Of a stretch of DNA of 64,000 nt, positions 1 through 64,000 are shown in pieces. A model generated the notes under the pieces. It was given only the letters and a program-made list of their open reading frames with translations. It did not search any database and was not told where the DNA came from. A program made the translations under genes and the position numbers. Each line of letters opens with the position of its first letter. Positions within the stretch are counted from its first letter, which is position 1. The stretch comes from an uncultured bacterium (GTDB lineage Bacteria > Verrucomicrobiota > Verrucomicrobiia > Verrucomicrobiales > DEV007): positions 27,505 through 91,504 of the forward strand of contig CAXBMO010000025.1 of the NCBI GenBank assembly GCA_963977015.1. The letters are read 5' to 3'.

Positions 1-3000
1 ATGTATTCCTCGTTGCGATAGAAGTGCTCATTGATCCGAATCATAACGCTGGAGATAAGCGGATTCTGCGGATAAGTCGCGGCGAGGGTCACATAGGCTT
101 CGAGCGCGTCGTCAAAGCGGGAGGCTTCCTCGTAGCATTGTCCCAACTTGTACTGCGCATCGGCCGCGAGGGTGTGGTCCGGATATTGGCGGACGATGGT
201 TTCATAGGACGTGATGGCCTGATCCCAATCCTTCAACTCCTGGGCAAACTGCCCAAGCAAATAAGCAACACGCGGGGCGTATTTGGGATCCGGATAATCT
301 TCCTGGAGCTCCTGAAGGACCCGCCGCCCGTTCTCCAAGTCTTCATAGGCATTATCCTGACGCTCCAAATTGAGGTGACTCTTGAATAGCTCAAAATAGC
401 TCTCCGCGATGTGGAACTGCGTCTGAATCGCGAGGGATTCATCGCCGAAGACCTTGGTGAAAGCCGCCACGGCGCCATCGGTGCCATCGGAAACGGGAAT
501 CTCAGTCTCAAGTTCGATGGGTTCGTCCTGACTGGCGGGTCGGGAGTCGACATATTTCGCCAACATCTGCTCACCAAAGAAGGCCTCCAGATTGGGTGCC
601 TCGGGCGTGTAATTGCCAGGCGTCGGCTTGCTCTGCGCCTTGAGCCTGAAGCTGCCGGTAAAAACCCCACTGTGACTCAGCGTCTCCTCCAACTCGACGC
701 TCTCCTCCTCGCCATGGGTGGACGCAATCTGCAGCGTGAGCTTGTCGCGTTCACCGCTCCGGTCCTGATCAGGATCGGTCAAACGCAGGTAGAGGCGCTC
801 GCCGACTTGCACACCTTCCACTGCTTCCTCATAAGCACTGTCGGTCGCGGCAAGTTGGGCGTTGCCGAGAAGTCTTCCCTGGTCGACGTGGGTTGTCGCT
901 TCCTGGGAAGGCGTATCAGAATCCAGGTAGGTTGCGGAGACCGTGTCCGCACCGGTCAAATTAAGGACGCTGAGCATCGACAGATCAAGACTGCCTGAAG
1001 TGGTCTGTCCAGTTAGAGGATCAACGTCAGAAGGAGGGAGTGCGCGGCCAACCAAGTTGTTGGGTAAATCAGGAGTCCGCGGAATCAACCTCGGACTGTC
1101 CGGCCCACCCAGCCTCATCAGCACCTGACCAACGAAGCGGCCTTCCTGAAGTGCAGGATTCCGGACACCAACGAGCGTTTCATTCAAGTCCGAGAAGGCC
1201 GTAGAGACGAAGCACTCCACCTCGGTCGGCGTTGCCGCCGGATCTGGGTTCCCATTCAGAGTAAGCTGAACCTTCACCGTGCTCAGTGAATCACGCGCCG
1301 CGTCGGGATCGATCACCTCCACCGTGAGCGGGACATCGTAACTCAGCCCCTTAATCTTGGCGCCATCGCTGCCCGGCAGGTAGGTGACCTCCATCTGCCG
1401 ATTCGTCTCTGGATCGGCGGGAGTGGAACGCGTTTCGATAATCCGCATCTTGGCGTCGGTCGGCTCGCGGACGTAAACCACGGCTTCGCGATCGATCGCA
1501 TGACCCGGAAAGGTGTTTTCCTGATCCCGATAGGTGACAAAGACCTGCTGTCCCGGCTTGAGCGCCAGCTTCGGCAAATCGGGCTTCGGCTCACTCTCCT
1601 CGCCGTTCGGAGTTTCCCCGCTAGCGGGTGTTTGCGCCGGCGCGGGTTCCGGCATATCCGGATTGTAAGAGTCGATCTCGGTTTTGAAGATGCCGGATGT
1701 TTCCTCGGTTTCGTAGGCCACCAGTTCAACGATTTCGCCGTCGCCAACCTGAACCTTGAGAGGAATCTTGTCTTCCTGACCGGTGGCATCCATGTCGTAA
1801 TCCACGATCTCTATCGTAATCCGTTCCCCCGGGTCGATGCGGAGAAGATCCTTGGTAATCTCGACCACCTGGCCATTGGGGTTGCGGATAAAATCGTAGG
1901 AGATCGGGCTGATCGAGCCGTTGTAATAAGTTGCGTTAAGCGATTGAGTCAGCGCGCGATTCCGTGGATTGCCCCCGGTGGGAAGCTCGTCGATATAGGT
2001 CGACTCAATCTGGTCGCCGGGAGTCAATTCCAGAACGTTGTTACTGCTGAGCATGAGGAGATCTGCCTCGGCCGGGATATATTGTTCTTCCGGCCCGGAA
2101 ACGGTGACGCTGTTGATTGCGACCGCCTGACCAAGGTACTCATCCACAACGAAGCGGACGTGACGAAGTTCGCGCGGCTCAATCTCGAACTTCCAATGTC
2201 CGTTGTCGTCGACTCCCATCGTGCCCATTTTGTAGTCACCGATCGTTTTGAGGTCGGCGACGAACGCCTGGGTGAGATCGAAATCCTCGGGAATAAAACG
2301 CATCGTCCGAACTTCGCTGATGTTTGGATTCTCCCGTGCTCGGCGAACTTCCACGGGACGCTGGGCGGAATCCGTGGACGTCGTGAAAAAGACCAGGTCA
2401 TGGAGCCCAGCTTCAAGAAACACATCGACGTGAATCTGCTGCTGAACGGGCACCGGTGGTTGAAAGAGAAATCCATCAATCGAGGCAGCGCAAAATTGGC
2501 CGCGCATCTCAAATCTCACGGCGCCATCACGCGGCTGAACAAAGGTCCCCTGCCATACGACCGCAACAGGATCAGGGCGGCGCTGGCGTCGGGCTTCCGG
2601 ATCAACCGGCAACTCGGTTTCGTAAATCAACTCGTCGACCTCCTCAGTCTCGTCCGGTGCCTGGGACGTCATTTTCTGAATTCGATCGACGGTCCAATCC
2701 GTCCGCACCCCAGTACGCCAGACTCTGCGGGTCATCTTCTTGAAGCTGCCCGAAACCAGCTTGGCGGTTTCGCGTTGCGGGTGCTCGGCCAACGGATACC
2801 AGAACCGGCCGTCGTGACTTCCCAGGACTCGCGCCCGAACCGGTGCCTGATCGAGGGGATTCGGAGTGGTGAAGGTGCCTTTGGAAAGCATGCGAAGCTC
2901 CTTCACATCCACACTCAACCACTTTGGAGTGAGCCCGTCAGGCTGGCTGACCCAGGTCGTCGATGGATCTTTGTCGATTGCCATGAGCGGGCTCTGGTCG

Positions 3001-6000
3001 ATCGCGGTATCGCTCGCCTGGGCTCCCGCGGGCAGATCGCTCGTCATCACCTGCCCCTCGAACCGGCCACTGTGGCTGCCGGATTCGTTCAAAATCGCCT
3101 GAACTTCGTCACCGCTGCTGGAGGTGAGCTTGACCGTGACCTGATCCGCGTTCTGCGTCAGGTCGCGATCCGGATCATCGACTCGAAGGTAGACCGGATT
3201 ACCAGGTTTGATCTCATTCCGAGGGCGACTGATCGAGCGGCGCAGGTCGAGGTTGATCTCCTGCTCGCGAGCAAGTTGCTCGGATTCCGTCTCTTCGTTC
3301 TCATCGATAATCTGCGAACTGGCCATTCGGAAATCCGCATCCGCAGCCATCCCGATGTCGCCAGTTGGCAGCGGCTCGAATTTGAACTCCTTCTTGAACA
3401 CCTCTGGGTAATCAACGTGGACAAGGTCATTGCCTCCAACCTCCAATACTCCGTTTCCGGGTTGAATCTGGCCCAGACCAGTCTCGATCTCTCCAATGAA
3501 GAGGCCTTTCCCGGCTCCGCCGCTGACGATATAGGTTACTTCTTTGTCGCCACCTGGCGTTGTGGTGACTTCGACCGGAATCCTCGTATGACCACGTGAA
3601 ATTCCGAGATCTGAATCCTGAACCACAATGCTGAGAGCTCGCCCCGGCTCATGCCAACGTTTTGATCCCTGCCCCAGCCGCCCGACGGTTCGAAGCAACT
3701 CGAGCTGTTCGAGGAATCGCTGCTCACCACCGTAAACTTCGGCCAGGTTGTAGAGCGTTTCGTTCGCCAAAGCAACATCCGGCATGGAACTGAGCACCTC
3801 GCGGAAGATGTCCCGGGCTTCGTCGGAATTCCCTTTCCGGTTTTCCAGCACGCCGAGGAGGAACATGCCGCGAACACGAATCTTTGCCATCGGGCTGTTT
3901 GCCAACTCCTGAAACTTTTCTTCAGCTTGATCGAAGATCTTCTGTGCCATGAGCGTTTCACCGATCCCGAACTGCGCCTCGGTCGCTTCCTCGGTGTCGG
4001 GGTACCGATTCACCACTGTTGTGTATTCGCTTCGAGCAACTTCATATCGTTTCCCGCGGTGATAGTTTTTTCCGAGCAGAAACTGCATCGTTGCCTTTTC
4101 CGATGCCGTGAATTTCTCGCTTTCGCTGTGCTTGATCATCCACTTGCGCAGAATCTCCTCAGCGCGATTGTGATTTTCCTCGCCGCCCGCCACAATGTGG
4201 GAATCGGCCGCAAACGAGACCAACTCCACTGGCAATTCGAGCATGTATTCGTCGAACAATTGGAGGTTGGAACTATAGGCCTCCAAGGCACGTTCCCGGT
4301 CTTCTAACCGGAGGTGAACCCCGATCTCAAGGAGCGGCGCCATCGGGTTGTCAGCGCTCACTTCCATGCCGAGTGCGCCCATCTTGCCATAGGCCTCACG
4401 CACCAACGAACGGGCTCTCTCCATCGCGTCAACCCCGGCACTGTTTCCCACATTGTTCAGCAAGGCAGTCGCGAGCGTTGCCGCTTCAGCATTTTCGTTT
4501 CGGGCGAGTGCCTTCTGTGCCCACGGAAACTGATAACGAAAGGTGTTGGAATCCTTCGGCGAATTCATCGTCGCATTGCGATACGCCAGGAGCCGCTCCA
4601 TGGGCTTCAGGGCATGCCCTTCCACTTCCAACACGGCGAGACGGGCCAGTTCGCTTTCCCGGCCGTAGTCCATGTCGGCGCAGGTCTGGTAGATTGTTAG
4701 CTTCTGCTCGGCTGTAATCTCGGTGCTCTGCATCGCCCGGCTCACCCAGTCATGCAGACTGAAGCTCCAGGAGCGCAGCCGTCGCTCGTCCTGGCGCTTG
4801 CGCGTCTCCCGGCAGATTCGTTCCCAATTCGCATAATCTCCGATCCGGAAGTATTCGTAGGCTAGGTAATTCGCATAGTGTCCGTGATTATCGCCCGGCG
4901 TAGCATCGTAGTAAGGCTTGTAGAAATTGATTCGCTCCTGCCCCTCCGCCTTGCGATTCCCCAGCATGTTCACCGCACTGGCGGTATCGCTGTGGTTGGG
5001 TTCATGCTTGATTGCCTCGCTGGCATAAGCACCAGCCTCGGCCTCCAGTTCCCGGCTCACCAGCCGACTGATGATGTGATTGGCATAGCCGTTACTCCAG
5101 CCCAAGCGGGCGTTGTTCTTTCGAATCCACTCATAGGCCTTCTTCATGAGCGGTTGGTCCTCGGTTTTGGAGGCGCAGTTGATCGCGTGGTAATAGGCCG
5201 CTGCGTCCTGAGCGGGCAAATCAAATCGCATCACGTGCTCCAGGGCGATCCGGGCTTCGTCTGCCTTCCCATAATTCCCCGCTGCCTCGACCCATTGCCG
5301 CGCCGGTTCGTATTCGTCGGGAAGCAGCTTCGCCAACTGCTCGTAAAACGGGATCGATTCGTTGCGCCGGCGTGAGTCGCCGTAATTGCGAATGTCCGAG
5401 GCGTGCAGGTAAAGTAGCTTGGCCTTCTGCTCCTTGGAGAGATTGGTCTTCAACAATTGCTCCCGGGCACCATGGCCACGCATCCGGTTTTGCAGGGCCG
5501 AAGCCCAAAGCCGGACCGCGTTGTCCTGTCTCACCTTGTTGTTCTCGTCCTTGGCCCACTTAAGACGTTTGCGGGTCTCTTCATCCTTCGAGTTCTTCAC
5601 CTGGCCCATCCAGTATTCGAGCGCATTGGTGTAGTTCGGCAGGTGGCCATTCTTCTTGGAGTGAGCCACCCACTGGCGAATTTCCTTCTGGAACTCGGCC
5701 TCGTTCGGAGCGGTTTCCAACAACCAGTTGAGAGCCGAGCGATACTCGCTGCTCACGTTGTCCGCCGGAGAATCAGCATAGAGAAATCCCCGCAGGATTT
5801 GCCGAGTCTGGTTCTCGTTTTTCAATCGGTCACGATAGAGAGAAAACGCCGCATAGTAGTCAAGCCGCCAGGCATCTTCCGGATTCGCGCGTCGCGCTTG
5901 CTGGTAAATCTGCACCCCTCGTTCGTGCATCGCCTTGTTTTCCTCCCCAGCCCCCGGGAGCCAGCCAAAATAAGTGCTCGACCAATAGGCGTGTTTTTTG

Positions 6001-7019
6001 AGGACCTCCTGCGCGATCGAGAGCGCACCATTGAGATCGCCATTGCGCTGTTTGTCGCTCGCCAACAGGTTCCGCATCTCCATTTGGTAATAAACGCGGT
6101 CATTCGGAAAATTCCGAATGTATTGATCGACCGCCTGTTGAATCTGGTTGTGCGGTGCCTTGGAATCATAGAGAGAGCGAACCAGATTCTTATGGGAATC
6201 GACATAGCTCGAATCCAGAGCAATCGCCTCCCGATAAATCTTGATGGCATTGGAATGCTGACCTTGCCCACGGTAAATATCCCCCATCCAATTGCGGAAC
6301 TCCCAGCCTTGGCGGGAATCAAAGGGAAGCTTCTTTTGCATGGCCTTAAGGCCGATCTGAATACAAAGCGGCTGATTTTTCCCGTAGTGACGGGTTTGAT
6401 ACATGGCGTTGTAGGCGAATTGGGCCGCCGACACGTTGGCTGGAAGTTGATCGATGATTTTCAGCGCCATCTCGCCCATGATTTTGGCCGTCTCTGGATT
6501 GCGCATATCGTAGTAGAGCCGAAACGCCTTTTCGGCGTGCGGGATCCCGTTCCGTCCCAGTTTTTCCCAAGCTCCGCGATAGTGATCCGCCGCTTCACGT
6601 CTTTTGTTCTCCGCGTCGAAGACCTCGCCCAAGGCGAGGTGTACTTCCGCGACGCGTTTCGAATTCGGATAACGCTCAAGAAACTGTAGCCCGGTGGATT
6701 TGATTTCGTTGTTCCGGCTCGCCGCCATCAGCCCCTCCATCAGCCGCCACATTGTCTCTTCATGCTTGGGGTGACTCGCCTGAGTATTGACAAACGTCCG
6801 AGCGGTACGCACCAAACCAAAGAGCTGACCTTCGGCATAGTAGGTGTCGATCAACTCCAACATGATTCGCGCTCCGGCATCGGACGATTCCAAGGTTTGG
6901 CGCAGCTTCGCCTCCAAATCAGCAGCCCGCTTTTCGGCTTCGGTTTGCGCGTAAAGCTGTGCCGTCAATCCAGCCGCAAGGGCAATTACACCCAGCGTTC
7001 TTAGCAATAGTGTCTTCAT
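1..7019 (-). CDS. Giant secreted TPR-repeat protein (>2339 aa, 3' end outside window) with discoidin(F5/8C)-like and PA14-like segments
   Basis: Hand translation from the ATG at 7019 gives MKTLLLRTLGVIALAAGLTAQLYAQTEAEKRAADLEAKL (signal peptide). The same frame still reads TPR-like at the window edge (..ATYPQNPLISSVMIRINEHFYRNEEY). The ORF track lists no stop-terminated ORF in this frame, consistent with no internal stop. Internal AIDKDPSTTWVSQP..WLSVD (~2900-2990) and VVWQGTFVQP..VFLEAGLHDL (~2390-2565). Confidence 0.85.
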   Translation of the reverse strand, partial: MKTLLLRTLGVIALAAGLTAQLYAQTEAEKRAADLEAKLRQTLESSDAGARIMLELIDTYYAEGQLFGLVRTARTFVNTQASHPKHEETMWRLMEGLMAASRNNEIKSTGLQFLERYPNSKRVAEVHLALGEVFDAENKRREAADHYRGAWEKLGRNGIPHAEKAFRLYYDMRNPETAKIMGEMALKIIDQLPANVSAAQFAYNAMYQTRHYGKNQPLCIQIGLKAMQKKLPFDSRQGWEFRNWMGDIYRGQGQHSNAIKIYREAIALDSSYVDSHKNLVRSLYDSKAPHNQIQQAVDQYIRNFPNDRVYYQMEMRNLLASDKQRNGDLNGALSIAQEVLKKHAYWSSTYFGWLPGAGEENKAMHERGVQIYQQARRANPEDAWRLDYYAAFSLYRDRLKNENQTRQILRGFLYADSPADNVSSEYRSALNWLLETAPNEAEFQKEIRQWVAHSKKNGHLPNYTNALEYWMGQVKNSKDEETRKRLKWAKDENNKVRQDNAVRLWASALQNRMRGHGAREQLLKTNLSKEQKAKLLYLHASDIRNYGDSRRRNESIPFYEQLAKLLPDEYEPARQWVEAAGNYGKADEARIALEHVMRFDLPAQDAAAYYHAINCASKTEDQPLMKKAYEWIRKNNARLGWSNGYANHIISRLVSRELEAEAGAYASEAIKHEPNHSDTASAVNMLGNRKAEGQERINFYKPYYDATPGDNHGHYANYLAYEYFRIGDYANWERICRETRKRQDERRLRSWSFSLHDWVSRAMQSTEITAEQKLTIYQTCADMDYGRESELARLAVLEVEGHALKPMERLLAYRNATMNSPKDSNTFRYQFPWAQKALARNENAEAATLATALLNNVGNSAGVDAMERARSLVREAYGKMGALGMEVSADNPMAPLLEIGVHLRLEDRERALEAYSSNLQLFDEYMLELPVELVSFAADSHIVAGGEENHNRAEEILRKWMIKHSESEKFTASEKATMQFLLGKNYHRGKRYEVARSEYTTVVNRYPDTEEATEAQFGIGETLMAQKIFDQAEEKFQELANSPMAKIRVRGMFLLGVLENRKGNSDEARDIFREVLSSMPDVALANETLYNLAEVYGGEQRFLEQLELLRTVGRLGQGSKRWHEPGRALSIVVQDSDLGISRGHTRIPVEVTTTPGGDKEVTYIVSGGAGKGLFIGEIETGLGQIQPGNGVLEVGGNDLVHVDYPEVFKKEFKFEPLPTGDIGMAADADFRMASSQIIDENEETESEQLAREQEINLDLRRSISRPRNEIKPGNPVYLRVDDPDRDLTQNADQVTVKLTSSSGDEVQAILNESGSHSGRFEGQVMTSDLPAGAQASDTAIDQSPLMAIDKDPSTTWVSQPDGLTPKWLSVDVKELRMLSKGTFTTPNPLDQAPVRARVLGSHDGRFWYPLAEHPQRETAKLVSGSFKKMTRRVWRTGVRTDWTVDRIQKMTSQAPDETEEVDELIYETELPVDPEARRQRRPDPVAVVWQGTFVQPRDGAVRFEMRGQFCAASIDGFLFQPPVPVQQQIHVDVFLEAGLHDLVFFTTSTDSAQRPVEVRRARENPNISEVRTMRFIPEDFDLTQAFVADLKTIGDYKMGTMGVDDNGHWKFEIEPRELRHVRFVVDEYLGQAVAINSVTVSGPEEQYIPAEADLLMLSSNNVLELTPGDQIESTYIDELPTGGNPRNRALTQSLNATYYNGSISPISYDFIRNPNGQVVEITKDLLRIDPGERITIEIVDYDMDATGQEDKIPLKVQVGDGEIVELVAYETEETSGIFKTEIDSYNPDMPEPAPAQTPASGETPNGEESEPKPDLPKLALKPGQQVFVTYRDQENTFPGHAIDREAVVYVREPTDAKMRIIETRSTPADPETNRQMEVTYLPGSDGAKIKGLSYDVPLTVEVIDPDAARDSLSTVKVQLTLNGNPDPAATPTEVECFVSTAFSDLNETLVGVRNPALQEGRFVGQVLMRLGGPDSPRLIPRTPDLPNNLVGRALPPSDVDPLTGQTTSGSLDLSMLSVLNLTGADTVSATYLDSDTPSQEATTHVDQGRLLGNAQLAATDSAYEEAVEGVQVGERLYLRLTDPDQDRSGERDKLTLQIASTHGEEESVELEETLSHSGVFTGSFRLKAQSKPTPGNYTPEAPNLEAFFGEQMLAKYVDSRPASQDEPIELETEIPVSDGTDGAVAAFTKVFGDESLAIQTQFHIAESYFELFKSHLNLERQDNAYEDLENGRRVLQELQEDYPDPKYAPRVAYLLGQFAQELKDWDQAITSYETIVRQYPDHTLAADAQYKLGQCYEEASRFDDALEAYVTLAATYPQNPLISSVMIRINEHFYRNEEY

Positions 7020-7032
7020 AGGTGTTCCGCCG

Positions 7033-9387
7033 TTAGTATCCCGCTTTAACCAACGCATCGCTGATGCGCTTCGCTTCGGATGCAACGTCGCTTTCGGGAA
7101 AATCGTTAATCAACTGGTCAAACATGGTTCGAGCTTCTTTCCGCTGGCTTAGGCGATAGAGACATCGACCGTAGTTGAACATGATGATGTCGAGGAAGTT
7201 CGCATCCGGGTAATCGGCAAGGACATTTTCAAAGACATCAATGGCCCGGGCATAATCCTCCTTCTGGTAGTAGAAATTGGCCATCTTCGCGACGGCATCC
7301 CCTACGCGACCGCTTTCCGGAAATTGCTCATACACTTTCTGATATTCCACAAAGGCGCGCTCGTAGAGCTGGGTTGCCTGTTGCGCGCTGGCATCCGCCG
7401 CCATGTCTTCATAGGTTTCGGCGATCCCAAATTGTGCCTCTCCTTTAAGCGGGCTTTCGTTCAAGCGAAGGACGGAGCTAAAAAGATTGATCGCCTCACT
7501 CAAACGCCCCTGACCGCGAAAGGCATTCGCTTGCTGGAGCATCGCCTCATCGACAAACGAGGATTCCGGAAACTCGCGCATCAGTCGCTGGCTCATGGCC
7601 ACGGCAAGCCGGAAATCGCCCATCGCAAAATAGGTCCGCCAAAGCTGAACATAGGCCTGCTCCAAAATTGAACCGCCCAGATTTCGGGCTTCCTCCAGGA
7701 TCTCCTCTGCAACCTGAAGTGCCTCTTCGTACTTCAGGTCAGCCTTGTCCTGGAGGCCGAACTCCTGATAGTGATTTCCGATGTTGGTCAATGCCTCGGC
7801 CGTGCGAAGTTGCGTCCTGGTTCTCAACTCGGAATCATCGATGCTCGTCTTGGTCACACGAACGTTGCCCAGATTCCCCTCAATGCAGGTGGCCTGGGTC
7901 ACCAAATCCCGGGCCGTGCGGGTCAAATTCACATCGTCCTTATAGCGTAGCCTAACCAAATCACCGGGTTGCGCCTGCAGAATCGCGTCATTCCGCTTGG
8001 GCTGTTCCGCGGCCTCGATGACCACCGTTCCGCGAAACGCGCCGCTGTGAAACGTGGGATCCTCCGCCGCTGATTCCTGAACTTCAGCGGCAAATTCGCC
8101 CGCGCTAGCCGGATCTTCGGGCGCTGGATCAGGAGGCGAAACCGGTGGAGCCTCGGCGATCACTTCATCCTGCGTATCGGTCGGGTCGGACGCGTTTTCT
8201 TCCGCTGCAGGAGGCGGATCCTGCTTGATTTCGGTTAACTGAACCCGCGTTTGGTCGATCTTCTTGTATCGCTCGATTTTCGGCTTGTCAGATTCGGGTG
8301 CGTTCCCATCCGGCAACCCGCCGTTCGCCGCCAATTCTGCCAATTCCGCATCTAATTCCTCGGTTGATTTTTCCCGCCAAACCTCCGCGACCGCATCCAG
8401 CTTGTCCGGATTGTCGCTCACGTCCTTATCCGCATCGAAAATCTGCAAATTCGCCTGCTTGCCGATCACGACTCCGGCCAGAGAATCCGCAAACGATCCG
8501 TCCGTGATCTGCACGATTGCCGACCCGACGACCTTCACCGTGAAAAGCCGAGCCTGATCGAACTTTCGATCTGCGGTGTGCGAATCAACATAGATTACCT
8601 CAACTTCGTCGCCGCCTTTGATTTCGAGCTGATGATTACCGGGTATCGGACGGCCGAGCGCGGTGGGGATCGAGCCCAACACGACCCGCACCTGCCGCCC
8701 AATCGGGTGACAAATGACTTGTTCTTCATCCCCGCTCTTGGCCCTGCAAACCACGGTAACCGTTTCGCCCGGCTCAAGAATCGCAAGATCTTGGTCGTCA
8801 ATCTTCACAAAAAGCCGCTGCCCGGCCTCGACCTTTTCAATCTGCTTGTCTTCTTCGGAAAGCGCGGTGCCAACCTTTTCGAGCGCTTCGATGGCCCGGC
8901 TGTAGTGGCCGAGTTTGAAGTGACCCAACCCAATGTAGTAATACGCCTCGTTGACGTGGGCCGAGGTGGAGAAATCCTCAATCACCGAACGCAGAATCTT
9001 GAAACACTGCCCGTAAAATCGCCCCTCGTAGAAACAAATTCCGGTTTTAAGCGTCGCTTCGGCGCGTTGCTCCTCGTCCACATTCGTCTCGGCCGATGCG
9101 GCTTCAAAATGGCCTCGCGCTTCGTCAAACGCCCGCTTCTTCTCCAGCAGATAGTCCCCCAATCGCATATGCGCGTCATAGCGGACCTTGCTTCGCGGAT
9201 AGCGCTCAATGACCGAGCGCCAAATTTCCAGCGCCTTCTCGGTTTCATCAGCCTCGATACGGGTATCGCCAGCTTCAAGAAGCTTGCGAGCCGCGCGGTC
9301 TTCCATCAGCGAGCCGCGTTCCTGCGCCCAAGCGCCGGAGGTGATCACGATAAAGCTGGCCAGGAGCGCCAGAAAGCGTCGCATCAT
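7033..9387 (-). CDS. Secreted TPR-repeat protein (BamD/YfiO/CpoB-like repeats)
   Basis: ORF 7033..9507. Likely start at MMRRFLALLASFIVITSGAWAQ (signal peptide). N- and C-terminal TPRs (EAYYYIGLGHFKLGHYSRAIEALEK; FNYGRCLYRL..FDQLINDFPES). Confidence 0.85.
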   Translation of the reverse strand: MMRRFLALLASFIVITSGAWAQERGSLMEDRAARKLLEAGDTRIEADETEKALEIWRSVIERYPRSKVRYDAHMRLGDYLLEKKRAFDEARGHFEAASAETNVDEEQRAEATLKTGICFYEGRFYGQCFKILRSVIEDFSTSAHVNEAYYYIGLGHFKLGHYSRAIEALEKVGTALSEEDKQIEKVEAGQRLFVKIDDQDLAILEPGETVTVVCRAKSGDEEQVICHPIGRQVRVVLGSIPTALGRPIPGNHQLEIKGGDEVEVIYVDSHTADRKFDQARLFTVKVVGSAIVQITDGSFADSLAGVVIGKQANLQIFDADKDVSDNPDKLDAVAEVWREKSTEELDAELAELAANGGLPDGNAPESDKPKIERYKKIDQTRVQLTEIKQDPPPAAEENASDPTDTQDEVIAEAPPVSPPDPAPEDPASAGEFAAEVQESAAEDPTFHSGAFRGTVVIEAAEQPKRNDAILQAQPGDLVRLRYKDDVNLTRTARDLVTQATCIEGNLGNVRVTKTSIDDSELRTRTQLRTAEALTNIGNHYQEFGLQDKADLKYEEALQVAEEILEEARNLGGSILEQAYVQLWRTYFAMGDFRLAVAMSQRLMREFPESSFVDEAMLQQANAFRGQGRLSEAINLFSSVLRLNESPLKGEAQFGIAETYEDMAADASAQQATQLYERAFVEYQKVYEQFPESGRVGDAVAKMANFYYQKEDYARAIDVFENVLADYPDANFLDIIMFNYGRCLYRLSQRKEARTMFDQLINDFPESDVASEAKRISDALVKAGY

Positions 9388-9457
9388 GTTGTTCCCGGTT
9401 TGTGGGGGTTGAGTTCGGTGGAGGAGGATTGCGTGACGGGGCATATCTCGACAGAAA

Positions 9458-9487
9458 GGGCGTGCGAACCGTGCGGCCCGCACGCCC
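9458..9487 (-). terminator. Possible intrinsic terminator or stabilising hairpin between the DUF1501 and TPR genes
   Basis: GGGCGTGCG...CGCACGCCC stem followed on the minus strand by TTTCTGT; the U-tract is weak. Confidence 0.35.
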
Positions 9488-9507
9488 CCCGGGAGGAAAT
9501 CGTGCAA

Positions 9508-10776
9508 TTAGGCGAACAGCTCGCCAATCGGATTGGAGCCTTTGCGCACCAGCGTCATTGGGCGCCCATCCGGCGTCGTGAGCGGTTTGGCATAGTCGAT
9601 CCCCATGGCGTGAAGAATGGAAGCGTGAATGTCCGGCACATGAACCGGGCGGTCTTCCGGCAGCATGCCGTCCATATCGGACGAACCTACGACGTTCCCG
9701 CCTTTGACGCCACCTCCAGCCATGAACATGGAGAAAACCTTGGCGTAGTGGTCACGACCGGCATTCTGGTTGACCCGCGGAGTTCTACCAAACTCGGAAA
9801 GCATCACCACCAGGGTGGTGTCGAGCTTGCCGCTGGCAGCCAGGTCTTCGATCAAACTCGCCAACGCGGGGTCCATCACTTCACCATGGGTCCGCATCGC
9901 CGGGAAAATCTCCTCGTGATTGTCAAATCCACCTCGGTTCACTTGAACGAAGCGAACGCCGGTTTCGACGAGTTTGCGCGCGAGAAGAGCTGCACGGCCG
10001 AAGTCGGTTTCCCCATAACGAGCCAAGGTCTGGGGGGATTCCTTCTCCAGGTCGAATACTGAAAGCTGAGGGCTGCGCATCAGATCGATGGCATCGTTCA
10101 ACGCGGTTTCGGCCGCCTTCATCTCTTGAGCACCGAATTTCTGCGAGGAACGGAGATTCATCTTGGCCAGAATATCGAGGCGTTTGTTGCCTTGAACCTG
10201 GTTGATGCCTTCAGGGAACGCCAGGTATGGATCGCGTTCGCCGGGACGACCAATGTAGTAGGCCTCGCAGCTTTGACCGAGATAACCGGCGCGGGGAGCA
10301 CGGCCCCCGATACTGACGAACGCAGGCAGATCGCTCTGCGCGTTGCGTTGACTAACCACCACCGAACCAATACCAGGATGGATCGTCGTGTTACTGGTCT
10401 GTTGGAAACTGGACTGCAATTCATAGGTCGCACGACCATGGTCACCGTTTGTTCCTGCGATGGAGCGGATCAGCGAGGCGTGATGCATCTGCTTCGCGAC
10501 CTTTGGGAAAATCTCGCTGATTTCAATTCCGTCGACCGAAGTCTTGATGGGCGAGAATTCACCAGCGGTTGGGCGCCCCGGTTTCGGATCCCAGGTGTCG
10601 ATATGGCTCATCCCACCACCGTTCCAGAACAGGATGACCTGCTCGGCTCTCGGGGCGACAGACGGATTTGCGACGAGGCTGCGTACGGGCATGCCCAGAA
10701 ACGTAGCAGCGCCAGTGATGCCAGCTCCTTGGAGCATTCGGCGGCGAGTCATGTGGTAGTCTTTACAACCAGTCAT
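9508..10776 (-). CDS. DUF1501 family protein (Tat-exported)
   Basis: TRRRMLQ Tat-like motif; GGMSHIDTWDPKP, ARKLVETGVRFV, SEFGRTP..N.NAGRDH motifs. Confidence 0.9.
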   Translation of the reverse strand: MTGCKDYHMTRRRMLQGAGITGAATFLGMPVRSLVANPSVAPRAEQVILFWNGGGMSHIDTWDPKPGRPTAGEFSPIKTSVDGIEISEIFPKVAKQMHHASLIRSIAGTNGDHGRATYELQSSFQQTSNTTIHPGIGSVVVSQRNAQSDLPAFVSIGGRAPRAGYLGQSCEAYYIGRPGERDPYLAFPEGINQVQGNKRLDILAKMNLRSSQKFGAQEMKAAETALNDAIDLMRSPQLSVFDLEKESPQTLARYGETDFGRAALLARKLVETGVRFVQVNRGGFDNHEEIFPAMRTHGEVMDPALASLIEDLAASGKLDTTLVVMLSEFGRTPRVNQNAGRDHYAKVFSMFMAGGGVKGGNVVGSSDMDGMLPEDRPVHVPDIHASILHAMGIDYAKPLTTPDGRPMTLVRKGSNPIGELFA

Positions 10777-10842
10777 TGGAGTGTGGGTTTTGGTAGTGGG
10801 TTTTTGTGGTGCGAGTGGCAGAACACCGCAGGGGAAACTCGG

Positions 10843-13356
10843 TTAAGGAAGAAAACGAAATTCATGGCAATTCAGGAGCGCCCAACGCAGATCGGACATC
10901 CCGGATACAGCCTCCTCTCCTGCGTTACCGACAATCGCCTTGGCATCGGCAAACTCCTCAGCGGTCGGTTCACGGGTCAGGCATTCCAGATAAACGTGGT
11001 TGATCGCGGCATCGATATTGGCGTTAGGGCCGGTGACCATGTTGTGAAGCGGCTCCAACGTGCCAACGCGGGCAGCTTCGTGAGTCGCCTTGCCATTCAG
11101 CATCATAAGCTGCTGGCGGAGCGAAGCATTCTGCTCGCGGAACTCGCCCAGTGCAGCCCGGCTCGGTTGGCCAAACACGCGCACAAAGTGATCGGCCGGT
11201 GCCGGTGAAGCCATCCGCATGGTGCTGGAGAAACTGGGATTGTCATCCTTCTCCTCCTGGATGGTTTTGAGCTGATAACGCTGGGGACGACGCCGGTTCT
11301 GCTCGGCCATCATCCGCATCCGCTCCTGCTCGGCTAGCATTGCGTCAGCCTGTGCCTTCATCGAATCCAATTCGGATTCGGTCTTCGCGGCATCCGAGAG
11401 CACTTTTTTGAAGTCGATCTCAATCCCGGACTCCAGATCATAGCCCGCTCCAGCCGATTGCATGTTGTTCATCATGTTGGCGGTCATCCCCATGCTTGCC
11501 GAATCATTTGCCGCCACCTCGAGTGGATCTTCGCTCGTCTCACCGCTGATCGGAATGCGGATTTGTGTCGTCACCAAACGAACGTTCTCGCCCTGACGCC
11601 ACTTGCGCTCAGCCACATGGCCCGCTTGGACCACCGAATCGTAGATGGACTCGCCAATCATTCGGCGAACGGGGCTGGCGGTGAAGTTCTTCGACGCGAT
11701 CTCAATCATCGCTGGAGTGGCTTCAGGACCAAGATGACCGCGGCTGTAGGTCTCCGTCAGCATGATCATTTTGATCAAGGTTTTGAGATCGAAGCCCGAA
11801 GCAATGAACTCGCGGCTGATGTATTCGATCGTTTGCGGGTGCTTCAGCGCTTGGAACTCCGAGAAGTTGTCGAGCGGCTCGACAAAACCCTGCCCGTTCA
11901 ATTCCGCCCAGATCCGATTCACAAACGACCGGGAGAAATAGGTGTTGCGCGGACTGGTGACCATCCGAGCAACTTCCTGTCGCAGATCGCTCTCTTTGTG
12001 AAGGTCCTTGTAAACGTTCAGGTCTTCGCTCGCCTTTTTCGCCTCGGAAAGGACGTCAAACCCTCCAATTCCCTTGCTGGTCGTATCCAGATCCAGGAGC
12101 GTGTCCAGAGCATCGCCCTCGTCTTTCTTCGCCTCAATTTCGGCCTCAGCCTGGCGAATCGCGTTGAAACGGTTGATGAAATGGGGCGGCGTCTGGTAGC
12201 TCACCAACTCAAACGGGAAACGCGGTTTGACCGGCTCACGACTCGAAGGCTGCTCGCGCTCTGGTGGCCATTGAACTCGCTGCGTTTCTTCCTCGTCCAC
12301 TTTGGTGTAAAGAAGACGATCGCGAATCCGGACGTCACGCTGGACGGACTTTCCGAAGAAACTTGCCATCTCGTAAAATTCCATCTGGTTCCAGTCATCG
12401 AATGGATGGTCGTGACACTGCGCACAGGCCAGGCGAACCCCGAGGAAGATCTGGCTGGTCGCCGCCGCCATGTTCATGGGATCCGCTCCGTCTCCCAACA
12501 GGAAACCGACGGCCGGGTTCTGGGTCGTCCGGCCACTCGCCGAAATCAGCTCGTAGGCCATCTTGTCCCAAGCCACGTTTTCACTCACACATTGATGAAT
12601 CCAGGCCTGCAATTCGCGTCCGCCCCGGGCATTGGAGCGCACCCGAAGCATGTCGGAGTAGAAAACCATCCAGCGATCCGCAAAGCGCTCATCGTTGAGC
12701 AATTTGTCGATCTGTTTCTCACGCCGCTCCGCAGCAGGCCAAGACTGATATTCCCTGATGTCGTCTATCGTTGGGATGATACCGACGAGATCCACCGTCG
12801 CCCGGCGCAAAAACGCCATGTCGTCAATTTGCTCGCCTTTCAACGCTCCGCGCCGCTCATTTTCGTGCTCCAGAACCCTGTCGATGGTCTGCGCGACCTC
12901 GTGAAGATTCTTTGGAGCCTGATCCGGAAAGACCAGTTCATTCTTCGTCAGCTTTTGTTTGGCCGCCTTGAGCCGAATTCCTTCAGGCCAGGGCGCACCC
13001 GCAGCGACCCAACGCTTCAGAACATCGATTTGTTCCTGCGGCAAGACTTCGTCCGTCTCTTGCGGCATCACTTCATCGTCAGAAATCGGTAACACAATGC
13101 GCTCGATCAAGAGACTGTGTTCGGGATCGCCTTCGACCACGGCCGTATCCGTATCGCCTCCTTTCATCATCGCTTCGCGGGAGTGAAGTTGCAGTCCTCC
13201 CTTCTCCTTGCCGGTGCCGTGACATCGTAAACAGGCGGATTCCAGAATGGGTTTCACCTCTTTTTCAAAGTCCGGGCCGGAGGCGGCAGAAGCCAGGTCG
13301 AGAGGGAACAGTGCAACAGTAAAAGCGGCGAACAAAAGTCGTGCGATGCGGTCCAT
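10843..13356 (-). CDS. Planctomycete cytochrome c + DUF1549/DUF1553 protein
   Basis: CLRCH heme motif; FLRRATVDLVG, CAQCHDHPFD, VNRIWAEL.G.GFVEP, WALLNCHEF. Likely start at MDRIARLLF (13356); the ORF track starts at 13470. Confidence 0.88.
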   Translation of the reverse strand: MDRIARLLFAAFTVALFPLDLASAASGPDFEKEVKPILESACLRCHGTGKEKGGLQLHSREAMMKGGDTDTAVVEGDPEHSLLIERIVLPISDDEVMPQETDEVLPQEQIDVLKRWVAAGAPWPEGIRLKAAKQKLTKNELVFPDQAPKNLHEVAQTIDRVLEHENERRGALKGEQIDDMAFLRRATVDLVGIIPTIDDIREYQSWPAAERREKQIDKLLNDERFADRWMVFYSDMLRVRSNARGGRELQAWIHQCVSENVAWDKMAYELISASGRTTQNPAVGFLLGDGADPMNMAAATSQIFLGVRLACAQCHDHPFDDWNQMEFYEMASFFGKSVQRDVRIRDRLLYTKVDEEETQRVQWPPEREQPSSREPVKPRFPFELVSYQTPPHFINRFNAIRQAEAEIEAKKDEGDALDTLLDLDTTSKGIGGFDVLSEAKKASEDLNVYKDLHKESDLRQEVARMVTSPRNTYFSRSFVNRIWAELNGQGFVEPLDNFSEFQALKHPQTIEYISREFIASGFDLKTLIKMIMLTETYSRGHLGPEATPAMIEIASKNFTASPVRRMIGESIYDSVVQAGHVAERKWRQGENVRLVTTQIRIPISGETSEDPLEVAANDSASMGMTANMMNNMQSAGAGYDLESGIEIDFKKVLSDAAKTESELDSMKAQADAMLAEQERMRMMAEQNRRRPQRYQLKTIQEEKDDNPSFSSTMRMASPAPADHFVRVFGQPSRAALGEFREQNASLRQQLMMLNGKATHEAARVGTLEPLHNMVTGPNANIDAAINHVYLECLTREPTAEEFADAKAIVGNAGEEAVSGMSDLRWALLNCHEFRFLP

Positions 13357-13646
13357 GGGGTTTTGGAGTTGAATGAAGCCAAAACGTTCGGAAAAAACAT
13401 TTGTTAGCGGAGTAAATCCCCAACGCACTTTGGCCTTCATGATCTTGCGTCCGGAAATTCGTAGCGTCAATCTTGAAGTCGATACCTTTCACGAGAATGA
13501 TTTCCTGCCCAAGTTCCGGTTCCAAAGCCTTCCGGACAATTGAACATCAACCTGATCGGCAAAAATCCAGATCGCCATACACCGTATCTTCAAACCTACC
13601 GGGATAACTCTGATCGATTTCTATATCCTAAACCTGAGTGACGGTC

Positions 13647-15047
13647 TTAAGGCCTGAGTTCCTGAATGAAGGATCGGGATTCCTCATCCCAAATTCGCAG
13701 ATTCCCCGCAAAATCCCCGGTGATGACCTGTTTGCCATCCCAACCAAATACCGCCTGAATCGGAAGCGCTTCCAGTTCGCGGATCGGGCCGACCGCATTC
13801 CCATCCGTCTTCCACAAACGAAGCGTCCGATCGCGGCCAACGGTGAGGAAGCGGCCGTCACGGGCGAACGCGAGATCGAGAATCCCGGTTTGGCGCGTGT
13901 AACGTGAGGGCTCCTGCTTGACGGCGTGGGGACTGGCGGTTCGTGTCGGCCAACCGTCTTTCATATCCCAGAGGACGAATTTGCCGTCTTCACCGGCCGA
14001 CGCCAGCAGCTGCCCGTCCGCGCGCCAACTCAGGCTCGTGATCCTGACCTTGTGTTCGTCCAACGAGTAGAGAATGCCCGCGGATTCACTCTCCCAGATG
14101 TGAATCCCGCCGTTGCGGTCACCGGTTGCCAGCATCTTGCCGTCCGGGCTGAACCGAACGGCGCTAACCCAGTCAGTGTGCTTGTCGATCGTGTGCAACT
14201 GCTGTCCATTTTCTGCGGAGAAAATCTTCACCTTTTTCGCAGGCGTGCCGATCGCGACGAAGCGGTGATCAGAACTGACGTCGGCAGAAAGCACAATATC
14301 CTGCTCGTCACCGATCGTGGCTTTTCGCTGGCCGGTTCGCACGTCGAAGACGGCTACCTTTCCAGAATGAGCGCCCTCGCCGCCCGCGGCGACCAGCAAA
14401 TCGCCATTCCGCGAAAAGCGCAGGTCATGAACGTCTCCTTCGGGAAACGGCAGAATGCCCAAAAGCGCCCATTCTTCGTTTTCTGCCGGTCTACCATAAA
14501 GGAGAATCTGCTTGTGTCCGTTCACCGCGATCAGATTCGCCCACGGGCTGCTCGCAAGAGCGAGGATCGGCGGCGCGACCCGAGTTTTGGCCAGCGGAAC
14601 TTTGGGCAGATTGGTGGGCATTGCAGGGTTCTCCGGCCGTTCCATCGAACCTGTCGCAAGATCAAACCGAACGTTGCGCAGCTTCGACTTTCCGCCTTCC
14701 GCTTCAAGTAAGCCGCCCCCAATCCACTTGTGAATCAGCGCAATCTGCGCCTCGCCGATCTTCGGTTTCTTTGGCGGCATCGCTTCGACATCTTCGGCGT
14801 GGATGATCGATTCGTAGAGCCAGCTTGTATCCGGAACACCTGCCTTGACGACCTCGCCTCCGGAACTGCCTTTGACCACACCTGAGTAGCTCGTGAGATC
14901 GAGATCGGCCTTCCGTTTGTCAGGATTATGGCAGCCGTTGCAGTGCTGTTTGAAGATCGGGAGGACGTGATCTTCGAAATTCGGCGGCTCGGCCGCGCCA
15001 GCAGCTGCGGCAAGAATCAGGATGAGAAAAAAAATGCGACTCATCAC
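13647..15047 (-). CDS. Planctomycete cytochrome c + WD40-repeat protein
   Basis: Signal peptide, CNGCH, WD40 repeats (HTDWVSAVRFSPDGKMLATGDRNG; SLSWRADGQLLASAGEDG). Confidence 0.9.
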   Translation of the reverse strand: MMSRIFFLILILAAAAGAAEPPNFEDHVLPIFKQHCNGCHNPDKRKADLDLTSYSGVVKGSSGGEVVKAGVPDTSWLYESIIHAEDVEAMPPKKPKIGEAQIALIHKWIGGGLLEAEGGKSKLRNVRFDLATGSMERPENPAMPTNLPKVPLAKTRVAPPILALASSPWANLIAVNGHKQILLYGRPAENEEWALLGILPFPEGDVHDLRFSRNGDLLVAAGGEGAHSGKVAVFDVRTGQRKATIGDEQDIVLSADVSSDHRFVAIGTPAKKVKIFSAENGQQLHTIDKHTDWVSAVRFSPDGKMLATGDRNGGIHIWESESAGILYSLDEHKVRITSLSWRADGQLLASAGEDGKFVLWDMKDGWPTRTASPHAVKQEPSRYTRQTGILDLAFARDGRFLTVGRDRTLRLWKTDGNAVGPIRELEALPIQAVFGWDGKQVITGDFAGNLRIWDEESRSFIQELRP

Positions 15048-15050
15048 GGC

Positions 15051-17240
15051 TCAATGGTTAAACATGAATTCACTCGAGTTGAGAAGCCCCCAGAGGACGT
15101 TGTCGAACGCTTTGTGTCGCGCCTGCCGATCGGCGGATTCCGGAAGCATCTCAAGAATTCCGTTCAACTCCGTTTCGGTCGGCTTGCGGGAAAGCGCGCG
15201 AATGTAGAGCGTTTCGATGATCGGCTCGTTCGTGTCGAATTGGTCCAACAAATTGGGAATCAGCTTGGGATTTCGCTGAAGGGCGTGGTCGATGGTTTGG
15301 CCGTTGATGAGGTGGAGCGCCTGCGAAAGGTTGGCCTCGGTTTTGTCCTCACATGCACACACACTCTCGCGCCGCGCTTGTCCGAACGTCGTGAAAAAGT
15401 ACGCATTGAAGTTGTCGCGGCGGCCGCCTTCGAACATCACCAGCGCACGGTCGGCGGAGGATCGGCGGAATCGATGTTTGTAGTCGAGCGCGGCGCAGAG
15501 GCAGTCAAAGAACACGTCGGCGCGCATTCGGCGAAGTTGTGCGTGAGAGAAAAGCGCGTCGTCCTGAGCATTGCTTTGATTGGTGGTGGCTGAGAGTTGA
15601 TAAGTTCGCGAAAGGCAGATATCTCGAATCAGCTTTCGTTGATCATAACCATATTCTTCTCCGAGCTTACGTCCCAGCTCATCGAGTAACGCGGCGTTGC
15701 TCGGCGGATTGCTGATGCGGAAATCATCGACCGGCTCCACGATGCCGCGCCCGAAGAAATGTGCCCAGATCCGGTTGGCGATGTTTTCACGGAAGAGTCG
15801 GTTTTCCGGAGAAGTCAGCCACGCGGCCAACACCTTCCGCGCGTCTTTGTCGGCGACGTCCGCGTACTCGCCTCCGAGGAATTTGTGGGCCATCGGCTGG
15901 CCGTCAACCGGGTGAAGTGCAGGCTCAGCATCGACGTCAACGAATGTGAAATACTCTCTGGCTTCCGAGCCGTGCTTGCGGCGAACGCCCATGAAAAACG
16001 ATTGGAACGCGTAATAATCTTCGATCGTCCAGCGATCGAATGGGTGGTTGTGGCACTGCGCGCACTGCGTGCGAATGCCCATGAATATCTGCGCCGTGTC
16101 CTCGCTCAAGCGGACCGGATCGACTTTGCCCTGCGGAATCATCGTATAATAGTTCGAAGGCGGGCTGGTTAAATTGGAGCCGTTGCCGCTCAGCAGTTGC
16201 TGGGCGAACTCGTCGATCGGCGTGTTCTCGACCATGTTTTCTCGAACCCACTGGTAGTAATTCCAGCCGGCCTGCATTGCGGTCCCGCGTTCCGGATTCG
16301 TGTCCGTGAAAATCCGCAACCACTCGCCCCAGCGGGCCGCCCAGACTTCCCCAAACGCGTCGCGCGACATGAGTTCATCAACGAGCTTTCTGCGCTTGTC
16401 AGGATCATCCGATGCAAGAAATCCCGTGTATTCTTCTGGCGTCGGCAACGTGCCAGTAAGATCGATCGTCGCACGCCGGAGGAATTGTTCGTCGCTGCAC
16501 AGGTCCGAAGAAAGGATGCGCATGTCTTGAAGTTTCGCAAAGACGAGCGCATCGACGTAGTTGTTCTCTGGCGGATTTGGCCAGACGAATTCGCCCTCAG
16601 GCAACACGGTGATCTCCATCCCAACGGTAAATTTGTCGAACCGCGCGAAAACATGCGCGCCACCAGCTTTCTTCGCCTCAACCACGCCGTCCTCGTTGAT
16701 CGGAGCGACGGATTCGTTGTTGCCCATGAACAGGCACCATCGAGTCACGTCGCGCTCCGAACCATCGGCGTAAATCGCCGTCACTTCAGCAGTCAGCGAA
16801 CCGCCGGGCCGTTCGAATTTGTGCGTCTCAGCCTGAAAACGGATCCCCGTCGCGAGCGGTGTTTCTTCCAGATCACGCGGAGCGCCCTGGTTGAGCCAGT
16901 CGAGGATGATTTGGTAGGACTCCGAGTCTTTTGCAAAAAGTTCGCCGCCGGTGTGGGAGACAGCGCCGGTCGCTTTTTGAAGAAGAAGACTCCTTTCAGG
17001 CTCCACAAGATTCACCCGCCGCCCGGGATGTTCCTCCATCAATCGAAAGTAGTCACCTTCCGAATCGTAGCCAAAAAGCGATAGCGTAAACCCGTCCTGG
17101 CCGCGGCTCGAGCCATGGCAGTCGCCCGCGTTGCAGCCCGATTTCAGAAAGATCGGCATCACGTCGTTCTTGAAGCTGACAACCTCGGCTTCAGCAGCTG
17201 CTGCCACAAAAAGGAAAATGGAAATGAAGGATGTTTTCAT
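15051..17240 (-). CDS. DUF1549/DUF1553 protein with Ig-like (Big_2) segment
   Basis: GCNAGDCHG, FLRRATIDLTG, CAQCHNHPFDRW, ANRIWAHFFGRGIVEPVDD, LLNSSEFMFNH. Confidence 0.9.
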   Translation of the reverse strand: MKTSFISIFLFVAAAAEAEVVSFKNDVMPIFLKSGCNAGDCHGSSRGQDGFTLSLFGYDSEGDYFRLMEEHPGRRVNLVEPERSLLLQKATGAVSHTGGELFAKDSESYQIILDWLNQGAPRDLEETPLATGIRFQAETHKFERPGGSLTAEVTAIYADGSERDVTRWCLFMGNNESVAPINEDGVVEAKKAGGAHVFARFDKFTVGMEITVLPEGEFVWPNPPENNYVDALVFAKLQDMRILSSDLCSDEQFLRRATIDLTGTLPTPEEYTGFLASDDPDKRRKLVDELMSRDAFGEVWAARWGEWLRIFTDTNPERGTAMQAGWNYYQWVRENMVENTPIDEFAQQLLSGNGSNLTSPPSNYYTMIPQGKVDPVRLSEDTAQIFMGIRTQCAQCHNHPFDRWTIEDYYAFQSFFMGVRRKHGSEAREYFTFVDVDAEPALHPVDGQPMAHKFLGGEYADVADKDARKVLAAWLTSPENRLFRENIANRIWAHFFGRGIVEPVDDFRISNPPSNAALLDELGRKLGEEYGYDQRKLIRDICLSRTYQLSATTNQSNAQDDALFSHAQLRRMRADVFFDCLCAALDYKHRFRRSSADRALVMFEGGRRDNFNAYFFTTFGQARRESVCACEDKTEANLSQALHLINGQTIDHALQRNPKLIPNLLDQFDTNEPIIETLYIRALSRKPTETELNGILEMLPESADRQARHKAFDNVLWGLLNSSEFMFNH

Positions 17241-19723
17241 GGTTCGTTTCGCTTCGGGTCAATCCTGAGAACCCCATTGCCCGTCTGCTGGTGGATCTCT
17301 TGCCCGGCGTCTGTGATCGCGATGTCGCAGGCAAGTTCTTTGTATTGCCCGGTCAGGGCGTCTTCGGCGATGTCCAGTTGGAACCGGACTTCCGTATCGC
17401 CGGGTTTGATCTTCAGTTCTTCGGCGAGGCTGACCCCGTTCGGAAGTCGCAGAAGACGCGCCGTCGCGACTCCGTTGAATTCCCGAAGCTGCCGAATCTC
17501 TCCGACAATTTCGCCGCGTTTTCCCTGCTCGATGGCGGCGCGTTGCAGTTCGATTTCAAGATACGGATCCGTCACTTCAACGGCAATGAATGGCGAAGCA
17601 ATGTAGTGAAAACCAACGCCGGAGCGCGGGTCGCCGCCTTCGTTTTCGCGAGCGGTGATCGTCAGTCGATACTTGCCCGACTTGGCCTGACTCGTCGCGG
17701 AGATTTTGTAATCACCCACGTCTTCGCCCTCAGCGAGGATCATCGGCGGCTGCTTGGCGACTCCGGCAGGAAGCCAGTCCATTTCCAGGTAGATCGCGCC
17801 GGTGAAATCGTCCTTTCGCCTCACATGAACTTTAAGATCAAGCTCCGCGTTTTTGGCGAGACCGATTTCTGGCTCTTCGATCCAAACGTCGAACGGAGCT
17901 TCTTCCAAAACGGCGAACGCGAGCTTGCGCGTTTTGTTGAACACCGGCGAATAGTCTCCACGCTGAGCATTCGAGGCATGCGTCTGCGCGAAGGCTCCTG
18001 ACAATTTTACATTCTCGTCAATCGGACGCGGCGTCAGCTCCAGAACCGCCGTCTGGAGATCGACGTCAACCGGCGCACGGAACGTCGTCATGATCACTGG
18101 ATCGTTCTTCGTGAAAACCGGCCCTTCAAATTCGACGCCTTCCGGCAGACCGCTGATTTCCAAACGCATCGGCCCATCGAACTGCGATCCGAACCCGTTC
18201 AGAATCGCGAAATGCCGCGCCATCGTCGAACCTCGATGAATCGCGATCACGTCGCGAACGATCGTCGACTGCGACGGAGAATCTTGATAGTAAGCGAACA
18301 GACTATCGCGATGCGGCTGGAATTCGACGCGGTAAATGTAGTCCTCGCCAAACTCCCGGCGCGTGTCGGCAACGCCAATCAAGTAATCGCCGTCGGCGTC
18401 CGGCTCGAACATGAAAACTGGATCGAGTCGATCTTTGACCTGATGCCGATAGTGATGACCTTCCCAATCGTGTCCATCCCAGATTGAGTCATCTTCCTCG
18501 TAAACGCGCGTGCTCGAATTGCCTTCCGCGGGCTTGATCCAGACGAACGGATCGAGCTTTGATCCCAACGTCTGCGCGTAAACTCGGACGCGATAGCGCT
18601 CGCCCTTTTTTGCGGAGAATCGATACCAATCCTTCTCGCCTTCGGTCTTGATAATGCCATTCAGCGCAACCGGCAGCTGCTGGCCGATTGATTGCGGTTC
18701 CTCGCCTTCGATCTCCATCACGTTGGGAAACGGCGCGACTTGAATCCGATTCGGCGATGGGATTTCCGGAAGGTCCGCGACGGTGTTCAGTTCGACCATC
18801 GACTGCTCAAACGGCCCAACGGTTTTCGGTAGCTTCGCCTTCAAAATGCCGCGCGTGCCATCGAGATAGAACACGTCGAGATCGAGTTCCTCGCCAAGTT
18901 GACCGCCTAACGGATACGTAATCGCCGGACGCGCGAAGTCACCGATGTGAAGTCCATAATGAATCCGAGTCCGTTCGACATCCATCATCTGGCTCACGGA
19001 CACAAGGTAGTCGCCGGTCTCCGGCGCGATGAATGAAACCACCGGATCGTGGGCGAACAGCGGCGACCGACCGTTGCGCGCGACGCGTTTTCCAGACGGC
19101 GAGGTCACTTCGATTTTCATGTCGGTCAGGTCGCCGTAGTGGACCGTGCCGAGCCTTGCGTTAAGGATCTGGCAGGTGCAGCACTGACCTTCGCTGAGTT
19201 TAACGCGGTAGATATCCCAGTCGTTGGCTCGCTCGTTCTGGACCTGATAACCGACGACCGTGGAATTCAGCGGAACCTCCTGCGCATACTCAGGCGAATC
19301 ATTTCGGGTCTCGTCCTTGTCCCAAAATGGATGCGCTTCCTGAACGACCGGAAACGGCGTAACCCAAAAACTGAGCAACTCCGACAACTTCTTCCGCGTT
19401 CGCAAGCGCAGATAGTATTCGCCAAGTGCCGCGTCGGGAGCGATCTCGAGATCCAGTTCGATCGCCTTCCCTTCTTCGACATCCATCGGCGTGCCGAATT
19501 GAGGGTGCGGAACGGTCTCAAGCGGACGAATCGCTGTGCAGCGAATCCCCGGCTGATAGAAGAGAACCTCCTCCGCGGTCTGAAGCCGCCAGCCTTCAAT
19601 CCGGACGGTCACGTTCGTTCCACGCTGCCCGATCTGCGGCAGGATGAAGGAAGCGGTGTTCGGTTCCTGGGCCCAAATCGTCGGCACGGCCAACAACCAA
19701 AGAATCAGCGCGATGCGAATCAT
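17237..19723 (-). CDS. PPC (pre-peptidase C-terminal)-repeat protein of DUF1501/DUF1549 clusters
   Basis: PQIGQRGTNV, DWYRFSAKKGERY..GSKLDP motifs; overlaps both neighbours by 4 nt. Confidence 0.75.
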   Translation of the reverse strand: MIRIALILWLLAVPTIWAQEPNTASFILPQIGQRGTNVTVRIEGWRLQTAEEVLFYQPGIRCTAIRPLETVPHPQFGTPMDVEEGKAIELDLEIAPDAALGEYYLRLRTRKKLSELLSFWVTPFPVVQEAHPFWDKDETRNDSPEYAQEVPLNSTVVGYQVQNERANDWDIYRVKLSEGQCCTCQILNARLGTVHYGDLTDMKIEVTSPSGKRVARNGRSPLFAHDPVVSFIAPETGDYLVSVSQMMDVERTRIHYGLHIGDFARPAITYPLGGQLGEELDLDVFYLDGTRGILKAKLPKTVGPFEQSMVELNTVADLPEIPSPNRIQVAPFPNVMEIEGEEPQSIGQQLPVALNGIIKTEGEKDWYRFSAKKGERYRVRVYAQTLGSKLDPFVWIKPAEGNSSTRVYEEDDSIWDGHDWEGHHYRHQVKDRLDPVFMFEPDADGDYLIGVADTRREFGEDYIYRVEFQPHRDSLFAYYQDSPSQSTIVRDVIAIHRGSTMARHFAILNGFGSQFDGPMRLEISGLPEGVEFEGPVFTKNDPVIMTTFRAPVDVDLQTAVLELTPRPIDENVKLSGAFAQTHASNAQRGDYSPVFNKTRKLAFAVLEEAPFDVWIEEPEIGLAKNAELDLKVHVRRKDDFTGAIYLEMDWLPAGVAKQPPMILAEGEDVGDYKISATSQAKSGKYRLTITARENEGGDPRSGVGFHYIASPFIAVEVTDPYLEIELQRAAIEQGKRGEIVGEIRQLREFNGVATARLLRLPNGVSLAEELKIKPGDTEVRFQLDIAEDALTGQYKELACDIAITDAGQEIHQQTGNGVLRIDPKRNEP

Positions 19724-21090
19724 GCGATCAACGCCTCGACGGGTTTGCCTTCATTCACGATCTCGATTGGCCGGTCGCCCGGCGCCATCAGCTCCTTCTG
19801 CGAGTTGATCCCGATCAGTTTGTAGATCGTCGAGTGCAGATCGTGGAGCGGTACAGGATCGTTGGCAGGCGCGCTCGAAGTTGCATCGACCGATCCGTAA
19901 AACTGACCGCGATTCAATCCGCCGCCAGCCATCGCCATCGAGAATACCCGCGACCAGTGATCGCGCCCAGCAGACGCGTTGACCTTCGGCGTGCGGCCGA
20001 ATTCGTGCGCCACCCAGATCAACGTGCTGTCGAGCATCCCACGCTCATCGAGGTCGTTGATCAGCGCCGCGATCGCGTGGTCGAACGCCGGCATTTGGGT
20101 TTGATAGACCTCGCGAAGCTGCACATGCGTGTCCCAGCCTGCATAGGTCAGCGATACAAATCGCGCCCCGGCCTCGACCAACCGGCGCGCCAACAACATC
20201 CGGCCTCCCGCTTCCGAGCCGAATGACTTTCCGTAGGTTCCGCGCTCGAGGAATTTGCCCATCCCGTAGCGCTCCTTCATATTTTCCGGCTCCTGCGACA
20301 TGTCGAACGCGTTGCGAACGGCTTCGCTCGAAATCATCGTGTAGGCCTGCTGGTAGTACGAATCCATCGTCTCCAACGCCGCCGGATTCGATTCCAGTTT
20401 GCGGAATTGATCGTTCACCAATTGCCGAATCGCCTTACGATCATCAAACGCCCCGATGTCCACGCCGTTCGGCAAACTGAGATCGCGGACTTGGAAACTG
20501 TCGCCCTGCGCCGGATCTCCGCCCACGCCGAACGCACCGTATTTGTCGCTGAGATAGCCGGTTCCACCACCCGGCAGATTTTCAACGGTTGGCACGCCGA
20601 TGTAGCCCGGCAACCCGTTGCGCGGACCAAACTCATGATTCACCACCGCGCCGACCGACGGATGCTTGATCGCCTGACTCGGCTTCTGTCCGGTGATCAT
20701 GTTGTAGGTCGCCAAACCGTGATCCGGGATGTTGCCGACGACCGAACGCACGACGCACATCTTGTCGGCGATCTTCGCCTGTTCCGGCATCAATTCGCTG
20801 AGGATCACGCCCGGAATTTTCGTCTTCACGAATCCAAACGGCCCGCGGTATTCGAGTGGCGACTCCGGCTGCGGGTTCCACGATTCCTGTGCCGCGATCC
20901 CGCCTGGCAAAATGATCTGGATGACGCTCTTCGCCGTCCCCTCCTTCGAATCGAACCACTTCTGCGCGGCTTCGACGCGATAGACGTTTCCGAGCGTGAG
21001 CCCCACGCCCGCGAGCGAACCAACGCGTAAAATGTCGCGGCGCGAGCGGCGGTTGGTTTGTTGGAAATCGGAACAGCCAGAGTTTTTCAT
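19720..21090 (-). CDS. DUF1501 family protein (Tat-exported)
   Basis: SRRDILRVG; LARRLVEAGARFV, GWDTH, EFGRTPKVNASAGRDHW. Confidence 0.9.
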   Translation of the reverse strand: MKNSGCSDFQQTNRRSRRDILRVGSLAGVGLTLGNVYRVEAAQKWFDSKEGTAKSVIQIILPGGIAAQESWNPQPESPLEYRGPFGFVKTKIPGVILSELMPEQAKIADKMCVVRSVVGNIPDHGLATYNMITGQKPSQAIKHPSVGAVVNHEFGPRNGLPGYIGVPTVENLPGGGTGYLSDKYGAFGVGGDPAQGDSFQVRDLSLPNGVDIGAFDDRKAIRQLVNDQFRKLESNPAALETMDSYYQQAYTMISSEAVRNAFDMSQEPENMKERYGMGKFLERGTYGKSFGSEAGGRMLLARRLVEAGARFVSLTYAGWDTHVQLREVYQTQMPAFDHAIAALINDLDERGMLDSTLIWVAHEFGRTPKVNASAGRDHWSRVFSMAMAGGGLNRGQFYGSVDATSSAPANDPVPLHDLHSTIYKLIGINSQKELMAPGDRPIEIVNEGKPVEALIA

Positions 21091-21134
21091 CGTGAGAGTC
21101 TGAGTTGGAAACGAATGCGGGAGTTCATGATTTT

Positions 21135-21145
21135 CTTAGCAGGGA
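21135..21145 (-). promoter_or_regulatory. Putative ECF -35 element TCCCTGCTAAG (copy 2), upstream of the DUF1501 operon
   Basis: Identical 11-mer (+ strand CTTAGCAGGGA) also at 23876-23886, upstream of the sigma gene; CAT follows 16-17 nt downstream in both. Confidence 0.5.
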
Positions 21146-21147
21146 TT

Positions 21148-23328
21148 TCAGTGAGAATTCGCGCGCACGCGGATTTTCGAAAACGCGCCATCGTGTTCAA
21201 TCTCGAAATCGTCAGCTGCAGCCGGCCTGCCATCAACTCGCCATTCGGCGTTTGGCATGGCCAAAACACTCTCAGCGGTCCACGATCCTTCCAGCCAGAG
21301 AACGCCGCGCGGCGAACGAAAATCAAACGATCCGGAGCCGGCTCCGAAGATCAATCGGCGCACTCGCAGTTTGCCCGCCCTCAGTTGCACCACGGCTTCG
21401 CCATCGCCGCCGCCTAGAAGAAGCATCTCGACTTCAATCTCGCCGTTGTCGATTTCCAGGGTCGCCAGATCGTGAACCAGCTCCAACGACCGTGCCGTCA
21501 GGCTGCCGCCCTCACGAACCCTCAACCGGCTGACGGTGTCAGGAAACTTTTCACCGTACTGAGCCATTCGGATCGTTCCATCGCCCCCATCCCAAACTCC
21601 GCCATCGAGGTCGACCAGGGACTCGGCGTTATTCCGCCCGATGAAGACCGGAGACCGCGTCACCAGCTTGCCTTGAACGATCAGTTCGGCGCGGGCACCC
21701 GGATTGAAGCCAACGATTAACTGCCCGAAGCCTGACTTCACCAACTCGCCGCTGGGTCCGATTCGCAAACGACCAGTCGAGTCATTGTGATTGGCGATGA
21801 CCACGCTCTGCTTGGTCGCGAACCGACGATCGATCCGCGCCTCGCCTTCGCCATCAATCACGATCTGATCGAGGGCTGGATCCGGCTTTCCGCCCACCCA
21901 ATTCGCCTCAGCATCCCAACTTCCACTGCGGCCCGCCCACACTGCGGTGGCGACCGATTTGCGTGCTCGCGAAGTCAGCCGCAACCGAACGTCATCCGCA
22001 AAATGGCCTTCGAATTCGTTTTCGTCGCGATCCGTTTCGTTTTCAAACGCCAGCAAGTCGATCAACAGAAAATCCGTTCCCGGCGGAACCGGCATGCTGA
22101 CTTCGAGAGGCTCCCAAGTTTCAGGATCGTCATCGCTCAGGATCACCGAACTGGTAGCCGCGAGCCTTTCCGATGTGAGTTCGTTTTTGCGATCCCAAAA
22201 GGCTTTCGCCTCCTCGATCCGACCACGATAAGCGCCAATCCCGAGCCTGAATTGCGAATTCCCAACCCCGGACAGACGATTGAAAAAACTGCCGAGCTTT
22301 ACGGTTACCTCACCCGTATTTACCCGATCGGAAAACGGGCGCAGATCGACGATTCGCCAGACCTCGGAAGCGCGCTGATCTCCAGCTTCGGTTTGCTCAG
22401 GAGAGTAGGTCGCGAGAAACTGAAGCATGCTCGCTCCACGAACCGGATGGATCGAACCGTCGGCGGATCTCGAAATGATGCGCGCGCCATCGCCGCTCCA
22501 GATTGCCGGTTCGGTTGGCATCCCCGCGCCGATTTGCTGACCCGGTTCGAACGAAGTTCCGAGATCAACCGGGAGTTCGTGAGCCGGCATGGGAAAGGTC
22601 CACGGCTCAGCTCCGAGCGTCAGCAACTGCTGAAACTTCGACGCCTCGTCATCGTGCAGGCGCAGCTTCTTTCCTCGAGCAACGATCTCGACTTCCCCCT
22701 CGAAAACATGAGTCTCAGACTGTCCACCGGCATCGACCCTCACCCCGAAACGCGTGCCGAAATCAATCGCTTCGCCTTCCGGCGTGACCACGGTGAAACC
22801 GACACCTGCTTTGTCCACATCCGCCGCGATGCTTCCCCGGTCGAGTCGCAATCGTTTCGGCCCAAGCACCTCAAATTTTGCCGGCCCTTCGATCGCGACG
22901 CGGACGCCCTTGCCGATTTCCAATTCGATCAACCCACGGCGAAGGCTAACCGTCTTGTTTGGCAATACATCGCCGAAAGGAGCCTCCCAAACCGCATCGG
23001 TCGCGCTCGTGATGCGAGCAACGGACATTTGATCTCGCTCCGGCCAGATTGATTTCAGCGTCAGAAGAATGGCCACGAGCGCAGCCGCAGCGGAAACCAC
23101 GGCGATCCAGCTCCGGCGAATGGGCGGTTTCGTGTTGATCGGACTGAACGCGAAATCTCCGCCGTCCGAGAACAACTCGGCCAACGCGCCATGAACCCGG
23201 CAACACGCCCTGAATTCATCCCGCGCCGCCTTGGATTTCGCCAGCTTCGCGTTGAGCACAGCCATCTCTTCCGCCGCCAGCGACTCATTCAGATAATTGT
23301 CGATCAGCTCGTTCAAATCCGGATTCAT
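21148..23328 (-). CDS. FecR-family anti-sigma factor
   Basis: Likely start MNPDLNELIDNYL, overlapping the sigma stop (ATGA). TM helix, FecR motifs (GFTVVTPEGEAIDFGTRFGV, THVFEGEVE), C-terminal beta-repeat region. Confidence 0.85.
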   Translation of the reverse strand: MNPDLNELIDNYLNESLAAEEMAVLNAKLAKSKAARDEFRACCRVHGALAELFSDGGDFAFSPINTKPPIRRSWIAVVSAAAALVAILLTLKSIWPERDQMSVARITSATDAVWEAPFGDVLPNKTVSLRRGLIELEIGKGVRVAIEGPAKFEVLGPKRLRLDRGSIAADVDKAGVGFTVVTPEGEAIDFGTRFGVRVDAGGQSETHVFEGEVEIVARGKKLRLHDDEASKFQQLLTLGAEPWTFPMPAHELPVDLGTSFEPGQQIGAGMPTEPAIWSGDGARIISRSADGSIHPVRGASMLQFLATYSPEQTEAGDQRASEVWRIVDLRPFSDRVNTGEVTVKLGSFFNRLSGVGNSQFRLGIGAYRGRIEEAKAFWDRKNELTSERLAATSSVILSDDDPETWEPLEVSMPVPPGTDFLLIDLLAFENETDRDENEFEGHFADDVRLRLTSRARKSVATAVWAGRSGSWDAEANWVGGKPDPALDQIVIDGEGEARIDRRFATKQSVVIANHNDSTGRLRIGPSGELVKSGFGQLIVGFNPGARAELIVQGKLVTRSPVFIGRNNAESLVDLDGGVWDGGDGTIRMAQYGEKFPDTVSRLRVREGGSLTARSLELVHDLATLEIDNGEIEVEMLLLGGGDGEAVVQLRAGKLRVRRLIFGAGSGSFDFRSPRGVLWLEGSWTAESVLAMPNAEWRVDGRPAAADDFEIEHDGAFSKIRVRANSH

Positions 23329-23846
23329 GTCGTCTTCAGTTGGCGTTCGATGCACTTTCGCAAACTCGCGCGAGCCCGCGAAAGGGCGACGTAAACCGCG
23401 TTTGCTTCCCAGCCGATTCGTTCGGCGATGACGCCCGGTTTCAGCCCTTCGCGGTACTGCAACTCGATCATTCGACGCGGCTTCGCGGCGAGCTTGCCGA
23501 GACATTTTGTGAGGGCACGTATCTCTGCGGCGGCGCGACCGGGGTCGGCACCGTCGGTTTCGTCGGCCAGCAAATCGATCACCTCATCGCTGAGCCGGTT
23601 GCGGTCCCGCTTCTCCTTTCGCAATTGCTCGAGGACTTTGAACCGCGCGATCGTCAGCACCCACGCTTTGAAGTTTGTCTCCGGTTCGAAATCGTGCGCC
23701 TTCGCGGTCACGGTGAGGAAAACTTCCTGAACCACATCCTCCGCGGCGCTCGGATTGGGCAGAAGCGAAATCACGAAGTGCTTCACCATCGAAATATTCT
23801 CGACGAACAGCTGCTGAACGCGGGTGGTGTGATCTTGCTGGGGCAT
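23325..23846 (-). CDS. ECF sigma-70 factor (Rhodopirellula/Verrucomicrobium type)
   Basis: AEDVVQEVFL, NFKAWVLTIARFKVL (region 2), AVYVALSRARASLRKCIE (region 4). Confidence 0.92.
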   Translation of the reverse strand: MPQQDHTTRVQQLFVENISMVKHFVISLLPNPSAAEDVVQEVFLTVTAKAHDFEPETNFKAWVLTIARFKVLEQLRKEKRDRNRLSDEVIDLLADETDGADPGRAAAEIRALTKCLGKLAAKPRRMIELQYREGLKPGVIAERIGWEANAVYVALSRARASLRKCIERQLKTT

Positions 23847-23875
23847 TCCTCAACTTATGAGAGAAATTCCGATTC

Positions 23876-23886
23876 CTTAGCAGGGA
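23876..23886 (-). promoter_or_regulatory. Putative autoregulatory ECF -35 element TCCCTGCTAAG (copy 1)
   Basis: About 30 nt upstream of the sigma ATG; identical to 21135-21145. Confidence 0.5.
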
Positions 23887-23977
23887 ATTTCGATATTCCG
23901 TCAATTCTCATCACCCAAAACTCCTGCGCGCCCAAACCGCAGCCTCCAAAAACCCGCCACGAACGCAAAGCTCCGGA

Positions 23978-24012
23978 TTTTTTTGTCCAATAATCCGTCC
24001 TTCTGTGGACCT
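23978..24012 (+). promoter_or_regulatory. Motif T-run-TGTCCA-N17-GGACCT (copy 1), upstream of the second ECF sigma
   Basis: The same motif recurs at 39174-39208 and 41134-41168, each upstream of a plus-strand gene. Confidence 0.6.
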
Positions 24013-24035
24013 GGTGTGAGAGTTACGTTTCACCC

Positions 24036-24566
24036 ATGCCAAACACGGCCCCCAACAGCGATCACGAACAATTCACCCGCCTCCTCCTCGAAAGCGAACC
24101 GGTGATGCTGCGTTCCATTCTCGTCTCGGTGCCTCATCGGGCTGATGCCCGGGAGATCCTTCAGGAGACCGCCGTCGCGCTATGGCGCCAGTTCGAGACC
24201 TACGATCCGGCCCGACCGTTCCTCAACTGGGCGATGGGCTTTGCTCGCATCGAAACCCGGCGCTTCCTCTCCCGGGAATCCCGCCGGGCTCAACTCTCTG
24301 AACAAGCCATGGAAGTGCTGGAGCAGGAGATGCAGGGCACTCAGGAGTTCGACTCCGCCCTAGAGACCCATCTCGCCACCTGCCTCGGCAAACTCAACGA
24401 AAAGGCCCAACGGCTGGTCCGGGGCTACTACCACGAGGGCCACAGCCCCGAAATCCTTTCACAACGCGAAAACCGCAGTGTTGAAGCGATCTACAAAACC
24501 ATCCAACGCGCCCGCCGCGAACTGCAGGCGTGTATTGAACGAAAGATGAACTCTGAACTGGCATGA
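24036..24566 (+). CDS. ECF sigma-70 factor (Rhodopirellula/Verrucomicrobium type)
   Basis: AREILQETAVALW..YDPARPFLNWAMGFAR; AIYKTIQRARRELQACIE. Confidence 0.92.
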   Translation: MPNTAPNSDHEQFTRLLLESEPVMLRSILVSVPHRADAREILQETAVALWRQFETYDPARPFLNWAMGFARIETRRFLSRESRRAQLSEQAMEVLEQEMQGTQEFDSALETHLATCLGKLNEKAQRLVRGYYHEGHSPEILSQRENRSVEAIYKTIQRARRELQACIERKMNSELA

Positions 24567-25537
24567 CTGATTCAACTGACTGGCAAGCCCTCATCCAGAA
24601 GCACCTCGATGGCCGATGCACCGAAGAGGAGGTCGCCGCGCTCTCTGACCAGATCGTGAACCGCGACGCCGTCCGATCTGATTACCTCAAGGCCGCCCGA
24701 CTGCACGGTGTCCTCGGCGATGAAACCGTCGAACTGAATCCCAAAGTCATCCCCTTCTCTCCACCCACGCCGAAAAAGGATCTTCGCCTTCAGCCGATCG
24801 CCTGGTCCCGGCAACTTGCTGCCGCAATCGTCACCGGCGCCTTCGTGGGACTGACGGGGATCGGGGTGGTCTGGGCCATGAACTCGCCTAGGTCGGAGGC
24901 GAGTTTCATTCCGATTGCCAATGGCGATTTTCAGTCCATGACAGGGCCGGTCGAAGCGGGTTTCCCGAATCGATTTGGCTACTGGAGTGGCAACCCGGCT
25001 GAAGTCGTTCAGGAACCCGACGGAAACCGGGTTCTCCGATTCCTTGAGACCGGAAACGTCATGGGCAATCCTGAGGGTGGTGCCTCCAACTGCTCGGTCT
25101 TTCAATTGGTCGATCTCACTTCCCTGCGCCGCCAATGGGAAGCAGATCGATCCGAGTCCCAGCTGACCCTGGAACTCAGTGCCCGATTTCGCCGTGAATC
25201 AGCGCCCAAGGATGCCGATCTGCCAAAACTCGACGCGAGCGTTCGTATCTATCTTTTCCAGGGTGAACCGGAATTTCTCAGCAGCAATTGGCCCAATGTG
25301 GTGCGTGAAGCCGACGCCCTGGGCAAGCAGGCCATCAAGCTCAACCCTGGAGATGAAGCCGCAACCATCTCCACTTCCTGCCTCCTGAACTCGGAAGCGA
25401 ACCTGGCGCTCATCGCGATCTCTGCCAACACGCGAATGGGTAGAACGACTCCCATTGAATTGGGCGGCTACTACGTAGATGACGTTCGACTCACCGCGAT
25501 CAAACACCCCGTTCTTCCGGTCCGCTTTGTGAAATAA
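24563..25537 (+). CDS. Putative membrane anti-sigma factor (no FecR core)
   Basis: ATGA-coupled to the sigma gene. N-terminal LIQKHLDG anti-sigma-like helix and TM segment. Periplasmic part resembles the central domain of the 21148-23328 protein. Confidence 0.7.
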   Translation: MTDSTDWQALIQKHLDGRCTEEEVAALSDQIVNRDAVRSDYLKAARLHGVLGDETVELNPKVIPFSPPTPKKDLRLQPIAWSRQLAAAIVTGAFVGLTGIGVVWAMNSPRSEASFIPIANGDFQSMTGPVEAGFPNRFGYWSGNPAEVVQEPDGNRVLRFLETGNVMGNPEGGASNCSVFQLVDLTSLRRQWEADRSESQLTLELSARFRRESAPKDADLPKLDASVRIYLFQGEPEFLSSNWPNVVREADALGKQAIKLNPGDEAATISTSCLLNSEANLALIAISANTRMGRTTPIELGGYYVDDVRLTAIKHPVLPVRFVK

Positions 25538-25568
25538 AAAAGCATTCTACTCACCAATTTTTAGCATA

Positions 25569-26855
25569 ATGAAAACCAACTTAAAACGCCGCCATTTTCT
25601 CCGCGGAGCTGGAGCCTTGATTGCCCTGCCCGCTCTGGAATCCATCGAATTTCGCCGCTTTGCTTCTGCGGCTGCAACCGCAGCGATTACGCCCCCGAAA
25701 CGCGCCGTCTTTTTTGGAATCGGATTTGGCGTGACTAAAGAAACCTGGTTTCCCGATGTCAATCAAACCGGCACCGACTACGAACTGTCCGAAGGCCTTT
25801 CCCCGCTCGCACGTCACCAGTCCGACCTCACCGTCGTGCAAGGCTGCGCAAACCAGTACACGAACGAAGCGCACTGGGGCAGCACCTTCTGGCTCACCGG
25901 CGCGAACCGCTATTCCGTTCCCGGTCAGAATATGGCCAACAGCATTTCGGTCGATCAGGTCGTCGCTCAAAACCTCGGACAGGATACCCGCTTTTCGTCC
26001 GTGCAACTGAATGGCTCCGACGAACAGGGACATGGCCCCGGGCTTTCGCTGGCCTGGGATCAGCGCGGCAAGCCGGTCGCCGGCCAAAACGATCCCGTCC
26101 AGGTTTTTCACAAGCTCTTCTCCGCCGACGACTTGCCGCTCGAACAACGAAAGGCCGCCATCGCCGAAAATCGCAGTGTTCTCGACGCCGTTCTCAGCGA
26201 AGCGAAGCGCGTGCAGCGCGGCCTTTCCAAAACCGACACCGACAAGCTCGACGAATATTTTCAGGGAATCCGCGACATCGAGACGCGCCTCAACAAAGAC
26301 GAAGACTGGCTCGAAGTTCCCAAAGCAAAAGCCCCTCTCGAAGAACCGGAGCCCGGCCTGAAAGGGAAACCCGAGATCGAGATCATGCAGGATCTCATCG
26401 TCGCGGCACTTCAGACTGACAGCACGCGTTCGCTCACCTACCGCATGCCCGGCCAGAGCCTTTTGCAAAGTCTCGACGTCAAACCCAGTGCTCACAACGT
26501 GAGCCATTACTCTCCGGGAGATCGAATGGAAGGGTCAAAGCTGCGCGACAAAACTCACAGCGAATTGCTGGCCCGCTTCATCGACAAGCTGAAAGCGACA
26601 CAGGAAGCCGACGGATCGAGTCTCTTCGATCACACCGCGGTGGCCTTCGGTTCGAATATCAGCTCCATTCATTACCTGACTAATTGTCCGACCATTCTCA
26701 CCGGCGGCGGTGCCAATTTGAAACTCGGACAGCACCTCGTCCTGCCCGAAGACACCCCGCTCTGCAATGTCTGGCTGACGATGCTTCAGGGAATGGGAAT
26801 CCAAGCGGAGCGCCACGGCGACAGCTCGGGAATTGTGAAGGAATTGCAGGCATGA
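25569..26855 (+). CDS. DUF1552 family protein (Tat-exported)
   Basis: RRHFLRGAG..IALPALES, SVDQVVA, KLDEYFQGIRDIE, ALQTDSTR, PLCNVWLTMLQ. Confidence 0.88.
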   Translation: MKTNLKRRHFLRGAGALIALPALESIEFRRFASAAATAAITPPKRAVFFGIGFGVTKETWFPDVNQTGTDYELSEGLSPLARHQSDLTVVQGCANQYTNEAHWGSTFWLTGANRYSVPGQNMANSISVDQVVAQNLGQDTRFSSVQLNGSDEQGHGPGLSLAWDQRGKPVAGQNDPVQVFHKLFSADDLPLEQRKAAIAENRSVLDAVLSEAKRVQRGLSKTDTDKLDEYFQGIRDIETRLNKDEDWLEVPKAKAPLEEPEPGLKGKPEIEIMQDLIVAALQTDSTRSLTYRMPGQSLLQSLDVKPSAHNVSHYSPGDRMEGSKLRDKTHSELLARFIDKLKATQEADGSSLFDHTAVAFGSNISSIHYLTNCPTILTGGGANLKLGQHLVLPEDTPLCNVWLTMLQGMGIQAERHGDSSGIVKELQA

Positions 26856-29800
26856 GGCAGCGTCGAGAATTCACCATTTCACGAATCAACAGGGTATGTT
26901 CGTTAATCATACCCTGTTGGATCGTCTGCATCGTCGCCGCGTTTTCTACCGGCTCGGCGGCGGACGAACCGGCTGCGATTTTTCCGGAAAAGCATTTCGC
27001 CTTTTTCGAAAAGAACTGCCTCGAGTGCCACGATTCCCTCACTGAAAAAGGGAAGGTGAATCTCGAAGAAATCCCTTTCCAGATCACGACGATCGCTGAA
27101 GCGGAGCTTTGGCAAAAGGTGCTCGACTCGATCAACTCCGGAGAAATGCCGCCGGAGGATGAGCCGCAACCGGACAACGTGGAGAAGGCTGATTTTCTCG
27201 ATGCACTTGCGAATCTGATGGTCACGGCTCGGAAATCGCTTGCCGACACGGGCGGCGAGATCACGATGCGGCGGCTGAATCGACGGGAATATCAAAACAC
27301 GATCGAGCATCTCCTCGGTGTCAAACTGGATGTCAATTCGCTCCCGAGCGACGGTGGCGCGGGGAGTTTCGATACGGTGGGTGCCTCGCAGTTCATGTCG
27401 AGCGATCAGATCGAGCAATACCTGAAACTCGGCCGCAGCGCGATTGGCGAGTGGTTCGAACGTCGGGCAGCGATGGGGCAGGAAACCAGAACCTTCCGGG
27501 TGGAGCCGGAGAACACCGTCAATGTGCAGAGCCGCGAGAACATGGCGAAGCAGGAGGAGGTGCAGGAACGTTACCTGCGCTGGAAAGCTGAGGTCGACAA
27601 GGCCGCTCTCCTTCCTGAGAACGAGAAGGTCCTCGCTCAGCTTCGGGAGAAATTCAAACTCGACGATCTGACGGACAGCGTCCGGCTCTATCAAAATGCG
27701 AACCTACTGAAGGGCACTCCTGATCCTACGAAATTCGGCTTCCGCGACGCCAACGCTGCATCCTTTTCCTACCAGGGCGGCTACGGCCGCACCCACGCCT
27801 ACATGAAGCAATACCTCGAGTTTCCTAACAGTGACCGGGGCACTTACCTGAAACTCGCCTGGGCCATTCAGCGCATCGATGTCACTCCCAAACCGGAGGA
27901 TCTTCCTCCGGGCACCTACAAGCTGAGGATTCGGGCCGGCTCGGTGGAGGGATCCGATCCCTCCCGCCACTTTATCGAGGTCGGTCACCCCCAGCGCGTC
28001 AACCAGGTGCCCTTCGGCTTTTCCTCCAAGCCCATCGCCAGTCTGCAGGTCACCGGCACGGAAGAAATCCCGGAGGTCGTGGAAACCATCATTGAGATCG
28101 GAGCCGACACCCCACGGGAATTCGGCATCCAGGAGCGCGTCCCGGCAGAGAGCAAAAAGACGATCAGCAGGGAATTCTATGCCTACAAACGGGAAAACGG
28201 CTACGGCACCCCGCCCGCGATCTGGGTGGACTGGATTGAGCTGGAAGGTCCGTTACCCCGCAATGGGGTGGTGGTGGCCAAAACCCATCGCGTCGAGGTG
28301 GAGAAAACTGTCAACGTCAAGAATTTGGAGATCATCAAAGGTCAGGAACAAAAGTTTAAAGAAAAATGGCTTCCCTGGAAGGAAGGGGTCGACAAGGCGG
28401 CCAAAGATCCGGCGAATCAAGAGGTCATGGCTGAACTTCGCCAGGAGCATCCCCAACTCGATACGGAACCTCTCCGGCTCTACGAAAACGCCGGTCGTTT
28501 GAAGGGAGCACCCGACCCCCGGAAGTTTGGATTCGGGGATCCCATCAACGCCAACGCGCACTACAGGTCGATTCGGCGAATCCTCGACTACACGAAACAT
28601 TACGCAGAGCTTCCTCACAACGACCGGGGAGCTTACCTGAAACTTGTATCGGGGATCCAACGATTCGATGTGACCCCCGATCCGAAAGATGTGCCTCCCG
28701 GTAGCTACAAGCTTCGAGTTCGTGCCGGTACAGTGGAGGGCTCCGATCCATCCCGCCATTTCGTTGAGATCGGTCACCCTCAGCGTCGCAGTGCAACTTC
28801 ACTCGGCTTCACGAAACTACTCAGTACCCAACAAATTTCCGGCACCATCCAGAATCCGCAGATCATTGAGGTCGACATCGAAATTGGCGCAGCCACCCCT
28901 CGCGATTTTGGCGTTCAGGAACGCCAGCCCAAATCAGCGAAACTTCTGAGGAAGGAGTTCGACAGTCACAAGAAGAAAAACGGCTACGGCACACCGCCCG
29001 CCATCTGGGTCGACTGGATCGAGCTCGAAGGGCCGATTCAAGATGCCGATGTAATTATGTCAGAAGTGACTCGCGTCGAGCCGGAAAAGACAGTCAACCC
29101 CGCGAACGAAAAGGAGATCGCGGAGATCGAAGATGCTCACGCACGCTTCACCGAGTGGCAAAAGGGCGTCGATGAAGCCGTGAAGTCCCCGAAAAATCAG
29201 GCGAAGATTGCCGAGCTTCGGAAAACTGAACCCAAGATCAATCACCCTCAGTGGTTCTACGAGTTTGCCGATCGACTCGAGGGCACGCCGGATCCCAAAG
29301 ACTTCGGTTTCCGCGATTCCCAGAAAGCCGCCGCGAGCTATCCCCCGGGAGACCGGGCCAATCTGGCCTATCACAAACACTATGCCGCGCTCCCGCATCG
29401 AGACCGTGGCACCTACCTGAAAGTCGCTCACGGAACCGGTCGAATCATAGTGTCGCCCGAAGAACTCCCTCTTGGCAACTACACGCTCCGCGTTCGCGCC
29501 GCCAAGGTCGAAGGCTCACCCGCCGGGCGTCACTTCATCGAGGTCGGGCATCCCCAGCGCGAGATCGAGGTCAGGAACTGGGGACTGAAGGGTCAGGCCA
29601 TCAGCAGCCATCAGGTCACCGGAACAATCGAGAATCCTCAGGTCATCGAGATTCCGCTCGAAGTGGGAACCGAAACGATCAAGGAGTTCGCCATTCAGGA
29701 AAAGCAACCCAACAACGGCAACCTCAAAGCACTTTGGGATGCTCACAATAAACTGAAGGCCAAGAACGGTTACGGCCACCCGCCCGCGATCTGGATTGAC

Positions 29801-31831
29801 TGGGTGGAACTGGAAGGTCCGCACCCTGCCAAAGCTACCACATGGACTCAGCGACGTGAAGTCGAGGACCATGCCAATGCCAAAGTCGGCGGAACCTACA
29901 ACGGCTATTACAAAGGAGGTCACGAAAAGGCGAAGACCTTCCTGAAAACCGGCGAGCCTCAGGGCGGGATCACCGATGAGCAGGAGGCCAAGTTTCGCAT
30001 TCGTGCGTTTGAAGAGAACGGTCCGACCTTTCGCCGCTACCTCGAAGATCCGCTCACGCAAACCGGTTCCTACCTGACCATCTCCAGCCTGAACAAGGAA
30101 GAGTTCATCGCCCTGCCCCCGGAGCACCCCTCCGGATGGAAGGAAACCAAGCACGTCGTCGAGACACTTCCGCCCGGTGACTACCAACTGCGCTTCCGCA
30201 TCGGCGCTGTCAAGGGTACTTCAACGGACCGGCATTTTGTCGATCTCGGCGCGGTTCCCGACAAGGACCAGTTCAACCATATCAGCACCTTCCAAATTAC
30301 CGGAACCACTGACGAACCTCAGACCATCGAGGTGCCCGTGACCTTGACTGCGGACGGCCCTCGCAAGTTCGCGCTCCGCGAAAAGCGCGACCCGAAGGGC
30401 GATCTCAAACAGTACCGTGCCGCGCGGGCGGAAACCGGCGTCGGCCCCAAGCCTGCCTTGTGGATCGACTGGGTTGAGTGGGAGGGCCCGTTCAAGGCCT
30501 CGTCTGACGACTCAACCTTTACCGATTGGTGGGTCAGTCCCCAGACCACTCCGGACGAGTCGGCCCGCGCCCGACAGATTCTCGAGCAATTCGCCTTCAA
30601 CGCCTACCGCGGAGCCAGCCCGGAGAGCGATTTCATCGACCGTCTTTCCGGCATCTTCGAGGCGCGCCGTGCCGAGGGAGATCCCTTTGACGTCGCGATT
30701 CGATTACCTCTCAGCGTCATTCTAGCTTCGCCCGGCTTTCTTTATCTCAACGAGCCGGTAAGTAGAGAAGGGTCTCCGCACCCGCCGCAGAAGCCCGGCA
30801 AACGAATCACCCTAACCGACCGCGAACTCGCCGTTCGTCTCGCCTACTTCCTCTGGAGCGCTCCACCCGACAAAGAACTTCTCGACCTCGCCAGTCGCGG
30901 TGAACTTTCCAACTCCGACATCCTCCGGAGCCAAGTCGACCGCCTCATCGCCGATTCCCGCTCCGACGAGTTTGTGGCCGGCTTTCTCCACCAGTGGCTC
31001 GACATGGAACGCCTCGATTTCTTCCAGTTCGATACCACGCTGCATCGCGAATTCGACGAGAGCACCCGCTCGGCCGCTCGGCAGGAAGTCTATCAGTCCT
31101 TCGCTCACCTGCTTCGCGATCCCGAGGGTGGCCGACTCGGAAAAATGCTCAAGAGTGACTACATTTTTGCCAATGGCCTGCTCGCCACTTACTACGGTAT
31201 CGACGGCGTTACCGGAGATCAGTTCCAGAAAGTCACGCTTCCCGCCGATTCGCCCCGTGGTGGTTTGTTAGGCATGGCCGCGATCCATGCAATGGGCAGT
31301 GACGGCATTGAATCCAGCCCCGTCGAACGCGGTGCCTGGGTCTTGCGTCATTTGCTCAACGATCCGCCACCACCTGCACCACCGAATGTGCCGCAGTTGT
31401 CGCGCCTCGCCGATCAAGAGCTGACGACTCGCGAAAAACTCGCCGCCCACATGGAAGAAGCTCAGTGCGCCAGTTGCCATCGTAAGATCGACCCGATCGG
31501 TTTCGGCCTCGAAAATTTCGACGCCGCCGGCAAGTGGCGCACCACCGAAGGGAAAGGCAAACGCGCCCATGAGATCGACCCGGCCGACCAACTCCACGAC
31601 GGCCCCGCTTTCGCCGATTACTTCGAGCTGCGCGATCTCATCGCCGAACGCGAACCTGACTTTGCCCGTGGTTTCACCGAGCACCTCATCGGCTACGGCC
31701 TGGGGCGTCCGTTCGGGTTTACCGATGAAGATTTAGCCAATGAGATTGTGGCGGCAGCGAAGAAGGAGGATTTCGCAGTGAGTGAATTCATTCGCGCTCT
31801 GGTGCAGAGCGAGCCGTTTCAGAAAAAGTAG
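26852..31831 (+). CDS. Cytochrome c + DUF1587/1595/1592/1588/1585 protein with four internal repeats
   Basis: Likely start MRQRREF at the ATGA overlap. CLECH, MRRLNRREYQNTI, ELAVRLAYFLWS, RGGLLG, SSPVERGAWV, CASCHRKIDPIGFGLENFD. Confidence 0.88.
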   Translation: MRQRREFTISRINRVCSLIIPCWIVCIVAAFSTGSAADEPAAIFPEKHFAFFEKNCLECHDSLTEKGKVNLEEIPFQITTIAEAELWQKVLDSINSGEMPPEDEPQPDNVEKADFLDALANLMVTARKSLADTGGEITMRRLNRREYQNTIEHLLGVKLDVNSLPSDGGAGSFDTVGASQFMSSDQIEQYLKLGRSAIGEWFERRAAMGQETRTFRVEPENTVNVQSRENMAKQEEVQERYLRWKAEVDKAALLPENEKVLAQLREKFKLDDLTDSVRLYQNANLLKGTPDPTKFGFRDANAASFSYQGGYGRTHAYMKQYLEFPNSDRGTYLKLAWAIQRIDVTPKPEDLPPGTYKLRIRAGSVEGSDPSRHFIEVGHPQRVNQVPFGFSSKPIASLQVTGTEEIPEVVETIIEIGADTPREFGIQERVPAESKKTISREFYAYKRENGYGTPPAIWVDWIELEGPLPRNGVVVAKTHRVEVEKTVNVKNLEIIKGQEQKFKEKWLPWKEGVDKAAKDPANQEVMAELRQEHPQLDTEPLRLYENAGRLKGAPDPRKFGFGDPINANAHYRSIRRILDYTKHYAELPHNDRGAYLKLVSGIQRFDVTPDPKDVPPGSYKLRVRAGTVEGSDPSRHFVEIGHPQRRSATSLGFTKLLSTQQISGTIQNPQIIEVDIEIGAATPRDFGVQERQPKSAKLLRKEFDSHKKKNGYGTPPAIWVDWIELEGPIQDADVIMSEVTRVEPEKTVNPANEKEIAEIEDAHARFTEWQKGVDEAVKSPKNQAKIAELRKTEPKINHPQWFYEFADRLEGTPDPKDFGFRDSQKAAASYPPGDRANLAYHKHYAALPHRDRGTYLKVAHGTGRIIVSPEELPLGNYTLRVRAAKVEGSPAGRHFIEVGHPQREIEVRNWGLKGQAISSHQVTGTIENPQVIEIPLEVGTETIKEFAIQEKQPNNGNLKALWDAHNKLKAKNGYGHPPAIWIDWVELEGPHPAKATTWTQRREVEDHANAKVGGTYNGYYKGGHEKAKTFLKTGEPQGGITDEQEAKFRIRAFEENGPTFRRYLEDPLTQTGSYLTISSLNKEEFIALPPEHPSGWKETKHVVETLPPGDYQLRFRIGAVKGTSTDRHFVDLGAVPDKDQFNHISTFQITGTTDEPQTIEVPVTLTADGPRKFALREKRDPKGDLKQYRAARAETGVGPKPALWIDWVEWEGPFKASSDDSTFTDWWVSPQTTPDESARARQILEQFAFNAYRGASPESDFIDRLSGIFEARRAEGDPFDVAIRLPLSVILASPGFLYLNEPVSREGSPHPPQKPGKRITLTDRELAVRLAYFLWSAPPDKELLDLASRGELSNSDILRSQVDRLIADSRSDEFVAGFLHQWLDMERLDFFQFDTTLHREFDESTRSAARQEVYQSFAHLLRDPEGGRLGKMLKSDYIFANGLLATYYGIDGVTGDQFQKVTLPADSPRGGLLGMAAIHAMGSDGIESSPVERGAWVLRHLLNDPPPPAPPNVPQLSRLADQELTTREKLAAHMEEAQCASCHRKIDPIGFGLENFDAAGKWRTTEGKGKRAHEIDPADQLHDGPAFADYFELRDLIAEREPDFARGFTEHLIGYGLGRPFGFTDEDLANEIVAAAKKEDFAVSEFIRALVQSEPFQKK
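27491..30490 (+). repeat. Four tandem ~215-255 aa protein repeats, each ending PA(I/L)W(V/I)DW(I/V)E(L/W)EGP
   Basis: Units at about 27491-28253, 28283-29036, 29066-29821 and 29842-30490 share LPPG.Y.LR.R.G.V.GS...RHF. Units 1-3 also share NGYG.PPAIW. Confidence 0.85.
30762..30784 (+). repeat. GTAG-type REP-like palindrome inside the coding sequence
   Basis: GTAGAGAAGGGTCTCCGCACCCG matches the reverse complement of 39078-39100 at 22/23 nt; internal GGGT..ACCC hairpin. Confidence 0.7.
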
Positions 31832-31961
31832 ACGTCGCCCCCCCTGATTCTCCAACCTAACACTCCACTAAAAGATGTTCTTCAACTATGAAAAAACAAC
31901 GGAACGCAAACGAGCGGAGTTTTCCCTATACAGGTAGGGCAGTTTTATTTTTATATTTTAA

Positions 31962-33236
31962 GTGATGCGTAAGTCTTTAGATCAACCGCGAGACTGCGGC
32001 GGAATGCAGCGCCGGACCTTCCTCAAGGGGGCAGGCGTTGCCTTGTTGCTTCCGCGCTTGGAGAGCTTCGGACAGGTCGAGGATCTGTCGCCACGGCGAA
32101 TGCTCACGATCGTGAATCACCTCAGCTTCTATCAGCCCGAGCTGATTCCCAAAACCGACGGCCCTTTCGAAAAGCCGCCGGCCCTGCTGGCCAATTTGTC
32201 GGATCACTTTCCGCACCTGAAGATGTACAGCGGAATGAACAACCCTGCCGTTCAAAACGGATTCGGGCACACGCCCTGCGTCGGGATTCTCTCCGGTTAC
32301 TTCAACAAGCTGCATCGCAAGAATCGCGTCTCCATCGACCAGGCGATCGCGGATCATATGGGAGACGATACCCGCTTCCGCTCTCTCGTTTTCCAGGCCG
32401 GTGAGAATTTGAATTTCTCCCAGATCTCCTGGGACAAGCACGGCTTGCCGGTGCACCAGCTCGATTCGCCTCGCAAGATCTTCAATCTGCTCTTCGGAGT
32501 GAATGAAAACGAGAAGGTGCAACAGCAGATCCTCGACGAGGATCGCAGCATTCTCGATGCGGTGCTCTCCCAGGCCAAGTCGATGGAGAAGCGGCTGACT
32601 GCGACTGACCGGGAAAAGATGGACGAATATCTCACCTCGGTGCGCGACGCGGAGAAGACCGTGCGCAAGCAGGCCCATTGGTCCGGCCGCCCCAAGCCGG
32701 AGGTGGACTACGATGCGAATGACGAACTCAAACACTTCGACCGCAAATCGGTAGACGACTACGTGGCCACCCTCCTGGACCTGGCCGTCCTCGCCCTGGA
32801 AACCGATTCCACCCGGGCGGTCACAGTGCAGATTCCTTTCTGGGAAGGATTCAAGGAACCGGAGCTGACCGGCAACTACCACGATCTTTCGCATCACGGC
32901 CAGAAGCCGGACAAAGTCGAGAAACTTTTGAAGATGGAACACGGGATTCTCAATCGCATCAGTGACGCGCTCACGACGATGAAGCAGCGCAAGGCGGGGA
33001 ACAGCGTGCTCTTCGATCAAACGACGACGCTGCTGACGGCCTCGATGGGCAGTGCCAACGCCCATAACTTTGATGACCTTCCCGCGCTCGTCTTCGATTC
33101 ACGCGTGAAGACTCCCGGCTTCTCGCGGCGTCAGGACGTGCCGATGAGCAATCTCTACCTCGGCCTCCTGCAACAATTCGGCGCCGAACAGGACCAGTTC
33201 GGCGAAAGCAACAGCGCCTTCGACCTCTTGGCCTGA
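31962..33236 (+). CDS. DUF1552 family protein
   Basis: RRTFLKGAGVALLLPRLES, SIDQAIA, DREKMDEYLTSVR, YHDLSHHG. Confidence 0.88.
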   Translation: MMRKSLDQPRDCGGMQRRTFLKGAGVALLLPRLESFGQVEDLSPRRMLTIVNHLSFYQPELIPKTDGPFEKPPALLANLSDHFPHLKMYSGMNNPAVQNGFGHTPCVGILSGYFNKLHRKNRVSIDQAIADHMGDDTRFRSLVFQAGENLNFSQISWDKHGLPVHQLDSPRKIFNLLFGVNENEKVQQQILDEDRSILDAVLSQAKSMEKRLTATDREKMDEYLTSVRDAEKTVRKQAHWSGRPKPEVDYDANDELKHFDRKSVDDYVATLLDLAVLALETDSTRAVTVQIPFWEGFKEPELTGNYHDLSHHGQKPDKVEKLLKMEHGILNRISDALTTMKQRKAGNSVLFDQTTTLLTASMGSANAHNFDDLPALVFDSRVKTPGFSRRQDVPMSNLYLGLLQQFGAEQDQFGESNSAFDLLA

Positions 33237-35539
33237 TGCGACCCATCTGGACAGCCATTCTCTTAGTCTGCGCCGCGCCATCGCTGGCACGCGCAGAACC
33301 AGCCCTCGAAACATTCTTCTCCCAACACTGCGTCGAGTGCCACGGACCCGACAAGCAGAAAGGAAAGGTGCGCCTGGACCTGTCAGCCGACGAATTCTTC
33401 GCCACGAGCGAACTGACGGAGACCGTGATCGCCGTGCTCGAAGCGGAAGAGATGCCGCCGGAAGACGAGCCTCAACCCGGCGACGACGAGAGAGCACGCG
33501 TCGTTGAACTGCTCGAGGGCCGCATCCTCGCCCGTCGTCCTGCCAATCCCCTCAAGCGGCTGACGCAGGCGGAGTACCAGAACACGATCCTGGACCTCTT
33601 CGGCGTCGATTTCGACTTCACCGACCTCCTTCCGTCCGACCAGGTCGAACATGGCTTCGACAAATTTGGCGAGTCGCACCTGATGTCATCCCACCAGGTT
33701 GTGGCCTATCTCAAGACGGCCCGCTTCGTGGCCGAGCGCCTCCTGCCGGATACACAACCCGAGACGAAAACGTGGGAGTTCGACGCGCGACACTTTCACG
33801 GCAGCAAGAATTTCGCGACCGGCGGCGGCGGCGATTTCCGCGATGGAGACGACTATGTCATCACCGGCTTTCGTCCCTACCGCAGCAATCTGCATTTCTC
33901 CATCGATCCAGACAGCCACGACCAGTTTGTCATCCCCGCCTTCGGTGTCTACCGCCTCGAAGTGAAGGCGCGTTCGGAGAAATCCAAGGAGGGTGAAATC
34001 GTCGGCATCAATCTCGGGGATGGGCGCCACCCGACCAGCTTTCGGAATATCCGACGGGTTGCCATGCCTCATGGTTCGCGCGGGTTTACGACCGAGCTCA
34101 CCTTGAAGGCAGGCGACAAGCTCGCCTTCACCTTCACCTTCGACAGCGCCCGCGTGCCGGGGAGGAGTCTGGCCAAGAAGCCACACACAGGTCCGGCGAT
34201 GCGGTTCTCGCAGGTGAAAGTAACCGGCCCGTTGGTCGAACAGTGGCCCAGCTCCGCGATGCAAGCCGCCCTCCCCCGGCCGGACATGACGCCCGAGGAA
34301 CTGGTCGATCACATCGCCCTGCTGCTGACCCAGCGGGCACTGGGGGCGGAGGATCGCAAGGCCTTCGTCGAGATTGCCCGGAGCCGGCACACGTCCGGTG
34401 CCACCCCGACGGCCACAGCTCGATCAGTCTTGATCGCCCTGCTGACCTCGCCGCACTTCCTCTACAAGTCCGAGTCGCCCGAGTTGACAGGAGTGGAGCT
34501 GGCGCATCGCCTTTCCTACTTCCTGTGGAATTCCGTGCCGGATCCCGAATTGCTTGAGGCTGCCTCCTCCGGAGAATTGGCCGGGGATTCAGCGGCGCAG
34601 GTGGAGCGCATGCTGGCCGACGCCAAGGTGGACCGTTTCATCGAGGACTTCACCCGTCAGTGGCTCCAGCGGGACAAGGTGGACGACTTTGGCCCGGACG
34701 TGCGCGTCTACAAGGATGTCCGGAACATGACGGTCGATTCCATGGGGCGGGAGGGTCGTGAGCTCTTTGCCCACCTTCTCAAGAACGACCTGAGCATGGA
34801 ACACTTCATCGATTCGGATTTCGTCATGGCGAACGACCGCCTCGCGCGCTTCTACAAATTGCCACCCGTGAAGGGCGATGAGTTTGTTCCCGTGACGCTG
34901 CCCGGGGACAGCGAGCGCGGCGGGCTCATTGCCCAGGCCGGTTTTCTGAAGCTCACTTCCACGGATTTCGCGACCTCCCCCATCCATCGCGGAGCCTGGA
35001 TTCTGAAGAATCTCTACAACGAGAAGATCGAGCCGCCGGCCGATGTGGTGATCAATGAGCCCGACATCCGGGGTGCCACCACCGTCCGCGAAGCCGTTCT
35101 CAAGCATCAACAGCTCGAGAGCTGCTCCCGCTGTCACTCGAAGATCGACCCCCTCGGTTTCGCCCTCGAATACTACGATCCGGTCGGCCGCAAGCGGAAC
35201 CAGTATCGCCACGTCGAAGAACTCCCGGCCGAGGACGAGGGAACTACCTTCACCAAGAAACTCAAATTCAACGAGGTCCCGATTGAGGCAACGATGGCGC
35301 TGCCGAACGGTCGCGAAGTGAGCGACCTGCCCAGCCTCAAGGCCGCCCTGATGGACGACCAGGAACGAATTCTCAAGGGCATCATCAGCAAGCTCATCGG
35401 CTACGCCATCGGACGTGAGACTGGGGTTGCGGACCGGCCTTATGTGGACGCAGTTTACGAGGCTGCCAAAGCGCGTGAGTATTCGTTGCGCGCCGCGATC
35501 GAGGCGATTGTGGTGCATCCGGAGTTTGGGCGGAAGTGA
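33236..35539 (+). CDS. Cytochrome c + DUF1592/DUF1588-family protein
   Basis: CVECH, KRLTQAEYQNTI, LAHRLSYFLWNS, TSPIHRGAWI, CSRCHSKIDPLGFALE. Confidence 0.88.
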   Translation: MRPIWTAILLVCAAPSLARAEPALETFFSQHCVECHGPDKQKGKVRLDLSADEFFATSELTETVIAVLEAEEMPPEDEPQPGDDERARVVELLEGRILARRPANPLKRLTQAEYQNTILDLFGVDFDFTDLLPSDQVEHGFDKFGESHLMSSHQVVAYLKTARFVAERLLPDTQPETKTWEFDARHFHGSKNFATGGGGDFRDGDDYVITGFRPYRSNLHFSIDPDSHDQFVIPAFGVYRLEVKARSEKSKEGEIVGINLGDGRHPTSFRNIRRVAMPHGSRGFTTELTLKAGDKLAFTFTFDSARVPGRSLAKKPHTGPAMRFSQVKVTGPLVEQWPSSAMQAALPRPDMTPEELVDHIALLLTQRALGAEDRKAFVEIARSRHTSGATPTATARSVLIALLTSPHFLYKSESPELTGVELAHRLSYFLWNSVPDPELLEAASSGELAGDSAAQVERMLADAKVDRFIEDFTRQWLQRDKVDDFGPDVRVYKDVRNMTVDSMGREGRELFAHLLKNDLSMEHFIDSDFVMANDRLARFYKLPPVKGDEFVPVTLPGDSERGGLIAQAGFLKLTSTDFATSPIHRGAWILKNLYNEKIEPPADVVINEPDIRGATTVREAVLKHQQLESCSRCHSKIDPLGFALEYYDPVGRKRNQYRHVEELPAEDEGTTFTKKLKFNEVPIEATMALPNGREVSDLPSLKAALMDDQERILKGIISKLIGYAIGRETGVADRPYVDAVYEAAKAREYSLRAAIEAIVVHPEFGRK

Positions 35540-35746
35540 GTGAACAGGGTTGGGTCGGTGGTGTGACCCTGTTGAGTCGCGGTTTGGAAATGCTCACTCG
35601 TATCCTCTTTTTCTGCTGTTTGCTCGAAAAGCCAATTTTCCAGCGTTTTTCCGTTGCCAGTGCAGCTCAACCGCTGCAAACTAATGGCACTGAGGCTGGA
35701 AAGGTGTCCCCTGCCGAAAACAAGAACAAGCAATCCAAAAATACAA

Positions 35747-35899
35747 ATGAACTACGATCATGCCTGTGTAACTTGGACTCCTGAGGATACTGAGGATCTC
35801 GGAAAAGACGTCAATGCACCCTCGCAAAAAATGACTGAAAATTCCGACACTTTCAAGAAAGTTAATTCTAATCTTGAGCAAGCTGAAACTCCGAAATAA
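35747..35899 (+). CDS. Candidate RiPP precursor peptide (50 aa, N-terminal MNYDH)
   Basis: ATG AAC TAC GAT CAT.. gives MNYDHACVTWTPEDTEDLGKDVNAPSQKMTENSDTFKKVNSNLEQAETPK*, ending 49 nt before the P450. No clear RBS. Confidence 0.4.
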   Translation: MNYDHACVTWTPEDTEDLGKDVNAPSQKMTENSDTFKKVNSNLEQAETPK

Positions 35900-35948
35900 C
35901 CGATGCGACTGAAACCGTCGCAAAAACGCCGGTGATATTAGTGATAGG

Positions 35949-37103
35949 TTGACAGTGAACCTGCTGTATCGCCCACTATGCCAAGATACAATCAATAATC
36001 CGTATCCGATCTATGATCGGCTTCGGGCTGAGGAGCCCGTCTATTGGCATGATCAGACGTCGTCCTGGGTTCTTTCTAGATACGACGATTGCCGATTTGT
36101 GTTGAGTAGCCATGAGCTATTTGCGCGCGATCGCCGTCGAGTTGGAATGCGGCTGCCCGCCAATCAGGACAACTTGCAGGTACAAGATCCGCCCAAACAT
36201 ACCGAATTTCGCTCTACCTTGTCGCTAGCCTTTAAGAAGCAGGACTTGCCACAACTGATATCCGCAGCTCGAGTGCGGCTCGAAGATAGCGTCTTCCGAC
36301 GAACACATCGAGCGCCATTCGATTTCATGTCTGAAGTGGCCACGGATATTGCCCTTGATATCTCATTGAAACTCATTGGGGCAGATGGGAACAAACCTTC
36401 GAATTATCATTCCATATTTGAAGAGATCGCCAAGCAGATGGACTCTTCCATCGACCCGAGTAGACGTGGCGGCACGGACGCCACTTCAGCGCTTCGATCT
36501 CTTATGGGGACTTGGATGGCCACTCCAACAACGGCAGGCTTAATTGGAGCATTGCAAGAAGGTGCATTGGAAAAATTTGACAGCGACTTTATTACAAACA
36601 CAATGTGCGGGGTATTTAACGCTTGCTACAGCACGCTCTATGCTTTGACGGGAAGCGTGTTCTTGACAATGCTTACCAATCGACATCTTTTGCAATCAAA
36701 CGTCAAAGTTGCAACGGATGTTGCTGCTCAGGAACTCATTCGATACATCAGTCCCGCGCAAGGCGCTACTAGGTACGCGGTGGCCCCGATTGAGATTAGC
36801 AACAAGACAGTTAAACGCGGGGACGCTGTGATTATATTATTCGGTGCCGCGAACCGAGATCCTGAAAAGTTCCATACCCCTGCGAAGGTATTACTTGATC
36901 GATCTCCGAATCCGCATCTCGGATTTGGGTGGGGTAGTCATTTTTGTATTGGCGCATCGGTTGCTTCCCAATGGGTTCGAGAATTGCTTTCGTTCATACA
37001 GATGAAGCATGAAAGCTTGGAGATCTGCGGAGAGCCTGCATACTTGAATCTGGCAACATTGCGGTGCTTGCAGAGGCTTGATCTGAGCCTAAATCAAGCC
37101 TGA
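35949..37103 (+). CDS. Cytochrome P450 (possibly a peptide-crosslinking clade)
   Basis: PYPIYDRLRAEEPVYWH, DPPKH, ELIRY (ExxR), AANRDPEKF, HLGFGWGSHFCIG heme ligand; atypical I-helix FNACYST. Confidence 0.92.
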   Translation: MTVNLLYRPLCQDTINNPYPIYDRLRAEEPVYWHDQTSSWVLSRYDDCRFVLSSHELFARDRRRVGMRLPANQDNLQVQDPPKHTEFRSTLSLAFKKQDLPQLISAARVRLEDSVFRRTHRAPFDFMSEVATDIALDISLKLIGADGNKPSNYHSIFEEIAKQMDSSIDPSRRGGTDATSALRSLMGTWMATPTTAGLIGALQEGALEKFDSDFITNTMCGVFNACYSTLYALTGSVFLTMLTNRHLLQSNVKVATDVAAQELIRYISPAQGATRYAVAPIEISNKTVKRGDAVIILFGAANRDPEKFHTPAKVLLDRSPNPHLGFGWGSHFCIGASVASQWVRELLSFIQMKHESLEICGEPAYLNLATLRCLQRLDLSLNQA

Positions 37104-37119
37104 CTCGGTTGCGATAAAG

Positions 37120-37833
37120 CTATATCGAATTTAATCTGGCCCTAACTATATTGTAGATTCTCGGAGGGGCGGTGGTGTCAGCCCCATCGTAAAATGCAAC
37201 GAACGATTCGTGCTGTATGACTTCAAGGCTCGCAGCTCGGCAAAAGTCGTGAATCTCGTGCGTATGCCACCGGAATTGAATTGATTCAATGTCTCGTGCG
37301 ATTTTTAGCCCAATTGAGCCGGCAAATTTGACTGTCCAAAATGTTTTTGTTGTGCGATCGCATTGTTTAGCGTGGTGCATTATGATCGGCTGGTAGGTAA
37401 AGATAAGCTCACCGACCTGATTGAGAAATCCCTTTAACGTGCAGATTAGACTATCAATTCGTTCGATATATTCGAAAACTCCTGAACTAACGATCAAGTC
37501 AAACTTCGGCCAGGCAAATGTGCTGATTTCGCAGGTTGCTTTGATCTGGCGAATATCTGCGGCGGGAAATTTTTTTCGACAAACTTCTACCATTCCTGAC
37601 GAAACATCGACAGCGAATATATTGGATTGAATGACGCACACATCAAGCGCATCAAGTAGGTTTCCAGTACCAACACCAAAATCTAGGAGCTTGGTTTTTG
37701 CGCCTAGTAACGGTTTGACTACGGCGGCAACGGCACTTGGGGACTTCCAGTCAGCGGCAGTCTTCTTATCATAAACAGGAGAAATTGTATCAAAAAATTC
37801 CCTGTTGATTTTGTTTTCATCTTGCGAGTGCAT
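37120..37833 (-). CDS. Class I SAM-dependent methyltransferase
   Basis: LLDFGVGTG motif I, AVDVSSGM, FDLIVSSGVFEYI. Confidence 0.88.
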   Translation of the reverse strand: MHSQDENKINREFFDTISPVYDKKTAADWKSPSAVAAVVKPLLGAKTKLLDFGVGTGNLLDALDVCVIQSNIFAVDVSSGMVEVCRKKFPAADIRQIKATCEISTFAWPKFDLIVSSGVFEYIERIDSLICTLKGFLNQVGELIFTYQPIIMHHAKQCDRTTKTFWTVKFAGSIGLKIARDIESIQFRWHTHEIHDFCRAASLEVIQHESFVAFYDGADTTAPPRIYNIVRARLNSI

Positions 37834-37883
37834 TGATTCCTCAGGGGTGAATTTTTGTTGCCCTTGCCAATGAACGCAAAGTT

Positions 37884-38732
37884 TTAGAATGGTCGGTCGC
37901 CGATGATTCCAGCCCGCTCCATCTTTCTCTTGGTGGGCCAGTAGTCGTGCACTGCATAGTGCTGGGTAGAGCGGTTATCCCAAATCGCAACGCTGTTTGG
38001 TCGCCAGCGAAATCTCACTTGATACTCAGGCACCATCGCTTGGCTCTGGAGGTAGTTGAGAAGCAAGCTTGCGCCTGGGTTCTTGTCCAGACCATTGCGC
38101 ACATTTTGCGGCGTGTGGTAGTTGACAAAGTGCGTGGTGAAGCTTGCTACAAATAGTATCTTCTCACCAGTCTCGGGATGTGTTCGCACCACCGGGTGCT
38201 CTACTGGCGGATTGTTGGCCGCCAGCTCGTCCCGTTCTTCGATGGACATAGCCGCCCCGAAGGAGTGTTCGATGCTGGACCTGGCGCGCAGATCGGCAAT
38301 CCGATCCTTAATATCCTGCGGCAGCCCCTCATACGCCTCGACCATGTTGACCCAGATCGTGTCGCCGCCGTCGGCCGGACACTCGATGCAGCGCAGCACC
38401 GCTCCCATCGCGGGGTTTTCGCGCCATAGGCCATCGACATGCCAGTGGTTTTCGTAGGGGTCGCAGTTTTTGCCGCGATAGAGCTGAAGCAGTCCAGGGT
38501 GGTCAGGATTGCTGCGGGCGAACGGGTGCTCCTCTAATTCGCCGAAGCGGCGTGCGAAGGCCACATGTTCGGCTGGCGTGATATCCTGATCCCGTAGGAA
38601 CAGCACGTGATGCTCCAGCAGCAGCTTTCTGATCTCGGCGAACAGACCTGAGTCGTGGGCAGCATCGCGCAGATTAACGCCCGATAGTTCTGCACCGATT
38701 TTACGGGTAAGTTTTTCGACTTTAATTGTCAT
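37884..38732 (-). CDS. TauD/TfdA-family Fe(II)/2-oxoglutarate dioxygenase
   Basis: IGAELSGVNL, WHVD (HxD), GGDTIW, HPVVRTHPETG, WDNRSTQHYA. Confidence 0.93.
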   Translation of the reverse strand: MTIKVEKLTRKIGAELSGVNLRDAAHDSGLFAEIRKLLLEHHVLFLRDQDITPAEHVAFARRFGELEEHPFARSNPDHPGLLQLYRGKNCDPYENHWHVDGLWRENPAMGAVLRCIECPADGGDTIWVNMVEAYEGLPQDIKDRIADLRARSSIEHSFGAAMSIEERDELAANNPPVEHPVVRTHPETGEKILFVASFTTHFVNYHTPQNVRNGLDKNPGASLLLNYLQSQAMVPEYQVRFRWRPNSVAIWDNRSTQHYAVHDYWPTKRKMERAGIIGDRPF

Positions 38733-39019
38733 CAGTTGCCAGTGTAAAAATTACTGTATTGAAATTGCCTTTTCAACGATAATCACCGGTGCCATTCAGG
38801 TCCGGCGACAATTCTTGACTTTTCTTTAGCAGAGACGGATCTCGCAGAAACACGACAATCGTCCGAGCCGCCAAGGAACTGAACTCAATCTTTTCCGAGC
38901 CATCATCGGCCTCGTCGCAGCGATCCTGTTGATTGGGGTAGGTATTCTGAGGCAGCAAGGACGAGCCATCCCCCGACCGGACGGGGATTGAACCCGAATG
39001 GGGCAAGGTTGAGCGAAAC

Positions 39020-39100
39020 GTAGTGGAGGGTCTCCGCACCCGACCTGTTGCCAAAGCCTGCTTCCGAGGCAATGCAGCGGGTGCGGAGACCCTTTTCTAC
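39020..39100. repeat. REPIN-like inverted doublet of GTAG-type REP elements
   Basis: GTAGTGGAGGGTCTCCGCACCCG (39020-39042) ... CGGGTGCGGAGACCCTTTTCTAC (39078-39100); the spacer is also partly palindromic. Confidence 0.7.
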
Positions 39101-39173
39101 TTTGGCCACCCTCCGATCGACATCCTCACCCCTACGCCATTCGATTGCTCGCCCTCACGCAAATCCTGCCCAC

Positions 39174-39208
39174 TTTTTTGTCCAAAAGATCCGTCCTTCC
39201 GCGGACCT
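39174..39208 (+). promoter_or_regulatory. Motif TGTCCA-N18-GGACCT (copy 2), upstream of the sulfatase
   Basis: Also shares the spacer ATCCGTCCTTC with copy 1. Confidence 0.6.
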
Positions 39209-39248
39209 GTCTGGTAGCTTGTTCTTTCGGCTATCATGAGATCCCACC

Positions 39249-41009
39249 ATGAAAACCCTTCTTTCCTTTTCGGTCTTCTGTCTGTCGGCAATGGTCGCCA
39301 CAGCCGCGGGCGGAGAGCGTCCCAACATCATCCTGTTTCTGATCGACGATCAGAACCCGTCGAGCATCGCCGCCTTTGGGGGCGACACCTACACTCCCCA
39401 TCTCGATCGCAAGGCTGAGGAAGGCATGAAGTTCACTCGGGCCTATGTCAGCAGCTCGGTTTGCACGCCGTCCCGATACAGTTTCCTGACGGGTCGGTTT
39501 GCGGGGAATTCGCATAGTGAACTCTACGCCGAAGCAGTCGGCAGCGCGGAAAACCAAGGGCTTCCCGGTTTCAATGTCGCCCTCGAGCGCGACAAGATGA
39601 ATGTCGGCAATGTTCTCCGTGAAGCCGGTTATACCACCGGGTTCGTCGGGAAATTTCACCTCACATCCCGATTCGACTTTCCGGAGTTTTACCAAGGAAA
39701 TAACAAATGGATCGAGATTCCCAAAGATGCGAGTCCCGGGCCGGAAACCTCGGCTCAGTTCGCACACAACGAACGCTGGATGCGTCGCTACCTAAAAGAA
39801 CTGGGCTTTTCCTGGGCGAAGAATGTTTACCCGGAAAACTCGCACCCACCCTATTCCGAACACAACCCGGAGTGGACGACGGTGGCAGCTCTCGAGTTTA
39901 TTGAAGAAAACACGGACGGCCCCTTTTACCTTCATCTTTGCAGCACCCTGCTCCACGGGCCGGACAAGTCCTGGCGACGCTCCATGGATCACCCGCTCAT
40001 TACCGGAGAGGGAGAAGTGGAAAGCCTTCCCGAGGTCATGACGCCGCGCGCCGAGCTTCTCAAGACCATCGCGGAACGCGGGTTCGATCCCGACAGCCAC
40101 GTGGCGGGTGAAGCCTGGATCGACGATTCGCTCGGGGCGGTGATGCGAAAGCTTGCGGAACTCGGAATCGACGACAACACGCTGGTGTTCTTTGCGCCCG
40201 ATCACGGTCGCGATGGCAAAGCCTCCGTCTTTTCCCATGGGGCGGCTCAAGTGCCCATGATCATGCGCTGGCCACGCGGAATACCCACCGGGCAGGTGTG
40301 TGAGGAACTCGTCCAGAATATCGATCTCGTGCCCACCTTCTTCGAACTGGGGGAAGCGGAGAAACCCGAATCGTACCGGATCGATGGACGGAGTCTCACC
40401 CCTCTGTTCAAGAACGGAACCGACGACGGTTGGCGGGATCACCTTTATCTCGAGATGGGCGCAGCACGGGCAACCGTCACGAAAGACTGGTCCTACATTG
40501 CCGTTCGCTACACCCAGGATCAGATCGCTGCCATTCAACGCGCCACCCCGCAAAAATTACCCAAAGCTATGTCTTACATCGGACGTCTCGGCATCGGCGT
40601 TCGAGGAGCCGAACGCCCCGGATTTTTTGACGAGGATCAGCTCTACCACCTGAACCGGGATCCGAAGGAAATGGAGAACCTCGCGTATCATCCGGAACAG
40701 GCCACTCGCCTGAAAGAGATGCGCGAACTCATGCAGCAGGGCCTCGAAGCCATCGGTCGTCCTTTTGGAGAGTTCATTCCCGGAGGGAACGCCGCCGAAC
40801 CCGGCCAGATTGACAAGCAGATCGAAATCGTGAAACAACTCGAAATCCGGGGCAAAAAAGTAACGGTGCCGGAGGGGTTGAAGAAACATCCGGGAGTGAC
40901 TGAGGAACCCACGTCGGACGACAGAGCGAAGAAAAAAACGAAACGCGAGGCGCGTAGGATGGCTCGCGAGCAAGGCAAAGTAAACGTTCAGGGAAACTCA
41001 GACGAATAG
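39249..41009 (+). CDS. Formylglycine-dependent sulfatase (S1 family), secreted
   Basis: Signal peptide; RPNIILFLIDDQ, CTPSRYSFLTG (CxPxR), GYTTGFVGKFHL, PDHG, LYHLNRDPKEMENLA; basic C-terminal tail. Confidence 0.93.
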   Translation: MKTLLSFSVFCLSAMVATAAGGERPNIILFLIDDQNPSSIAAFGGDTYTPHLDRKAEEGMKFTRAYVSSSVCTPSRYSFLTGRFAGNSHSELYAEAVGSAENQGLPGFNVALERDKMNVGNVLREAGYTTGFVGKFHLTSRFDFPEFYQGNNKWIEIPKDASPGPETSAQFAHNERWMRRYLKELGFSWAKNVYPENSHPPYSEHNPEWTTVAALEFIEENTDGPFYLHLCSTLLHGPDKSWRRSMDHPLITGEGEVESLPEVMTPRAELLKTIAERGFDPDSHVAGEAWIDDSLGAVMRKLAELGIDDNTLVFFAPDHGRDGKASVFSHGAAQVPMIMRWPRGIPTGQVCEELVQNIDLVPTFFELGEAEKPESYRIDGRSLTPLFKNGTDDGWRDHLYLEMGAARATVTKDWSYIAVRYTQDQIAAIQRATPQKLPKAMSYIGRLGIGVRGAERPGFFDEDQLYHLNRDPKEMENLAYHPEQATRLKEMRELMQQGLEAIGRPFGEFIPGGNAAEPGQIDKQIEIVKQLEIRGKKVTVPEGLKKHPGVTEEPTSDDRAKKKTKREARRMAREQGKVNVQGNSDE

Positions 41010-41133
41010 TCTCTCGAAATATTCTATCACTCGGTTTCTTCTGAGCCTGTTAGTCTCAAGCTCGGGGTAGCGCATCCTGAGGCAACCTGCTCCCATTTCA
41101 TTGCCTGAAGTCTTCCAGCGCGAGAAAGTAGAA

Positions 41134-41168
41134 TTTTTTTGTCCAATTTCAGGGTGTATCGTGGACCT
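41134..41168 (+). promoter_or_regulatory. Motif TGTCCA-N17-GGACCT (copy 3), upstream of the third DUF1552 gene
   Basis: TTTTTTTGTCCAATTTCAGGGTGTATCGTGGACCT. Confidence 0.55.
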
Positions 41169-41259
41169 CATGTGAGACCTCTGGCGTCGTGGCAAGCTTG
41201 GCGCCTCAGCCGGTATCTACGGGAGTTGATAAAGCTCCCAACTGTCGTTTCCTACCATC

Positions 41260-42552
41260 ATGAACTCCCCCTTCAATCGCCGCCACTTCCTTCGCGGAAC
41301 CGGAGCGCTCATTGCTCTGCCCGCCCTCGAATCCATCGGCTTCCGACGCTTTGCCAGCGCTGCCGCCACCTCTGTCCCCTCCTCCGTTCCACCCAAGCGC
41401 GCCGTTTTTCTCGGCATCGGCTTCGGGGTAACCAAGGAGACCTGGTTTCCGGACGTCAACCAAACCGGCGGCGACTATGAACTTTCCGAGGGGCTCGCTC
41501 CGCTCGCCCGCCACCAGGCCGATATCACCGTGGTGCAGGGCTGCGCGAACCAGTACACCAACGAAGCCCACTGGGGCAGCACGTTCTGGCTCACGGGCGC
41601 CAATCGTTATTCCGTCCCCGGCCAGAACATGGCCAACAGCATTTCCGCCGACCAGGTCGTCGCGCAACACCTGGGTCAGGACACCCGTTTCTCTTCCCTC
41701 CATCTCAACGCCTCCGAACTTCAGGGTCACGGCCCCGGACTTTCCCTGGCTTGGAATCAACGGGGCAAGCCCGTCGCCGGGCAGGACGACCCCGTCCAGG
41801 TTTTCCACAAGCTCTTCTCGACCGACGACATGCCGCTGGAACAACGCCAAGCCGCCATCGCCGGGAACCGCAGCGTCCTCGACGCCGTGCTCAGCGAAGC
41901 CAAGCGCATGCAGCGCGGTCTCTCCAAGACCGACACCGACAAGCTCGACGAATACTTTCAGGGCATTCGCGACATCGAGACTCGCCTCAACAAGGACGAA
42001 GACTGGCTTGACGTTCCCAAGGCGAAAGCGCCCCTCGACGAGCCCGAACCCGGGTTGAAGGGGAAGGCTGAGATCGAGATCATGCAGGACCTCATCGTCG
42101 CCGCCTTGCAGACGGACAGCACGCGTTCGCTCACTTACCGCATGCCCGGCAACACGCTCCTGCAGAGTCTCGAAATCAAACACAGCGCCCACAATGTGAG
42201 CCACTACTCACCCGGCGAACGCATGGAGGCCTCCAAGCTGCGCGACAAGGCCCACAGCGAGCTCCTGGCTCGACTCATCGACAAGCTCAAGGCTACGAAG
42301 GAAGCCGACGGCTCCAGTCTCTTCGACCACACCACGGTGGCTTTCGGCTCGAACATCAGCTCGATCCACTACCTGACCAACTGCCCAACGGTCCTCACCG
42401 GCGGCGGAGCGAATCTCAAGCTCGGTCAGCATCTCGCGCTGCCGAAGGACACGCCGCTGTGCAACGTGTGGCTGACGATGCTCCAAGGCATGGGGATCGA
42501 GACCGAGCGGCATGGAGACAGCTCGGGAATCGTGAAGGAACTGCAGGGATAG
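41260..42552 (+). CDS. DUF1552 family protein, close paralog of 25569-26855
   Basis: Long identical stretches shared with 25569-26855 (e.g. NQYTNEAHWGSTFWLTGANRYSVPGQNMANSIS). Confidence 0.9.
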   Translation: MNSPFNRRHFLRGTGALIALPALESIGFRRFASAAATSVPSSVPPKRAVFLGIGFGVTKETWFPDVNQTGGDYELSEGLAPLARHQADITVVQGCANQYTNEAHWGSTFWLTGANRYSVPGQNMANSISADQVVAQHLGQDTRFSSLHLNASELQGHGPGLSLAWNQRGKPVAGQDDPVQVFHKLFSTDDMPLEQRQAAIAGNRSVLDAVLSEAKRMQRGLSKTDTDKLDEYFQGIRDIETRLNKDEDWLDVPKAKAPLDEPEPGLKGKAEIEIMQDLIVAALQTDSTRSLTYRMPGNTLLQSLEIKHSAHNVSHYSPGERMEASKLRDKAHSELLARLIDKLKATKEADGSSLFDHTTVAFGSNISSIHYLTNCPTVLTGGGANLKLGQHLALPKDTPLCNVWLTMLQGMGIETERHGDSSGIVKELQG

Positions 42553-42861
42553 CGAGGAAACCGACAACGGAGAAGATGAACCTTTCACCCCAACCCCTCA
42601 CTTCGCGACGTAGCGGAATTTGCAAAAAATTCCGACTCCTGCCGTGGCGACTTTCGGAAGATCTCGCATCTTCCGCTACGCTACTTGCCTGTCTGCTGCC
42701 TCTCCACTTTTCTTTGGCTGCGGATGACACCAGACCCGAGCTCCCCGAAAAGCACCTCGCCTTCCTCGAAAAATACTGCCTCGAGTGCCACGACGCGCTC
42801 ACGGAAAAGGGCAAAGTCAACCTTGAAGACATCCCCTTTCAGCAACTCTGTTTTTCTGTCT

Positions 42862-43985
<1,124 letters not shown>

Positions 43986-46900
43986 TCTGGCTCTAACACA
44001 GCCAAATGGCGATTCAAGATTGCACGGATACAACAACCAAGGTCAGCACGATCGCTGAAGCCGAGCTCTGGCAAAAAGTCCTCAACTCGATGAACTCCGG
44101 CGAGATGCCTCCCGAAGACGAGCTCCAGCCGGAGAACACGGAGAAGGCCGACTTCCTCGACGCCCTCGCCCAAACCATGGTCGCAGCGCGGCGATCGCTC
44201 TCCGACTCGGGCGGCGAGATCACGATGCGTCGTCTCAATCAACGAGAATACCAGAACACGATCCAGCACCTGCTCGGCGTCAGAGTGGATGTCAGCACCC
44301 TGCCATCCGATGGCGGCTCCGGAACCTTCGATACCGTGGGCGCTTCGCAGTTCATCTCCAGCGATCAGATCGAGCAGTATCTGAAACTCGGACTCAGCGC
44401 GATCGACGAATTGTTCGAACGTCAGGCGGCGATGGGACAGGACGCAAAAACCTTCCGGGTCGAACCGGAGACCACCGTCAATGTGCAGAGCCGCAAGAAC
44501 ATGGCAAAAATGGAGGAGGTGCAGGAACGCTACCTGCTCTGGAAAGCCGAGGTGGACAAGGCGGCCCTCCTTCCTGAGAACGAGGAAGTTCTCGCGCGGC
44601 TCCGCGAGAAGTACAAGCTCGACGACCTCACCAACAGCATCCGGCTCTATCAGAACGCCAACCTGCTCAAAGGAGCCCCGGATGCCACGAAGTTTGGCTT
44701 CCGCGACGCCAACGCCGCGTCCTTTTCATTCCAAGGCGGATACGGCCGGTCCCACGCCTACCTAAAGCACTATCTTGAGCTTCCTCACTGTGATCGAGGA
44801 ACCTATCTCAAGCTCGCCTGGGGGATCCAGCGCATCGACGTTCTCCCGGATCCGAAAGACGTTCCTCCGGGGACTTACAAGCTCAGGATTCGGGCCGGCA
44901 CGGTGGAAGGTTCCGATCCTTCCCGCCATTTCATTGAGTTCGGCCACCCGCAACGCGTCAACCAGGTTCCGGCCGGATTCTCCAGCCTGCCGATCGGAAG
45001 CCTCCAAGTCACGGGCACGGTCGAGACCCCTGAGATCATCGAGACCACCATCGAAATCGGACTGGACACCCCGCGCGAATTTGGCATCCAGGAACGCAGC
45101 CCTACCAACGGCAAAAGTGTTCGCACTGAATTCTACCGTCACAAGCGGGAGAACGGCTACGGCACGCCTCCCGCGATCTGGGTGGATTGGGTTGAGTTGG
45201 AGGGCCCGCATGAAACCACACCGAAGAGCTGGAAGCAACATCGCGAAGTCGAGGAGCATGCCAACGCCAAGGTCGGCGGAACCTACAATGGCTACTTCAA
45301 AGGCGGCCACGAAAGGGCCGTGGCCTTCCTCGAAACCGGCGAGCCTCAAAAAGGCATCACCGACGAACAGGAAGCGAAGTTTCGCATTCGAGCGTTTGAA
45401 GAAAACGGTCCGACCTTTCGCCGTTACCTCGAAGATCCGCTTACGAAGACCGGCTCATTTCTGACCATCCACAACCTGAACACGGAAGAGTTCATCGCCT
45501 TACCTCCGGAGCAGCCCTCTGGCTGGCGAAAGACGAAGCATGTGGTCGAGGAACTGCCCCCCGGCGAATACAAACTGCGCTTTCGTATCGGCACTGTCGA
45601 GGGCACACCCGAGGAACAGCACTTCGTCGATCTGGGTAGCGTTCCTGACAAGAATCAATTCATCCACCTGGCCACCTATCAGGTAACCGGCTCTACAGAC
45701 GAACCGGAGATCATTGAGGTTCCCGTCTCACTCACTCAGTCCGGCCCTCGCAAATTTGCGCTCCGAGAGAAGCGCGATCCAAAGGGCGATCTCGCTCGCT
45801 ACCGCGCCGCCCTCAAACAGACCGGCGTCGGCCCGAAACCCGCCCTGTGGATCGACTGGGTAGAGTGGGAAGGCCCGCTCGATTCGCCCAACAGCGCGTC
45901 CGCGGGGATGGATTGGTTGGTGAGTAGCGACGCTGATCCAGATGAGTCGTCGCGGGCCCGGAAGACCCTCGAACAATTCGCGTTCCGAGCCTTCCGGGGA
46001 GTCCGCCCGGAGAGCGATTTCCTCGATCGTCTGGCGGCGATCTTCGATGCTCGTCGCGCCGCGGGCGATCCGTTTGATATCGCGATTCGAACGCCGCTCA
46101 GCGTCATTCTCGCCTCGCCCGGTTTTCTCTATTTGAATGAACCGAGCAATGAATCCGAACGCCGCGAACTCACCGATCGCGAACTCGCCGTGCGCCTCGC
46201 CTACTTCCTTTGGAGCGCGCCGCCCGATCAGCAGCTGCTGGATCACGCCGAACGAAACGAACTGAGCAAACCGGAAATCCTCCGACAACAGGTCGATCGT
46301 CTCATTGCCGATTCGCGCTCCGATGAATTCGTCTCCGGCTTTGTGCATCAGTGGCTCGATATGGAGCGTCTCGACTTCTTCCAATTCGATACCACGCTGC
46401 ACCGCCAGTTTGACGAAAGCACGCGGTCCGCCTGTCGCGAGGAAGTCTATCAATCCTTCGCCCATCTGTTTCGTGATTCTGAGCATGGCCGACTCGGCAA
46501 TCTGCTCAAGAGCGACTACATCTTCGTCAACGGCCTGCTCGCCACCTACTATGGTATCGAAGACGTTACGGGGGATGAATTCCAAAAAATCAGCCTGCCC
46601 GCGGACTCACCACGTGGTGGATTGTTAGGCATGGCCGCGATCCACGCCATGGGAAGCGACGGCATCGAGAGCAGCCCCGTCGAACGCGGCGCCTGGGTCC
46701 TGCGCCATCTGCTCCACGATCCCCCGCCTCCAGCTCCGCCCAATGTTCCGCAACTCTCCCGCCTCGCGGACAAACCGCTAACCACTCGTGAAAAACTGGC
46801 CGCGCACATGGAGGAAGCCCAATGCGCCAGTTGCCATCGCAAGATCGACCCAATCGGCTTCGGTCTGGAGAACTTCAACGCAGCCGGCAAGTGGCGAACC

Positions 46901-47396
46901 GAGGAAGGAAAAGGCAAACGCGCCCACGAAATCGATCCCTCCGGCGCATTTCACAACGGCCCCGAGTTCGCCGACTACTTCGAGCTACGCGACCGGATTG
47001 CCAATCGCGAGGCCGACTTCGCCCGCGGCTTCACCGAGCATCTGATAGGCTATGGACTAGGGCGCCCCTTCGGCTTCACCGACGAGGATCTTGCCAACGA
47101 GATGACCGCAGGAGCAAAAGCCAAGAATTACGCCATCATCGAGTTCATTCAGGCGCTGGTCCAGAGCGAGCCGTTTCATCACAAGTAGCCACGAAAATCA
47201 GATCACGGTCTCTGCTCCTGCAACGTACGCAATCCGCGCCTGTCGTGATTGTTTATTGTGGACGATCTTGGCAACACTGATGTGGACTTGACCAAGGAGT
47301 CGATTCTCCGCACCTTCCGCTCGGGGGAAACGAATCTGCGGATTCCTAAAGTCGGAACGTCCCATGATTCTCCTTTCGTAATCTCCCACTTCCCGC

Positions 47397-50300
47397 TTGA
47401 CGAAACCAGCGTCTTTTGACGAGGATGCCGAGCAGCAGGAGGATATGGAACCACTTCTTGAATCATTAGCAAACCGCTCCTTCAATTGGGCCAAAGCACA
47501 CGCTTTGGCGAAGGTGAGTGATCTCTGCTATGAAGACCCGGCCCAGGGACAGGCAATCGCCCTTTCAAAATGGGGATTCCAGACCTGCCAATTTTTTAAA
47601 GTGGGCGATACCCAAGGCCTAGTGGCGTCAACTCCGGATGCCCTGGTCGTTGGATTCCGGGGGACCAAGGAACCTCGGACGTGGCTGAAAAACATCCAAA
47701 TCCAAACGGTGGAGGAGCCATATTACCGTGTTCACCAGGGATTTTTCAAAGGATTCAACTTGGTTCGCGACATCGTGTGGGAGAAAATGGAGGCAGTGGA
47801 GCCCAACTCCAAAATGCTTTGGCTCACCGGTCACAGCTACGGAGGTGCCCTAGCGACCATCCTTGCCACAGAGTTCTCGGGAACCTACAAACCGGACGGC
47901 ATTTATACCTTTGGGCAGCCCTGCACCGGCAAAGAGGACTTTGCTTACTACTTTGACTGGCACTTCCATGGCCGCTCTTTCCGCTTCGTCTATGGGGACG
48001 ACGTCATTACCAAACTTCCCCCGGGCTACTCTCATGTGAAGAGCCTCGTGCAGTTGGGAGACCAACGGTCCTCAGCGAATCCACAAGGTCCCGAGTTGCT
48101 CACCAACAGCGAGTTTGATCAGCTTCAACAAGAACTTGAGGACGAAGAGCTGCGTGGAAAAGCATTGGGTTTGTTAGGCAAGCTTGTTGATCATGACCTG
48201 GAGCTCTACCTGAACAAACTTGAGGAGAAACTACTTCAGGAGCCGGACTTGACAAAACGATGGGCGAAGCCGGATTTGGCGATCCCGCGATTGTTGAAGA
48301 GCCCCATCAAAACGGCAAAAGCCGCGCCGCCCAAACCCCCGCCGTATCTCGCCAAGCTTGAAGCCCTGCGGAGAAAACAACCGGAATCTCTCTTTCCTTC
48401 TCCGGCAGAGCAAGCTCCCCTCTCCGTGCACATTGTCTGGAGCCAGCATGAGGCTAAAGACGGTCCTAGCCCAGTGGTCGCGAAGTCACTGTTTGAGTTT
48501 TTGAGTCATCGCCTCGAGAATCAGCCCAATCTGGAAGCGGGAGTCGGAATCCCTGTCTATGCGGGACACCACTTTGACGCGGTCGAAAAGAAAATCGCCA
48601 ATCTCCAGGAATGGATCAAGGGCTATGATCTGCAGTTGAGATCCTATGCGAACGCGGATGCATTGCCACAATCAGGACGTTCGCTTGCCGTCATGGCTCG
48701 TTCAGGCGAGGGTTTACTTTTCAAGGGATTCGATTCCAACGGAGAGCCCTTCGAGAGATCGGAAGCGGACATTCCGTCACGCCTGGATGGCCAACGGCAC
48801 CAGCTCAGGAAATTGCTCGACTCGATTTTCCTCAACAAGGAAGAAGAAGATCTTTCCGTCGAAAGCCGCCAGACGCTTCTGGACTCGATGACAACTCTTC
48901 TCAGCCTGCCACCGCTGAGGCTGAAAGATCATCGCGAAATGGAGAGACTCTCGGCTAGCTTGGTTGTGGTGGTCCTGTTGGACAAGAATGCTTCGGTCGA
49001 TGATGAATTAAAGGCGTTCGCCAACCGGATTTTCTATTTGGAAGAGAGCCTCCGCAAAAAGGTCCACGTCATTCCAGTAATCTTGAATGCGACAAGTTCG
49101 ATTCATCTTCCCAGTAGCTTGATTGCTTCTGCTGGGGCGGCATTTCTTCCCAATTATCAGGAGAAAGCCAAATTGGTCTGCCATGAAGTCGCGGTGGAGA
49201 TTTGCCACCTGCTCATGAACAACAAGGACGCAGCGGATATCGAGGAGCAGAAACGGGTGCGGATATTCATCAGCTACGCCCGGGCTGACGAAGAACGATC
49301 TGGCGGCCTCGCCACAAAAATCCGTGACCGAATCGGAAAGAGCCGATTGAAAAGCTTTTTTGACAAGTACGACCTAGATCGCGGCGAGAGCCTCGATCAA
49401 CTCTCTGAAAATCAGAAGCGCTGCCTGACCTTGGTGGTTAGGACCGATTCTTACGCAGAAAGCCCCTATTGCCAGGCCGAGCTTCTCAAAGCGAAACAAC
49501 TCGGGATGCCGCTGGTTTTCATCAACGCCCTCAGCAAAGGGGAGGATCGTGGCTTGGTGTATGGCGGCAATTCCATCAACTTGGTGGCTGAAGGAGGGAA
49601 GGTCGATGAACGATTTCTGGACGAATGCCTCGATGCCTGTCTCAAAGCATGGCTTCGTCATCTTCACTTTGGACTCGCGGCGAGAGTCACCTTCAACCGG
49701 CAGGATATCCCGTTACAGCCGACCTACCTGTCCAGACCGCCGGAACTTCTCGATTTCGCCCAAGGCCCGTTAAGCGGCCAGCAACGCATGGTGCTGATCT
49801 ACCCGGATCCACCGCTGCCTCTCACCGAAACCGATCTCATGCGTAAGAACTACCCGAATGTTCGGTTCGCTACCCCTTCCATGCTCGCTCCGGATATTCT
49901 GCGAAAAACTCCGGTTCCTCCCTTGGACGGCTGGCAGATTGCCTTATCGCTCTCGGATAGTCCTGACCTGGCAGCCGATATTGAGCATGTTTCGGTAGAT
50001 CTGAAAGGCAGTCGCGAAGCCGGGTTACTAAGAGCTCACCTCAATGGCGCGATCGCCTATCTAACTCTGGCCTTGGCCCGTTCGGGCGCCGAATTGGGAT
50101 ATGGCGGACACTTGAACTCGATGGGGCATACTCAGTTGATCTCCGATCTGATCAAGGCGCATCGGCGCAGCAGAGCATCCAAAGGAGAGAGTTTCCTGCT
50201 CCACAGCTACGTGGCAGCGTTCCTCTGGGAAGACAACCTGAAGAAAAAAGACAACGATGACCAGAAGCGCTGGATCGAAGCCCATTTTCATCGCATTCCC

Positions 50301-52550
50301 GAGTATCCCACTCCGGCAGCAACCAACCCTGTCGATCAAGCCCATGAATTGGCAACCATGCGGACGATCATGGCAGAAAAGTCCGATGCCCGGGTTATCA
50401 TGGGAGGAAAGTCCTGGCCCAACGGAGACGGCGAGTATCAGGGTGGCTATCTCGGCCGCTTACCGGGTCAGGCCGAAGAAGCGATCAAACATCTGCTGGC
50501 AGGAAAACCGATCTATGTTGCCGGAGGATTCGGCGGTGCCTCTGAGATGGTTTCGAATGCCCTGCAGGGACAACTCGAATTCCTACCCAAAGAATATGAG
50601 CCCCAAAAAGCCAACGACATCTATCGGAATTTTTGTAGCGAATACGACCTAAGACATCCACTGAAACTGAAAGATCCCACGCCAAGTAGTTTGGACGAAC
50701 TCTGGGACCTCTTTTCGGATTTCGGAAGAGGCGTCTTCCACGACAAAGACGCCAAGCACCCTGATGAGCAAATCGCCTGGATCGATAATGGGCTGAGCCC
50801 GAGCGAAAATCGGCGTCTGTTTCAAGCCGTGGAATATGACGAGATCGGCTACCTCGTCACCAAAGGTCTCCGGACCCTTGCCAAGGCAAAGAGTGAGGAT
50901 AGTGCTCATCAAAAGCAGCTCCAAATTTCTCTGTTTAACGGTCCGCTTGAGGAAGCCCTCGACATCGAAGCTTATGCCGTCTGGGTTCTCGGGAGCGCAA
51001 CCCTACGCGGCGCGGATGGGGCGCTCGATACCAAGATGGAAGGGGGGCTTCGCCGAGCACTGGAGGAAGGCGAAAAGGACACCACCAAACGTAACCCAAT
51101 TTTACCGACCCATAGCGACCAACTTTTTGGCGACTACGTGATCCTCCAGCAAATGGGAGACTTCAGCGAACTCCTGGAAAAACCCGCCAATGAAACCAAT
51201 TTCTGGCTCATGCGGCAGGTCGAAGGTGGCGTGTGTGAAATCGTTAGCCGGGCCGCCCAGCATGGGGTCGAATCCCTCGCTCTGGTTCCCTTCGCCGTAA
51301 ACCTCGGTCTGGAGCCAAAACAATCCGTCGAGGCGATTCTCAACGGGTTGCTCCAGATGCAAACCGCGGAATCGGCTCAGGAAGGCGGCAACCATCGGTT
51401 AAACAGTGTGACCGTCTGCGAGAACGATTCCGGCCGATATCAGTTGATTCTTGATTTCTTCCGTTCCGAGGAAAAACGCAAAGAGAGGGCCATTGCCGTC
51501 CAGGAACTTCCTCCCAAAATTTCTGTGCAGGATCGCTCGCCGTTGTTTCTCAGTATTCGAGAAAACGAAGGGGCGTGGCTGCAGTTCGCTCGGGCCCCGG
51601 GAAGCAGCGGCGCAGTCCCCCATGACCCGGTTCGGATCGAGGCATCCGCCACCACACTCGCAGAACTAGCCGCGGACGACTCATCGTCCCCGCACTTCGA
51701 ACATCAGGCAGACTGGGGCTCAACCCTCGCGCGCCAACTTTTCTCCGGAAACGTCGCCGACGCGATTCAACAAAATCGAGACCGCCCCTGGGACATCCTC
51801 CACGACGAACAAGCCTCCACCATTCCGTTTGAACTGCTCTGTTTCGATGTGCCCGGTGCCGAACCTTTCCGTCCCGCACTCGATTGTGGCATGCGGCGGG
51901 GACTGCTCACTGGTAGCCTTCCCAGCCTGCCGTCCTACCGACGGCGAGGCTCCTCCATCCAGCTCCTGCTCGTCGCAAACCCGACCGGAGATCTTGCGGG
52001 AGCAGAACGCGAGGCGCAGGCCATCATGGACGCGTTCAAAGATTCCACCAACATCGTCGTCACCGCGATGCCGACTGATGGCAGCGTGACCAAGGACGGC
52101 GTGATGAACATCCTCCGAACGAACAGCTTCGACCTGGTCCACTACGCCGGTCACGGCAATTTCGACCCCGCCGATCCCTCCCGGAACGGGCTCAAGTTCG
52201 ATCAAAACGCCTTTCTCACTGCGGCGGACCTCTCCACCCTCCCGCCCGATTCCGTTCCCATGCTGGTGTTTCTCAACGCCTGCCAGGTGGGCAATGTCAC
52301 CAACACGGCAAAAGGCGGCGCCAGCCTCGCCCAATCCATTTTGCGTGCCGGCGTCCGGGGCTTTCTCTCCAACCGGTGGAATGTTTCCGATCATTCGGCC
52401 GAGTTGTTTGCCATCTCCCTCTATCGCGATTTGATCGAAGAACGCCCCCTAGGCGAGGCGATCACCCGCGCCCGGAGCAAGCTCTTCGCCAGCAAGCGCG
52501 CCGACTGGGCCAACTACGTGTTCTACGGATCTCCAGAGATTCGGCTTTGA
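47397..52550 (+). CDS. Multidomain class 3 lipase - TIR - SLOG - macro-like - CHAT (caspase-like) protein
   Basis: Lipase: VGFRGT, VHQGF, LTGHSYGG, YTFGQP, DVITKLP. TIR: IFISYARAD..SPYCQAE. SLOG: LGYGGH..MR..SDARVIMGGK..PGQAEE..YVAGGFGGA. CHAT: VHYAGHG, VFLNAC, WANYVFYG. Start codon uncertain (TTG 47397 or ATG 47445). Confidence 0.85.
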   Translation: MTKPASFDEDAEQQEDMEPLLESLANRSFNWAKAHALAKVSDLCYEDPAQGQAIALSKWGFQTCQFFKVGDTQGLVASTPDALVVGFRGTKEPRTWLKNIQIQTVEEPYYRVHQGFFKGFNLVRDIVWEKMEAVEPNSKMLWLTGHSYGGALATILATEFSGTYKPDGIYTFGQPCTGKEDFAYYFDWHFHGRSFRFVYGDDVITKLPPGYSHVKSLVQLGDQRSSANPQGPELLTNSEFDQLQQELEDEELRGKALGLLGKLVDHDLELYLNKLEEKLLQEPDLTKRWAKPDLAIPRLLKSPIKTAKAAPPKPPPYLAKLEALRRKQPESLFPSPAEQAPLSVHIVWSQHEAKDGPSPVVAKSLFEFLSHRLENQPNLEAGVGIPVYAGHHFDAVEKKIANLQEWIKGYDLQLRSYANADALPQSGRSLAVMARSGEGLLFKGFDSNGEPFERSEADIPSRLDGQRHQLRKLLDSIFLNKEEEDLSVESRQTLLDSMTTLLSLPPLRLKDHREMERLSASLVVVVLLDKNASVDDELKAFANRIFYLEESLRKKVHVIPVILNATSSIHLPSSLIASAGAAFLPNYQEKAKLVCHEVAVEICHLLMNNKDAADIEEQKRVRIFISYARADEERSGGLATKIRDRIGKSRLKSFFDKYDLDRGESLDQLSENQKRCLTLVVRTDSYAESPYCQAELLKAKQLGMPLVFINALSKGEDRGLVYGGNSINLVAEGGKVDERFLDECLDACLKAWLRHLHFGLAARVTFNRQDIPLQPTYLSRPPELLDFAQGPLSGQQRMVLIYPDPPLPLTETDLMRKNYPNVRFATPSMLAPDILRKTPVPPLDGWQIALSLSDSPDLAADIEHVSVDLKGSREAGLLRAHLNGAIAYLTLALARSGAELGYGGHLNSMGHTQLISDLIKAHRRSRASKGESFLLHSYVAAFLWEDNLKKKDNDDQKRWIEAHFHRIPEYPTPAATNPVDQAHELATMRTIMAEKSDARVIMGGKSWPNGDGEYQGGYLGRLPGQAEEAIKHLLAGKPIYVAGGFGGASEMVSNALQGQLEFLPKEYEPQKANDIYRNFCSEYDLRHPLKLKDPTPSSLDELWDLFSDFGRGVFHDKDAKHPDEQIAWIDNGLSPSENRRLFQAVEYDEIGYLVTKGLRTLAKAKSEDSAHQKQLQISLFNGPLEEALDIEAYAVWVLGSATLRGADGALDTKMEGGLRRALEEGEKDTTKRNPILPTHSDQLFGDYVILQQMGDFSELLEKPANETNFWLMRQVEGGVCEIVSRAAQHGVESLALVPFAVNLGLEPKQSVEAILNGLLQMQTAESAQEGGNHRLNSVTVCENDSGRYQLILDFFRSEEKRKERAIAVQELPPKISVQDRSPLFLSIRENEGAWLQFARAPGSSGAVPHDPVRIEASATTLAELAADDSSSPHFEHQADWGSTLARQLFSGNVADAIQQNRDRPWDILHDEQASTIPFELLCFDVPGAEPFRPALDCGMRRGLLTGSLPSLPSYRRRGSSIQLLLVANPTGDLAGAEREAQAIMDAFKDSTNIVVTAMPTDGSVTKDGVMNILRTNSFDLVHYAGHGNFDPADPSRNGLKFDQNAFLTAADLSTLPPDSVPMLVFLNACQVGNVTNTAKGGASLAQSILRAGVRGFLSNRWNVSDHSAELFAISLYRDLIEERPLGEAITRARSKLFASKRADWANYVFYGSPEIRL

Positions 52551-52737
52551 TGCTGGTTGGAGTCAACATCTTTGGTCATGCTATGATTTTGGGCCTTCGT
52601 GTCTCAGCTATGATTGGTTAAAAAGGGGATTCTCTGAGCACAATGGTCTGATTCGTCCACACCACTCTTTGCCAGAATGGAATCCTAAGCAGTTGCCAAA
52701 ATTTCTTACTCACCTTACTTGAGGTGCAAGAGAGCTG

Positions 52738-54096
52738 ATGACAACAAATTTTGCCAACGACATTTTCATTAGTTATGCTAGGGATGACAACGCAGAAATC
52801 GTGCCTGGCGATCCGCTATCAAGCTGGGTTACTGCGTTCAAGCGCCACTTGAAGGGAGAGATTCGGAGGCAGTTTGGTATAGAAGCCCGAATCTGGATGG
52901 ATGACGAAGATTACGGGGGGCAGCAACGCGATGAGAAAATCCTGCAGAATGTGGAGCAGTCTGCACTTCTATTCATCATCCTTTCTCCCACCTACATTAA
53001 GCGTCCTTGGTGCAGAGAGGAACGCCATGCGTTTCTTAGAACTGCGGGTGGACCGAGGGCTGCAGAAAATCGAATTTTCGTTATCCGAACGCGACTTACT
53101 GAGGAGAAAACGGTCCCTGACGAACTAAGGGGTATAAAGGGTTACACCTTTTTCCGAGAGACCAATGGCGGTGGCAGTATTCGCTTCGGTGATCCGCCAA
53201 GGGAGGAATACGCGCGCGACTATTACGGAGCCTTCCTTGACCTTGTCCCTGACGCGGCTCATGAAATCAAGCGCCTAAATCGTTCGCTTGAAGCAGAACC
53301 CGGAAGCAGCATCTATCTCGCCCAATGCCAACAGAGCCTACGAAGCAATAGGGTTCAGCTTGCCAATCGACTCAACGATGCGGGTTTTAGAATTTTTCCA
53401 GAACGCTATTATGAATCAGATGCGGCCGCGATTTACACCGATCTCTCGAAATGCTCCGCTTTCATTCAACTGGTTGATGAACGATTTGAGGAAGCCGATC
53501 AGCTACAATGGGAAGCGGCGTGTAAAACTGGGATCGCAACACTACGATGGCGAAGTATCGAGCCCCAACTAAACCCCAACATTGATGCACCTGACATTCG
53601 CAAAGACGATTTCGAAGATTTTCAAAGCGATGTTGTTAGGATCATTAGAGAGTTGGATTCCCAGGCTGCTGTCGTGAATTGTCTAAGCGAGAAGCGGAAC
53701 GGAACCACCGTTCCCACCGCGAGCATACCGGGAAACGTGCTCATATTGAGAGCGCAAGGAGATGCCAGGCTAGCGGATAGGGCCAGCATGGAGTTAGCGG
53801 ATTTCGGTGTCGACAATGAGGTCTTGGATAAAGAATTTCCGCTCAGCACGATAGCTGACTCGTCGGACTACTGCGGCTTAGTGGTAACAGTAGGTCAACG
53901 CTCGGAGAAATGGGCGCGTACACAACTTAGCGAGATGCGGAGATTGTCGATCGCGCGCAAAATGCCTCCACCCTTGTGTGCCGCATACAAAGATAAAGAA
54001 GACGACGATTGTTTTCTTCCTCTAAGGTTCAAAGGCTTATACGACCTCCCAGATAACTGGAAGCCGTTTTTATCGCAGTTGGGAATTCAAGACTGA
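52738..54096 (+). CDS. TIR-domain protein with a second TIR/DUF4062-like domain
   Basis: DIFISYARDDN..IWMD..ILSPTYIKRPWCREE; second unit IYLAQCQQSLRSNRVQL..LSKCSAFIQLV. Confidence 0.85.
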   Translation: MTTNFANDIFISYARDDNAEIVPGDPLSSWVTAFKRHLKGEIRRQFGIEARIWMDDEDYGGQQRDEKILQNVEQSALLFIILSPTYIKRPWCREERHAFLRTAGGPRAAENRIFVIRTRLTEEKTVPDELRGIKGYTFFRETNGGGSIRFGDPPREEYARDYYGAFLDLVPDAAHEIKRLNRSLEAEPGSSIYLAQCQQSLRSNRVQLANRLNDAGFRIFPERYYESDAAAIYTDLSKCSAFIQLVDERFEEADQLQWEAACKTGIATLRWRSIEPQLNPNIDAPDIRKDDFEDFQSDVVRIIRELDSQAAVVNCLSEKRNGTTVPTASIPGNVLILRAQGDARLADRASMELADFGVDNEVLDKEFPLSTIADSSDYCGLVVTVGQRSEKWARTQLSEMRRLSIARKMPPPLCAAYKDKEDDDCFLPLRFKGLYDLPDNWKPFLSQLGIQD

Positions 54097-54099
54097 TCG

Positions 54100-56871
54100 A
54101 TGTCCCCGCCACTCCCACCATATCCGTTCCTTGGGTTGCGTCCGTTTACCACAGCGGAAAGCTCGATTTTTTTCGGCCGCGCTGCTCAGATCGAAACGAT
54201 GCTATTGAAACTTCAGGACCATCGGTTTCTTGCGGTAGTCGGCGCCAGCGGCTCGGGCAAATCCTCCTTGGTTCGTGCTGGACTGCTACCTGCCTTGGAA
54301 GCCGGGATGCTGGACGCGAGAGAAAATTGGCAAATCGTTATTACCAACCCCGGCAGCAGCCCAATTGCAAATCTAGCGAACTCGCTAGAAGGGACATCCA
54401 CCCCAGATCCCAAGCGCTCTGCGCAAATCGAAGCCGAGTTGCGTCGTGGACCACACGGTCTCCTTTCAGTGCTTCGCCGTAGAGCTCAAGATTCTGGACC
54501 TATCCTCATACTCGTCGATCAATTTGAGGAGTTGTTTCGCTATCGACGCCGGAGTCAAGGTGGTGCAAAACGCAACGAATCCGCTGCATTTGTTAATCTT
54601 CTCCTCGATGTGACGAAGCAGGAACGAATGCCAGTTTTCGTAGTCGTCACAATGCGCTCTGATTTTTTGGGCGATTGCAACGCATTTTACGGTCTGCCCG
54701 AAGCGATGAATGAATCTCAGTTTCTGACGCCACGCCTCACCCCAGATCAAATTCGAGAGGCGATCACTGGACCGCTGAAGCAATTTCGCGCTAATTGGGA
54801 GCCGCAATTCCTTGATCGGGTAGTCAATGATATGGTAGCGGATGTCGATCAATTGCCCCTGATGGAGCATTGCCTGATGCGATGTTGGTGGCGGGCGCAG
54901 CGGCGTTCGACTAGCGAAACGGAAAGCCTGACGCTAACGCTTAGCGATTACGAGTTTGTTGGTGGAATTGACCAAGCTCTTTCCAACCATGCTGATGAAG
55001 TCTATCTCGAATTAAAAAGGGAAAATGACGATGACTTGTCCAAGGATGAGGATGAAAACTATCTCCAACTGAAGCGCGACAAAGCCAAGGAAAGGGAAAG
55101 GATTGCTAAGCATCTCTTTCGCAGCCTGTGTGTTCCTGGCGCAGACAAGCGATACACCAGGTGGCCGGTCAGCGTTGCTGAAATTGCCGCAAAATGCGAC
55201 TGCGAGGAGAACGATGTTCGAGAGGTCGTGAAGGTCTTTGCGAATGGATCTAAACAATCCGATGAGCCTCGACATTTCATCTTCGAACATCCAACCGAGC
55301 AACTGCTCGACATCAGCCACGAGGCGATCATGTGGCAGTGGTCAACATTGAAAGAATGGCTTCAGGAACAACCGGAGAGTTCCCAATCCCGACTGCCACT
55401 CAATAGAGATGAGGATTCTATTGAAGAGAAGGAAAATTCCCAAAGCCAAACAACAAAGAGCAAGCTTCCATTCACAGACCCGGTTAAAGACCGTATCCAC
55501 TTGTACCGCGGCCTTACTCCAGCCTCAATATTTCTTCTAGGTGATCTTTCTAATTTTGAAACAAATCATACCAGTGAGGTGATTCAGCGCGTCATTCTTT
55601 CGGGTGAAGCGAACTTGATGCAGAATTCCCATGGAGAAATCGGGATTGATCTGAATATACCTTGTAGGGTTTTCAACATCCCGCCCCCCCCGGGGGGCAC
55701 CAGCGTCGAAAATCAATCTGAGTTTGATCTGGAAGTCATCGCCAGCTTAGTCAGGTCGTGCGAGATCCCTTTTATCGTCCTGATTTTGAGCCCTGTTCCG
55801 GGCGGGTCGACAGAAAGCTCACAAGAGCGAATATCTAACCGCCACTTGGCTGAGACTCTTGGCCGAATTCGCAACAGTTGCCAACGGTCTGAGGAGGACG
55901 AACCTCACGTCCTCGTACTCAATCCGAATTGGGACCGGCAGTTCTGGGAAAAAGAGCAAGGGTTAGCTTACCCGGGAGGCACCGGAGACTTTTTCGAACT
56001 CTACACCGCGGAGCGAACGATCGAAAATCCGTTGCGTCGCCACTACTTCGCCTTGCGGGTCCTTTTTGAACTGCAGCGGGCGCTTTTCACGGCAAACCAA
56101 CCCATTCCAGCGGGCAAAGACGCGAACGGCAAGGAAGTGTCGGTAAAGATCTTCATCAGCCATGCCAATAGGGACGGCATACCACTGGCTTCCGCCCTGC
56201 GTTCCCAGTTCCACGACATGGCATGGCTGGAGCGTTTTTACGATTTCGAAGTTCTCAAACCCGGCCAGACGGATTGGCAGGACGTGCTGAAGTACGCCGG
56301 CCACGAAAGCCTTCTTCTCGTGCTTCGCACAAATGCCTTCGATCAGCGTCCCTGGTGCCTCCAGACAGTGATGTGGGCCGAAAAATATGCTCGCCCGATC
56401 GTCATTATAGATGCCCGCTCTAGTGGAACACAACTATCCTCTACATTCCCCTATAACGCCAGCAACGCAGTCGTCGTTCCTGGTGACGACACCCTGCGTG
56501 TCCTCACCGTTTGCATGCGCGAGTTACTGCGCAGTTCTCTGGCTTCTCACATGGCGCCCAACAAAACCGACGCCACGGTGTTTCTTCCACGAACGCCTAC
56601 TCTTACTTCCCTCTACACGGCAATGAACCTAATCGAAGAGAAAGGGAGTTCCAAGCCGCCCGTTATCGTCTATGCGGGACCACCTCTGGAAGACGGCGTT
56701 CGCCGAGCCGCCCAAGAGTTACTGCGCAGCCTTCGCCCCGATTCGTCTCTCTTCACCCTAGCCGAATACCGCGCCGCCTCCGCGATCGACGGTTTGCCCG
56801 TTGCTGAAACCCGACCCAATTCCACGTTGGTCACCCCTCCCCCTACCGAACCCGGCTCCGAACCGTCATGA
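54100..56871 (+). CDS. nSTAND1-type P-loop NTPase fused to a C-terminal (probably inactive) TIR module
   Basis: PFLGLRPF..FFGR, GASGSGKSSLVRAG (Walker A), ILVDQFEELF (Walker B), TMRSDF, LPLM, ISHEAI..W..LKEW; TIR KIFISHANRDG..RPWCLQTV. Confidence 0.87.
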   Translation: MSPPLPPYPFLGLRPFTTAESSIFFGRAAQIETMLLKLQDHRFLAVVGASGSGKSSLVRAGLLPALEAGMLDARENWQIVITNPGSSPIANLANSLEGTSTPDPKRSAQIEAELRRGPHGLLSVLRRRAQDSGPILILVDQFEELFRYRRRSQGGAKRNESAAFVNLLLDVTKQERMPVFVVVTMRSDFLGDCNAFYGLPEAMNESQFLTPRLTPDQIREAITGPLKQFRANWEPQFLDRVVNDMVADVDQLPLMEHCLMRCWWRAQRRSTSETESLTLTLSDYEFVGGIDQALSNHADEVYLELKRENDDDLSKDEDENYLQLKRDKAKERERIAKHLFRSLCVPGADKRYTRWPVSVAEIAAKCDCEENDVREVVKVFANGSKQSDEPRHFIFEHPTEQLLDISHEAIMWQWSTLKEWLQEQPESSQSRLPLNRDEDSIEEKENSQSQTTKSKLPFTDPVKDRIHLYRGLTPASIFLLGDLSNFETNHTSEVIQRVILSGEANLMQNSHGEIGIDLNIPCRVFNIPPPPGGTSVENQSEFDLEVIASLVRSCEIPFIVLILSPVPGGSTESSQERISNRHLAETLGRIRNSCQRSEEDEPHVLVLNPNWDRQFWEKEQGLAYPGGTGDFFELYTAERTIENPLRRHYFALRVLFELQRALFTANQPIPAGKDANGKEVSVKIFISHANRDGIPLASALRSQFHDMAWLERFYDFEVLKPGQTDWQDVLKYAGHESLLLVLRTNAFDQRPWCLQTVMWAEKYARPIVIIDARSSGTQLSSTFPYNASNAVVVPGDDTLRVLTVCMRELLRSSLASHMAPNKTDATVFLPRTPTLTSLYTAMNLIEEKGSSKPPVIVYAGPPLEDGVRRAAQELLRSLRPDSSLFTLAEYRAASAIDGLPVAETRPNSTLVTPPPTEPGSEPS

Positions 56872-57743
56872 TCGATTCCAATTCTCCCAGCGTTTTGAAA
56901 CGAAGCCTGAAAAGTCGCGTTATCGGCATCTCCGCTAGCCTCGGCGAGAACCATGCCGCATTTGGTATGAAACAAGACGAATTGGACCGTGTCCTGAGTC
57001 GACTTTGCGAGGCACTCCTCGGGCACGGAGCCAGGCTCGCGTTTGGCCATGATTGGCGGCCAGACGGCGTTATGGACGTGATTGTCTCCATGGCCCTGCA
57101 ATACAAACTCCAGGTTGCCGCCGGAAGCGATCCCCGCGACCTCAAAGAACCTCGAGTCAAGAACTTTGTTCATTCTGAGACCCAGTCTGCCATGCCAGCC
57201 GAGGTGCGTGGTGAGCTGCAAGGCTTGGTCGAAGTTTATCAATGCGAGAAGGTCCAGGATGGATCCCTCGATCGCGTTCCCGCAGAGACCCGCTTCCGGC
57301 TGGCGCTGCTGGCGATGCGCGGCGAGTTGGTCGCATCTTCCGATACCCTGATTAGTATCGGTGGTCCCACCTTCAAATATGCGGGATGGTTCCCCGGCAT
57401 TCTCGAAGAAGTCCTGCGCAATCTCCAAGCCGGACATGGTGTCTTTCTCTGTCGCTCGTTCGGCGGGATTACCGCGATGCTTTATGATGCGTATCTCAGT
57501 GACGATCCGGAAGCTAAGGACGCAGCTCGAAAGATTCTTAGCGAACGGATGAATGAGGGGCTGGTGGAAATGGCGACCGTGCTTGGAACTGACCATGAGG
57601 CCTATGGTAAAGTTTACGAGTTGTGGGATGTGTTGAAGCGTTGGGAAACCCGGAAAGTCGGCGGAACCATGGCTCTCGATGCCGACACCATCGTGACTGA
57701 GTTTCTTATCTGGGACAAGGAGCAGATCCACCACGATTGGTAG
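56868..57743 (+). CDS. Stand-alone SLOG-domain protein
   Basis: IGISAS, GARLAFGHDWRPDG, LLAMR..SDTLISIGG..YAGWFPGILEE..CRSFGG; ATGA-coupled to the STAND gene; resembles the SLOG in 47397-52550. Confidence 0.78.
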   Translation: MIDSNSPSVLKRSLKSRVIGISASLGENHAAFGMKQDELDRVLSRLCEALLGHGARLAFGHDWRPDGVMDVIVSMALQYKLQVAAGSDPRDLKEPRVKNFVHSETQSAMPAEVRGELQGLVEVYQCEKVQDGSLDRVPAETRFRLALLAMRGELVASSDTLISIGGPTFKYAGWFPGILEEVLRNLQAGHGVFLCRSFGGITAMLYDAYLSDDPEAKDAARKILSERMNEGLVEMATVLGTDHEAYGKVYELWDVLKRWETRKVGGTMALDADTIVTEFLIWDKEQIHHDW

Positions 57744-57876
57744 ATTCTCTTGTCCGTAAAGGACGACCCGGAATTCACTCCGCTAGTGAAAAAAAGAAAC
57801 TGGCTTCTTTCATTTTCTTCGTGCAAAGCAAGACCGAATCTGATAGGCACTTTATCAGTTCTATTTAGGAGGTAGC

Positions 57877-60800
57877 ATGATAAGAAAACTACTGAGATTG
57901 TTATGCATGGGCGCATTGTCGGCTCTAGCTGGATGCACCAATCAAGCGAATATCGATTCCTCAATCGATCACCTTGCCGGATCGCTCAAGGAGGCGGCGG
58001 AAACTGACGATTGGTTCAAGGAAGAAAAGGATGATGATGACGATGAGTCCCCGGGCCTACTTTCAGTCCAAGATGCGCGAGCCGTCATTCGGGCCCATCT
58101 CATTCTGGAACAAGCAGGCGGCGGAGAAGGCGCCGATTGGAAGCCGGATGACCTATCAGAGCAAACTCTCGAGCTGGCCAAGCAAACGCTGTCACCTACA
58201 GAATTCAAAGAGGCCCGAGACTTGGATTTGGACTTCTCCAAAATGCTGCCGGAAGACCGTGCCCGATTGGTCAAGGATGCTAAATCCACCCTTGCGGAGG
58301 TAACCCAGCACACACAAGTGGCACGAGCAAATGGCTCGTTGCCAAAACTGGCCAGGGTCGAAGTAATCGCGAAAGAAATTCAGGCGGACTTGCGGAAATT
58401 GGCCCCACGATCTCCGATCCCTAAAAATCCTCTGGCGCTTTTGCCAGCATCCGAACTTCGTGGTGCGGTGGACGGTCTCCAAAGGATGGAGCGCTCTCTG
58501 GCGGAATCACATGCCCTGACAGGCATAAAAGGCACGGTCAAGTCGGCTCAACTCTTGCTGGTGAAACAATATCGCGAGCAGTTTGAAGCCGTCATCGGCT
58601 CCGATGAGCAGCGGGTTTTTGAAGAGCAACTCAGGGACATTTCGAAAGAGATCTCCACACAGCAATGGGCCGAAGCCGAGGCCAGCCGAACGAAGCGCAT
58701 CGCGGCAAGTTGGAATCGGAAAATCGTTGAACTGAAAGCCGCGACCGGTTGGCCGGAGATTCTCATCGAAACGACTCCCACGCGTGGCCCTCCCTTGGAA
58801 AAGGTCGCGATGACTAGCGTAAGAGCTTTTGATGCAGATCCCCGGCAATGGATCAACGCTGAAGCCAATCTCCGAGCACTTTCCGAGGAAATCGTCCGTA
58901 ATCCCAACCTCCCCGAAGAATTTCGGAAACCCGCCATCAGCCCCCATCAGCGCGTCGCGCTTCTTCTCGAAACTGAATCGCTCAGGCGCATTCAAAGGAC
59001 GCTATCGCCTCTGCTTGCTGATGCACCTTCCAGCCCCGATTCAAAGCTCTTCCCGGAACGGAAGTCCCACTTGGTTCGGTGGCAGCAATCCGTTGAAACG
59101 GAGCTGGCCCGAAGAGCAAATGGGGGTCCCCGCTTCAGCACCACCGACGGCGCAGTGGACAAGTTGATAGCAACCTATGACCACATCAATAAAGCGGTTC
59201 AGCCCCGGGGAGAGGCCAACCTGCTTCGGATGGTTGAAGTTCGCTATCCCGGCGGCAAGCACCTGCCACAAGGTCTTGCCTCCGAAGTTCAATTTCTACT
59301 GCAACTCAAGGCCAACAGCTTCATTGCACAATCCAATCAACTATCGAAACTCTTCCAGGAGACGGCCAACCAGCGATTGGCAATGGGGACGGAAGCCAGC
59401 AGCATTTCCCTGAAGGACGCGAAAATGGCGGGGGCCCATCTTTCCTTCGAAATGGACAGCTTTGTCAAAGAAGCCCAGCGCATGGGTTTCAAGTTCGATG
59501 CGGTATTGCCCGATTTGCAGAAATTGAAGGCGATGTTTCCACCGCGCCCTCCTCCTGGATCAACGCCCGGCGTGGCTGCCTCGACAAATCCACTTTTGCC
59601 CAGTCAACCGGGACTGCACAAAAGCATTGTCACCCTCGAACAGAATCTTGCACAGCTTCAACGTCAGATCAGTGATAAGCTGGTGCAAAGTGAGGGCATC
59701 AAGACTTCGCCCGTTGCGTTCGCCTCAGACAAAGGGCGACTCATTGCAAGCCGAGCGGACTTCAAAGTCAACATCGTCGATTGGAAGAGCTTCCAATTCA
59801 ACGCGGCTCAATCACGGCTCCCCAAAGAACACGCTGACTGGCAGGGGCGGCTTAGCCCGGAGGGCAAGCCATTCGATTTCCGCACCGAAGTCAAGCAGCC
59901 GCGAAACTTTCGCGCTCTGGGAGGAGGCATTCATCTGGGAGAAACTGCTGAAGTCTCCGGTGACTTCAGCGACAAAGCCCTAATTTTTGAGGAGGGAAAA
60001 GGGCTCTTCTTCCGCGACCCGAAGGGTAAGGAATGGATGATCGATTCCGAAAGTGATCCCGTCGATCTCAAAGCACTCTACCGGTTCGCAATCTCAGGCC
60101 GCAATGCCGCGATTTCGATTGGATGGGGAACCGAGCGGACGTCTGTGTTCGATCAACCAGAGTCACCGGGCCAAACCGTGCTCCTCGACCCCTATCTCGT
60201 CGACACGTCCGTCGGTCAGGACCTGATTCTGGCGGACACGATTCCATGGTCGTTTGACGAACCGAAATTGCCCAATGGTCGGGATATTTCTTTTTCGAAA
60301 CAATTCCGCGACGCCTACCAGGAGTTTAGAGACAATGACGCGCAAGAACTGCGGTCGGTGGTCGAAAACGTCCAGCCATATCGCCCTGCAGATCGATCGA
60401 AATGGTTCTCCGTTCTGAATTCCCCTGAAATCCCGGTCGTCATTCGATCTTTGCTGAAATTTGACCAAGTGTCCGATGAAATGAAGGAGTGGCTGGTGGG
60501 CCGGAAACTCATGGATGAGGCAACTCAAATACCTGATTTTCCGTTTCAAATCTCCGATCCGCAACTGTGGCGTGAGACGATTGAGAATTACTTCTATCAG
60601 CAGATTTACGATTCCAACCTCGAGGAAGCCAAGGATCTGGGAATGTCTACCTTCGAAGCAAGACAGGCCCTGGAAAATATTTCTTACAAAATACGATCTT
60701 CTGCGCGAACGACCACTGCAAAGGTGATCCAGGAGTTGAATCTCGAAGACAGCAAAAAGATGCTCGACGACTTGCCGTCGTCCTCGGATGAAGCTCTCAA

Positions 60801-61341
60801 GGAGATAATTACGCTCGTTGTACTGGCAACCTTGGAACGGGGTAGTTGTCCACGCTCGTTGGTTGAATTGTGGTGCTCGCTCAAGCTTGCCGAAGGGGCC
60901 GAGTCCCATTCGCTGGCGAGTTCGCTTAAGCAGACCCTCAGCCAATCCACTTTGGCCGCCCTCCATGACGAAGCTGTTCATCTGTCACTCTTGGATGAGT
61001 CGGTCGTCTTCGACAGCCAAATGCGTTATCTCTATGCCACAACTCACGTGTATGTCACGCAAAGCGAGATTGGTCGCGGAAAGTCACCAACCGAAAAAGA
61101 GCATACCGTCAAAGAGATCGAACCCCTGACACGAATCTCCAACGATCATCTCAATGAGGTAGCTGATGCTTTTCCGCCTCTCAATCGAATCATCAAATTT
61201 GCGGAAATCGCCGCCTTATTTCGATGGGCCGACCGAGCGTTTCAAGACGGTCTACTCGCCGGGATTGATCTTAGCGACCTTGGCAGCTATCCCGCCAATG
61301 ACCGGGAACGATTTCCTACCGTTGATGTACTCATCCAATAG
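57877..61341 (+). CDS. Large hypothetical lipoprotein
   Basis: MIRKLLRLLCMGALSALAGC lipobox; 1154-aa open frame; no confidently recognised domain. Confidence 0.7.
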   Translation: MIRKLLRLLCMGALSALAGCTNQANIDSSIDHLAGSLKEAAETDDWFKEEKDDDDDESPGLLSVQDARAVIRAHLILEQAGGGEGADWKPDDLSEQTLELAKQTLSPTEFKEARDLDLDFSKMLPEDRARLVKDAKSTLAEVTQHTQVARANGSLPKLARVEVIAKEIQADLRKLAPRSPIPKNPLALLPASELRGAVDGLQRMERSLAESHALTGIKGTVKSAQLLLVKQYREQFEAVIGSDEQRVFEEQLRDISKEISTQQWAEAEASRTKRIAASWNRKIVELKAATGWPEILIETTPTRGPPLEKVAMTSVRAFDADPRQWINAEANLRALSEEIVRNPNLPEEFRKPAISPHQRVALLLETESLRRIQRTLSPLLADAPSSPDSKLFPERKSHLVRWQQSVETELARRANGGPRFSTTDGAVDKLIATYDHINKAVQPRGEANLLRMVEVRYPGGKHLPQGLASEVQFLLQLKANSFIAQSNQLSKLFQETANQRLAMGTEASSISLKDAKMAGAHLSFEMDSFVKEAQRMGFKFDAVLPDLQKLKAMFPPRPPPGSTPGVAASTNPLLPSQPGLHKSIVTLEQNLAQLQRQISDKLVQSEGIKTSPVAFASDKGRLIASRADFKVNIVDWKSFQFNAAQSRLPKEHADWQGRLSPEGKPFDFRTEVKQPRNFRALGGGIHLGETAEVSGDFSDKALIFEEGKGLFFRDPKGKEWMIDSESDPVDLKALYRFAISGRNAAISIGWGTERTSVFDQPESPGQTVLLDPYLVDTSVGQDLILADTIPWSFDEPKLPNGRDISFSKQFRDAYQEFRDNDAQELRSVVENVQPYRPADRSKWFSVLNSPEIPVVIRSLLKFDQVSDEMKEWLVGRKLMDEATQIPDFPFQISDPQLWRETIENYFYQQIYDSNLEEAKDLGMSTFEARQALENISYKIRSSARTTTAKVIQELNLEDSKKMLDDLPSSSDEALKEIITLVVLATLERGSCPRSLVELWCSLKLAEGAESHSLASSLKQTLSQSTLAALHDEAVHLSLLDESVVFDSQMRYLYATTHVYVTQSEIGRGKSPTEKEHTVKEIEPLTRISNDHLNEVADAFPPLNRIIKFAEIAALFRWADRAFQDGLLAGIDLSDLGSYPANDRERFPTVDVLIQ

Positions 61342-61358
61342 TAACAATCCTGATCCTT

Positions 61359-62180
61359 ATGAACAATAAAGTGTTCTTCAGCTATTCCCGCGAGGACGAA
61401 CCAAACGTGAAGGGGTTTAAGGAAGCGTTTGAACTCCGAAACATCCCGGTTTGGATCGATTACGAAGAAATCGGGGTCAGTAGCTCCCTCAGCCACAGCA
61501 TCAATGAAGGCCTGAAAAACAGCCGTGACTCCGTGGTTTTCTTTTCAGAATCCTACAACGCCAAGGAATGGCCCAGAGCCGAGTGCAATGCAATCACCAA
61601 TTTGATGATCGCGGAGGTCGATCGCGATGTTGTCGTCGTTCGACTCGACCAGACCCCGGTCCCCCCTCTTCTGACAGACCGAATCTGGAGCGGAAGTGAC
61701 GACCGCCAGCAAATCGCAGATTGGTTTGCCACGAAATACTCTGACTCCAGCGCCACGCTTACCGTGCCCGATTCCAACCCTCCATCTGAAGTCGCGGAGA
61801 TTATCAATTTCCCTTCCCGGCTCGATCACACATCCATTGAACGGCTGGGCCGGAAAATGATCGAAGTGATTCGATCCAACACGACTCCTTTGCCCTTCAA
61901 GTTCTACACGAAAAATGAGGGCAATATCATCGTGGAGATTCTTGACGATCAAGGGTCCGGACTCATTGAGGATCTCGATCACCAGTTGGTTCTTTCCGGT
62001 TATCATCGTCGCCATATTCAGGAGTTTGAACAAGAACTGGCGATCGGCGGCCTGGGGGCCTTGACTGGTGCCTTCAAGGTCCGGCTGGAACAGAAGATCG
62101 AGGAACTGGAAAAGGCCCGGGAAGCCATTCGGGCGCTGATCGACGCTCTGACCATGCGCGCCATGGCGCAACGCAACTGA
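61359..62180 (+). CDS. TIR-domain protein with a C-terminal coiled coil
   Basis: KVFFSYSRED..VWIDYEEI..VFFSESY..WPRAE. Confidence 0.85.
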   Translation: MNNKVFFSYSREDEPNVKGFKEAFELRNIPVWIDYEEIGVSSSLSHSINEGLKNSRDSVVFFSESYNAKEWPRAECNAITNLMIAEVDRDVVVVRLDQTPVPPLLTDRIWSGSDDRQQIADWFATKYSDSSATLTVPDSNPPSEVAEIINFPSRLDHTSIERLGRKMIEVIRSNTTPLPFKFYTKNEGNIIVEILDDQGSGLIEDLDHQLVLSGYHRRHIQEFEQELAIGGLGALTGAFKVRLEQKIEELEKAREAIRALIDALTMRAMAQRN

Positions 62181-62206
62181 CGTATTGCGATGAGATTGTT
62201 CCGTTG

Positions 62207-63051
62207 TCAGTGGTGTGGAATTTTGTTGATCCTCTGTAGTTTTAGGGATGACATGATCGCCACTCCAGCAGGCGAAGACCATGGAGAATTGATCTGCTTG
62301 CCCAGTTTTCGTACGCGTACCGAGACATCGAATTTCGCGACTCCCTCGGCATCCTGAATCGTGAACTTGCCACGCTCCACCTCGCCGGACTTCAGTTTAA
62401 TCCGCGCCGGGCTCTGGCGGAATTCCTCGGCGCAGGCACTGATGACGTAGTCGTGCAGATCCTCCAGTTCCAACTGCTCGGGCTTGGCGGATTCGTTGCC
62501 TTGGAACATGAACTGGGCCAGAACCACGTGTCTTCTTCGACATCAACAGACACTGTGTCCAGTTGCAGAAAGAATTTGCCGTCGCGTTCTCCGATCTCCC
62601 GGCCCCAGTGAATGAAAAAGGGATGGCAGGCACCACCCGCAGCCGTCCCCGAATAGCGCCGTTCGTAGCCGCGCTCCACGACCCTCAGCACTTGGCGCAG
62701 GCCGCGCTCAAAGTCTTGGCGGAAATCAACGTGCAGGTAGTCCTTAAGGTTATCCGGAACCTCACACAATTCCAGGATCAGGGGCAGGATGACGGTCTTC
62801 TTATCGGTCTCCTGCCGCAAGGCTTCGCCGATCTCTTGCGCGCCCCAGTCCGATTGGTTGGAGCTTTCCGACACCACGACGCAGAAAATCGAGGCTTGCT
62901 CGATCGCTTCCTGGATTTTGGCGGGAAGCGAATGACCGGGCGACATCTTCCACTCATCCCGCCACACCTTCACGTTGCGCTTGATCAAGCGGAGACAGAG
63001 CTGGTTGACGAACTCCTGATCCTGGTGGCTGTGGCTGATGAAGACTGACAT
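62207..63051 (-). pseudogene. TIR-domain gene with an apparent frameshift near 62528
   Basis: TIR SVFISHSHQD..VWRD..SDWGAQE in 62392-63051. Plausible protein sequence continues in the 62207-62527 frame (VVLAQFMFQGNE..). Confidence 0.6.
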
Positions 63052-63062
63052 GGCGTGTCATT

Positions 63063-63896
63063 TCACTCGTTTGGGGGAGAGGCAACCATTCTGGGGGCAC
63101 CAACCATTCCACGAATGCTTAGGTGAACATTCTCCAGGTTGTCGATCACATCGTTCAGGGACAAAATAGCTTCCGGGAATTGTTTAATCTCCAACTCTGC
63201 GATAATGAGTTCCTTCTCGTCTTCGAGGTCGCTCAACCTCTTCATCAATGCGACTCGAGTGTCCTGCATCTCTTTGATGACTTCTACCCCATACTCAGCT
63301 TGATACGTCCATTCTCCCGACATTGATTCGTATTGCTCCCGCCTAACTGACGATAAACCTGGCTTACTCGCTTTGTCTCCTAACTCCCTGGCCTTATTCT
63401 GGGCCCGTTCCAATGCCTTATAAGTCTCTGGTTCCAGTTGATTCTGAATAGATTGCACTGATTGGTTGATGTTCTCAATTAATGCGTCCAGCCCACGGAT
63501 CAAATCCTCGCGATTCTCATCTGCGATCGCTTTTTTGATCATTCCTAGCCCTTTTTCCACGGAATTCGCCAATATTTCAGCTTCGTCTAGTAGCGGCCTG
63601 AAATCTTCGGGAATTTCATCCCTGTCAGGATTTGGGTATTCCTCAGATCCTTCACGATCCGCCTTTGTCCGGGATTGGGGCGCAATCCGAATGTCGTAGT
63701 GCCGCCGGTTCGCTTTCCCGCTCACTTTTTGGGGGGTCGTTCGCACATTGCTCAAAAGTGCATCGAGTAGCGCCGCCATCTGCGTAGCCTCGTTCTTGTC
63801 CTCGTCAAAGTAGTAAGTGACAATGAATTCATTTGAGAACTCCTTGTCGGGCTTTGAAACTTGCAGTGCGACCCCGGAGCCAAATTTGGCGAGTTC
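63063..63896 (-). pseudogene. Hypothetical coiled-coil protein, 5'-truncated by an IS3-family element
   Basis: The frame stays open upstream of the 63779 Met (..ELAKFGSGVALQVSKPDKEFSNEFIVTYYFDEDKNEATQM) right up to the IS end. Confidence 0.55.
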
Positions 63897-64000
63897 TGGA
63901 ACTCCCCCGAAAAAGTGGACACGAAAACCTTGGCCTCTTTGTGTCTAGTTTAGGGTGATAGGATTGTGTTGAAAGTGGTTTGTCAGGAAGTTTTCCGGAG
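63897..64000 (-). mobile_element. Right end of an IS3-family insertion sequence
   Basis: Terminal IR-like TGGAACTCCCCCGAAAAAGTGGACAC (63897-63922). The minus strand at the edge encodes ..PENFLTNHFQHNPITLN*, resembling an IS3 OrfB C-terminus. Confidence 0.65.

Follow-up and report, generated by a model that had tools for sequence, protein, structure and literature searches.

An open reading frame of 1717 codons in the 64,000-nucleotide stretch of DNA analysed here (the window) raises the question of whether a single polypeptide could make a nucleotide signal, sense it and carry out the response. A first-pass annotation had described the product as an all-in-one fusion with three apparently intact catalytic centres, in a lipase, a TIR and a CHAT domain, and had suggested that CHAT cuts the chain to release the lipase. 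We refer to the encoded protein as P0001 and number its residues from the TTG codon of the frame.

A single gene for a multi-domain protein

The reading frame is uninterrupted, as annotated, and probably starts within the first few tens of nucleotides (Table 1). The sequence AGGAGG precedes the ATG at 47445, and both the Atlas record and P0002, a 1701-aa database copy of P0001, begin at the corresponding methionine. Pfam detects four domains above their cut-offs, namely Lipase_3, TIR_2, SLOG cluster 2 and CHAT, while neither the translation nor Pfam reveals a signal peptide, secretion domain or delivery domain in P0001. A scan of positions 46900-53000 for promoters and terminators found signals no more numerous than in shuffled sequences.

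The genome is a draft of 51 contigs, the window stops at a contig end, and the scaffold with a 100% identical copy (L029) is perhaps not independent, all of which would fit an assembly artefact. Against this stand the unbroken 1717-codon frame, the identical domain order in other organisms at 35-48% identity, and contigs from four runs in two studies, which cover at least 99% of the gene and run through it without a joint or a loose end. One run contig spans the lipase to N2 (47300-48758) and another N2, TIR and SLOG (49143-50463). The architecture recurs in unrelated assemblies, and these homologues refute the misassembly against which the earlier annotation had cautioned; we consider the probability of an artefact or a dead gene to be negligible. 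P0001 is a real cytoplasmic protein specified by a single gene. In individual runs contigs do not cover every bin of the gene, an observation that is uninformative either way. The sequencing runs listed for the gene include no RNA run.

Table 1. Features of the P0001 gene in the window and of the protein that it encodes.
Feature	Nucleotides	Strand	Residues	Basis or remarks
Whole ORF	47397..52550	+		1717 codons from TTG, uninterrupted
Likely real start	47445		Met17	ATG; product of 1701 aa
Class-3 lipase domain	47445..48281	+	~17-295	Pfam Lipase_3 and fungal lipase match
Pro/Lys/Ala-rich linker	48282..48416	+	296-340	Contains KAAPPKPPP (308-316)
N2 domain	48417..49247	+	341-617	Conserved before TIR across the family
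TIR domain	49254..49706	+	620-770	Pfam TIR_2; Glu E695 in YCQAE
SLOG cluster 2 with conserved N-terminal extension	49707..50669	+	771-1091	Pfam PF18163
Helical connector	50670..50909	+	1092-1171	AF2: helices, low to middling pLDDT
Macro domain	50910..51506	+	1172-1370	AF2 and fold search
Beta-rich connector	51507..51725	+	1371-1443	Low-confidence AF2, pLDDT 44-60
CHAT caspase-like protease domain	51726..52532	+	1444-1712	Pfam CHAT

Domains and predicted catalytic centres

Pfam places Lipase_3 at residues 84-209 (1.3e-23, 83.9 bits against a gathering cut-off of 22). A candidate triad comprises S147 in GHSYGG (residues 145-150, nt 47829), D202 in GDDVITK (200-206) and H266 in VDHDL (264-268). 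In a phmmer comparison with solved fungal lipases (5e-15), GHSYGG lines up with GHSLGG, and D202 falls on the Asp of these enzymes; the Ser and Asp were assigned using the residue numbers of the solved enzymes. The His was assigned from its DHxLxxY-type motif and its position. Ser, Asp and His are each kept in all four lipase-bearing homologues aligned, and the annotated nucleophile, Asp (DVITKLP) and His (DHDL) are thus borne out. The linker that follows is variable in both length and sequence across the four.

The CHAT domain scores 102.9 bits (2.7e-29; cut-off 24). Its predicted dyad, H1586 in HYAGHG (1582-1587) and C1629 in FLNAC (1625-1629), is invariant in 14 of 14 aligned members; among 139 stored relatives the His is found in 134 and the Cys in 135, consistent with the His and Cys named in the earlier annotation. 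The PADLOC SAVED_CHAT model also matches P0001 (7.8e-5), in a match confined to the CHAT part, where profile positions 142-267 fall on residues 1573-1708, and no SAVED domain was detected in P0001.

Pfam TIR_2 covers residues 623-701 (2.7e-8, 34.8 bits; cut-off 28). The YCQAE motif occupies residues 691-695, and the codon of E695 lies at 49479-49481. A profile of the family TIR matches plant TIR domains (RPS4, 3.8e-6), with the E695 column aligned to the Glu of the RPS4 motif WCVRE, that is, the WCxxE position; the TIR with a retained Glu (YCQAE, 49479) therefore stands as annotated. This Glu is present in 11 of the 14 aligned members and in 77 of 101 stored relatives. The exceptions among the 14 are P0003/L001, L002 and L013, the first two of which are also two of the four aligned lipase-bearing homologues, and no second TIR gene was seen near any of them in the flanks scanned. 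Loss of the Glu in some members implies that a self-made signal is not obligatory throughout the family. In P0001 itself the residues of all three predicted centres (S147/D202/H266, E695 and H1586/C1629) are present, in keeping with the claim that they are intact.

The N2 domain, which the first-pass annotation had passed over, is flavodoxin-like and without a conserved Glu. In P0001 it contains a private helical insertion of ~90 aa (residues 437-525, nt 48705-48971). Pfam gave no consistent match over 12 N2 members, an N2 profile found no match among PDB sequences, and hhalign detected no similarity between the N2 and TIR alignments (probability 0.5%). An AF2 model built on an alignment of N2 fragments taken from the loci (pLDDT 75.9) had TIR domains as its top VIA-align matches, led by Cat1 (Z 11.0, rmsd 2.4, 123 aligned) and TIR-STING (Z 10.2); CheY-like receivers scored Z 8-8.8. 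Foldseek found no PDB match to this model at E<=0.001, and an Atlas look-up of residues 335-618 gave leads that were all under 0.9, TIR clusters among them. Based on the model, we tentatively regard N2 as TIR-like.

The SLOG domain annotated at ~49930-50880 is supported by PF18163 at residues 843-1091 (nt 49923-50669; 4.9e-33, 115.3 bits against a gathering cut-off of 25.3). Its motifs are PGQAEEA (1023-1029) and GGFGG (1043-1047), and the PGxxEE/GGFGG columns are retained in 109-112 of 114 relatives (PGxxEE in 109-110). Searched against solved structures, the SLOG profile gave nothing beyond a spurious match to a Kelch repeat (E ~1). The helical connector that follows contains an invariant WxxNGLxxxENxxLF motif.

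The next segment had been annotated as macro- or M17-N-like, the weakest of the earlier calls. Pfam Macro has no match on P0001, and a profile of the region against solved structures gave only TARG1/OARD1 at E ~1, a result superseded by the fold search. AF2 modelled the region with pLDDT 80-93, and VIA-align matched the model to PARP9 macro 2 (Z 18.4, rmsd 2.7, 177 aligned), the PepA N-domain (Z 15.8) and EcThsA (Z 9.8). The 50 matches listed, 48 of them at Z>=8, are nearly all macro, PARG or M17 N-domains, and Foldseek gave macro matches at E ~1e-7. Furthermore, P0006 contains Pfam Peptidase_M17_N (2.5e-11) and aligns to residues 1171-1713 of P0001 at 4e-39, which supports the macro call by transitivity. 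Structure prediction and fold search thus confirm a macro fold, and the call was correct. The Gly-rich loop of the domain reads RGADGALD (1204-1211) in P0001, compared with a family consensus of GGAGAALD.

A constant core, interchangeable ends and the genomic setting

The order N2-TIR-SLOG-macro-CHAT is present in 23 distinct complete loci, and 74 of the 150 top-ranking representatives (50%-identity clusters) show TIR, SLOG, the macro region and CHAT together. Judged by record titles, the members found come mostly from Planctomycetota, Verrucomicrobiota and Myxococcota-type sources. Within this constant core of (putatively TIR-like) N2, TIR, SLOG cluster 2, macro and CHAT, constraint is strongest at the SLOG PGxxEE/GGFGG motifs and at the CHAT His and Cys.

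The ends of the family proteins carry interchangeable modules. The lipase is one of these, an optional attachment to the conserved five-domain core, a point that the first-pass annotation had also missed. Lipase_3 is found in P0020, P0021, P0022, P0024, P0025, P0003, P0004 and L031, and together with Amidase_2 in L002 and P0037. Other members carry an N-terminal Peptidase_C14 caspase (P0033, P0055, P0074 and P0078), a DUF7379 hydrolase (P0089) or a C-terminal metallophosphatase (P0060 and L039). In P0155 a patatin phospholipase is fused to an N2-TIR-SLOG core without CHAT, so that an N-terminal lipase-type effector needs no CHAT for its attachment to that core. Some of the modules also occur as separate adjoining genes: the caspase at L033, L048 and L001, the amidase at L001, L004 and L040, and the metallophosphatase at L049.

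The SLOG clusters were reportedly defined by Burroughs et al. in 2015. We found no literature on the N2-TIR-SLOG-macro-CHAT architecture, which that paper or its supplements may list. The first-pass annotation had asked whether the architecture is common and already characterised; it is recurrent, hence not unique, and within the literature searched it is not characterised.

The gene has an accessory, island-like setting. An IS110 transposase lies upstream, TIR, nSTAND1 and SLOG genes lie downstream, and the G+C content of the window falls from ~48 kb onward. A search of 40 relatives found no full-length match to P0001, and only one (G018) has the core, as a lipase-less protein of 1226 aa. Three free-standing TIR genes (52738, 61359 and 62392) are situated within 11 kb downstream of P0001, and signalling in trans is therefore possible in this window. 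Across the family a separate TIR gene was seen in the scanned flanks of 8 of the 23 loci and was absent from 15; these flanks were subsets of ORFs (62 in one set and 54/129 in another), some on short contigs. The neighbouring TIRs are not orthologous between loci, and the lipase-bearing homologue L031 is located among housekeeping genes. The description all-in-one holds in one sense, in that no partner gene is conserved beside the core across the 23 loci.

Candidate mechanisms and known systems

The reading that we tentatively favour, at a little under an even chance, is that P0001 is a self-contained, Thoeris-like suicide effector gated by NAD+/ADP-ribose and belonging to an uncharacterised conflict family. 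Conservation of the core, swapping of modules, the absence of any partner gene conserved beside it and the island-like setting all support such a self-contained effector. The family role is probably anti-phage, through abortive infection, and it is plausible that P0001 both makes and senses its own signal. We infer all of the biochemical steps that follow, together with the defence role and the action of the signal within a chain or between copies. The TIR, once activated by a trigger that the N2-TIR pair probably senses in the manner of ThsB-type TIR proteins, would cut NAD+ and so yield a nucleotide of the ADP-ribose type. This nucleotide would occupy the SLOG pocket, the macro pocket or both, within the same chain or in neighbouring copies, and the bound ligand would license the CHAT protease and the lipase. 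Proteins and membrane lipid of the infected cell would then be degraded by these two, leading to its death or to an arrest of its growth.

The sensor folds have counterparts in Thoeris. In type I, a ThsB TIR acts with a SIR2-SLOG protein, ThsA, whose SLOG senses a TIR-made cyclic ADP-ribose isomer, 3'cADPR; P0001 likewise has a TIR with a Glu at the catalytic position and a SLOG. Unlike type I, it is one chain rather than two genes, its SLOG belongs to Pfam cluster 2 and found no solved SLOG by sequence, its outputs are CHAT and a lipase instead of SIR2, and it adds N2 and a macro domain. Type II combines a TIR with a macro effector that senses His-ADPR, and it resembles P0001 in linking a macro fold (EcThsA, as above) to TIR signalling. 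The P0001 macro domain, however, is followed by a protease and not by a membrane-pore module, lacks a Pfam Macro match and is nearer in fold to the PARP9/PARP14 macro domains and the M17 aminopeptidase N-domain (Z 15-18).

A caspase-fold output of a nucleotide messenger is shared with type IV Thoeris, in which a TIR making N7-cADPR activates a caspase-like protease, and with the SAVED-CHAT to PCaspase pathway of type III-B CRISPR. In the latter CHAT acts upstream of a caspase, and four relatives of P0001 carry an N-terminal caspase. P0001 differs from both in being fully fused and in having SLOG and macro sensors where they have an unnamed C-terminal domain or SAVED, the SAVED part of the CRISPR protein being undetected in P0001.

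Type III Thoeris, with several TIR proteins and a SLOG effector, recalls the TIR and SLOG genes of the island downstream of P0001. Membership of P0001 in type III was rejected, since NCBIfam ThcB4 scores 30 bits on P0001 and 17.9 bits on a 219-aa neighbour against a cut-off of 220. The two-gene Thoeris arrangement, with separate ThsB and effector genes sharing one operon, was likewise not found, the TIR and sensors lying on one chain. None of the curated defence models matches P0001; PADLOC gave partial CHAT/TIR matches only, and no Ths model matched. Bacterial TIR signalling is being charted at a rapid pace. A systematic Thoeris survey (bioRxiv 10.64898/2025.12.03.692087), the largest consulted here, nevertheless excluded TIRs of standalone proteins by design, which leaves single-chain forms such as P0001 outside the current catalogue.

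In this family one gene unites sensor folds known from Thoeris types I and II, an effector of the class seen in type IV and exchangeable end modules, and this combination makes the family a convenient small test system. A single clone could reveal which ADP-ribose derivative the macro domain and the cluster-2 SLOG read, whether such a ligand can gate a CHAT protease, and how a class-3 lipase stays silent in the cytoplasm.

EDS1 and PAD4 are plant lipase-like receptors of TIR products, and they too link a class-3 lipase fold to TIR signalling. The P0001 lipase is far nearer to the fungal lipases (5e-15), has a full candidate triad and lacks an EP domain; as EDS1 was matched at only 0.027, we dropped a specific link to these receptors.

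TIR-STING, TIR-SAVED and the CARF-TIR Cat1 are fusions of a TIR NADase with a domain that senses a ligand. By comparison with these it is possible, though unlikely, that P0001 is a ThsA-like multi-effector that only receives: its SLOG and/or macro domains would sense a nucleotide made by separate TIRs such as the three downstream, and the internal TIR would be an NAD+-depleting effector beside CHAT and the lipase. The three neighbouring genes, the 8 loci with a separate TIR and the similarity of N2 to the TIRs of Cat1 and TIR-STING fit this proposal, as does the dispensability of the TIR Glu in about a quarter of relatives, which is expected of one among several redundant effectors. The above survey also treats such TIRs as NAD+-depleting effectors. 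Against a pure receiver are the 15 loci without a separate TIR in the scanned flanks, the position of L031 and the lack of orthology among the neighbouring TIRs. P0001 has no cyclase or CD-NTase partner gene, unlike these effectors and the CBASS patatin lipase CapV, which kills by membrane damage; the P0001 lipase is of class 3, though its relative P0155 has a patatin. A further point against a pure receiver is that, to our knowledge, the sensor-TIR effectors known so far always adjoin their signal synthase.

We think it rather unlikely that P0001 forms a complete one-chain immune cascade, in which a tandem pseudo-TIR/TIR unit would sense infection and make an ADP-ribose-type messenger, SLOG and macro would apply a two-key check, and CHAT would free or activate whichever module is plugged in (lipase, caspase, amidase or metallophosphatase). 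If true, bacteria would have a counterpart of the protease-driven effector release of inflammasome-type immunity, and SLOG and macro, otherwise found in separate Thoeris types, would read the messenger in one molecule.

The full model of the earlier annotation, in which the chain makes and senses its signal and activated CHAT cuts at KAAPPKPPP to free an active lipase, is in our view quite unlikely. An intact CHAT dyad and a terminal effector behind a flexible linker do occur in one chain; the end modules are swappable and are also found as adjoining genes, as would fit a cargo-activating protease; and the four caspase-bearing relatives recall the CHAT-to-caspase cleavage cascade known in type III-B CRISPR. 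The lack of linker conservation among the lipase-bearing homologues, however, leaves no recognisable cleavage motif. Because of this, and because the CHAT-less patatin fusion of P0155 exists, self-cleavage at the linker has no support. In addition, the C-terminal metallophosphatases of P0060 and L039 would require a different release site, and two of the four lipase-bearing homologues have lost the TIR Glu.

The favoured reading assumes that SLOG and macro are sensors. PMC9503650 describes them instead as processors, with a tendency to co-occur, of ADP-ribose derivatives, and this capacity to act as enzymes counts against a sensor role. It is improbable that the two, as an N-glycosidase (SLOG) and an ADP-ribose hydrolase (macro), convert or destroy the products of the TIR. 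The further proposal that they set a threshold or yield the molecule that finally acts as toxin or signal, with CHAT and the lipase controlled otherwise, for example by oligomerisation, is held at the same low level. The near-invariant PGxxEE resembles a catalytic pair, and the deviation of the macro loop from the consensus would also be compatible with processing. Both domains, on the other hand, act as ligand sensors in the experimentally studied Thoeris types.

Very improbable, finally, is a role other than anti-phage, be it in regulated cell death or kin conflict as described for bacteria that are multicellular or colonial, or as a toxin against other cells. The taxonomic distribution, the peptidoglycan amidase fusions and neighbours, which could point to the cell envelope, and the cataloguing of TIR, SLOG, macro, peptidases and STAND NTPases in conflict systems of multicellular prokaryotes (PMC7159879) would fit such a role; against it stand the negative findings given above for signal peptides and for domains of secretion or delivery, and no observation separates it from phage defence.

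The P0001 family also provides a functional lead for the hydrolase-macro-CHAT proteins, which are likewise uncharacterised; P0006-P0011 are among them, as are 34 of the 150 top-ranking representatives. These proteins lack N2, TIR and SLOG, but their macro-CHAT half is homologous to that of P0001 and they carry an N-terminal alpha/beta-hydrolase.

Reading frame and catalytic residues

The gene for P0001, the protein under study, is a single uninterrupted frame of 1717 codons with TTG as its first codon. P0002 (a database copy of the same protein, 1701 aa) and the Atlas record both begin at Met17, and since AGGAGG precedes its ATG at 47445, the 1701-aa form is the likelier product. Four Pfam domains score above their curated cut-offs, and every motif quoted by the first-pass annotation lies at its stated position in P0001. 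That observation of a lipase, TIR, SLOG, macro and CHAT fusion was confirmed and extended by our analysis; the interpretation placed on P0001 is partly supported.

Fungal class-3 lipases are the phmmer matches of P0001 among solved structures (5e-15). GHSYGG aligns over GHSLGG, and the lipase Asp lies opposite the second Asp in GDDV, which gives S147 and D202. H266 (in VDHDL) was assigned as the probable lipase His from a conserved D/E-H-x-L-x-x-Y motif, present in all four aligned lipase-bearing homologues. The family TIR-region profile matches plant TIR domains (RPS4, 3.8e-6) and its Glu column falls on the Glu of WCVRE, the P0001 residue being E695. In CHAT, H1586 and C1629 are invariant in the 14 aligned members. 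The proposal of three apparently intact catalytic centres is thus correct at the sequence level.

Among stored relatives, the SLOG PGxxEE and GGFGG columns are retained in 109-112 of 114, the CHAT His in 134 and Cys in 135 of 139, and macro G1205 in 120 and E1342 in 123 of 146 (18 gaps). In the TIR domain K700 is almost invariant (100 of 101), but the Glu survives in only 77 of these 101. Within the alignment of 14 members, P0003/L001, L002 and L013 lack this Glu, and their scanned flanks hold no other TIR gene.

Coordinates of features in the window, in P0001 and at other loci (L, loci on genome or metagenome contigs; G000, source genome)
Feature	Nucleotides	Strand	P0001 residues	Remarks
P0001 gene	47397-52550	+
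Lipase_3			84-209	Pfam, 1.3e-23
N2 domain			341-617
Private insertion in N2	48705-48971	+	437-525	about 90 residues, predicted helical
TIR_2			623-701	Pfam, 2.7e-8
SLOG cluster 2 (PF18163)			843-1091	Pfam, 4.9e-33
Macro domain (predicted)	50910-51506		1172-1370
CHAT			1444-1712	Pfam, 2.7e-29
PSD/PSCyt proteins	26684-35539; 41260-47188			large; DUF1592/1588/1585/1587/1595, 'Planctomycete cytochrome C'; adjoin DUF1552 (HXXSHH) proteins
Cytochrome P450-like region	35949-38732			G+C-poor (0.48 at 36-38 kb); 384-aa ORF matching the P450 C-terminal part only; methyltransferase and TauD-family dioxygenase on the other strand
IS110-family transposase	42862-43818	-		3.6 kb upstream of the P0001 gene
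Lower G+C	48000-64000			about 0.57-0.59 falling to 0.51-0.56, to window end
Tight three-gene run	52738-57743	+		452-aa TIR, 923-aa nSTAND1 NTPase, 291-aa cluster-2 SLOG protein
Genes further downstream	57877-63779			1154-aa protein with lipoprotein-like N-terminus (…LSALAGC), then 273-aa TIR protein; opposite strand, 219-aa TIR protein (TIR_2 2.6e-30, ThsB-like PADLOC matches) and 238-aa protein
Amidase-lipase form	L002:9146-15040			1964 aa, Amidase_2 plus lipase ahead of core
Metallophosphatase form	L039:4120-9480			1786 aa, C-terminal metallophosphatase after CHAT
Long ORF	L048:5349-10712			1787 aa, same extra length as L039; likeness by length alone
Stand-alone class-3 lipase	G000:C15:19694-20368	-		310 aa, 35% identical to fusion residues 13-222

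The macro and N2 domains

Residues 1092-1445 were folded from a 12-sequence alignment (A5), giving a model with a mean pLDDT of 72 (80-93 across model residues 80-285). VIA-align against 48,161 chains placed PARP9 macro domain 2 at the top (Z 18.4; rmsd 2.7 Å, 177 aligned, model 81-279), followed by many macro domains and then the E. coli PepA N-domain (Z 15.8); type II Thoeris EcThsA scored Z 9.8. Foldseek agreed with a macro fold (E about 1e-7). Independently, the relative P0006 bears Pfam Peptidase_M17_N (2.5e-11) and aligns with P0001 1171-1713 at 4e-39. Fold matches and alignment together thus place a macro domain here, and the assignment that the first-pass annotation trusted least is right.

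N2 is conserved ahead of the TIR domain throughout the family. By sequence it matched neither Pfam nor solved structures, and hhalign found no similarity to the TIR alignment. A model from a 26-sequence alignment (A7; pLDDT 75.9) is a four-strand alpha/beta domain whose top VIA-align matches are TIR domains, namely Cat1 (Z 11.0, rmsd 2.4 Å, 123 aligned), TIR-STING (10.2) and TIRAP, AtTIR, RPS4 and MyD88 (8.8-9.5). Because CheY-type receivers score close behind (Z 8-8.8) and Foldseek returned no significant match, the modelled domain is best described as flavodoxin-like and only tentatively as TIR-like. N2 has no conserved Glu. The insertion in P0001 N2 is absent from all 25 other aligned sequences.

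A recurrent core with variable ends

In four sequencing runs from two studies, contigs span at least 99% of the gene without joints or loose ends; one links lipase to N2 and another N2, TIR and SLOG. With the domains bridged in this way and the same order found in other loci, the fusion is not the misassembly against which the first-pass annotation had cautioned. Scaffold L029, which is 100% identical, may not be independent.

A word-indexed search (17 matches among 7,994 scored candidates) returned P0003 and P0004 (41% identity), which likewise have the Lipase_3-TIR-SLOG-CHAT layout, and P0005, which lacks the lipase. Genome and metagenome contig scans gave 24 and 23 loci, and purpose-built HMMs found the full N2-TIR-SLOG-macro region-CHAT order in 23 distinct loci, with contig ends truncating additional copies. 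Residues 619-1717 were then searched exhaustively against 1.84 billion cluster representatives, with 15,516 matches at E <=0.001 and 294 at <=1e-30. TIR, SLOG, macro region and CHAT occur together in 74 of the best 150 representatives (P0001's own cluster included), six of which also carry the lipase; in P0037 the amidase-lipase form is cut. Another 34 of the 150 have macro-CHAT but neither TIR nor SLOG, and about two dozen have N2-TIR-SLOG but no CHAT, fragments among them. This recurrence shows that the architecture is no artefact and is not confined to P0001; the family is modest in size and widely scattered.

None of 40 relatives, same-genus genomes included, holds a full-length match, and hence the gene is accessory. 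One relative (G018) has a lipase-less core of 1226 aa, and three same-genus genomes (87, 92 and 59% complete) gave only lipase-level matches to the P0001 query. Stand-alone class-3 lipases similar to that of the source genome are common in relatives.

When the long forms were compared with Pfam (21 proteins in one set, with others from further scans), the five-domain core proved constant and the ends variable. The end module is Lipase_3 in P0020, P0021, P0022, P0024, P0025, P0003, P0004 and L031, Amidase_2 plus Lipase_3 in L002 and P0037, a Peptidase_C14 caspase in P0033, P0055, P0074 and P0078, a DUF7379 hydrolase in P0089 and a C-terminal metallophosphatase in P0060 and L039; P0058 has an N-terminal extension without domain assignment. 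In P0155 (1074 aa) a patatin is joined to a CHAT-less N2-TIR-SLOG. The same module types occur as separate adjacent genes, caspase in L033, L048 and L001, amidase in L001, L004 and L040, and metallophosphatase in L049. Fused or adjacent, the end modules are therefore effectors tied to the core, and the P0001 lipase is one such plug-in module.

Proposed mechanism and genomic setting

Published accounts describe sensing of 3'cADPR by SLOG in type I Thoeris and of His-ADPR by a macro domain in type II, a caspase-like protease as the TIR-activated effector in type IV, and, in type III-B CRISPR, a caspase activated through cleavage by SAVED-CHAT; ADP-ribose derivatives are reported also to be processed by SLOG and macro domains (PMC9503650). 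On these precedents, with every biochemical step inferred, the likeliest of the readings considered is that P0001 would be a self-contained, NAD+/ADP-ribose-gated suicide effector. The N2-TIR pair would sense a trigger and cleave NAD+; SLOG and/or macro domain, whether of one chain or of neighbouring copies, would bind the product, and CHAT and lipase would then be switched on. P0001 would work like Thoeris but lacks its defining two-gene layout.

No curated defence model claims P0001: PADLOC gives partial CHAT and TIR matches only, and the NCBIfam ThcB4 score of 30 bits falls short of the 220-bit cut-off. A 2025 systematic TIR-system survey states that TIRs in standalone proteins were removed, and the term 'CHAT' does not occur in its text (bioRxiv 10.64898/2025.12.03.692087). 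We found no paper on the architecture; the SLOG clusters were defined in Burroughs et al. 2015, and this paper and the bioRxiv supplements lay outside the search and may list it.

The nearest ORFs of the loci were compared with Pfam (17 in the window, 62 from one locus set and 54 of 129 from the other). No partner gene is conserved among the nearest scanned ORFs across 23 loci, and the core must therefore be able to work alone. A free-standing TIR gene flanks eight of the 23 (the window, L010, L011, L036, L040, L047, L048 and L049), these TIRs resembling one another at domain level only, and nSTAND1 genes occur in three (the window, L006 and L049). The main rival is that P0001 receives signals from separate TIR proteins, its own TIR being an NADase effector; this is quite possible in the window, and overall we consider it less likely. 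Modular ends and caspase fusions would suit a cargo-activating protease, as in the CHAT auto-cleavage at the KAAPPKPPP linker proposed by the first-pass annotation, but the linker is unconserved, a patatin fusion without CHAT exists and the metallophosphatase sits at the opposite end, and we consider this idea unlikely. The lipase-bearing homologue L031 is bounded on one flank by lepA, Glu/Gln-tRNA synthetase and shikimate dehydrogenase, and on its second flank by an enolase-superfamily gene.

The P0001 gene heads an island in the window, followed downstream by a TIR gene, an nSTAND1 gene, a cluster-2 SLOG gene, the 1154-aa lipoprotein-like protein (no match in Pfam, NCBIfam or PADLOC) and two more TIR genes; the window ends with the contig. 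The transposase and the drop in G+C fit an acquired island.

Within the three-gene run, the SLOG gene and the NTPase stop share a 4-nt overlap, and NTPase residues 682-863 are similar to P0001 621-807 (27% identity, 3e-11), with Thr at the TIR Glu position. The run looks like the TIR-SLOG unit in split form, with a STAND NTPase as its driver, and a related TIR plus nSTAND1-WD40 pair adjoins the core gene in L049. Elsewhere in the window, the PSD/PSCyt and DUF1552 set is typical for Planctomycetota and Verrucomicrobiota.
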